From Gammaproteobacteria bacterium (GTDB taxonomy: Bacteria > Pseudomonadota > Gammaproteobacteria > SZUA-229): 40,967 bases of DNA. The stretch lies in the NCBI GenBank assembly GCA_026196545.1, contig JAPHSZ010000043.1, positions 1-40,967 of the forward strand. The letters are read 5' to 3'. The number at the start of each line of letters is the position of its first letter. Position 1 is the first letter of the stretch. A program made the position numbers and the translations under genes. Below the pieces are notes generated by a model. That model searched no databases and was not told the DNA's origin. It saw only the letters and a program-made list of their open reading frames with translations. This document shows, piece after piece, positions 1 through 40,967 of this stretch.

Positions 1-109
1 ATTTATGCCATTCAGGCAGGACCGATGTGATGACACGCGTAGAGCGTAGCTCCTTGCAGAAGCTGTTGAATGTAGATTTAAACCCCAATCAAAAGGCGGA
101 GTAATATTT

Positions 110-841
110 ATGTTTATATCTGCTAAGCAATTAAGATTGATTTTCAATTTGGTCGTGATCTGTCTTGCATCCTACGGCTGTAATTCAACACCAAGCACGG
201 TTGAAGCCGCTGTCGCTAGCGATGCACCAAAACCAGTAGCAGAGCCACGGCAGCCAGAAAAGAATGTGGCTGAGGCTAAGAAGCCCGTAAAAGCAAAAGA
301 GGGCGAGCCAAAACCGGCAGAAGATGCGAATTTGTTCAATCGCCTGCTAAAAAGCAGGAAGGTGAAGAGTAAAAGCTTAAAAGATGATGGTATTCACGAC
401 CCCGCAGGCCCGGGCGTAAAAGTATTGCAAAACCCGCAACAGGCTTTTAAGGATTTACCAAAAGCCAAGGGTGGCAATGCGGTCGATTGGGTCAAGGCAC
501 TGAATACCGGTAAAATTAAGCCACGTAGTAGCCTGGAAGATCCAAAAGCAGAGGCGCTGGTCATGGATATGAATATTATCAGGGAAGTGAAGGGATCTAT
601 GCCGAACGTGTTGTTTCCTCACAAGCAGCATACACAGCATCTTGACTGCACCAACTGTCACCCGGATATTTTTATTCCCATGAAGGGCGCTAATAAAATG
701 AGCATGGCGAAAAATTTGATGGGGCAACAGTGTGGTGTCTGTCACGGTAAGGTGGCGTTCCCGCTTTCAAGGTGTACCGCCTGCCATTCTCAAAAGAAAG
801 CTGCGAAAGAAATCAAGAAAACAAAATGGAAGTGGCCATAA
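110..841 (+). CDS. Trihaem c-type cytochrome (c7-type trihaem domain), probable lipoprotein
   Basis: 243-aa ORF with AGGCGGAG Shine-Dalgarno just upstream of the ATG. Hydrophobic N-terminal signal ends ...LASYGC (lipobox-like Cys). A low-complexity Ala/Pro/Lys/Glu linker follows. The C-terminal ~100 aa carries three CXXCH motifs (CTNCH, CGVCH, CTACH) in the DWVKAL..GKIKP / LFPHKQH context I associate with c7-type trihaem domains. Confidence 0.8.
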   Translation: MFISAKQLRLIFNLVVICLASYGCNSTPSTVEAAVASDAPKPVAEPRQPEKNVAEAKKPVKAKEGEPKPAEDANLFNRLLKSRKVKSKSLKDDGIHDPAGPGVKVLQNPQQAFKDLPKAKGGNAVDWVKALNTGKIKPRSSLEDPKAEALVMDMNIIREVKGSMPNVLFPHKQHTQHLDCTNCHPDIFIPMKGANKMSMAKNLMGQQCGVCHGKVAFPLSRCTACHSQKKAAKEIKKTKWKWP

Positions 842-887
842 AGATAAAATAAACAATATCTTCATCACTCAATAGAATGAGAGAATT

Positions 888-1742
888 ATGAAAAAATATA
901 TAAAAGTATTCGCCCTGGTGTTTTTGACAGTAATTACAACAATGGCCAGTGCGTCAGAAAAGAGCACTGAGCTAGAGAACAAGCTGAAATCAGTTTCCAA
1001 CCTGCTAGATCGTTCAGCCCTTAGCAAACAGGTGCTGGATAGTCATAGTGATGCGGCTGTGCAGTATTACCGGTTTGCAAAATCACTCTATGACGAAGCT
1101 GTTGATGCATATAATGCAGGCAATTTTCAAAAAACAAATGCATTGATAAAGAAGTCAAGAGCAGCACTGGTTGATGCGGTTGAATTTGCTAATTTAAAAG
1201 GGGCCAAAGTTAAAAAGAGAAGCAAGAATCATTATGAATCTTTAAGAAAAAGTGCTAATGCCTTAATGGAGGCAATGGAAAGAATTGGTGATGAAAAAGG
1301 TAAGCATGATGAGTTGGCATTCATGCTTAAAGGTCTCGCTCAAAAACTGGCAGAAACCGATAAGTTATTTTTTCAGGGGCAATATGACTCTGCTATAACA
1401 GGCCTTGGCAAGGTGTTAAAAATTATTAAAGTTGAAATTGCTAATATGCGTACTGGTGACACCTTGACCAGATCGCTGAAATTCGCAAATGCCCATGAAG
1501 AATATGATTATGAAGTTGACAGAAATGATACGCATATGATGTTGCTTGAGATGTATATATCACAAGCTGATGACAACTTTTCCCTGAGCATGAAGGACGG
1601 TATTAAGACAGCCAAAGAACTGCGCAAAGATGCAGAACAGCTGGCAGATGCACATAAATATAAAGATGCGATCAACATTATGGAAAAATCAACCATTGAA
1701 ATTATTAGCCTGATCAGGAGTACGGGTACGTTTATTCCGTAA
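888..1742 (+). CDS. Secreted all-helical protein of unknown function
   Basis: 284-aa ORF with GAGAG-type RBS region and a cleavable signal (..TTMASA/SEK). The rest is Lys/Glu/Ala/Leu-rich with helical periodicity, no Cys and no haem motif. It sits between two cytochrome genes with 46- and 49-nt gaps, so it is probably co-transcribed. I recognise no family. Confidence 0.6.
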   Translation: MKKYIKVFALVFLTVITTMASASEKSTELENKLKSVSNLLDRSALSKQVLDSHSDAAVQYYRFAKSLYDEAVDAYNAGNFQKTNALIKKSRAALVDAVEFANLKGAKVKKRSKNHYESLRKSANALMEAMERIGDEKGKHDELAFMLKGLAQKLAETDKLFFQGQYDSAITGLGKVLKIIKVEIANMRTGDTLTRSLKFANAHEEYDYEVDRNDTHMMLLEMYISQADDNFSLSMKDGIKTAKELRKDAEQLADAHKYKDAINIMEKSTIEIISLIRSTGTFIP

Positions 1743-1791
1743 GCTTAAGAGTATCTATTGCTTTGCTTACAAATAGATTTAGTTATATGAA

Positions 1792-2388
1792 ATGATAAAA
1801 AAAATTGGCTCATTGTTATTGTTGCTCACGATTCCATTCGTCTTGTATGCAAAGGGTGATCCAGAAGTGGGCATGATAAAGGCAGAGGTTTGTGCGCAAT
1901 GCCACGGCTTTGATGGTAAAACCGCTGATCCCATCGTTCCCAGGCTCAATGGCCAGAACCAGGACTTTCTTTATAGAAACGCCATGCACTACAACCGTGG
2001 TGAGCGCTACGATATTGTAATGAAGAAAGTGATTAACAAGGTTCGTCCCAGTGCGGAAGATATTGCGGATATTACTGCTTTTTATTCGGGCTTGCCAATG
2101 ATGGCGGGTGATGGAATTATTACGGCGGAAGGTGAAATTGGTAAGGCGATTTTTGCCAAATACAATTGCAGATTTTGCCATAATGATGAAAACAGGAATG
2201 ATAAAATATTTATTTCCAAGACCGCTGTTATAGGTGGGCAAAATAAGGCCTATTTATATAAATCACTCAAGGATATACAACAAGATGTTCGCGAGGCTGA
2301 TCAGTTTAATTTGATGGAGCGAGTGCTCAATCATATGACGGATGACCAGATTCGTGCGCTGGCTGAGTATCTTAGTGCGTTAAAGTAG
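1792..2388 (+). CDS. Dihaem cytochrome c4-like (class I) periplasmic cytochrome
   Basis: 198-aa ORF with a signal peptide (..VLYA/KGD). It contains two class I modules, each with one CXXCH (CAQCHG, CRFCHN), and c4-like context (P.L.GQN..FLY, ..DI.AYLS). Confidence 0.8.
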   Translation: MIKKIGSLLLLLTIPFVLYAKGDPEVGMIKAEVCAQCHGFDGKTADPIVPRLNGQNQDFLYRNAMHYNRGERYDIVMKKVINKVRPSAEDIADITAFYSGLPMMAGDGIITAEGEIGKAIFAKYNCRFCHNDENRNDKIFISKTAVIGGQNKAYLYKSLKDIQQDVREADQFNLMERVLNHMTDDQIRALAEYLSALK

Positions 2389-2518
2389 GAGTAGTTATAG
2401 GATGCGTATGGTGCATCAAAATTCCAGATGTTGTTAGATTGTTAACCCGCATTTATCCTATCAAAGTCTGATTCGGGTTTAGTAGTGTGCAATAAACGCG
2501 GCAGTTACACAGAAAAAG

Positions 2519-4027
2519 TTACAGCCTTGGCGTACGTTCTTTACGAATACCAACTATACCATCCAGTTGAATCTTTTCGAGGTTGTTTTTATCATCAGTC
2601 AGTATCTGGCCAGATGAATAATCTATGTCTGTTAGCATAAAATTGTTATAAGGAATGTTGTATCTCGTAACAACTCTCTTTGGAATTCTTAAACCTCTAT
2701 CAACAATAATTTGAGGGTCATTAGACATGAATAGTAATTGCTCAGGACTTTGGTCGCCTTCATTTTTCTTTGCTAATGCAAAAAAAGCACCCGATTGATC
2801 CATTGTTTTCATCAATGAGTAAAGGGCATTCTTTTTCATTCCGGGTATATCGCTAAAATAGTGTAAAATAACGAAGCCGCCCGGATTCAACAATTCCAGA
2901 ATCCTTCGAAATGACTCGACGGTATATACATTCGCTGGAATACTTTCCCCTCTGCTCAAATCCAATATGATTAAATCATATTTTTTATTAGTAACATTGA
3001 TATGGTGTCTGAAATCATCAACTTTTAAATTAAAAGCATCGTTAGCATTCAAATACTTTCTTGAAACGGGGTACATTCGACTATCAAATTCAACACAGTC
3101 AACAGCAAAACCAAGTTCGATAAGTAAATTTATCAAAACACCACCGCCATAACCTGCGACAAGAACATCTGACCGAGCAGGTTTTACCGATGCGTAAGTT
3201 AATACACGATATGGGTATGTCCAAAGTGAAGATGAAAACTTTATATCAATAGCAGATTGATTCATTCTATTTAATGAGATGTATCGTGCTTCACCATACT
3301 CATCTCTTATTTCTAACTCTCCCATGATTCCATGATTGCGGTATAAGACTTTAGTGTTGTATGTATCTGTAATCTCATTTTGATTTTTTGCAACTCCAAA
3401 ATAAACCAGCATAAAAATAATCACATTCGCTGCCAACAAGGTATAAGAAGAGCTTTGCATTAAAAACAGGACTGAAATAACAAGAACCAGTAATCCTAAT
3501 GAATGCAAAATACCAATTAAATCAAATGCTGGTAATATAAAAAATGCCAATGCATAAATTGAAATTACCCCTCCAATGGTCGATGAAAAAAACACAGTGC
3601 CTGATGATTTCCCACTGTTTGCAACATGCAATGAGTAATACTTAACTATGATCGGGGAGTTCAATGTAATCAAAATTACTGGAACTAACAAAACAAGTAA
3701 TGAATGATAAATTAGTGCAGTGAATAACGAAAAACCCTGAAGCTTGACTGAAAGGAACTCGTTAAAACCAAAAATTAGTAAAAAATAAAGTCCTATAAAA
3801 ACCAAACATACGGAAACAATTAGTTTTATTTTCGAATCTGGAAACCTTGTTAATTGACCTCCTGCAATATAACCAATACCTGAACCTAGCATGGTAATAG
3901 CTAGCATAACCAACCATACATAATATGATTGGCCATAAAAAGGATGTGCCAATTGAGCATACATCAACTCCATTCCAACCAGTAGGGAGCCTTCAGCAAT
4001 GGCTGCTAATAGTAGTTTATTTTTCAT
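2519..4027 (-). CDS. Fused polytopic membrane / spermidine-synthase-like (aminopropyl- or methyltransferase fold) protein
   Basis: 502-aa ORF. The N-terminal ~215 aa are hydrophobic multi-TM, opening with the E..YAQ...PFYG.S.YVW motif. The C-terminal soluble half has a Rossmann nucleotide-binding loop (VLVAGYGGGVLINLL..VDCVEFD) and an acidic DLIILDL strand typical of spermidine synthase-like enzymes. Confidence 0.75.
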   Translation of the reverse strand: MKNKLLLAAIAEGSLLVGMELMYAQLAHPFYGQSYYVWLVMLAITMLGSGIGYIAGGQLTRFPDSKIKLIVSVCLVFIGLYFLLIFGFNEFLSVKLQGFSLFTALIYHSLLVLLVPVILITLNSPIIVKYYSLHVANSGKSSGTVFFSSTIGGVISIYALAFFILPAFDLIGILHSLGLLVLVISVLFLMQSSSYTLLAANVIIFMLVYFGVAKNQNEITDTYNTKVLYRNHGIMGELEIRDEYGEARYISLNRMNQSAIDIKFSSSLWTYPYRVLTYASVKPARSDVLVAGYGGGVLINLLIELGFAVDCVEFDSRMYPVSRKYLNANDAFNLKVDDFRHHINVTNKKYDLIILDLSRGESIPANVYTVESFRRILELLNPGGFVILHYFSDIPGMKKNALYSLMKTMDQSGAFFALAKKNEGDQSPEQLLFMSNDPQIIVDRGLRIPKRVVTRYNIPYNNFMLTDIDYSSGQILTDDKNNLEKIQLDGIVGIRKERTPRL

Positions 4028-4607
4028 GTCTATAATCTACTATATAAAATAAAATCGTAGCTACAGATAACAATGAAGCGCAAAAGAAGAGCGATAGCTT
4101 TGTTCCCACTTCGGGTAAAAAATAAAGACCAGCTAATAAAATAAACCCGACTCCACTCAAGGTGGAAATGCCATAAATATGACCTGCAAATCTCCCTGTG
4201 TCCTCTGTTGCTGCTGTAATTATATCGATAATTAAGGGGGAAAATAATCCAAATAGCACGTATAAAGGAAAATTAAAAATTAGTGTGGAGATAATAATCC
4301 CGGTTCTAATTTCAAAATCTAAAAATATGGTTTGTATAAAAGAAGAAAAATAGGGTAATACAAATACGAATGCAGAAATAGCGGCTAATGCAATCATGAG
4401 TGCCTTTTTGGAAATGCCTCTTTCTGAAAAATAACCGGCTAAAAAATAACCCACTGCTAACCCAATCATGGTTGTACCAATGATGGCTGCCCAAACATAT
4501 AACGAATTACCAAAATAAGGTGAGATTAATCGTGCCGAAAGTAATTCGCACGCCATCAACGTCCCGCCTGTGATAACTGATATAAAATAATATATATTTG
4601 GTTTCAA
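4017..4607 (-). CDS. Polytopic membrane protein, paralogue of the N-terminal membrane module of the downstream spermidine-synthase-like gene
   Basis: 196-aa ORF, entirely hydrophobic (about 6 TM). Its N-terminus (ELLSARLISPYFGNSLYVWAAIIGTTMIGLAVGY) aligns by eye with that of the 502-aa ORF (ELMYAQLAHPFYGQSYYVWLVMLAITMLGSGIGY). Its stop overlaps the next start by 11 nt (ATGAAAAATAA). Confidence 0.65.
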   Translation of the reverse strand: MKPNIYYFISVITGGTLMACELLSARLISPYFGNSLYVWAAIIGTTMIGLAVGYFLAGYFSERGISKKALMIALAAISAFVFVLPYFSSFIQTIFLDFEIRTGIIISTLIFNFPLYVLFGLFSPLIIDIITAATEDTGRFAGHIYGISTLSGVGFILLAGLYFLPEVGTKLSLFFCASLLSVATILFYIVDYRHEK

Positions 4608-4755
4608 TTTTTATCCCTAATATTTATGGATTAGCAAATAGAAATCTTTTTATGAGGAGTTTTTTAATTCTAAATTAACAAAAATGTATAATTTTTTGCT
4701 GCGTTTATGCATAAGTTGCCAGGGTCGAAAAGCCATCGACTCTGGCACTTGAAAT

Positions 4756-4799
4756 AGAATGCGTTCCCACGCGGAGCGTGGGAACGAGGTAAGCATTCT
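4756..4799. repeat. GC-rich compound palindrome (REP-like element, possibly a weak terminator)
   Basis: Perfect 11-bp stem CGTTCCCACGC (4762-4772) / GCGTGGGAACG (4776-4786) with a 3-nt loop. It is nested in an outer 6-7-bp stem AGAATGC (4756-4762) / GCATTCT (4793-4799). It lies 9 nt downstream of the minus-strand cytochrome stop. Only 3 T follow it on the minus strand, so it is not a canonical intrinsic terminator. Confidence 0.5.
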
Positions 4800-4807
4800 C
4801 AAATGAT

Positions 4808-6727
4808 TTATGGTGGAGGAAGAGCAGTGCATGCACCCCCACCCATGCCCATGCATTGACCACATATGGTGCCAGTAGATCGTTGATAGCCACAGGGCGG
4901 ATGATCCTGACCGTGGCAGGAGAGGGTGCACTGTGTATTATCACCGTCAGTCGCAAAATAAAATTTGTCAGCAAACGCTCCTGTGGGGCTTGCAACCGGT
5001 TCAACAGGATTAGTAGTGTCATAATTAATCAACCGGTCGAAGCGGACGCTGCCGTGGGGGTCGTGGCAGAGATTACAGGGGGTATTCAGACCAACACCGA
5101 AGGCTGCTCCGGCGCCCGTGATATGAAAGTTATGACGCATAAATGTGTTCACAGCCCAGTTACCGTCATTGCCCGTAATTACTGCCTCATCGTGGCACTT
5201 ATAACACATGGCATAATCAGAGGCTACATAAGCGACTCGGTCTGCTTTCTCATATTGTCTTTCCAGTATTGGAGGCCAGGCTGAACCATGAGGTCCGTTG
5301 GGGCCGGTGCCAGCCGCACCATTTCTTGGATTCTGGTCGTTATTATGACAGTCCAGGCAGCTTATTGTAGTGCCAGAGCCAGTGGCCCCGGTTGTGCCGC
5401 CAAGCGCTAAGGGGACTCCAGCAATCAGGCTTGGCACCCTGTCAGTAGCCAGAGGACCACCAATGGCAGAAGAGACCGGATGATAGGATGCACTGCTGGC
5501 TGGGTTAAATTCCAGTCGTACATTGGTCGGATCTCTATCTGCATCAAGACGTCGAAGGGTCAATTGTGCGGGTTTGCCCGTGCTATCGCCATGACAGCGG
5601 AAGCAAACCTGATGGGGATAGTCAACCGGTTCGATGTCTGCACCATCAATATCCACACCCTTGGCACCATTCAATGGACCCGATTTGCCAGCGACGGTGC
5701 CAATTGCCTGGACACCGTGAGGGTTGTGGCAATCGAAACAGACAACGTGCCGATTATCGACTACGTTATCATCGATGCCATCATCTTCCGCTGCATCATG
5801 GTCACCTGTACCTGAATAAGTGTAGATTGGATGGGTGCTGGCTTTGGCGAACTCAGCTTCGATGTCAAGAGTGGCTACGTTACTATTGTGACAGGCAAGG
5901 CAGATCTGTTCTTCAGCCGCATAATTCAGGATGCGCTCCGGGTTGCCTGCGGTATGCGGGCTGTGGCAGTTTTCACAGGCGTTATTGGCCACCGTGGTCT
6001 CTTCGGTATGAAACCAGGGGTCAGGAGCGACAGAATTCCAGGTTGCTGTTGAGACTCTATGAGAGACATTAGTATCATCCCAGTAGGCCTTGGTGTGACA
6101 GGTAATACACAAGGCCGAAGCGGTGTTTGATTTCACGAGGAATTTTGGAACGGCATCGGTATGGGGATCATGACAACTGGTACATTGCACCAGGCCAGAA
6201 CCATCTAAATGAACATCTGGGTCGGAATTTACAGCAGCCACGGTTTTTAGCTCGCTATTAAGCCCCGCTGCAGTGGCGTAATCAAACGATACCGGATGAT
6301 CATTGCTCAAGTCGTTAGTGCCTTCACCCAGATTGGTGACACCAGCAGGCATGGTTAAATCTGTCATTGTGACATCGGTATCGTTGTATATCTCACCGAG
6401 TGCAAGGGTGCCATCGTGGCAGCTCAGGCACAACAATGATGAGCCTGTAGGCTGGCCGGGTGTGGCGATACTAAAGGTTGAGCTATCGTAAGGTATGTAT
6501 GTATTGCCGTTTGAACTTTTGTTCCAGAGTGGGGCAATAGGGTTTGAGTTATGGGGTGTGTGGCAGAAAACACAAATTTGCGTCTGACCATCGGTTGCCT
6601 TGATTGCCGCGGCGCTAGTGGATGAGAGGTTATGTTTTGTGGCAGCAATGTTGCCTGCGCCAAGGGCCATCAGGCTGCCAGAAATGACAATAGCGGTCAG
6701 TCCAGATATAAGTGTTAGTAGCCTCAT
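4808..6727 (-). CDS. Multihaem c-type cytochrome, 11 CXXCH + 1 CX3CH, paired-CXXCH type
   Basis: 639-aa ORF with a signal peptide (..LMALGA/GN). The CXXCH motifs are CVFCH, CLSCH, CTSCH, CITCH, CENCH, CLACH, CFDCH, CFRCH, CLDCH, CYKCH and CNLCH, plus CTLSCH. Several sit in the C..CH.PH context with PLW and NDHPVSF motifs typical of doubled-CXXCH cytochromes. The start overlaps the upstream NHL gene stop (ATGA, 6724-6727). Confidence 0.9.
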   Translation of the reverse strand: MRLLTLISGLTAIVISGSLMALGAGNIAATKHNLSSTSAAAIKATDGQTQICVFCHTPHNSNPIAPLWNKSSNGNTYIPYDSSTFSIATPGQPTGSSLLCLSCHDGTLALGEIYNDTDVTMTDLTMPAGVTNLGEGTNDLSNDHPVSFDYATAAGLNSELKTVAAVNSDPDVHLDGSGLVQCTSCHDPHTDAVPKFLVKSNTASALCITCHTKAYWDDTNVSHRVSTATWNSVAPDPWFHTEETTVANNACENCHSPHTAGNPERILNYAAEEQICLACHNSNVATLDIEAEFAKASTHPIYTYSGTGDHDAAEDDGIDDNVVDNRHVVCFDCHNPHGVQAIGTVAGKSGPLNGAKGVDIDGADIEPVDYPHQVCFRCHGDSTGKPAQLTLRRLDADRDPTNVRLEFNPASSASYHPVSSAIGGPLATDRVPSLIAGVPLALGGTTGATGSGTTISCLDCHNNDQNPRNGAAGTGPNGPHGSAWPPILERQYEKADRVAYVASDYAMCYKCHDEAVITGNDGNWAVNTFMRHNFHITGAGAAFGVGLNTPCNLCHDPHGSVRFDRLINYDTTNPVEPVASPTGAFADKFYFATDGDNTQCTLSCHGQDHPPCGYQRSTGTICGQCMGMGGGACTALPPP

Positions 6728-7767
6728 AATTTAGCTCCCAGAAAACGAAACATCTGTATTCTTTGGTTGTATGTATCAGTGACATAAATGGTTTGCTGAT
6801 TATCTATATATATACCAACTGGCAACCAGAATTGTCCGGGGGCCTGGCCCTGTTCGCCGAAGTTGAGCAGGAAATTGCCGGTATTTTCAAAAATCTGCAC
6901 GGTGTGGAAAAGACCATCAACCACATATATATTCTGGTTCATATCAGTAGCAATGCCCTTGGACCTGGACTGGTAGCCGGTGGCATCACCTTGCTCACCA
7001 AATTTAGCTAGAAATTTCCCCTGTGCATCCAGTTTTTGAATACGGAAATTTAATGTATCGGATACCAGCAACTGATCTTTATTAAAGTGGATCATAGTTG
7101 GGTAATTAAATTCGCCGTTGCCAGTACCTCTTTGGCCAAATTCTTTGATTAATTCGCCGTTGAAATTTAGATTCAGTATTTTATGCTCGGAAGTGTCGGT
7201 CACATAAAAATCATTATTGCCACCGGCGACCATACCTGTGGGTTGTTTAAATGTGGCTTTGGTAATGAATTCATTAGCGATTATCTCGCCCTTGTTGACC
7301 TTATACAATTTGGCCAGCTTGGAATCTGAAATAATCAGGTTAGATTGATCATCCAGTACTAGCCCAATTGGGGAGAGCAGGGGGCGATTATTTTTTCTTA
7401 TTATTAGTGCATAAGACTGATTGACCGGATCAAATCGATGTATGCCCCTGGCGCCGGGGTCGGCTACGTAAATAACGCCTTCCTTGTCTTTTACGATAGC
7501 CATAGGTTTAACAAGACTCGTGCTTTTTTCACCGGCAAAAAAATCAACAAAACGACGCCATAAACTGCGGCTGATTTTAAGATCGGCGGCATTGCTGAAT
7601 GATCCAACATACTGAATCATGGGCCTGGCAGGTTTTGATGGCCAGAATATAGGTTCTACTGGTTTTTTTTCGCTTGATGTATTGTGCTGGCTACAGCTAG
7701 TTATCAGCAACAGGGCCATTAACCATATTAACCAGCTATAAACTTTTTTGTCTGAGAATAATTTCAT
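6724..7767 (-). CDS. NHL-repeat beta-propeller lipoprotein
   Basis: 347-aa ORF with a lipoprotein signal (LLLITSC/SQ). It has repeated NHL-type blades (G.G.GEF.YP..I.F....L.VSD..N.RIQK; GQF..P.GIYID....IYVTD..N.RIQMF). Confidence 0.85.
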   Translation of the reverse strand: MKLFSDKKVYSWLIWLMALLLITSCSQHNTSSEKKPVEPIFWPSKPARPMIQYVGSFSNAADLKISRSLWRRFVDFFAGEKSTSLVKPMAIVKDKEGVIYVADPGARGIHRFDPVNQSYALIIRKNNRPLLSPIGLVLDDQSNLIISDSKLAKLYKVNKGEIIANEFITKATFKQPTGMVAGGNNDFYVTDTSEHKILNLNFNGELIKEFGQRGTGNGEFNYPTMIHFNKDQLLVSDTLNFRIQKLDAQGKFLAKFGEQGDATGYQSRSKGIATDMNQNIYVVDGLFHTVQIFENTGNFLLNFGEQGQAPGQFWLPVGIYIDNQQTIYVTDTYNQRIQMFRFLGAKL

Positions 7768-7770
7768 TGA

Positions 7771-9789
7771 TTAAAACGGTCTTGTAAGGCGCATGAAAAT
7801 GGATAAATCATCGCGCTCATAAATTCCCTGTTCCTCGATCGAATATTTGACAGTAGCTTTATAATGAAGTTTCCTGTAATCCCAGTAAAAATTCAGGTTA
7901 TTATCAAGCATTGTACGTTTGATTGAGCCGCCGGTGTTTTTTGAATAATTGGATTCAAAGATCATGCTGACTCTTGTCCATGGCCGGGCACCTATACGTG
8001 CGCCCAATGTTTTTGTATTAACATCTTCATCTGAATTTTCATTATCCCTTTTAATTAATCCTGCACTTAGTCTTAGCTTGGCTTTGTCGTATAACGGTGT
8101 GTTAATGAAAGCGCTAACGCTTTTTCTGTTGTAGGGGCTTGTTTCTTCGTTATGCTGCTGCGCCTGTATTTCACCACCGACAGTTAAACCTTTTTTCAGT
8201 GGTCTGTCAGCACGTAGTTGCAGTTTCACACCATCCGATGAATTTAATCCAATAACGGGGATACCTTCCTTGAGTTTATCGTCAGTCTTATATAGCCTGA
8301 CAGAAAGGTCATAGTACTTGCCGATGTCTAACCCAAAATTAAAATTTTGTGACAGTTGCTGTTTTTTATAGGTGCCGCCTGTCTGGTAACTATAATCGAT
8401 TAAAACGCTCTGGCCATCTACAATGTTACCTGTGATCAATCGTTCTATTAGCGTCTGGTCGCCAACAGTTGTAATCGTATAGTCCGTACCCTCAACATAT
8501 GTCTGGGTTTGAGTCAGGTTTGTTACAATAATGGTCGTAGTGTCAATGTAATCCCGGTTGATGGTTACCTGGGTAATGCCAGTGAGAATATATTGATCAT
8601 CATAGATGGGAAATAAATCGGTTGCAGAGGCCTGATCCAGGATATTCATGTTAGCATTATAGGTGAGTGAATATTGGCCGTAGGAAACGGGTATTTTCTT
8701 TGAAACACCGAGGTTTGCGCCCGTGCTTTCTGACTTAATATCGGTGGATTTGTTAGTGCCGTGAGAGAGACCAACGTTGCCGCTCAGCATGTTGTCTCCG
8801 GAATATCTTAACTGGGCTGTTGTTTTATTATTTTCAGTTTCCATGCCCTGTTCATCTGTATGATAGGTTGAGTAAGTGTAATACGAGCTAAAGCGTTTAT
8901 TGTGTGTCCAGTTAAGTCTGGGCCTGAAAAACCATGTCTCTCTTTCTGGGAATTCATCCTGTTTACTGTATTCTGCATTGGTTTCCAGCCGAAGCTGATT
9001 TTCAGATCCAAACCCGTTTCTTGTTTTTAGTCCTGTCGTTGAAGAGCTGGTTTCTCTTGCTGTAATGGGTAGGGCCAGGCTACCCGATTTTGACATACTG
9101 TTATTAATTTGATGGCTTAGGCCTATATAAGCTAAAGAGGATCCATAAGAATACTTCATGTCCAGTTTGACTCGTTCATTTACTTCATCTGTAACCTGAA
9201 TATTATTTTTGCCATAACTGGTTGTTCTTGAGGCAGAAAGCTGCGTGTTGACAGGTGACAATGGCTGGTACAGACCCAGATTGGCGCCATATTCTATTCG
9301 TTCCAGTAAATAGCTATCTGTTAGACCCGTTGGTGTGTAGGTATTTGTCTGCTTATAAAAAAGAGAAACAGGCGTAGGTTTTTTGTGTAAAAAGTTAAAT
9401 TTTGCAGAAAGATCAGCCACACGACTGTTTTCTTCATCAGAAGAATCACGCGTTTTCTGGTTGAAAAGCAGACCGGCACTAAAGTCCATTTTCAGGAAGT
9501 TTGGATGATAAGCATAGCTGTCCATATTAAGAGACAATTTTTCCTGCCAATACTGGCTATCCGATGTGTGTGAGGTGCCATCTGAAGAAACCGATTTCTG
9601 TTTGGCTGTTTGAGATGTTATTGAGAATAAGCCGCCGACATCTGTGACTTTAAAGGGTGCAATTTCTGCTGCCTGTGTCGTATTGCACAGGCAGCAGATA
9701 AAAGCGTATCCCAGTATTGCTAAATGCTTGTGTAAAGACAGATCTCCTTTCTGTTTATTCCCTGATGAACGCTTACTGGTTAACAACAT
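7771..9789 (-). CDS. Predicted large outer-membrane beta-barrel protein (porin-like), family unknown
   Basis: 672-aa ORF with a signal peptide (..CNTTQA/AE). Composition is rich in Ser/Thr/Asn/Gly/Tyr with alternating hydrophobic patterns and many short Y/F-ended segments. The C-terminal beta-signal-like end is ..IFMRLTRPF with a terminal Phe. No Cys occurs outside the signal. It is tightly packed between the two NHL genes. The start is uncertain because I see no clear SD. Confidence 0.65.
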   Translation of the reverse strand: MLLTSKRSSGNKQKGDLSLHKHLAILGYAFICCLCNTTQAAEIAPFKVTDVGGLFSITSQTAKQKSVSSDGTSHTSDSQYWQEKLSLNMDSYAYHPNFLKMDFSAGLLFNQKTRDSSDEENSRVADLSAKFNFLHKKPTPVSLFYKQTNTYTPTGLTDSYLLERIEYGANLGLYQPLSPVNTQLSASRTTSYGKNNIQVTDEVNERVKLDMKYSYGSSLAYIGLSHQINNSMSKSGSLALPITARETSSSTTGLKTRNGFGSENQLRLETNAEYSKQDEFPERETWFFRPRLNWTHNKRFSSYYTYSTYHTDEQGMETENNKTTAQLRYSGDNMLSGNVGLSHGTNKSTDIKSESTGANLGVSKKIPVSYGQYSLTYNANMNILDQASATDLFPIYDDQYILTGITQVTINRDYIDTTTIIVTNLTQTQTYVEGTDYTITTVGDQTLIERLITGNIVDGQSVLIDYSYQTGGTYKKQQLSQNFNFGLDIGKYYDLSVRLYKTDDKLKEGIPVIGLNSSDGVKLQLRADRPLKKGLTVGGEIQAQQHNEETSPYNRKSVSAFINTPLYDKAKLRLSAGLIKRDNENSDEDVNTKTLGARIGARPWTRVSMIFESNYSKNTGGSIKRTMLDNNLNFYWDYRKLHYKATVKYSIEEQGIYERDDLSIFMRLTRPF

Positions 9790-10912
9790 CAGGTTTTATT
9801 TCATCAGGTTTATTTTCATCGGGGTTAGCAACGTCTGGTTCTTCCTCCATGTGACCAAAGCCATAAACATTCAGCATGCTCCTGCCGAACTGGCTGGTGA
9901 CCAGGATCAGGTATTCGAGTTCAAAGCCTGGTTTGGCATATTTCTGGAAGTAGGAAACATTGTCATAATCGATGACGACTTTGGCAGGGAGGTTGATGTT
10001 ATGCGGGTATCCACCGGCCTCACCAAAATACATTAAGATTTCAGCTTCCTTGTTAAAAATTTGAACATTGCTGAACGAAGCATCGACGACATAGATGTTG
10101 CCGTCTTTGTCTATATCAATGCCCTTGGGTCGGGTGAGGTTGCCAACCCGGTTGCCGACCTTGCCAATGCTCCTGATGAATTCGCCCTCGAGGGTGTACT
10201 CCTGGATATTGAAATTCATGGTTGCACTGACGTACAGGTGATTGTCCGGACTCAGGGCCATATTGGTTGGGATATATAAGCGGCCTTCAGTGTCTTCATT
10301 CTTGTTTTCACCGATGGTGTAGAGTTTTTCACCGGTATTTTTATTATAAACCTGGATGACATTATGATTGATATCTGAAATAAACACCCTTTCATCGACT
10401 ACCAGTACATCAGAGGGCCTGAGGTCGTCATCTTCACCGAGCGTTCTTACAAATTCATTTTTTTCATCAAAAACAACGACCAACTTCCTTTTCATGTCGG
10501 TTATATATCTATGGCTTTTGTCATCGACAAAGATATTGATGGGCTTGACCATTCGGCCATCGAATGTACCGCGTACCTGCTTAAATTCTTTCTTGTTAAG
10601 GTCGAAGGTAGCAAAACCAGCGCCTCGAATATCGACCAGGTAAATAATGCCGTCCTTTATGGCTACGCCATAGGCTTTTCTTACCCTGGATGTAGCCATT
10701 GCCTCATCACCAAGAATAAAATCACTAAAACCGCTTGTTTTTTCAACGAGGTCATCTGCGCCGGAAAAACTGGTTAAATACTGGATTTTGGGTGCGCTAG
10801 GTGGGGGCGGGTAAAAAATAAATTCTGTGGTTTTTTTGGGGGTGCCACCACAGGCAACTAGAAACTGGGTGAGTAACAAAATTGAGAAAAACTTTAATGA
10901 TTTACTTAGCAT
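9773..10912 (-). CDS. NHL-repeat beta-propeller lipoprotein (paralogue of 6724-7767) with acidic Pro-rich C-terminal tail
   Basis: 379-aa ORF with lipobox FLVAC/GG. An N-terminal segment (PKIQYLTSFSGADDL) parallels the other NHL protein (PMIQYVGSFSNAADL). NHL blades are present (G.L.RPKGIDIDKDGNIYVVD..F.NVQIF). The tail reads EEEPDVANPDENKPDEIKPDVVNQ. Confidence 0.85.
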   Translation of the reverse strand: MLSKSLKFFSILLLTQFLVACGGTPKKTTEFIFYPPPPSAPKIQYLTSFSGADDLVEKTSGFSDFILGDEAMATSRVRKAYGVAIKDGIIYLVDIRGAGFATFDLNKKEFKQVRGTFDGRMVKPINIFVDDKSHRYITDMKRKLVVVFDEKNEFVRTLGEDDDLRPSDVLVVDERVFISDINHNVIQVYNKNTGEKLYTIGENKNEDTEGRLYIPTNMALSPDNHLYVSATMNFNIQEYTLEGEFIRSIGKVGNRVGNLTRPKGIDIDKDGNIYVVDASFSNVQIFNKEAEILMYFGEAGGYPHNINLPAKVVIDYDNVSYFQKYAKPGFELEYLILVTSQFGRSMLNVYGFGHMEEEPDVANPDENKPDEIKPDVVNQ

Positions 10913-11131
10913 GGTATCTTTTACAACTTAATCAGATTAATCGTTATTAAAGTTTAGCTTACTGCTTTGTCGCTGTCTTGCAGTAATTATTATATTTCAA
11001 AAAAATTGTATGATTTATAAATATTTCTAAGAAGAAAGATTGTTGTCAGGTAGTTAGTGTGATCGTGTTTTAGTTAAATTTTATTGTAAGTGGTTATATG
11101 TAATTAGTTGCTGTCAAAGAAAGCTGTAACC

Positions 11132-11164
11132 AAAAAAACAGGCCTCTTAATAGAGGCCTGTTTT
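11132..11164 (-). terminator. Rho-independent terminator (bidirectional geometry) after the tetrahaem cytochrome gene
   Basis: 10-bp GC-rich stem ACAGGCCTCT (11138-11147) / AGAGGCCTGT (11152-11161) with a 4-nt loop. A7 lies on the plus-strand side, giving a T7 run after the stem on the minus strand, and TTTT lies on the other side. It sits 15 nt downstream of the stop at 11179. Confidence 0.8.
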
Positions 11165-11178
11165 CATCTGTCAAACAA

Positions 11179-11928
11179 TTATTTGTTGTGACAGGTCAGG
11201 CAAAGAGCACTGCCCGTCAGATTGACTTTCAGCAATCTGGTACCGTCAGTACCTACATAGTTATTGTGTACGTCATGACAGGATGTACATTCAACGGTCA
11301 ATGTGCCAGCGTCATTTGTCAGCATCATCTCAGCCAGTGTACCAGTCTTGGTGCGTGCACCACTACCGATTGTAATACCGCCAGTAGTACTCGCAAACAT
11401 ACCAGGGTCAACTGTGTCCTCAGTGTACTCGAACGAAACAGGGTGGTCATTGTTCAGGAAGCCATTGCCGGCGCCATCATCTTCACCAATGTTTCTGCTA
11501 CCGCCATTCATATCATTAACGGTGTCACCAGTACCGACTACACCACCAAAGGAATCAAGAGCGATTGAACCATCATGACAGGATAGACATAGTTTAGATA
11601 TGCCATTTGGCTGTGCAATGGTTGCTACGCCATCAAATGTTGTAGAGGTGTCGTACAGATCATATGTAGTAGTTGTAAGTGTACGATCCCATAATGGAGC
11701 AACGCTTACAGTAGTGTCAGCAGCATGCGGGGTATGACACACGGTACACAGCTCATTGTTTGTATTCCACGTGTATGTGCTGGTATCTGCATACACGCCA
11801 TCTGAGAAGTCATGCACACTACCTGCGATATCGCCAGCCTGCGCAAAACCCGAAAACATGGAAAAATAGCCTGTCGCTAGCGCTATGCCTCCAACCCTCA
11901 AAAACTTAATAATATTCATTCTTTTCAT
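11179..11928 (-). CDS. Tetrahaem c-type cytochrome, paralogous to the N-terminal part of the 639-aa cytochrome
   Basis: 249-aa ORF with a signal peptide (..SGFAQA/GD) and four CXXCH motifs (CTVCHTPH, CLSCHDG, CTSCHDVH, CLTCHNK at the extreme C-terminus). It shares the C..CHTPH....APLW, LCLSCHDG and NDHPVSFEY motifs, in the same order, with residues ~25-165 of the 639-aa cytochrome. Confidence 0.9.
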   Translation of the reverse strand: MKRMNIIKFLRVGGIALATGYFSMFSGFAQAGDIAGSVHDFSDGVYADTSTYTWNTNNELCTVCHTPHAADTTVSVAPLWDRTLTTTTYDLYDTSTTFDGVATIAQPNGISKLCLSCHDGSIALDSFGGVVGTGDTVNDMNGGSRNIGEDDGAGNGFLNNDHPVSFEYTEDTVDPGMFASTTGGITIGSGARTKTGTLAEMMLTNDAGTLTVECTSCHDVHNNYVGTDGTRLLKVNLTGSALCLTCHNK

Positions 11929-12401
11929 ATACTTATCCTCATCCTCTGGTCCGGATACCAGATGTTTGTTTTGTTGTTAACAACTAATAATCTTGATTCC
12001 CTATTAATTTTATTATTTTTCCTAGTTGCGATAATCACAGAATAAACCCAAGAGTTCAAATGGTAATAGATATTGCTTGATCTTTGTCAATGTATCGTTA
12101 ATAAAGCTTAAACAGATCTTGACAAGATACGATAATAATGATTAGAGATTCTAGTGTTTTTGTGTAAATCTCGGCCCTAGAATGCAAATAATAGCTTTTC
12201 TCATTTATGAGGACCCTGTTTAAATTATTATGTTTTTTTATGTTATCTCACATTTGTTACTGAGTTCTACGGGTGTAGATAGCCACGATTTTCAGTAAGT
12301 AAGGTGCGACGTATAAGAAGGTTTTTCGGGGTCTGTATATATTGTTTTTTTATAAGTCGTTTTTTCATAATTAATTTCAGATGGTTAAAGGAGGGAGTGT
12401 T

Positions 12402-12452
12402 TGTGTAAATTTATTGAATGACTTATTGGCTAAATAGGTTTAAATTTACACA
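12402..12452. promoter_or_regulatory. 12-bp perfect inverted repeat in the divergent cytochrome / tpsB control region (candidate operator or leader hairpin)
   Basis: TGTGTAAATTTA (12402-12413) and TAAATTTACACA (12441-12452) are separated by 27 nt. A TATAAT hexamer follows at 12453-12458. The left arm with its flank (AGTGTTTGTGTAAAT, 12396-12410) recurs as a direct copy AGTGTTTTTGTGTAAAT at 12153-12169. Function is unproven. Confidence 0.3.
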
Positions 12453-12582
12453 TATAATGTGAACATCATTAATTATATGCTGTGATTTTGCATTATAATG
12501 AGCTTTGTTTTTTTGATTGTTCAATTATTTGATGGTTAATTAAGAACAAGAAAAAGCTATAAATTTTAAAAAAGGATTATCA

Positions 12583-14589
12583 TTGGGTATTGTTGTTCAT
12601 ATGTATGTGTCAAATATTCAGTTTGATGTGGCTATTAAGTCGGATTTTTATTTTTTGATTCGTACCCTGGCTTTTAGTTTTTTTATTACTTTGATTATTG
12701 TCGATTGTGCACAGGCATCGCCAATAGATGATACTGTCGATACCGCGCCGCAAGCCACCTCTCTGAATCCGGGTGATATCAATCCTAAGCTTGAACAGCT
12801 TATTCATCGTGATATCAATACTGTTTTAGATGTTCCTCCCGTCTATCAGCGCCCGCTGGGTGTGGAGGCAGGACCTCGTGTCTATGTGAGAAAATTTCAT
12901 GTTACGGGAGTCAATGAGTGGCCTAAATTTAATATCTCACAGCAACGAGTTGATACTTTTGTAGAAAAACTCAGGCTAGAAATGCAGACCATCGATGCGA
13001 TGAACGAGCATGGCTTGACTGAGGGTGATATGGCTGAGATAGCCAGACGTCTCAAGGAATCTTTGTATGATGACGATGAAAAGGCGGCTAAAGATCATGC
13101 ACAGTTTCTGAAGGAGCTTCGCAAGAACAAGAAATTCCGTGAGGAAATGAGCATAGGTCAGTTACAGGATGTGGCTAATCAGCTTACTGATTTATATCGT
13201 AGCGCTGGATTTGTAATTGCCCAGGCCTATGTGCCACAACAAAAAATTGAAGATGGCGTTGTTAATATACATGTACAGGAAGGTGTTTTAGGGCGGATTG
13301 TTGTTGAAGATAATAAATCTTATTCGACGGCATTAATTCAGGATATTTTTAAACACCTGGAAGACAAGAGTGTGACCAAACAGTCATTGGAGAATGCCCT
13401 TTTTTCACTTAGTGATTACCCTGGCCTGGTTGCTTATGGCGTTTTACAGTCTGGTCAAAATACGGGTGAAACTGACCTGGTGATTAAGGTTCAGGAAGAA
13501 GATCAGCGTGAATATTCTGTGCGTCTGGACAATTATGGAACTGAATCGACAGGTGAAAATCGCCTGACACTGAGTTATACCGAAAATAATTTATTTGGAA
13601 ATGCAGATAGCTTTGATCTCAGTTTGTTGCAGACATTTTCACCAACGAATAATCTGTATGGTGGCATTAAATATAAAACACCTGTGATCAGCCATAACAC
13701 ATTAGTCGGTTTTGGGTTTTCAACGAATACCTATGATGTTGGCGGGCTCCAGATTACTGACATCAGTGGTTCGGTCGATTCTTCTAATCTTTTTGTCAGC
13801 CACCAGTTTCTGCGCAGTCGTGTCAGCAATGCATACGGTAAGCTGGATATTTTGAGAAAGGCGGCAGAAACAAAATTATCCAGTACTACATTAAATGAAG
13901 TGACTCTGGGTGCAGTAGTGCTGGAGTTTGGTTTTGATATGCTGGATAAAAAATATAAAGGCATTAATCAGGGAACAATTAAATATACCCATGGCATGGA
14001 TGACTTTCTGGGATCAACTGGTGAGGAGGATGCGTCTGATTCAGGTCGAAAGGGAGAGTCGGGTGATAATGCAAGCAGTGATTTTGCCAAGCTGAACTGG
14101 AATGTGGCTCGTTTGCAGTTAATTGATAAATATCAGAATGTGTTGCTGCGTTTTTCAGGACAATATTCTGATGATCTGCTGGTGCCTGTTGAACAGTCCG
14201 GTTTAGGTGGGCCGAATAATGTAAGGGCATTTGCGCCATCAGTTGCTTTGCGAGATAGCAGCCTGTTTGTATCGGTAGACTGGAGTTTCAATGCGCCTTT
14301 TTTCTATGATGTTAAAGCATTTGATGGCTGGAAGTGGGGTGAAATTTTACAGCTTTCCGTGTTTGCGGATTATGTAAAGGGTAGGAATAATGATGCCACT
14401 GATGATGAGGGAGATGTCAATATTTCCGGTTATGGCGTAGCAGCACAATTATTATTACCCGGGCAAATGCAATTGAGACTGGATATAGGCAAACCATTCA
14501 GTGCTCTGGAAATTCCAAATTCAGCTACCGGTGGTGTTGAGGCTGTTGATGATGTCCAGTTTTATCTGACCTTTAGCTATACGGGTTAG
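12583..14589 (+). CDS. TpsB transporter, ShlB/FhaC/HecB-family outer-membrane secretion/activation protein
   Basis: 668-aa ORF with a TTG start 6 nt after an AGGA RBS (alternative ATG at 12601) and a signal peptide (..VDCAQA/SP). It has POTRA-type motifs (VRKFHVTGV.., LTDLYRSAGFVIAQAYVPQQKIEDGVVNIHVQEGVLGRIVV), the barrel motif GLGGPNNVRAF and a C-terminal aromatic end (..FYLTFSYTG). Confidence 0.9.
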   Translation: MGIVVHMYVSNIQFDVAIKSDFYFLIRTLAFSFFITLIIVDCAQASPIDDTVDTAPQATSLNPGDINPKLEQLIHRDINTVLDVPPVYQRPLGVEAGPRVYVRKFHVTGVNEWPKFNISQQRVDTFVEKLRLEMQTIDAMNEHGLTEGDMAEIARRLKESLYDDDEKAAKDHAQFLKELRKNKKFREEMSIGQLQDVANQLTDLYRSAGFVIAQAYVPQQKIEDGVVNIHVQEGVLGRIVVEDNKSYSTALIQDIFKHLEDKSVTKQSLENALFSLSDYPGLVAYGVLQSGQNTGETDLVIKVQEEDQREYSVRLDNYGTESTGENRLTLSYTENNLFGNADSFDLSLLQTFSPTNNLYGGIKYKTPVISHNTLVGFGFSTNTYDVGGLQITDISGSVDSSNLFVSHQFLRSRVSNAYGKLDILRKAAETKLSSTTLNEVTLGAVVLEFGFDMLDKKYKGINQGTIKYTHGMDDFLGSTGEEDASDSGRKGESGDNASSDFAKLNWNVARLQLIDKYQNVLLRFSGQYSDDLLVPVEQSGLGGPNNVRAFAPSVALRDSSLFVSVDWSFNAPFFYDVKAFDGWKWGEILQLSVFADYVKGRNNDATDDEGDVNISGYGVAAQLLLPGQMQLRLDIGKPFSALEIPNSATGGVEAVDDVQFYLTFSYTG

Positions 14590-14616
14590 GTCTGATGTAT
14601 ATTTTGCGATTAGGGA

Positions 14617-17600
14617 ATGGGTGTTGATATGAAGCTTATTTTCACTAAACAGTGGTTTCGAATAGGAAGGCTTAGTTTTACTGATATAACCTGTGGGTTA
14701 CTTTTGTCTTCTGTATTAACCAGTCTGCCTGTAATTGCGGCACCGCAAGGTGGTGCAATTGTTGCAGGTCAGGGAAACATCACAACCCCTTCTTCATCGG
14801 TCACACAGGTTCAGCAGTTAAGCAATAATTTAGTCGTCGACTGGCAGAGTTTTAATGTCAACGCTAATGAACTGGTTCAATTTTCTCAACCCACTTCTAC
14901 ATCTGCTGTATTAAATCGTATCAACGATGTTTTGCCCTCTGAAATTTACAGTTCCATTGAAGCAAATGGCCTGGTTTTCTTAATGAATCCAAATGGTATG
15001 CTGTTTGGTGAGGGCGCGAATATACAGGTCAATGGCCTGTTCGCAACTAATCTTAATATAGATTCCAGTCGTTTTATGGCGGGCGATTATGCCTTTGAAT
15101 CCATGGGTATGATAGACGGCAAGATTGTTAATCAGGGTATTATATCGGCATCAACCGGTGGTGTTTCGCTGGTCAGTGATACCGGTGTCGTTAACGAAGG
15201 CCAGATTCTGGCAACCGTTGGCTCAGTCAATCTGGCAGTGGCGAAATCAGCGACCCTTGATTTTACTGGCGATGGCATGCTCCAGCTCAGTGTTAGTGGT
15301 GAAGTCCTGGAAAATGCGCAGGCACTTGATGAGGCAATTAAGAATACTGGTGAAATAGTTGCCGAAGGTGGCGATGTTCTAATCAGTGGCCAGGTTGCGC
15401 GTGACGTGTTTACCAATGTGGTCAATAACACCGGCATTATAAAAGCAACACGCGTTATTAATGAAGGTGGGGTCATAATGCTTGCGGGGCCATCGGGTGA
15501 TATCAGCAATAGTGGCACGCTGGATGTGTCTGGTGCCGAAGCAGGTGAGATAGTTGTAACAGCCGAAAATATTGCCCACAGTGGTTTGATTGATGCTTCT
15601 GCAACTGAAGGTGACGGTGGCAGCGTTACACTACAGTCTTCAAATGATACTTTTTTGCAGGGACAGTCTTTAATAAGTGCATCTGCTGATAACGGTGTGG
15701 GTGGGACCGTTCATGTACTGGGCAATCGTGTCGGTTTGTTTGATCAATCCAGTATTGATGCATCGGGTTTGACCGGTGGCGGCGAAATTTTAATTGGTGG
15801 TGATTATCAGGGTAAGAATGCAGCAATACAGAATGCAACTCGAACCCTGGTAACAGCTAATGTCAATTTAAATGCTGATGCTATTCAGACAGGTGATGGC
15901 GGCAAGATAATTGTCTGGTCAGATGAAGTAACGCAATTTTATGGTGACATTTCTGCAACCGGCGGCAACCTGTTTGGTGATGGTGGTTTTGCCGAGGTCT
16001 CTGGCAAACAGTCGTTAGATTTTTCTGGTTTTGTTAATTTATCAGCAGTTAATGGCGCAAACGGTTTATTGCTGCTTGATCCCGATAATGTCACCGTTGT
16101 AAATAACGGTTCTGATGTGCTGACTTCGATTGATGAATTTGCTGATACAGTTTGTACAAACTGTAATGTTGATGACGGTACTATTGAGTCAGTGCTTTTT
16201 GCCGGTACCGATGTTCTGATTCAGGCCAACGATGACATCACCATTGATAACAGATCAATTAATGGAACCAATAGTAGTGGCACCACCTCAACGCTTACAT
16301 TGTTGGCAGGTGATGACATTATTATTAATAATGATATTAATGTCGCAGGTGATGGTATCAACCTTGTGTTGTCTGCAGGTGATGCAGGAGCAACACCTAC
16401 GGCAGGCGCTGAGTCAACAGCAGATATTTTTATAAATGGTCTTATTTCATTAGGTGGTGGTACTTTTAGTGCTACGACGAGAACAAACGGTGTAATAACG
16501 GGAGGTTCAATAACTGCTGGTGCCGCTGCTGATATTATCACTGCTGCTGAAGTCTCATTTGATGCTATTGGTTCTATAGATGTTAATACTGATGCGCCAC
16601 TGTTATCTGCCACATCAAGTACAGGTACTATTAAAATCGATAGTACCTATTCAGCGGGTGATGTTGAAATAGGTACAGCTGGTGCAGTCAGTGGTATTAC
16701 AACCACTGACCAGACTATAACGCTAAACTCAGTTGATGCCGGATTCAATATTACACAAGCAGTGAATGCCGGTGCTTCGACTGTGGCAATTACTGCAAGT
16801 GATAGCGGCACAACGGGTGATTATGCAGTCAGTGGAACGGGCGTTATTTCAAGTGCAGGTTTGACGATAAGTGCAGAATCAGCCATTGATGTGGTAACCG
16901 CTACTGTAAATACAAGTACCGTGAATCTGACAACGACCAGTGATACCGGTGACATCACGGTTGTTGAAGGAAATGATTTAATTGCCTCCGATGTCTCTAT
17001 CACCACAAATGGCAATGCACAAACTATCGATATCAGCGCCAATAGCTGGGACATTGATGCTGCTGTAATTGCTGATGCAACGGATACCCTGGTGTTAAGG
17101 GCTACAGGCGGAGATATTAATGATGCTGCTGGCACAAACACTATCACAGCTACAGCCCTGGCGATGCAGGCTACGGGCAATATTAATGTCGCAAGCAATG
17201 CAGCGACTATTGCCGCAAATTCAAGCGCAGGCAGTATCGTAATCAATAGCGCTTATACAGGCAGTGATTTGATCGTTGGCAGTGTGATTGGTGGGGCAGG
17301 TACGATTACCGGCCTTAGTGCTGTTGATAACACGGTAACATTAAATTCAGCAGAAGCCGGCATTGATATCCAGGAAGCAATTAGCGCAGGCAATGGTGCT
17401 ATTAATTTGACGACGACGGAAGCGGCTCCCGGCTCATTTGATTATGACATTACGGATGCCGGTTCGCCGGGTACGATTTCAACCAGCGGTGTATTAACTG
17501 TTAATGCTGATGGGCTTATTGATATTAATACAGACCTTGATGGCGGTACGCTCAACGTGACCACTAGCGGGGCAGCGGCTGCTGGCAATATTACAGTAGT

Positions 17601-20600
17601 TGATACAGGTGCATCAGCGATTACTCTTTCAGGTGTTACTACAGAAACAGATAACCAGACGATTGACCTGACCTCAGGTGCAGGCTGGGATGTGAATGCA
17701 TCGTTTGGTGATGCAAATGACAGCATTGCACTGACGGCGACGACCGGCAATATTGAGGGAACCGGCACTATTACAGCGGCTGATCTTACGTTAACTGCTA
17801 GTGATGGAGGCATAGGTACGCTTGCAGCTGTTAATACGGCGATAACAGGTGATATTAACCTTGAAACTGGTGGTGCCGGCACATTGGGTAATATCGATGT
17901 GTCAAATTCCAAAACAGGTTTATCTACTCTGAATAGTGTTGTAACGAATACCACTTCCTCGCCTGATGATGCCCAGGCCGTTAATCTGGTCGCCAGTGAA
18001 GGCTGGGATATTCAGGGTAGTGTGGGCGATGTTGCAGATACCATTCAAATCGTAGCCACCACGGGTAATATTGAAGGTGCCGGGACTGTTACGGCCGCTG
18101 ATCTCACACTCACTGCCACTACCGGTGGGATTGGTACACTTGCAGCGATCAATACCGCGGCGGCAGCAGTATCATTTGAAACAGGTGGTGCTGGCATCTT
18201 AGGCAATATTGATGTCTCCAATACCCATACGGGCTTAACAGCCCTGAATGGTGTAACAACAGCTGCTGATAATCAGGTTATCAACCTGCTTGCCAGCGAA
18301 GGCTGGGATATTCAGGGGGATGCGGGTGACACAAACGATACCATGACACTGACAGCAACAGCAGGTGATATCGATCGGAGTAGCGGTACGGCTGTTTTAA
18401 CTGCGGCGGCTTTAGTGCTGGATGCGCAGGCAGGTGGTATCGGTATCGGCGGCGCTGTTGATGCGTCAGCAGCCTCTATTTCGTTGATCACAGGTGGTGC
18501 GGGTACAGGTGCAGATGCTGATTCAGGTGATATCTTCTTTGCGACCACAGGTGGATTTAGCGTTAGTGCTTTTTCTGGCAATATCTCTACAGATGCTACA
18601 ACGGGTCAGACAATAGAGCTTTCTGCTGACAGCTGGAATATTGATGGTGCAAGCATTGGAGATGCTAATGATAGCCTGGTGCTTAATGCCGCTAGCCTTG
18701 GATTTTCAGGTGTTGGTACATTAACGGCAGCAGCGATTGGGCTCAGTGCGACAGGTGCAAATGATATTAATGTTATTACCAATGCAGGGTCGGTGGCTGC
18801 TTCAACAGGTACGGGTGATATTTCAATTACCAGTTCGTACAACGCAGGCACATTAACAGTCGATGCCGTGGGCACGCTCTCGGGCATCAGTACAAATGGT
18901 GGCACTATTACGCTGACATCAACGGATGCGTCGATAGATGTTGTTGAAAGCATTAATGCGGGAGCTGGTGCAGTCACTATTGCAACACTGGATAGTGGAG
19001 CCACAGGTGACTATGACATCAGCGGAACCGGTGGGGTAGCGACGACAGGATTGCTAACGCTGGAAGCAGATGGAGGCGTTACTGGTCTTAATGTTGATCT
19101 GCAAGCAACGGGCACAGTCAATGTAGCAAGCCATGGTGCCGGTGCTTTAGGTAATGTGACATTGGTGGATACATCTGCAATGCTTATCAGCCAGATCATT
19201 GGTCTGACGACAGATGGCATTGGAACTCAGAGCATTAGCTGGAGCGCTGATAGCTGGAATATTGATGGGAGCACCGGTAACACAGCTGATAATCTTTCGC
19301 TTACCGCGACTAATGGTATTGCTTTCACCGTGGGTACACTCAGTGCAGCGAATCTTAATCTGACTGCATCAGGTGGTGATATTGGTACCAGCCCTTCTAA
19401 AGTTAGCACTAATGTTGCCGGTACCCTTACTGCGGATGGTTCCAATATCTATATCAGTGATACAAATACTGGCGCATTGACGCTGGGTGCCATAAATGCT
19501 GGCGCAGGCGCAGTTGAACTGGTTGCGGCTAATGGTTTTGATGGCAGTGGCACAATCACAGCAGGTACCCTTAATTTATTAGCATTGAATGCCGGAGCTG
19601 CTATTGGCTCTTCAGGCATATCTATCATGACTGATATTAGCGGCGCACTGACAGCAAAAACAAATAATGGCGATATCTATCTCAGTGATGCCGGTAGCCT
19701 GTTGATTGATAAGATTGATGCGGGAGCTGGTGATGTTGAATTGAGTGCTGTTGGTAGTATTAGTGATGCGGCAGGTGCTGATACAGTTGTTGATATCTAC
19801 GCAAAAAATCTTACTATAGACACGACTGCGGGCGCCGGTGTGAGTGCCAGTGATGCACTTAATTTGCAGGTCGCTGAATTGATTATTACCAATTCAACTG
19901 GCGACTTTTTCTTAACTAACGCGGGTGCGTTAACACTTAGGGAAGTCACTGCTGGTTCGATTGATCTGTTTGCATCGGGTGATCTTACGGTTCGTGGCAA
20001 TGTGACAACATCAGCAGGTGGTATAGCGCTTTCATCAGCCGGAATTTTGTCAGTTCTTGATGATGGTAATAGTTCGTTGATTAGCTCAAATTCAACAGGC
20101 GGGGGGGCATCCTCAATATACACTACGAATACCTATGATTATGGTGCAGTAGCGCTGGATACAAATGGTACTGGAGATATTTCTCTAGTTAGTAATGATA
20201 TTCGTATTCAAACAGCGTATTCAACAGGCACTGGCTGGTTACCAAATGGCAGTCATCTGTATTTAGTAGATCCCATTCTCATGATCTATATATCAGTTCC
20301 TGATTATTTAGCTAACATATATGAATATCCCGACGCCACACTAAATGCAGGCGCCAATTCAGTTATCTTTGATACCTATACCGCATCAAATACGTTGGCA
20401 CTGGGCAGCATGCTGACTAATGCTGAAATTTCCCGTGTTACTGCTGCCAGTGCTATACAGTTCGGCACATTGGCGAACACCGGCGGTATTCAATTAACAT
20501 CAAGTATTAATACTAATTTAATTGCCGATACACTACTGGTTACTTCAGGTGCGGTTACAAACTCAGTGGCAACAAATACCCTAACAGCAGATGGCCTATC

Positions 20601-23600
20601 CATTGATGCAGGCAGCGGTATTGATTTGCGTGTTTCATCGAATACGATCTCGGCTGTAAATAATACTAATGGTGATATTTATTTAAGCTTTGTTGGCGAT
20701 GCAACGCTGGGCGGCGCTGGCCAGACCATTGAGAATAATGCTGCTGATAGTAAGATCAGTATTGCTGCAACCGGCAACCTTGTTATTGCAAATGATTTTA
20801 TTGTGGCGGGTAATGGTACGGTGTCACTCGATGCCAATGATGATGCTATTGGCACAGGCTCAATTACTCGCACAGCAGGAACTATTACTGCAAATAATGT
20901 TCTGCTTGGTACGAAAGGTACAACCACAGCCATTGGTGCTGCAGGCTCCCCGGATACGATTGTTGTTTCATCACCTAATATCACTGCACAGACAACCACG
21001 GGTGATATTTTTATACAGAATGACCAGGCAGTGAATTTGACCATGTCTGCGGGTGGCAATGCCGAGTTTACCAATACTGCGGGTGCAATTTCATCAGTGG
21101 CGGCACAATCCATTAATGCCACGGGTAACTTAACACTCAGAGCTGATGATATGCAATTTGATGCCACATCAATTGTAAGTGGTGCCAATATTAATCTGTA
21201 TACGCAGACGGCTACTGCTGGCTATCTGCTTGGTGACAACACGAATGTAGCTGGTCGAGTTGAACTGACGGAAGCTGAGTTGCAGACACTTTCATCAACA
21301 GGTGTCGTTACTATAGGTGAGAATGGTGTTAATACCGGCGATATTATTCTGGGTGGTGTGGTTGATTTGAGTGCTGAGAGTTTTTCTTTGGCGCTGGTGA
21401 CTGAGGGTAAGATTGATACATTGTCTATGGGTAATATATTGAATCTTAACAATGGTGCATCACTCACACTGGATGCGCTAAATATCGGTGAGACTAACCC
21501 GATTGAAACTGTTGCCTCTATTATTAATGTCATAACTAATAATGGTAACGTTAATCTTGATAATGGGCTGGCTATTGATGATCTTCAGTTGGATGCAGGT
21601 ACGGGTGTTGTTGATATCAACAACACTGGGTACATAGTCTCATCAACGGCATTAACAGCCGGTGCATTTACAATTGATGCCAGTGAGTGGTTCTATTTAA
21701 CATCTGGTAGCTCAATAACAGCCAGTACCGGAGATATTGCAATAACGGTCGAAGCTATTGGATCGTATGATTTTCTTATTCTTGATGATGGTACATCGAT
21801 TGAAGCTACTGCTGGCGATTTGATATTAACAGCTGACAGGATGGTTTTTGATTACAACCAATTTGGAGGAGTGGGTGCTTCAGCGCTAACAGGTAATAAT
21901 ATCTTCATTAATCCTTACACAAATGGCCGGGGCATTGTATTGGGTAGTCCTTCTCTTGCATTGGAAGATACTAGTGTTCCTTATGACATCACCTTGAACC
22001 TTAATGCTGACGAACTAGCCATGTTAGATACCAATGGCACTGGTGGCACAGTCACAATCGGTGGTGTCGGCTATACCGGAAATGTAGATATGGGACAGAC
22101 AGCTGTTGATTTGAGTTTAGAGAATTTCGACTTCACGGTTACAACAACAGGTGCAATTGATGACACAACAGGAGCTGGCATTATTAATGCTCTTTCATTA
22201 AATACAGGAAAAATACTGACATTAAATGCCGGCACAGGCATTGGCAATACCAATGCAATTACTTTTACTTCTGATAGTGTAAGCGCAATCAATACAGCTT
22301 CAGGTGATCTGGCATTGGCACCTACAGACACTATTACGTTAGGTGGAGCAGGTATCACCATTGATCAGCAAGCCCCTGATGGCACTTTGAGTATCAATTC
22401 GGGTGGTGACATTATAATTGCGGGAGATGTTTCTGTGAGCGGTGGTGGTTTGAGTACGGTAGAGCTTGATGCAGTAGGAACGATTACCCTGGATACAGGT
22501 ACTGAGACCGTGACCGCAAACACCATTAACCTGGGGCTTGGTGGTACAACCACCTCAATTGGTACTTCAGGTACGCCAGTGCTTCTAGATGGCAGTGTTC
22601 TCAATATAAATAGTACTGGTGATGCATTTATAGAAAATAAAAGTGCAACAGCTGCTCAACTTGCTGGTACAACTGCAAATCTTACATTTGTTCAAAGTGG
22701 TACAGGTGATCTGGCGTTGGGTAATGTGTTCTCAGGTGTTATAGATATCACCACGGATTTATCAGATATTAATGGTGTAGCAGGCCAAACCGTGAAGGGT
22801 ACTGATTTAATGATTGTATCTGCGGGTTCGATTGGTATTACCGAGAACCTGTCAGTTGATGCATCAAATTCACTGTCATTGACAACCAATGGAACTGGTG
22901 CAGCAGGTAGTATTATTGTTCGTTCCGGCACAGCGGTGCCATTGTCAAACCTGACAACAAACAATGGCGATAGCAATACCATTATTGGACTTGTAGCACC
23001 CAGTTTTAGTATTGATTCAAATTTATCTGGCGATAATTTATTGTTAAACGCGGATGGTACTATTAATCCACTCGATCCAAATGCAGGTAAGATAACAATC
23101 AATGCAGACCTTGATTATATTGATATTTATCTTGGTGCAACAGAAAGTATCACTCAGACAGCGGGTGTAATTACGGCTACTCAGTTGTTAATCAACTCTG
23201 CCAATGCCGTGAATCTCTCTGATGATGGTCTTGGTACTTATTATAGTAATGACGTTGATACTCTGGCTGCCAGCATTACCAATGCAGGGCAGGATTTTGC
23301 CTTTAATGATGTTGATGATCTCAATCTTGGACAGATAGCGGGAATAGCCCCATTACTAACAACCGCAGGTATTACAACCAATGGCGGTGCAATTAATTTA
23401 ACGACGGGTGGCGCATTAACCCAGAGCGCACTCGGCGTGATTAGCGGTGGTGCATTAATTACAAATACTGATGGTGGTGCAGCCTTAAATAGCGCTACTA
23501 ATGTTGTTGCAAGTTTTAATGGTACAGATACCACAGGTAATATTTCATTAACAGATACAGGGGCGCTGATTATTACCGGTATTACTACAGGGGGCAATGT

Positions 23601-26382
23601 AGCTCTGACTGCTGGTAGTTTGACCCAGAGCGGGATTATTAATAGTGATCAGCTGACAACAAATACCACGACGGGCAGTTTACTCAATACTTTCAGTAAT
23701 ACAGTTAATAGCTATGCTGCGACCAATACAGGATTGGGCAATGTTTCACTGCTGGCAGACTCTGGTACGCTGACATTGTCTGGTATTACCCAGAGCGGTA
23801 CGGGAACCGTTAGCATTAACAACACAGGAGATATTTCGAATGATGTTGCAATGTCAGCAGGTTCTAATGCTATCAATATAACTGCAGGTGGCACAATTTC
23901 CCAGACGGCAGAAATAACGGGGGGACAGTTAACAACTCAATCCAGCGGTGGAACTACCCTGTATCATGCTGTTAATGATGTTATTGATTTCAATGGCACC
24001 GACTCAACAGGTGGCACTATCCAGATTCGAGATGCCAATGCACTGAATATAGTTAGCATCAATACAACGGGTAATGCGGATCTAACAGCAGCTAGTCTGA
24101 CTGATAGCGGAACAATCAATGCTAACCAGTTGGTCACTAATACAGTAAATGGCAGCGTGCTCGATATCACACATGCTGTGAGTGATTACAGCGCCAGCAA
24201 CACAAGCACTGGTGATATTGTGCTGAATGATAATGTTGCAACATTAACACTTTCAGGCATAACACAAAGTGGTACTGGAAATGTTCTAATCAGCAATACT
24301 GGTAACATTATCAATGCTGGTGCTACCAGTTCTAATGCCATAAATCTGACAGCGGGTGGCACCATTGCCCAGTCAGCAGCACTCAGTGGTACATTGCTAA
24401 CAACCCAATCCAGTGGTGGCACTATCCTGGATGACGGAGGTAATAATCTTACTGACTTCAATGCTACAGATTTAGCTGGTGGTGAAATTCGAATTGTAGA
24501 TATTGGGACACTGAATATCGCCGGTATCAATACCAATGGAAATGTGAATTTAACAGCAGGAAACCTAACGGATACGGGGGCAGTGAATGCAAATCAGCTG
24601 GTAACAACGACGGTCAATGGCAGTGTGCTTGATGGTACACATAGTGTTAACAATTACAGTGCAGATAATAGTACGGCGGGTGATATCGTATTAAATGATA
24701 ATACGACTACTTTGACCTTGGGCACCATTAACCAGTCAGGTGGTAATGTGGTTATCAGCAATACAGGCAGTATTGTTGGCGGAGCAACAATTAACTCCAA
24801 TGCGATTAACCTGGCAGCAGGTGGCACCATTACCCAGACTGCAGCATTTACCGGTACAGTGATGACGACCCAATCCAGTGGTGGAACCACTCTTGATAAT
24901 GGAAGCAATAATTTTGATGTCTTTAATGGTACAGATACATCAAGCGGCAATATTCTTGTTGTAGATACTGGGGCACTTGATATATCAGGAATTAGCACCA
25001 GTGGTAATGTGAGTTTGTCCGCAGGTAGTTTAACCGAAAGTGGCACGATTGCTGGCAACCAGCTAGCTACTAGCACAGCGACAGGTAGTGTACTAAATGG
25101 AGTTAATTCAGTTAATAGTTATACAGCGAGCAATAGCAGTAGCGGCAATATTGAACTGAATAACAATAGTGCAACGCTCAGCCTGAATGGTATCAATCAA
25201 AGTGGTAGTGGTGATGTGATCATTACTAATACCGGCGCCATTGTAAATAACGGGGCTACAATTTCCAATGCAATCAATCTTGCTGCTGGTGGCACCATCA
25301 CCCAGACAGGTGCCTTTAGCGGAACATTGCTCACTGCCTCATCAAGCGGAGGTATTGTGCTGAATAATGCCGCAAATGATCTCACGGGCTTTGATGGTAC
25401 TGATGCAGCTGGCGGTAATATCCTGGTAGTTGATGCTAATGCTTTGGATATTGCAGGAATCAGTACCAGTGGCAATGTAAGTTTAACGGCGGGCAGTTTG
25501 ACAAATAGTGGTGCTATTTTGGGTAATGCCCTGGATACGACAACGGCAGGTGGCAGCATACTGGATCATACGGGTAACACCATCAATGCTTATACAGGTA
25601 GTGATAGCAGTGGGGGTGCAATTACACTGGTGAATTCCAGCGCACTAAATCTCGGTTCGGTAGTAACCGCCGGTAGTATTAATATTACATCAACAGGCAA
25701 TATAGCGCAGACAGATAATATTGCTTCCACAGGTGGTAGTGATATTTTAGTGACATCTGAGGCTGGCTCTATAACGATGGTAAATGGTTTGAAAGCAACC
25801 ACTACAGGAGGTAACATTACTTATCAGGCTTCTGGTGATCTGTCCCTTTCATTACTGGATGCGGCAGATGGTACAGTGGCCAATGTAGGCACGGTTACTG
25901 CGATTAGTGAAACTGGCAGTATGCAAAGCACCGACTTCTTTAATCCAAGCGTCAGGGCTGGTGCGGTAAATTTGACTACGGCAAGCAATATTGGCCAGGA
26001 TGAATTGAATGCGTTTGTTCTGAGTAGTGATATCGAGGGCAAAGTAACATTGACCTATGGTGGTGATGCGTATATCACTACCGCACCAAATATTAATGTT
26101 ACTCTTGATATAGATGACTTTGGTACTGGTGTAATTAACTCTGGTGCAGCAAGAAGCGCAGGCACCCAACGCAGCCAGTCGAGCGGCCTTGAGGATGTTG
26201 GTTTTATTGATTTAGCCCTGTTCTCAGATATTAATCTGTTTGTTGTTGATGGAATGGGTATTGCTCTGCCAGCAGATCAGAATGATGAACCGCCTATACC
26301 TGACAATATACATATTATTGATGATGACGAAGAAGAGGAGAAAAAACCATCTGGCCTGCAGGCTGCGGTTTTTCTAAATTAA
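14617..26382 (+). CDS. TpsA giant exoprotein (filamentous-haemagglutinin-type N-terminal TPS domain, beta-helical repeats), adhesin-like
   Basis: 3921-aa ORF (alternative start ATG 14629). The TPS domain hallmarks are NLVVDWQSFNV, VLNRI and FLMNPNGMLFG (NPNG at 14986-14997). The motif GGFAEVSGK...GLLLLDPDNVTV follows at about aa 455-495. The remainder is Thr/Gly/Ala/Asn/Ser/Ile-rich degenerate repeats, e.g. a 106-aa unit at ~17740-18380, and tandem 155-159-aa units near the C-terminus. The C-terminus is acidic (DDDEEEEKK). I see no VENN pre-toxin motif. Confidence 0.9.
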   Translation: MGVDMKLIFTKQWFRIGRLSFTDITCGLLLSSVLTSLPVIAAPQGGAIVAGQGNITTPSSSVTQVQQLSNNLVVDWQSFNVNANELVQFSQPTSTSAVLNRINDVLPSEIYSSIEANGLVFLMNPNGMLFGEGANIQVNGLFATNLNIDSSRFMAGDYAFESMGMIDGKIVNQGIISASTGGVSLVSDTGVVNEGQILATVGSVNLAVAKSATLDFTGDGMLQLSVSGEVLENAQALDEAIKNTGEIVAEGGDVLISGQVARDVFTNVVNNTGIIKATRVINEGGVIMLAGPSGDISNSGTLDVSGAEAGEIVVTAENIAHSGLIDASATEGDGGSVTLQSSNDTFLQGQSLISASADNGVGGTVHVLGNRVGLFDQSSIDASGLTGGGEILIGGDYQGKNAAIQNATRTLVTANVNLNADAIQTGDGGKIIVWSDEVTQFYGDISATGGNLFGDGGFAEVSGKQSLDFSGFVNLSAVNGANGLLLLDPDNVTVVNNGSDVLTSIDEFADTVCTNCNVDDGTIESVLFAGTDVLIQANDDITIDNRSINGTNSSGTTSTLTLLAGDDIIINNDINVAGDGINLVLSAGDAGATPTAGAESTADIFINGLISLGGGTFSATTRTNGVITGGSITAGAAADIITAAEVSFDAIGSIDVNTDAPLLSATSSTGTIKIDSTYSAGDVEIGTAGAVSGITTTDQTITLNSVDAGFNITQAVNAGASTVAITASDSGTTGDYAVSGTGVISSAGLTISAESAIDVVTATVNTSTVNLTTTSDTGDITVVEGNDLIASDVSITTNGNAQTIDISANSWDIDAAVIADATDTLVLRATGGDINDAAGTNTITATALAMQATGNINVASNAATIAANSSAGSIVINSAYTGSDLIVGSVIGGAGTITGLSAVDNTVTLNSAEAGIDIQEAISAGNGAINLTTTEAAPGSFDYDITDAGSPGTISTSGVLTVNADGLIDINTDLDGGTLNVTTSGAAAAGNITVVDTGASAITLSGVTTETDNQTIDLTSGAGWDVNASFGDANDSIALTATTGNIEGTGTITAADLTLTASDGGIGTLAAVNTAITGDINLETGGAGTLGNIDVSNSKTGLSTLNSVVTNTTSSPDDAQAVNLVASEGWDIQGSVGDVADTIQIVATTGNIEGAGTVTAADLTLTATTGGIGTLAAINTAAAAVSFETGGAGILGNIDVSNTHTGLTALNGVTTAADNQVINLLASEGWDIQGDAGDTNDTMTLTATAGDIDRSSGTAVLTAAALVLDAQAGGIGIGGAVDASAASISLITGGAGTGADADSGDIFFATTGGFSVSAFSGNISTDATTGQTIELSADSWNIDGASIGDANDSLVLNAASLGFSGVGTLTAAAIGLSATGANDINVITNAGSVAASTGTGDISITSSYNAGTLTVDAVGTLSGISTNGGTITLTSTDASIDVVESINAGAGAVTIATLDSGATGDYDISGTGGVATTGLLTLEADGGVTGLNVDLQATGTVNVASHGAGALGNVTLVDTSAMLISQIIGLTTDGIGTQSISWSADSWNIDGSTGNTADNLSLTATNGIAFTVGTLSAANLNLTASGGDIGTSPSKVSTNVAGTLTADGSNIYISDTNTGALTLGAINAGAGAVELVAANGFDGSGTITAGTLNLLALNAGAAIGSSGISIMTDISGALTAKTNNGDIYLSDAGSLLIDKIDAGAGDVELSAVGSISDAAGADTVVDIYAKNLTIDTTAGAGVSASDALNLQVAELIITNSTGDFFLTNAGALTLREVTAGSIDLFASGDLTVRGNVTTSAGGIALSSAGILSVLDDGNSSLISSNSTGGGASSIYTTNTYDYGAVALDTNGTGDISLVSNDIRIQTAYSTGTGWLPNGSHLYLVDPILMIYISVPDYLANIYEYPDATLNAGANSVIFDTYTASNTLALGSMLTNAEISRVTAASAIQFGTLANTGGIQLTSSINTNLIADTLLVTSGAVTNSVATNTLTADGLSIDAGSGIDLRVSSNTISAVNNTNGDIYLSFVGDATLGGAGQTIENNAADSKISIAATGNLVIANDFIVAGNGTVSLDANDDAIGTGSITRTAGTITANNVLLGTKGTTTAIGAAGSPDTIVVSSPNITAQTTTGDIFIQNDQAVNLTMSAGGNAEFTNTAGAISSVAAQSINATGNLTLRADDMQFDATSIVSGANINLYTQTATAGYLLGDNTNVAGRVELTEAELQTLSSTGVVTIGENGVNTGDIILGGVVDLSAESFSLALVTEGKIDTLSMGNILNLNNGASLTLDALNIGETNPIETVASIINVITNNGNVNLDNGLAIDDLQLDAGTGVVDINNTGYIVSSTALTAGAFTIDASEWFYLTSGSSITASTGDIAITVEAIGSYDFLILDDGTSIEATAGDLILTADRMVFDYNQFGGVGASALTGNNIFINPYTNGRGIVLGSPSLALEDTSVPYDITLNLNADELAMLDTNGTGGTVTIGGVGYTGNVDMGQTAVDLSLENFDFTVTTTGAIDDTTGAGIINALSLNTGKILTLNAGTGIGNTNAITFTSDSVSAINTASGDLALAPTDTITLGGAGITIDQQAPDGTLSINSGGDIIIAGDVSVSGGGLSTVELDAVGTITLDTGTETVTANTINLGLGGTTTSIGTSGTPVLLDGSVLNINSTGDAFIENKSATAAQLAGTTANLTFVQSGTGDLALGNVFSGVIDITTDLSDINGVAGQTVKGTDLMIVSAGSIGITENLSVDASNSLSLTTNGTGAAGSIIVRSGTAVPLSNLTTNNGDSNTIIGLVAPSFSIDSNLSGDNLLLNADGTINPLDPNAGKITINADLDYIDIYLGATESITQTAGVITATQLLINSANAVNLSDDGLGTYYSNDVDTLAASITNAGQDFAFNDVDDLNLGQIAGIAPLLTTAGITTNGGAINLTTGGALTQSALGVISGGALITNTDGGAALNSATNVVASFNGTDTTGNISLTDTGALIITGITTGGNVALTAGSLTQSGIINSDQLTTNTTTGSLLNTFSNTVNSYAATNTGLGNVSLLADSGTLTLSGITQSGTGTVSINNTGDISNDVAMSAGSNAINITAGGTISQTAEITGGQLTTQSSGGTTLYHAVNDVIDFNGTDSTGGTIQIRDANALNIVSINTTGNADLTAASLTDSGTINANQLVTNTVNGSVLDITHAVSDYSASNTSTGDIVLNDNVATLTLSGITQSGTGNVLISNTGNIINAGATSSNAINLTAGGTIAQSAALSGTLLTTQSSGGTILDDGGNNLTDFNATDLAGGEIRIVDIGTLNIAGINTNGNVNLTAGNLTDTGAVNANQLVTTTVNGSVLDGTHSVNNYSADNSTAGDIVLNDNTTTLTLGTINQSGGNVVISNTGSIVGGATINSNAINLAAGGTITQTAAFTGTVMTTQSSGGTTLDNGSNNFDVFNGTDTSSGNILVVDTGALDISGISTSGNVSLSAGSLTESGTIAGNQLATSTATGSVLNGVNSVNSYTASNSSSGNIELNNNSATLSLNGINQSGSGDVIITNTGAIVNNGATISNAINLAAGGTITQTGAFSGTLLTASSSGGIVLNNAANDLTGFDGTDAAGGNILVVDANALDIAGISTSGNVSLTAGSLTNSGAILGNALDTTTAGGSILDHTGNTINAYTGSDSSGGAITLVNSSALNLGSVVTAGSINITSTGNIAQTDNIASTGGSDILVTSEAGSITMVNGLKATTTGGNITYQASGDLSLSLLDAADGTVANVGTVTAISETGSMQSTDFFNPSVRAGAVNLTTASNIGQDELNAFVLSSDIEGKVTLTYGGDAYITTAPNINVTLDIDDFGTGVINSGAARSAGTQRSQSSGLEDVGFIDLALFSDINLFVVDGMGIALPADQNDEPPIPDNIHIIDDDEEEEKKPSGLQAAVFLN
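23380..25700 (+). repeat. About five tandem 465-477-nt (155-159-aa) coding repeats inside tpsA
   Basis: The landmark L-T-[QDEN]-[ST]-G recurs in frame at 23620, 24097, 24565, 25030 and 25498. Each unit repeats the strings INLTAGGTI.QTA...G.LLTTQSSGGT.L, F.GTD..GG.I..VD...L.I.GI.T.GNV.L and LTLSGI.QSG.G.V.I.NTG. Confidence 0.85.
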
Positions 26383-26405
26383 ATGGTAGTTGGAGAAATG
26401 TTTTA

Positions 26406-27293
26406 ATGAGTCGTGAAACAATTAATTGTGCCGTTATGTTTTCAGATGTTGCTGGAAGTACGGCACTTTATGATGAATATGGCGATACCAAAGCCAAAGC
26501 CATTATCGAAAATTGCCTTAATATAATGGCAGAGATAACAAAACGTTATAAGGGTGTGGTAATTAAGACCATTGGTGATGAGATCATGTCGCGCTTCCCA
26601 ACGGCTGAGGATGGCGTTAAAGCGAGTTGCAGTATTCAGGAAGCGATTAGTATTTTAACAGGACCTGATGACAATCCCATGGCAGTGCGAATTGGTATCC
26701 ATGCGGGTGAAGCCATTCTGGATGATAATGATGTTTTCGGCGATGCAGTAAATGTGGCGGCACGTATGGCTGGTATTGCCAAGGCGCGTCAAATTATTAC
26801 GACTGAAGATACCTATAACCAGCTTTCAGAAGATTTACAGGAAATGGCAAGGGAGTTTGATACAACCTCGGTAAAAGGGAAGCAGGATCAAATTACTATT
26901 TATGATATTGTCTGGGATGAAGAAGATGATGTAACGAGAATGTCGTTTACACCTTCACAATCAAGTAGTGATAGCCAAATAACCATGACCTACTCAGGGC
27001 AGCAAAAAATTCTCACCCAGGCTGATACGCCAATCACTATTGGCCGTGGTGCCAAAGCTGATATCACAATTGATGCTCCACTGGCTTCTCGTAGCCATGT
27101 AAGGCTTGACTATAATCGAGGAAAATTTGTTCTGTCTGATCAAAGTACAAATGGCACTTTTATAAAACTTGCTGATGGCAAGGAAGTTTATCTTCGTCGA
27201 GAAGAATTGCCATTAAGTTCACGAGGCGCTATCAGTTTAGGTGAAAAGATTGATGAAGCCAGCCCGCTAATTATTTCTTTTGAAGTTAGTTAG
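26406..27293 (+). CDS. Soluble class III adenylate/guanylate cyclase fused to a C-terminal FHA domain
   Basis: 295-aa ORF with a GGAGA RBS (26392-26396), starting 23 nt after the tpsA stop. Cyclase motifs are VMFSDVAGST (metal Asp), IKTIGDEIMSRF and IGIHAGEA....VFGDAVNVAARMAG. The FHA motifs are PITIGRG..ADITID....SRSHVRLDY..GKFVLSDQSTNGTFI. There is no TM segment or signal. Confidence 0.9.
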   Translation: MSRETINCAVMFSDVAGSTALYDEYGDTKAKAIIENCLNIMAEITKRYKGVVIKTIGDEIMSRFPTAEDGVKASCSIQEAISILTGPDDNPMAVRIGIHAGEAILDDNDVFGDAVNVAARMAGIAKARQIITTEDTYNQLSEDLQEMAREFDTTSVKGKQDQITIYDIVWDEEDDVTRMSFTPSQSSSDSQITMTYSGQQKILTQADTPITIGRGAKADITIDAPLASRSHVRLDYNRGKFVLSDQSTNGTFIKLADGKEVYLRREELPLSSRGAISLGEKIDEASPLIISFEVS

Positions 27294-27318
27294 CAGTATT
27301 TTTATAACTGTTTATATT

Positions 27319-30300
27319 CTATTCTAGATTACGAACCAGACGGAAACCAGTCGTGTTGCTATTTCCTGTAAATGGCTTCTCTAGTGAGATTTTGCAGTCA
27401 GAAATTGAATCCGAGAAATTTCCACCGGCCAGTATATAGCCATTATCGGCCTTAACTATCTCATCAACATTGCCTACATAATTAATTAAACCCCAGTTAT
27501 TCACTGAGCCGGATTTAACGGGTACAATATTTTGCCCTTTAATTAGTTTTGTGCCCAGACGCAGTCTGCAATTATAATTAGAGTTGCCTTCACGACCGCC
27601 AGAAGATGCAGCATTTAACCATTGATCATGTGATGCAATCTGGTAGTTAAATCCCGTCTCTGTTGATAGCCAGCTGGTATAACTTTCAATAATCTCTTTT
27701 GGTACATTAGTGGCGGGAAGCTCTTGATCCGGAGTTGTATTCTTTGTGCACTGGTTTGTCGATTCGCAGTAATTATTTAGTTCTTTAATAGAGATCTCAT
27801 ATTTGCCGATAGCATAAGGTTCTGATTTTATAGAAATGGCTGGCACCACAACCATGGTAGGCGCGGGTTTCTTTAAGGACAACACGACATCATTACAGGC
27901 GCCGCGAGTCTGTTTACCAATACCCTGAAGATCCTTGCGACAAAGTTTTGCATTGGCCTTTACCTGTTTCATTATGCGGTCATAATAAAGCCGTTCCTTG
28001 TTGTAAGAAGGATTGTCTTTCCACTGCGCTATCGAGTCATTGAGTGCTTTATCTGCTTTATCATACTTTTCTTCGCTAAAATATTTGATGTATTTTTTGT
28101 AAATATCATCAGCGACTTTTACCTGCTCATTAAGCATTTCTCTTAGCTCATCAACCTGGTAATGTGAAGGATGTATAGCAATGGCCCTGTTAAGGCTTGT
28201 TTTGGCGGCGGTTAGATTTTTTTGCGACACTTCAATTTTACCCTGAAGCGAAAATTTTGATGGTTTTGGCAGTGGCTCAATGGATACATTGGCGATAATC
28301 TTTGAATTTACCACTGATAATGCATATTCTTTTAAACGATGTGCATCAAGTAAGTCTATCTTGGCCAGGGGTATGATTTCAAAGTTGATCAAGTAACCAA
28401 TTTTATTAACAATAAAAGAATAATCATCAGGATATTCTAATTTAAGCGTTTTTAATAACTTCTCTGCATTGATCTTGTCCTCTTCTTCTCGAGTCAATAC
28501 CAGCCTGGCGACTTCCTTTGTGGAAATTTCTTTTTTATAGACTCTTATCTGTTTCTCTACGTATTCATTGCTAAAGTATTCTTTTGCTTTCTGCGCATTG
28601 ATGAAAGCGTTTTCATAATTATCATCATTGGCATTGCTTTCAGCCAAATTTGAATACATTCGTGATATTTCTTTTTGTGCATATTCAATAAACTCGGTAT
28701 CATCTGTGTTATTAACAATTTTTTCATATGTTTCAACCGAGTCTTTGAGCCTGCTTTCTGCTGCTATATTTCTAAATATTCTCTTTTGATTTTCAATGCC
28801 GGCTTCAAGCTTTACGCTCATTAGCTCAGCTTTATATCTTTGCGTAGTTTCGTTTAAACGGTTGTTAGCCGATTCTTCTGTATTAGCAACAGTAAGTAAT
28901 GAGCGGTACATATCATTGTAATAACTAATCAGTATTGCTCGGTTTTCTTTACCTAATGATTCTGCGCTTGTCTCATAATCAAGATTATAGTGGGTAAGGG
29001 CATTGATTTTGTATTGGCTGATGCTGGAGCGTATTGCTGCTATATGATCTATTAGTTTTTCCAGGTCTGTGTCATTATTTATGAAATGAGTTTTTACAAA
29101 TATTTTATTGTCTGTAGTTGCTGCATCTATGTTGTCAACTTCCAGTTGCTCGGAATATTCTATTAGCTCATTTGTTGGCAAGGCAGCAGAGAACAGCTGC
29201 AACAGTTCTTCCGCCTGCTGGCTATCAATCGTGCTTAATCGTTTAAATTCATTTTTGAATAACTGCCTGAAGTTTCTGTATGCCGGTTCATTGTTATTTT
29301 CTTCAAGGCTTAATATTACCAGGTCATTGATATAGGGCCTTAGTTCACTGATGCTTTCTATTCCTTCTGGTATGCTGTTTCCTGATTGAACTTGTGCTTT
29401 GCTAATTTGATTTTTTAATCTATTGAGGATAATTTCATCTGAAATATTTTTGTATATCAGGCTTTGCGGCACATATTCCAGCCCTGTTGCCAGATAGATA
29501 CTGGCTGTTTCAAACTGTTTCTTCTGTATTGATTTTTGTGCGGCATCATAGTAACCAAATTCCAGCCTGGGATCTTTAAATGCTTCGTCCTCAGGCGCGA
29601 TTTTCTTAAGTAACTTTAATGTGTCAGTCATATCATCCTTGCTGTCATCGGCTAACAAATTACGCGATAGTAGCTGTTCCATGTATTTATCCTGCAACTC
29701 TTCAATCAACGCACTCTTTTGATCTACAATTTCTACAGATAGGTCTTTAATTGCAGCTGAGTCAGGATAATAGCTCAATGCCTCATCAATAAAACCAGTG
29801 GCTGTTTCAAATTCATACTGTTCCTGCTCAACGTTGAAGGCTTCCTGGATTTTTTCTGTGTATATCTGTAATGCTTTTTCTTTAATGCCGTTTTTAATGG
29901 CATTACTTTTTTCTGTTTTATACTGTTTTAATGAAGCTAAAGTTTGGAGCAGGCGGGTAGTTGAGCCATTATTTGCCTGCAGGATTATTTTGTCGATTTC
30001 CTCCTGTTCATAATAATTGGTAATGGGTTTGTAGCCAAAACCACCAATCAGGGCCAGAGTAACAACAGTGCCAAGAACAATTTGTTTGGTATAGTTCTTT
30101 CTGCGACGGATCCCATCCAGAAACTCTTCCATAGTTTCTGTGCGTTTTTCGCGGGTAAACTCCAGGGCTTTTTCCAGCGCTCTTTGCTGGCGTTTGGTAA
30201 AGCCATCAATCACAGGTGGCTTCATGCCTTTTTCTTTGGCTTTTGGTGCAGTTCTTTTCTTGAATGGGTGTTTTCCGGTTAATAGCTGTACCGCCACACA

Positions 30301-31452
30301 GGCCAGGGCATAAATATCATCAGAGGGTGCAGGTTCCTTACCTTCAAACATCTCCACTGTTGCATAGGCGGGTGTAAGTGCGCCCAACGTGCCGGCATCA
30401 AAATCAGTAGTGACTCCAGCTGTATTATCTGTTGGTGCCGGATTCAGGTCAGTTTCCAGGCCTGTTTTAGAAATATCGTGATCGGGCGCAGGAGTCTGTG
30501 CAGCACCGCCCGCAGCACGTGCGATACCAAAATCAATGACTTTAACGGGGCCATCGTAAAGAATGAAAGCATTACCGGGCTTGAAGTCTGAATGCACCAG
30601 GCCATTAGCGTGCGCATAGGCCAGGCCTTCACCGAGGCCGGTGATAATTTCCAGGGCTTCCTCTTCAGAAAGGCCTTCCTTGGGCATACTTTTAATAAAT
30701 TCATCTAATGGTTTGCCTTCCAGCAACTCCATTGTCATGTAAACGGTTTCTTTATCACGGTCGAAGTCGTAAACCGTCGCAATATTGGGGTGAGCTAATT
30801 TCTGTGCCTTACTGGTTTCGCGCTGAAGTGAAATAAATGCATCAGGGTGTTCTTTAAAATCTTCTGATAGCACTTTGATCGCCACATAAGGATTCATGTC
30901 CTTGGCTTCGACCTTGAGCATATCGATGGCCTTATAGACCATGCCCATGCCGCCTTCACCCAGCAGCGATACAAGATTAAATCGATCTTTAAGAATACTG
31001 CCAGGTTTTAGCTTGCCGTCATCTTCATCGTCATCATCTTCCAGATTTATATCAGGTATTGATGTGCTAGCAGTCTCTTTGCCTTCCAGCTGAATAGTGT
31101 TATCACCAAGGTTGATATCGGCGATTATTGTGGCATCTTCATCTTCGTCCTGATTTTTGGGTTGTTTTCCGGGTAATTGTGCGATGACTGTTGCATCATC
31201 GTCATAATCAATATTTTCAGTTGATGCTTGAGAATCACCGGAACAGGGCTGAATGCAGCTTAATATTTTACTTTGATAACTGTCGCTAATCTTATGATTA
31301 GTATAGAGATTATCTAGATATTCACTGGCTTTCTTATAAGTTTGTGTGTCTCCGGCATATGATTCAGCCCAGAATTCGAGCAGAGAACAGGCTTCTTCGA
31401 TGCCAATCTCATTATGTATTAACTGTTCGACGGTTGCTTCAAACGTTTTCAT
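27319..31452 (-). CDS. Transmembrane Hanks-type Ser/Thr kinase with periplasmic helical-repeat region and C-terminal FGE/SUMF1-like domain
   Basis: 1377-aa ORF. Kinase motifs are GEGGMGMVYKA, AIKVL, HSDFKPGN (catalytic loop, His codon at 30592-30594), IDFGIA and TPAYATVE. A single TM lies at aa ~457-473 (IVLGTVVTLALIGGFGY, ~30034-30084), followed by ~690 aa of Lys/Glu/Tyr-rich helical (TPR-like) sequence. The last ~180 aa (27322-27867) have FGE-sulfatase-like strings (MVVVPA...YAIGKYEIS..E, NNWGL.NYVGNV.E, GGNFSD, GFRLVRN). Confidence 0.9.
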   Translation of the reverse strand: MKTFEATVEQLIHNEIGIEEACSLLEFWAESYAGDTQTYKKASEYLDNLYTNHKISDSYQSKILSCIQPCSGDSQASTENIDYDDDATVIAQLPGKQPKNQDEDEDATIIADINLGDNTIQLEGKETASTSIPDINLEDDDDEDDGKLKPGSILKDRFNLVSLLGEGGMGMVYKAIDMLKVEAKDMNPYVAIKVLSEDFKEHPDAFISLQRETSKAQKLAHPNIATVYDFDRDKETVYMTMELLEGKPLDEFIKSMPKEGLSEEEALEIITGLGEGLAYAHANGLVHSDFKPGNAFILYDGPVKVIDFGIARAAGGAAQTPAPDHDISKTGLETDLNPAPTDNTAGVTTDFDAGTLGALTPAYATVEMFEGKEPAPSDDIYALACVAVQLLTGKHPFKKRTAPKAKEKGMKPPVIDGFTKRQQRALEKALEFTREKRTETMEEFLDGIRRRKNYTKQIVLGTVVTLALIGGFGYKPITNYYEQEEIDKIILQANNGSTTRLLQTLASLKQYKTEKSNAIKNGIKEKALQIYTEKIQEAFNVEQEQYEFETATGFIDEALSYYPDSAAIKDLSVEIVDQKSALIEELQDKYMEQLLSRNLLADDSKDDMTDTLKLLKKIAPEDEAFKDPRLEFGYYDAAQKSIQKKQFETASIYLATGLEYVPQSLIYKNISDEIILNRLKNQISKAQVQSGNSIPEGIESISELRPYINDLVILSLEENNNEPAYRNFRQLFKNEFKRLSTIDSQQAEELLQLFSAALPTNELIEYSEQLEVDNIDAATTDNKIFVKTHFINNDTDLEKLIDHIAAIRSSISQYKINALTHYNLDYETSAESLGKENRAILISYYNDMYRSLLTVANTEESANNRLNETTQRYKAELMSVKLEAGIENQKRIFRNIAAESRLKDSVETYEKIVNNTDDTEFIEYAQKEISRMYSNLAESNANDDNYENAFINAQKAKEYFSNEYVEKQIRVYKKEISTKEVARLVLTREEEDKINAEKLLKTLKLEYPDDYSFIVNKIGYLINFEIIPLAKIDLLDAHRLKEYALSVVNSKIIANVSIEPLPKPSKFSLQGKIEVSQKNLTAAKTSLNRAIAIHPSHYQVDELREMLNEQVKVADDIYKKYIKYFSEEKYDKADKALNDSIAQWKDNPSYNKERLYYDRIMKQVKANAKLCRKDLQGIGKQTRGACNDVVLSLKKPAPTMVVVPAISIKSEPYAIGKYEISIKELNNYCESTNQCTKNTTPDQELPATNVPKEIIESYTSWLSTETGFNYQIASHDQWLNAASSGGREGNSNYNCRLRLGTKLIKGQNIVPVKSGSVNNWGLINYVGNVDEIVKADNGYILAGGNFSDSISDCKISLEKPFTGNSNTTGFRLVRNLE

Positions 31453-31457
31453 GCATA

Positions 31458-32270
31458 CTAACCCTTAAAAAAATCAATAGTGATAATTGTGACATTGTCA
31501 CGACCACCCCTATCGAGCGCCTGCTGCATTAGCGTTTGGTTGGTGGAGACTGTTGAGCCATTGCCCGCAATGGATAATATTTCTTCGTCTGATAATTCTT
31601 TAGATAAGCCGTCGGAGCAGAGAATATAGCGATCACCGGGTAATATAGAGAGTTTGCGGTAATCTAATGTAAGGTCTTTATCATAACCTACAGCACGGGT
31701 TATTTTGTTTTTGTCAGGGTGATTTTCAGCATCCTCTGCATTGATAAGATCTTCTTTCACCATGTCGTTGACCAGGCTATGGTCGGTAGTGATCTGCTCG
31801 ATTTTACCGGAACGTACGCGGTAAATACGGCTGTCCCCAGCCCAGAGCGCAATGCCTCGGTTATCCTTGCTGACTAATAAGGCAATGGTGGCACCAATGA
31901 CAGTGTCATCAGCGATATTTGAAGCCTTTTTTATCAGGTTTAAATTGGTCTGCTGGATAATAGCTTCTACATTTTCGGCCGATTCTTCAATTGAGTCGCC
32001 GGCATTGTAGAAAGCTTCAACATCGTTGACTAAAGACTGACTGGCAAAATCACCTGCATTGTGACCACCCATGCCATCAGCGACGAACCACAGGCATTTA
32101 TCATCTGATGAGTAAAAGGAATCTTCATTATGAAGGCGTTTTTTACCTACATCAGTCTGTCCTTCAGATAATACGCTCAGCGGAATGATGTCATCAGACG
32201 ATATGTCATCGCCGAATTGGGATCGCAAGGTATCCATGTTGACTGATGTTATATCTTCATCTGAAGTCAT
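31458..32270 (-). CDS. PP2C-family Ser/Thr protein phosphatase
   Basis: 270-aa ORF with motifs G.KR..NEDSF, FVADGMGGHNAGDFAS, CSDGLS and GGRDNVTIITIDF. It ends 5 nt upstream of the kinase start, so the two are probably translationally coupled in one operon. Confidence 0.9.
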   Translation of the reverse strand: MTSDEDITSVNMDTLRSQFGDDISSDDIIPLSVLSEGQTDVGKKRLHNEDSFYSSDDKCLWFVADGMGGHNAGDFASQSLVNDVEAFYNAGDSIEESAENVEAIIQQTNLNLIKKASNIADDTVIGATIALLVSKDNRGIALWAGDSRIYRVRSGKIEQITTDHSLVNDMVKEDLINAEDAENHPDKNKITRAVGYDKDLTLDYRKLSILPGDRYILCSDGLSKELSDEEILSIAGNGSTVSTNQTLMQQALDRGGRDNVTIITIDFFKG

Positions 32271-32581
32271 TCTTTATTCCTTTATCTTCAATCACACTCG
32301 AAAAACCGAGTTATCATCGTAGATCATTTATTTGGGTGATTGCATACGAATAACATAAATCATAATGACTATAAATTACTCGCTACCAGCTTGTTAAATA
32401 TAACATAACATCATGAAATATATAATAAATGAAATGTATATTTATAGTTGTATTTCTATATAAAAATGCCTGAGATGCCAGATTTTCGTTTATGCTATTT
32501 TTTTATATCTTTTGTTCATAAGATTCATGTTCATTTCGTAAAGATATTCATATAATGTCAGATTTTGACGAAGCATATATT

Positions 32582-33763
32582 ATGACAGCTATAGGAACCC
32601 CCTTATCAAACTCAGCTACAAAGATCCTGTTTTGCGGCGGTGGTGAGCTTGGCAAAGAAGTAGTCATTGAACTACAGCGACTGGGGGTTGAGGTGATAGT
32701 GGTCGATCGCTATGAAAATAGTCCGGCCATGCAGGTGGCCCATCGAAATCATGTGATCAATATGCTCGATGGCGCCGCTTTACGCGGGGTAATTGAAGCT
32801 GAAAAACCAGATTTCATCGTACCCGAGATTGAAGCCATTGCCACAGATATGCTGGTAACGCTTGAATCTGAAGGTTTTACCGTGATACCCAGTGCCCGTG
32901 CAGCTCATTTAACGATGAATCGAGAGGGTATACGGCGTCTGGCAGCTGAAGAATTATCCATTAAAACATCACCTTACCGCTTTGCTACAACCCGTGCCGA
33001 ATTTGACCATGCAATTGAGGAAATCGGAATTCCCTGCGTGGTGAAACCGATTATGAGCTCTTCTGGAAAAGGGCAGAGTACGATCAGGCAGTCATCGGAT
33101 ATTAATGCAGCGTGGGATTATGCTCAGGAGGGTGGGCGTAGCGGGGCAGGCAAGGTCATTATCGAAGGTTTTGTCGATTTTGATTATGAAATCACCCAAC
33201 TTACGGTACGCCATAAAGCGGGCACCAGTTTTTGTCAGCCGATTGGCCACGTTCAGGTCGATGGTGATTATCGCCAGTCCTGGCAGCCACAGGCGATGAC
33301 TGAGCAGGCCATGGATACAGCGCAAGAGATAGCGGAAAAAGTGACTGACGCTCTTGGTGGTCATGGTATTTTCGGCGTTGAGCTATTTATCAAGGGAGAT
33401 GAGGTGATTTTTAGCGAAGTTTCACCCAGGCCACATGATACTGGCATGGTGACCATGATTTCACAGGATTTGTCCCAGTTTGCCCTGCATGCTCGAGCTA
33501 TCCTCGATTTGCCTATTCCTAATATCCATTTTCATGGGCCTTCAGCTTCCAGCGTGATTCTCGCTGAGGGGGAGTCCACCGAGCCGGTATTTGGCAATCT
33601 GGATGCTGCATTGGCTGAGCCTGATACCCAGGTTCGATTATTTGGAAAGCCGGAGGTGATGGGGTGTCGACGTATGGGCGTGGTGCTGGCCAGGGCCAAC
33701 AGCGTTGATGATGCCCTGCAGAGGGCAAAACAGGCATCAAAGCAGGTGGAAATTCAGCTGTGA
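32582..33763 (+). CDS. purT: Formate-dependent phosphoribosylglycinamide formyltransferase (GAR transformylase 2)
   Basis: The N-terminus [35 protein letters not shown] follows the pattern I remember for enterobacterial PurT. An ATP-grasp body and the ..[24 protein letters not shown] motif are present. The ORF track begins at ATG 32555, but I prefer 32582 on N-terminal homology. Neither start has a clear SD. Confidence 0.9.
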
Positions 33764-33929
33764 CATTAAAAAATATTTGAAATATTCACCCGGTCACAAT
33801 TAAAGTTTTATTCCTGTATTTTCCTCCCATAAACATGGTTATTTCTGCCATAATAAACCGCTTGTTGTTAATAAGTCTCATATGTAATCTGGTAATAAAA
33901 ATAGCAAAGATTTGAGGTGGAGAGGTTAG

Positions 33930-35345
33930 ATGATTGTTCCAGTGATTTTGTCGGGTGGTTCCGGTACCCGATTGTGGCCGTTATCAAGGAAAATGCACCC
34001 CAAACAGCTACTCCCGCTACTCAATAAAACCACGCTGCTTCAGGACACGGTCAATCGTTTTAAAACCGCCGCTGATATTGATCATGCCGTTGTAATCTGC
34101 AACGAAAGCTATCGTTTTATGGTGGCTGAGCAGGTCCGGCAGTCAGAAATCAACAATGTGGATATTATCCTCGAGCCGTTTGGCCGGAATACCGCGCCAG
34201 CCATTGCCCTGGCCGCATTTAATGCGATAAAAGATGAAAATGATCCCGTATTGCTGGTTTTGCCTGCTGATCATGACATTAGAGACGTCGATAGTTTTCT
34301 TGCAGCGGTAAATACAGGTCAGAAACAAAGTGAATCAGGCAATCTGGTCACTTTTGGCATCGTGCCTGATAAACCGGAAACTGGCTATGGCTACATCAAT
34401 GCGGGTGATTCGATCGGCGATAATTGTTACCAGGTCGCCGGGTTTGTAGAAAAGCCCGATAAGAATACGGCTGAAAGTTATATAGAGCAGGGCAGTTACT
34501 ACTGGAATAGTGGCATGTTCATGTTCAAAGCCTCGACCTATCTCAATGCGTTAGAACGATTAGCACCAGCTATGTTCGAGGCCTGCCAGAAAGCTTATAG
34601 CAAATCACAAAAAGACATGGACTTTGTGCGTATTGATGAAGCCTCATTTGAGAGTTGCCCGAGTGACTCTATTGATTATGCCATCATGGAAAAAGTAGAT
34701 AATGCGGTAGTTATACCCGTTGATATCGGCTGGAGCGATGTGGGTTCGTGGGCCGCGTTACATGATATCGGTGATACCGATGCAATGAATAACAGGATTA
34801 TCGGTGATGTTGAAACTGAAGCCTCAAAAAACTGTTATATCCGGGCCGAATCAAAACTGGTCGTTGCGTTGGGTGTGGATGATTTAATTGTTGTTGATAC
34901 TGATGATGCTTTGTTGGTTGCACATCGTGGAAAAGTACAGGATATAAAAAATATTGTTGAAAAATTACATAACGATGGACGAGATGAAGTTATGTTGCAC
35001 AAAAGCGTCTGCCGTCCCTGGGGCTGTTATCAGGGTATCGATAGTTCAGATCGTTTTCAGGCTAAACGTATTACCGTAAAACCAGGTGCAGTATTGTCGT
35101 TACAGATGCACCATCATCGATCGGAACACTGGGTAGTGGTAAATGGCACGGCAAAAGTAACCAAAGGTGATGAGGAGTTTGTGCTTTCAGAGAATGAATC
35201 GACTTATATACCTTTAGGAGTTAAGCATCGCCTGGAAAATATCGGCAAAATCCCTTTAGAGATTATAGAAGTTCAAACAGGTAGTTATCTGGGAGAAGAT
35301 GATATTGTACGCTTTGATGATGTTTATGGTCGAAGTGAAAAATAA
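33930..35345 (+). CDS. manC: Bifunctional mannose-1-phosphate guanylyltransferase / mannose-6-phosphate isomerase (type II PMI)
   Basis: 471-aa ORF with a GGTGGAGAGG RBS. The N-terminal motif is PVILSGGSGTRLWPLSR...PKQ. Also present are GYGYI, WNSGMF.F and a C-terminal cupin motif (RPWG.Y......RFQ.KRI.V.PG..LSLQMHHHRSEHW.VV.G). Confidence 0.9.
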   Translation: MIVPVILSGGSGTRLWPLSRKMHPKQLLPLLNKTTLLQDTVNRFKTAADIDHAVVICNESYRFMVAEQVRQSEINNVDIILEPFGRNTAPAIALAAFNAIKDENDPVLLVLPADHDIRDVDSFLAAVNTGQKQSESGNLVTFGIVPDKPETGYGYINAGDSIGDNCYQVAGFVEKPDKNTAESYIEQGSYYWNSGMFMFKASTYLNALERLAPAMFEACQKAYSKSQKDMDFVRIDEASFESCPSDSIDYAIMEKVDNAVVIPVDIGWSDVGSWAALHDIGDTDAMNNRIIGDVETEASKNCYIRAESKLVVALGVDDLIVVDTDDALLVAHRGKVQDIKNIVEKLHNDGRDEVMLHKSVCRPWGCYQGIDSSDRFQAKRITVKPGAVLSLQMHHHRSEHWVVVNGTAKVTKGDEEFVLSENESTYIPLGVKHRLENIGKIPLEIIEVQTGSYLGEDDIVRFDDVYGRSEK

Positions 35346-35376
35346 AGTGATTTAAATCAGGTTAAAAAGAAAGAAG

Positions 35377-36681
35377 ATGAAACGAGAATTAATTGAGAAG
35401 CTTAATAATCGAACTGCATTGATTGGAATTGTTGGTCTTGGTTATGTAGGAATTCCTTTGTCTATTAGTTATGCCAACAGTGGTTATAAAGTTATTGGTT
35501 TTGATATTGATCAGTCGAAAATTGATTATATTTCAGCAGGAGAAACTTATATTAAGCATATTCCTGATTCAGAGATACAATGCTTAGTTGATAATGGTTT
35601 TGAAGCAACGATTGATTTTTCACGTGCATCTGAAGTAGATGCGTTGATATTATGTGTGCCTACGCCACTGGATCAGCATAGAGAACCTGATCTTAGTTTT
35701 GTACTGGATACAACCGATTCTTTATTGCCTTATATTAGAAAAGGGCAGGTCATGTCGCTTGAAAGTACAACCTACCCGGGCACAACAGATGAAGAACTCA
35801 AGCCTCGTATAGAAAGTACAGGTTTAAAAGTAGGTAAGGATGTTTTTCTCGTTTATTCACCAGAACGTGAAGATCCTGGCAATGAAAATTTTACTACTCA
35901 AACTATACCCAAAGTATGCGGAGGTGATAACGAGGCTTGTCAGGAAGTAGGGATGGCGCTTTATGGACAAGTTATTAATAAAGTTGTTTCGGTGAGCTCT
36001 ACACGAGCTGCTGAGATGACAAAGCTACTCGAGAATATTCATCGCGCAGTCAATATTGGTCTTGTTAATGAAATGAAAATTGTTGCTGATAAAATGGGTA
36101 TCGACATTTATGAAGTTATTGATGCGGCAGCAACTAAGCCTTTTGGTTTTGTTCCCTATTATCCAGGCCCTGGTTTAGGTGGTCACTGTATCCCCATTGA
36201 TCCTTTTTATCTGACATGGAAAGCAAGAGAGTATGGTATTAATACTCGGTTTATTGAATTGGCAGGGGAGGTAAATAGCAATATGCCAGAGTGGGTTGTA
36301 AGTAAGGTTGTTCAAGGATTGAATGCTCATAAAAAATCTATCAATGGTAGTCGAATATTAATGCTTGGTATTGCATATAAAAAGAATGTTGATGATATGC
36401 GTGAATCACCATCAGTTGAGATTATGCAGATGATGCAAAATGTGGGGGCTGACGTAGAATATTCAGATAATTATGTTCCAGTGTTTCCCAAAATGCGTCG
36501 CTATAGCTTCAACTTGGAAAGTGTTTCTCTTGATGCTGATGTGCTAAAGCAATATGACTGTGTAGTAATTGGAACAAATCATGATGATTTTGATTATTCA
36601 TTGATTTTAGAGAATGCAAGGTTGATCGTAGATGCGAGAGGAGTGTATCGTGGGCGGTATGAAAATGTTATTAATGCCTAA
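35377..36681 (+). CDS. Nucleotide-sugar dehydrogenase, UDP-glucose/GDP-mannose dehydrogenase family (WbpA-like UDP-N-acetylhexosamine dehydrogenase)
   Basis: 434-aa ORF with N-terminal NAD loop [13 protein letters not shown], catalytic-Cys region [21 protein letters not shown] and a C-terminal UDP-binding domain ([16 protein letters not shown]). Substrate assignment beyond the family level is tentative. Confidence 0.85.
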
Positions 36682-36770
36682 TGTAATAGTTTGATAATCA
36701 CTTCGTTTTTTATGCTGGTTTGTGTGTGATTCCTTATAAACTTTCGCAGTGTTTTAGCGGGTAGAATGCG

Positions 36771-37832
36771 ATGCCAGAAATCTTAATTTTCAGGATAGGC
36801 CAGTTGGGTGATACTTTGATTGCGCTACCTGCCATTGAAGCAATCCGTCATAAATACCCGAGCCATCGCCTGATATTGCTAACTGACCGCCATAAAACCA
36901 GTAAAGGTTATATTTCATCTTGGGATATTTTAGGACCGACAGGTTGGTTTGATCAGGTTATTTATTATGACGCTAGAGTCAAAGGGTGGAATAAGTTAAA
37001 AAACTTGCTTTTTTTAATTAAAAAATTACGCGATTTTAATGTGGAGCATTTATATAATTTATCTCCTGTAAGAACAAAGTTTTCATCTTTAAGGGATGTG
37101 TTTTTTTTTCGTAATGTAATTAGCCCGGATAATTATTATGCGCGCACTGATCATGCGTTACCTCGACCCGCCAAGGGAAAAGTGCCAAGGTTAACTCCTG
37201 AGTGGAAAATATTATATCAGATGGTTGCGATGGATTCCCATGAGTCCTGTAAATTTCGTTTGCCTATACCTCAGCGTGAGCGCAAAAAAGCGATTAATGT
37301 TGCGCTATCAGAGGGCATCAACTTAACTATGAAATTTTTGGTAATAGGGCCGGGTTCAAAAATGCCTGCAAAGCAGTGGCCATGCGAATATTTTGAGGAT
37401 TTGGGAAACCGTATACTCAGTGAATATCCAGATTTGCAATTAATCATTTTGGGCGGGAAGGAAGACTCGTTTATGGGTGATAGTTTATGTGATGTATGGG
37501 GAGAGCGGTCACATAATTTAGCTGGCAAACTTAGTATTTATGGATCTGCTGCGATACTTGAACAAAGTGAAATTTATATAGGCAATGATACTGGCACAAT
37601 GCATTTAGCCGCCATGGCAGGAGTACCCTGCTTAGCAATTTTTAGTGCGCGTGACTATCCTGGTAAGTGGTATCCATATGGTGCCCACAATACTGTTTTG
37701 CGCCGTTCAGTTGAATGTGAAATTTGTATGTTGCAGGTCTGTGAATATAATAATAAATGCTTGAAAAACATAAAATCAGGGGAAGTATTTGATGTTACAA
37801 GAAATATGCTACGGAATACATTATCAAAGTAG
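36771..37832 (+). CDS. Glycosyltransferase family 9 (heptosyltransferase-like, LPS/LOS core)
   Basis: 353-aa ORF with N-terminal IFRIGQLGDTLIALPAIEAIRHKYP (GT9 hallmark), central GPGS....KQWP, GNDTG.MHLAA..G.P and a C-terminal Cys cluster (CEIC...VC.....C) common in this family. Confidence 0.8.
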   Translation: MPEILIFRIGQLGDTLIALPAIEAIRHKYPSHRLILLTDRHKTSKGYISSWDILGPTGWFDQVIYYDARVKGWNKLKNLLFLIKKLRDFNVEHLYNLSPVRTKFSSLRDVFFFRNVISPDNYYARTDHALPRPAKGKVPRLTPEWKILYQMVAMDSHESCKFRLPIPQRERKKAINVALSEGINLTMKFLVIGPGSKMPAKQWPCEYFEDLGNRILSEYPDLQLIILGGKEDSFMGDSLCDVWGERSHNLAGKLSIYGSAAILEQSEIYIGNDTGTMHLAAMAGVPCLAIFSARDYPGKWYPYGAHNTVLRRSVECEICMLQVCEYNNKCLKNIKSGEVFDVTRNMLRNTLSK

Positions 37833-38104
37833 TCTGTAGTGTTCTGCGATATTGTCGGATCAATTAACAAAATAAATGCAAATAAATAAAACGTGATTTA
37901 ACTGATTGTGTTTTAAAATTGTATGCTAATTTATTGAAAATGTTGTTAATTATTTTGTTTTAATTAAAGCTGCCAGAATTAGCTGTCGATTATGCTTACA
38001 TTATTACTATAATATAGTTTGCTTATACTGTGGTTTTTTTAAATATAACAACACATTATATTCTTGGCATAAAAAATGCTAATTCAATAAATACTATAAT
38101 TTTT

Positions 38105-40967: not shown

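What the first reader, a model, noticed from the sequence alone, without database searches (positions are those of the whole stretch)
4808..11928. Cytochrome / NHL propeller / beta-barrel / NHL propeller / cytochrome block: candidate outer-membrane electron conduit or cytochrome export-assembly machine unlike the Mtr or Pcc archetypes
Seen: five consecutive minus-strand genes. They encode a tetrahaem cytochrome (with its own terminator), an NHL lipoprotein, a 672-aa predicted barrel ending ..RLTRPF, a paralogous NHL lipoprotein and a 639-aa cytochrome with 11 CXXCH + 1 CX3CH. The last four are packed tightly (17-nt overlap at 9773-9789, 3-nt gap at 7768-7770, ATGA overlap at 6724-6727). That indicates one translationally coupled operon. 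Every product has a Sec or lipoprotein signal, so the whole block is envelope-located. Established: MtrCAB (Shewanella) and porin-cytochrome complexes (Geobacter, Fe(II) oxidisers) pair a large barrel with multihaem cytochromes. As I know them, they do not use twin six-bladed NHL lipoproteins flanking the barrel gene. From memory, and to be verified, the Geobacter omcS-companion cluster couples beta-propeller-like and channel-like proteins to nanowire-cytochrome biogenesis. That is the closest analogy I know. Inference: the barrel plus two propellers either houses or positions the 12-site cytochrome across the outer membrane, or exports and assembles the small tetrahaem protein.
Basis: partly seen in the sequence, partly recalled or inferred. 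Interest (0 to 1): 0.85.

Follow-up and report, generated by a model that had tools for sequence, protein, structure and literature searches.

The report
OmcE-type cytochrome nanowire gene module
This five-gene block is a compact proteobacterial version of a widespread, already described gene set for moving electrons across the outer membrane: a likely subunit of a conductive cytochrome filament (OmcE family), an outer-membrane barrel, two propeller lipoproteins and a 12-haem cytochrome; it is not a new kind of system.

Summary

The 249-aa tetrahaem protein is a full-length homologue of OmcE, the solved Geobacter and Desulfuromonas nanowire subunit (PDB 7TFS and 9YUQ). The first ~213 residues of the 639-aa cytochrome are a second complete OmcE-like module fused to eight more haem sites.

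The 672-aa protein is confidently predicted as a barrel of about 28-30 strands. It belongs to a large family that no Pfam or NCBIfam model covers.

The module is strongly conserved. Of 80 named-genome loci, 34 carry a six-part form with an extra pentahaem lipoprotein, in many phyla. Eight carry the window's five-part form, and all eight have proteobacterial labels.

Gene sets with this parts list are already published: the minimal omcE clusters (Petersen et al. 2025) and the Tenderiales uet cluster (Eddie et al. 2022). It differs from the Geobacter sulfurreducens omcE locus, whose barrel is not detectably related and which has no 12-haem cytochrome.

Verdict: a new member of a known kind. The most useful lead is that the OmcE-like module of the 12-haem cytochrome could be the unidentified base or tip adaptor of the filament.

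The parts
11179..11928 (-). Small tetrahaem cytochrome (249 aa), OmcE family; proposed filament subunit
   Evidence: Full-length match to the solved OmcE filaments 7TFS (E = 3.5e-23) and 9YUQ (E = 2.6e-17). All 8 Cys and 8 His haem ligands of OmcE are conserved. It ends 2 residues after haem motif 4, as OmcE does. Sec-type signal ending AQA|G.
11128..11166 (-). Intrinsic-terminator-like hairpin plus U-run, 12 nt after the small cytochrome's stop codon
   Evidence: MFE -24.6 kcal/mol, z = -6.3, 0 of 200 shuffles as stable. Same stem in L001, and comparable hairpins at this position in about 20 of 50 diverse loci.
9773..10912 (-). NHL/SGL beta-propeller lipoprotein A (379 aa)
   Evidence: Pfam SGL and NHL. 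Lipobox LVAC with Cys21 and Gly at +2. Orthologues at 32-65% identity in all compared loci, closer than to paralogue B.
7771..9789 (-). Outer-membrane beta-barrel (672 aa), about 28-30 strands, with a conserved small beta-domain inserted at about residues 403-460
   Evidence: AlphaFold2 mean pLDDT 86.8, all-beta. Only generic large-barrel fold matches; best TM-score 0.43 to MtrB. No Pfam, NCBIfam or PDB sequence match above threshold. Family of 2761 representatives at E <= 1e-3. C-terminal Phe conserved in at least 90% of homologues.
6724..7767 (-). NHL beta-propeller lipoprotein B (347 aa)
   Evidence: Pfam NHL, E = 2e-20. Lipobox ITSC with Cys25 and Ser at +2. 35% identical (E = 1e-59) to the NHL protein of the G. 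sulfurreducens omcE locus.
4808..6727 (-). 12-site multihaem cytochrome (639 aa; 'CYT12'); proposed trans-barrel or adaptor cytochrome
   Evidence: 11 CXXCH plus 1 CX3CH, all invariant in 65 homologues, along with 16 further invariant His. At least 6830 homologues and at least 585 matching genome stretches.
6089..6727 (-). N-terminal OmcE-like tetrahaem module of CYT12 (residues 1-213)
   Evidence: E = 4.3e-26 to 7TFS and 2.5e-21 to 9YUQ. All 16 OmcE haem-ligand residues conserved. Present in 84 of 89 CYT12 ORFs. The modules form one clade.
4811..4897 (-). Cys/Gly/Met-rich C-terminal tail of CYT12 (residues 611-639); function unknown
   Evidence: Sequence PPCGYQRSTGTICGQCMGMGGGACTALPPP. Comparable tails occur only in a subset of proteobacterial loci.
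4762..4786 (-). Terminator-like hairpin at the end of the block
   Evidence: 11-bp stem with 8 G-C pairs, followed by a T-rich tail.
110..841 (+). Trihaem c7-type cytochrome (243 aa); possible periplasmic partner (association inferred)
   Evidence: Pfam Cytochrome_C7. 3 CXXCH and a signal-like N-terminus. The same gene lies next to the module in L001/L002.
1792..2388 (+). Dihaem class-I c-type cytochrome (198 aa); possible periplasmic partner (association inferred)
   Evidence: Pfam Cytochrom_C and Cytochrome_CBB3. 2 CXXCH. Conserved beside the module in L001/L002.

Best explanation
The block is a compact, five-gene proteobacterial form of a widespread module for extracellular electron transfer built around an OmcE-family cytochrome.

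Shown by the analyses: the homologies, the conserved haem ligands, the barrel fold, the lipoboxes, the conserved synteny and the terminator.

Inferred working model:
- The small tetrahaem protein is made in excess, because a terminator separates it from the machinery genes. It is exported by Sec and matured in the periplasm.
- It passes through, or is mounted on, the 28-30-strand barrel. The two outer-membrane-anchored NHL propeller lipoproteins help this step as periplasmic chaperones or scaffolds.
- Outside the cell it polymerises head-to-tail into an insulated haem wire, as OmcE does.
- The 12-haem cytochrome links the periplasm to the wire. Its C-terminal eight haems would take electrons from, or give them to, periplasmic carriers; trihaem c7-type and dihaem c-type cytochrome genes lie nearby. 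Its N-terminal OmcE-like module would dock onto the first filament subunit through the normal subunit-subunit interface.

The direction of electron flow (uptake from minerals or cathodes, as proposed for Uet, or export to oxides) cannot be decided from sequence.
For: - OmcE homology of the small cytochrome over its full length, with all 8 Cys and 8 His ligands conserved.
- All 47 small subunits in related loci end exactly 2 residues after haem motif 4, as both solved OmcE subunits do. This leaves the haem-4 face free for the next subunit.
- A strong terminator follows the subunit gene and recurs in about 20 of 50 loci. This is the usual layout for a major-subunit gene placed ahead of its assembly genes.
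- The barrel is confidently predicted. It is always adjacent to the other parts, and the same order of parts holds from 80% down to 22% barrel identity.
- 42 of 80 named-genome loci carry the complete module.
- CYT12 carries an OmcE-like module in 84 of 89 cases, with 12 invariant haem sites.
- The NHL-B orthologue sits in the experimentally validated G. sulfurreducens omcE locus.
- Petersen et al. use a nearby large barrel plus a propeller lipoprotein as the marker of nanowire-competent OmcE homologues, and favour a porin-mounted model.
- OmcE filaments use inter-subunit His-haem ligation.
Against: - No experiment exists for this lineage, and polymerisation is inferred from homology only.
- In the tree, the validated OmcE proteins are equally distant (0.694) from the small subunits and from the CYT12 N-modules. 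Homology alone therefore does not say which of them, if either, polymerises.
- The barrel is not detectably related to the barrel of the validated G. sulfurreducens omcE locus (no HMM hit; hhalign probability 15.7%). That locus also has no CYT12.
- The haem-free AlphaFold2 model of CYT12 was too poor to test docking (pLDDT 52).
- Multimer or haem-aware modelling was not available.
- CYT12 can occur without the barrel (L024).
Confidence: 0.6

Rival explanations
1. A non-polymeric porin-cytochrome conduit, as first proposed for Uet. The 12-haem cytochrome sits inside the barrel like MtrA in MtrB. The small tetrahaem protein is a monomeric extracellular or terminal cytochrome bound to it through the shared OmcE-like interface. 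No long filament forms.
For: The best fold match of the barrel is MtrB, although the TM-score is only 0.43. The Uet authors proposed a barrel with an inserted multihaem cytochrome, with UetA and UetJ interacting. The CYT12 N-module and the small protein are equally distant from validated OmcE, so a 1:1 heterodimer using the OmcE interface is possible.
Against: The small protein keeps every feature of a polymerising OmcE, including the free C-terminal end. The terminator implies that the subunit is made in excess of the machinery. Two dedicated propeller lipoproteins are not part of Mtr or Pcc conduits.
Confidence: 0.3
2. Same nanowire module, but CYT12 is the distal tip or initiator rather than the cell-proximal base. 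It would be exported first. Its eight extra haems would form a more exposed contact surface for minerals or partner cells, and OmcE-like subunits would be added beneath it at the barrel.
For: The OmcE-like module leaves only one polymerisation face free, because the chain continues after haem motif 4. That fits an end-cap at either end. [quoted passage not shown] CYT12 has a Sec signal and no lipobox.
Against: Nothing in the sequence fixes the polarity. If CYT12 is the tip, no protein in the five-gene form is left to carry electrons through the barrel, because the pentahaem lipoprotein found in most phyla is missing here.
Confidence: 0.2
3. A periplasmic redox or enzymatic system unrelated to extracellular electron transfer. 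The NHL proteins would act as enzymes and the barrel as a substrate porin.
For: NHL/SGL folds include lactonases and other enzymes (Pfam SGL hit). No direct functional data exist.
Against: No catalytic domain was found in any product. The parts are strictly linked to an OmcE homologue and a 12-haem cytochrome across many phyla. The barrel is far larger than substrate porins.
Confidence: 0.04

Closest known systems
Minimal omcE nanowire gene clusters (Petersen et al. 2025, bioRxiv 10.1101/2025.10.22.684050; source of PDB 9YUQ)
   Same: Described as always encoding the OmcE subunit, a large beta-barrel, two beta-propeller lipoproteins and multihaem cytochromes. OmcE homologues with a nearby barrel and propeller lipoprotein were reported in five phyla, including Pseudomonadota. 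The window has the OmcE homologue, the barrel and both propellers. The six-part form I found in 34 loci fits their description.
   Different: The window has one accompanying multihaem cytochrome, not two, because the pentahaem lipoprotein next to the barrel is absent. That my six-part form equals their 'smallest cluster' is inferred from their text, not tested by sequence. They state that no OmcE-like tip candidate is encoded in omcE operons, whereas CYT12 here begins with an OmcE-like module.
Geobacter sulfurreducens omcE locus (OmcE filament, PDB 7TFS)
   Same: The OmcE subunit is 33% identical to the window's small cytochrome and 37% identical to the CYT12 N-module. The NHL lipoprotein is 35% identical to NHL-B. 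A large protein with no Pfam family (752 aa) lies next to omcE.
   Different: The 752-aa protein is not detectably related to the window's barrel. There is no CYT12; two different cytochromes with 11 and 8 haem sites take its place. Only one NHL gene is present. A glycosyltransferase block follows, and ppcA-resB-ccsB precede. The same layout is kept in L093 and L094.
uet (undecahaem electron transfer) cluster of Candidatus Tenderia electrophaga and other Tenderiales (Eddie et al. 2022, bioRxiv 10.1101/2022.05.06.490989); also reported in Gallionella (PMC10734462)
   Same: Gammaproteobacterial. It has a tetrahaem UetA, a barrel UetC predicted with 28 strands, two NHL proteins UetH and UetI, and an 11-12-site doubled-CXXCH cytochrome UetJ. 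The authors already raised the possibility that one of the cytochromes polymerises.
   Different: The uet cluster also has a PPIase, three trihaem c7 proteins and a cupredoxin between the barrel and the NHL genes, with ccsAB, nrfG and bat genes downstream. The window's operon has none of these; one trihaem c7-type gene lies 2.4 kb away. No Uet sequences were available, so homology was not tested here.
OmcS-companion (osc) cluster of Geobacter (Shen et al. 2025, Cell Chem Biol 32:239; cited, text not held)
   Same: [quoted passage not shown] From my own memory, this includes beta-propeller-like and channel-like proteins. The logic matches the logic proposed here.
   Different: The subunit there is the hexahaem OmcS, which shares no sequence similarity with OmcE. 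Neither window cytochrome hits an OmcS structure. Homology of the accessory proteins could not be tested.
MtrCAB and porin-cytochrome (Pcc) conduits
   Same: A large outer-membrane barrel combined with multihaem cytochromes. MtrB is the best single fold match (TM-score 0.43).
   Different: There is no MtrB/PioB family hit. The MtrA/DmsE decahaem model scores far below its cut-off (50.5 against 192.2 bits). Those systems have no NHL lipoproteins and no OmcE-like subunit.

Membership tests
OmcE cytochrome-nanowire subunit family (small 249-aa cytochrome) | Full-length sequence homology to experimentally solved OmcE filament subunits | tested here: met
   7TFS: E = 3.5e-23 over residues 28-249. 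9YUQ: E = 2.6e-17.
OmcE cytochrome-nanowire subunit family (small 249-aa cytochrome) | Four CXXCH motifs plus the four further His that ligate the haems | tested here: met
   All 8 Cys and 8 His are invariant in the alignment with both solved OmcEs.
OmcE cytochrome-nanowire subunit family (small 249-aa cytochrome) | Chain ends directly after haem motif 4 | tested here: met
   It ends CLTCHNK. All 47 small subunits, both solved OmcEs and the two Geobacter-type OmcE homologues (L093, L094) end 2 residues after the motif.
OmcE cytochrome-nanowire subunit family (small 249-aa cytochrome) | Large outer-membrane barrel and propeller lipoprotein encoded nearby (operational criterion of Petersen et al.) | tested here: met
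   the criterion is quoted.
OmcE cytochrome-nanowire subunit family (small 249-aa cytochrome) | Forms an extracellular filament with inter-subunit His-haem ligation | not testable with these tools
   This needs cryo-EM or haem-aware multimer modelling.
Geobacter-type omcE gene cluster | Barrel homologous to the ~750-aa protein next to omcE | tested here: not met
   No hit of the barrel HMM at E <= 10. hhalign probability 15.7%.
Geobacter-type omcE gene cluster | NHL lipoprotein homologue | tested here: met
   NHL-B against the L091 361-aa NHL protein: 35% identity, E = 1e-59.
Geobacter-type omcE gene cluster | The two accompanying cytochromes (11 and 8 haem sites) and the adjacent glycosyltransferase block | tested here: not met
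   Only generic haem-motif similarity to these cytochromes. No glycosyltransferase lies adjacent to the block in the window.
Minimal six-part omcE-type module (OmcE, two propellers, barrel, two multihaem cytochromes) | OmcE-like subunit, NHL-A, barrel, NHL-B and the 12-site cytochrome, all homologous and adjacent | tested here: met
   HMM hits to all five in the window and in 42 complete loci. Window barrel to the six-part-form barrels: E = 5e-10 to 4.5e-16.
Minimal six-part omcE-type module (OmcE, two propellers, barrel, two multihaem cytochromes) | Pentahaem lipoprotein cytochrome immediately upstream of the barrel | tested here: not met
   Absent from the window and from all 8 complete five-part proteobacterial loci.
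Tenderiales uet cluster | Parts list: tetrahaem cytochrome, ~28-strand barrel, two NHL proteins, 11-12-site doubled-CXXCH cytochrome | tested here: met
   compared with the published description. This is a match by composition only.
Tenderiales uet cluster | Sequence orthology to UetA, UetC, UetH, UetI and UetJ | not tested
Tenderiales uet cluster | PPIase, three trihaem c7 proteins and a cupredoxin inside the cluster; ccsAB, nrfG and bat genes downstream | tested here: not met
   None lie within 4808-11928. A single trihaem c7-type gene lies outside the block at 110-841.
MtrCAB / porin-cytochrome conduits | MtrB/PioB-family barrel and MtrA/DmsE-family decahaem cytochrome | tested here: not met
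   The barrel has no Pfam hit and only a below-cut-off NCBIfam hit (tail-tube model, 27.1 vs 60 bits). TIGR03508 scores 50.5 bits against a cut-off of 192.2. The fold TM-score to MtrB is only 0.43.
OmcS / osc nanowire system | OmcS-family hexahaem subunit | tested here: not met
   Neither cytochrome hits an OmcS chain in the PDB at E <= 10.
OmcS / osc nanowire system | Homology of the accessory propeller and channel proteins to Osc proteins | not tested
   The Shen et al. 2025 text and sequences are not held.

The most novel reading that the evidence does not exclude
The 12-haem cytochrome is the missing adaptor of OmcE-type nanowires. Its N-terminal module is a built-in OmcE subunit that seeds or caps the filament through the native inter-subunit haem-His interface. 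The invariant His223, just after haem motif 4, would replace the His normally donated by a neighbouring subunit. The other eight haems would connect the wire through the barrel to the periplasm, or form the mineral-contacting tip. If so, a single widespread protein family (at least 585 matching genome stretches spanning many phyla) would mark where electrons enter or leave these wires. Recent reviews list that point as unknown, and Petersen et al. say no such candidate is visible in omcE operons.
Probability: 0.3. Interest if true: 0.75.

Novelty: new member of a known kind. Interest (0 to 1): 0.45.

Why it matters
Cytochrome nanowires are the best-understood route for long-range microbial electron transfer. 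How they are secreted and anchored, and where electrons enter them, is still open.

This window adds an uncultured gammaproteobacterial lineage to the carriers of an OmcE-type module. The comparative work adds four more general points:
- The module, defined by its 12-haem cytochrome, is far more widespread than the five phyla reported so far. It occurs in at least 585 matching genome stretches spanning Bacteroidota, Ignavibacteriota, Calditrichota, Verrucomicrobiota, Planctomycetota, Nitrospirota, Acidobacteriota, Desulfobacterota and others.
- Its barrel is a large family with no curated model.
- Proteobacteria carry a reduced five-gene form, which would be the smallest unit to try in heterologous reconstitution.
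- The 12-haem cytochrome always begins with an OmcE-like module, which gives a concrete and testable candidate for the filament's base or tip.

Tried and rejected
- The haem-free AlphaFold2 model of CYT12 gave pLDDT 52. I did not use it for a fold search.
- The Foldseek search with the barrel gave only generic large-barrel matches (TonB-dependent receptors, ushers, LptD, MtrB, SlpA) at TM-scores of 0.43 or less, so no specific family could be assigned.
- The weak NCBIfam hit of barrel residues 414-473 to a phage tail-tube model (27 bits against a cut-off of 60) was treated as non-significant.
- The idea that the window is simply the Geobacter omcE cluster was rejected after I fetched that locus.
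- L006 was suspected to be from the Desulfuromonadia, but its CcsA is only 33% identical to the Geobacter protein, so that idea was dropped.
- L024 was examined as a possible uet-like layout. It is a stand-alone CYT12 with two other cytochromes.
- The consensus terminator scan missed the hairpin after the small cytochrome. Direct folding confirmed it.
- Rfam found nothing in the window.
- The full-text paper search failed six times. I therefore could not check systematically whether the OmcE-like module of the 12-haem cytochrome has been described before. The OmcE structure paper and Shen et al. 2025 are not held.
- The cluster-member look-up added only one taxon label, Acidiferrobacterales.
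- The organism could not be placed more precisely than Gammaproteobacteria. The closest labelled relatives are MAGs named only 'Gammaproteobacteria bacterium', and the best named genome is 49% identical in CYT12.

Full report
**1. Observation**

- The small protein has 4 CXXCH motifs.
- The large one has 11 CXXCH motifs plus CTLSCH at residue 600.
- The junctions are a 17-nt overlap, a 3-nt gap and an ATGA overlap.

Locus L001 keeps the same junction geometry although its proteins are only 52-83% identical.

Both NHL proteins have lipoboxes, LVAC and ITSC. Their +2 residues are Gly and Ser, which by the established Lol sorting rule of Gammaproteobacteria suggests outer-membrane anchoring. The other three products have Sec-like N-termini.

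A hairpin followed by a U-run starts 12 nt after the small cytochrome's stop codon. Its MFE is -24.6 kcal/mol and z = -6.3. A second terminator-like hairpin closes the block at 4786-4762.

**2. What the parts are**

*The two cytochromes.* The 249-aa cytochrome aligns over its whole length with two chains:
- 7TFS chain A (E = 3.5e-23). A near-identical (98%) Geobacter sulfurreducens protein shows that this chain is Geobacter OmcE.
- 9YUQ (E = 2.6e-17), the Desulfuromonas soudanensis OmcE bundle.

The first ~213 residues of the 639-aa cytochrome hit the same two structures even more strongly (E = 4.3e-26 and 2.5e-21). All eight Cys and eight His that bind the four OmcE haems are invariant in the small protein and in this N-terminal module.

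OmcE filaments are held together partly by a His from one subunit ligating a haem of the next.

*The barrel.* The 672-aa protein has no Pfam or PDB sequence match, and only a below-cut-off NCBIfam hit. AlphaFold2 predicts it confidently (mean pLDDT 86.8) as an all-beta barrel of about 28-30 long strands. A small, highly conserved beta-domain is inserted at about residues 403-460.

Foldseek finds only generic large barrels. The best TM-scores are 0.43 to MtrB and about 0.40 to 30-strand SlpA. A full HMM search finds 2761 family representatives at E <= 1e-3 and 1220 at E <= 1e-30. This is a large family that nobody has curated.

*The propellers.* The two NHL proteins are ancient paralogues. They are 31% identical to each other, and each is closer to its own orthologues in other phyla.

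**3. Conservation**

The 12-site cytochrome (CYT12) is the best-conserved part.
- It has at least 6830 homologues at E <= 1e-10.
- All 12 haem sites and 16 further His are invariant in 65 sequences.

I built profiles for each component and ran them over 90 loci. Of the 80 named-genome loci:
- 34 carry a complete six-part module: OmcE-like subunit, NHL-A, a pentahaem lipoprotein, barrel, NHL-B and CYT12. They come from Bacteroidota, Ignavibacteriota, Calditrichota, Verrucomicrobiota, Planctomycetota, Nitrospirota, Acidobacteriota, Desulfobacterota, Myxococcota and others.
- 8 carry the window's five-part form, which lacks the pentahaem lipoprotein. All 8 have proteobacterial labels: Thioalkalispiraceae, Woeseiaceae, Sedimenticola, Rhodocyclales, three labelled only Gammaproteobacteria and one only 'proteobacterium'.
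- 38 are partial, mostly because the contig ends.

Metagenomic loci L001-L003 and the complete-genome locus L010 have the same five-gene order. L003 and L010 have different flanking genes.

In several five-part loci, extra cytochromes follow the module, together with a third NHL protein and an 18-24-haem cytochrome. L003 and L010 also carry an inner-membrane cytochrome b there. These genes are not present in the window.

The window and L001 instead share nearby trihaem c7-type and dihaem c-type cytochrome genes.

**4. Comparison with known systems**

*Minimal omcE clusters.* Petersen et al. (bioRxiv 10.1101/2025.10.22.684050) state that the smallest omcE clusters always encode two multihaem cytochromes, two beta-propeller lipoproteins, OmcE and a large beta-barrel. 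They also report OmcE homologues with such neighbours in five phyla, including Pseudomonadota. This parts list fits my six-part form. The window is that form minus one cytochrome.

*The uet cluster.* Eddie et al. (bioRxiv 10.1101/2022.05.06.490989) described the gammaproteobacterial uet cluster. It has a tetrahaem UetA, a 28-strand barrel UetC, the NHL proteins UetH and UetI and an undecahaem UetJ, plus several extra genes. They linked it to electron uptake and already raised possible polymerisation. I could not obtain Uet sequences, so this match rests on composition only.

*The Geobacter omcE locus.* I fetched the G. sulfurreducens omcE locus (L091) and tested it directly.
- OmcE and the NHL protein are homologous to the window's parts.
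- The 752-aa neighbour is not detectably related to the window's barrel: no HMM hit, and hhalign probability 15.7%.
- There is no CYT12.
- The same Geobacter-type layout recurs in a Desulfuromonadales MAG and a Rhodocyclaceae MAG.

The window therefore belongs to a sister architecture, not to the Geobacter-type cluster.

*Mtr and Pcc.* Membership is excluded.

**5. Mechanism**

*Shown:* the homologies, the ligand conservation, the barrel fold, the lipoboxes, the synteny and the terminator.

*Inferred:* the small cytochrome is the polymerising subunit. The barrel is its exit or mounting pore. The two propeller lipoproteins act as periplasmic assembly factors. CYT12 is the electrical link.

Three observations favour the small protein as the polymer unit:
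- It is free-standing and the same length as OmcE.
- All 47 such proteins end exactly two residues after haem motif 4, as both solved OmcE subunits do. This leaves that face open for the next subunit.
- A terminator often separates its gene from the machinery genes (about 20 of 50 loci), as expected for a major subunit made in excess.

In CYT12 the chain continues past haem motif 4 into eight more haem sites. Its OmcE-like module therefore has only one free polymerisation face, which suits an end-piece. Whether that end is the cell-proximal base or the distal tip cannot be decided here.

*Caveat.* In a distance tree the validated OmcE proteins are equally far (0.694) from the small subunits and from the CYT12 N-modules, and the N-modules form their own clade. 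Homology alone does not prove that the small protein polymerises.

A non-polymeric conduit of the kind first proposed for Uet remains a serious rival.

**6. Novelty and score**

This is a new member of a known kind. The system is not unlike anything known.

The points I did not find stated in the papers I could read are:
- the universal OmcE-like module at the N-terminus of the 12-haem cytochrome;
- the much wider phyletic spread;
- the five-gene proteobacterial form;
- the size of the uncurated barrel family.

I score interest at 0.45. The adaptor hypothesis gets probability 0.3, and interest 0.75 if true.

Noticed in passing
window 4811-4897 (-), CYT12 residues 611-639: The 12-haem cytochrome ends in a Cys/Gly/Met-rich tail (PPCGYQRSTGTICGQCMGMGGGACTALPPP). 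Similar tails, of the pattern HNPC[TS]YG...G/M-rich...C, occur only in a subset of proteobacterial loci (L001, L003, L012, L013, L017, L018, L024). In other phyla the protein stops about 9 residues after the last haem motif. Metal binding or a flexible tether are possible roles, but neither was tested.
   Followed up: partly
window 8410-8583 (-), barrel residues ~403-460: The most conserved stretch of the barrel family is a small inserted beta-domain (motif DYxITVIG...GNIxDGQxVLVDYSY). It has a sub-threshold NCBIfam hit to a phage tail-tube protein model (27 bits against a cut-off of 60). It lies after about 18 strands, which would place it on the periplasmic side or in the lumen as a plug or docking domain.
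   Followed up: partly
window 110-2388 (+): Three genes lie here: a trihaem c7-type cytochrome, a 284-aa protein with no Pfam family (its sequence looks helical by eye) and a signal peptide, and a dihaem class-I c-type cytochrome. The same trio lies beside the module in L001/L002. They may be the periplasmic electron carriers that serve the module.
   Followed up: partly
window 2519-4607 (-): Two adjacent genes of the fused MFS/spermidine-synthase family (196 aa and 502 aa) lie directly downstream of the module on the same strand. This adjacency is kept in L001/L002 but not in more distant loci. Their role is unknown.
   Followed up: no
window 12583-26382 (+): A two-partner secretion pair lies divergent from the small cytochrome gene: a ShlB/FhaC-type transporter with a POTRA_2 domain (668 aa) and a 3921-aa ORF, unscanned here but presumably its exoprotein. 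L001 has the same neighbours (a 657-aa transporter and a 4772-aa protein).
   Followed up: no
window 26406-32270: A signalling gene cluster: an adenylate/guanylate cyclase with an FHA domain, a 1377-aa Ser/Thr kinase with a C-terminal FGE-sulfatase-like domain, and a PP2C phosphatase.
   Followed up: no
L003 13029-17983; L010 11640-19564; also L013, L015, L017, L020: In several five-part loci the module is followed by more multihaem cytochromes, a third NHL protein and an 18-24-haem cytochrome. L003 and L010 also have an inner-membrane cytochrome b (Ni_hydr_CYTB) there. This suggests a complete quinone-pool-to-surface pathway. These genes are absent from the window.
   Followed up: partly
L024 9836-13815: In one Pseudomonadota chromosome the 12-site cytochrome family member (11 motifs counted in this copy) stands without a barrel, NHL proteins or an OmcE-like subunit within 10 kb. 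Two other multihaem cytochromes follow it. The protein is therefore not strictly dependent on the module.
   Followed up: yes
L094 (Rhodocyclaceae MAG) 222-4926: A betaproteobacterial MAG carries a Geobacter-type omcE cluster: an OmcE 65% identical to the G. sulfurreducens protein, the ~750-aa neighbour and the glycosyltransferase block. This suggests horizontal transfer of the Geobacter-type system into Proteobacteria, separate from the window's type.
   Followed up: no
L018 (Sedimenticola MAG); L072: Some loci carry two tandem copies of the small OmcE-like subunit gene ahead of the machinery genes.
   Followed up: no
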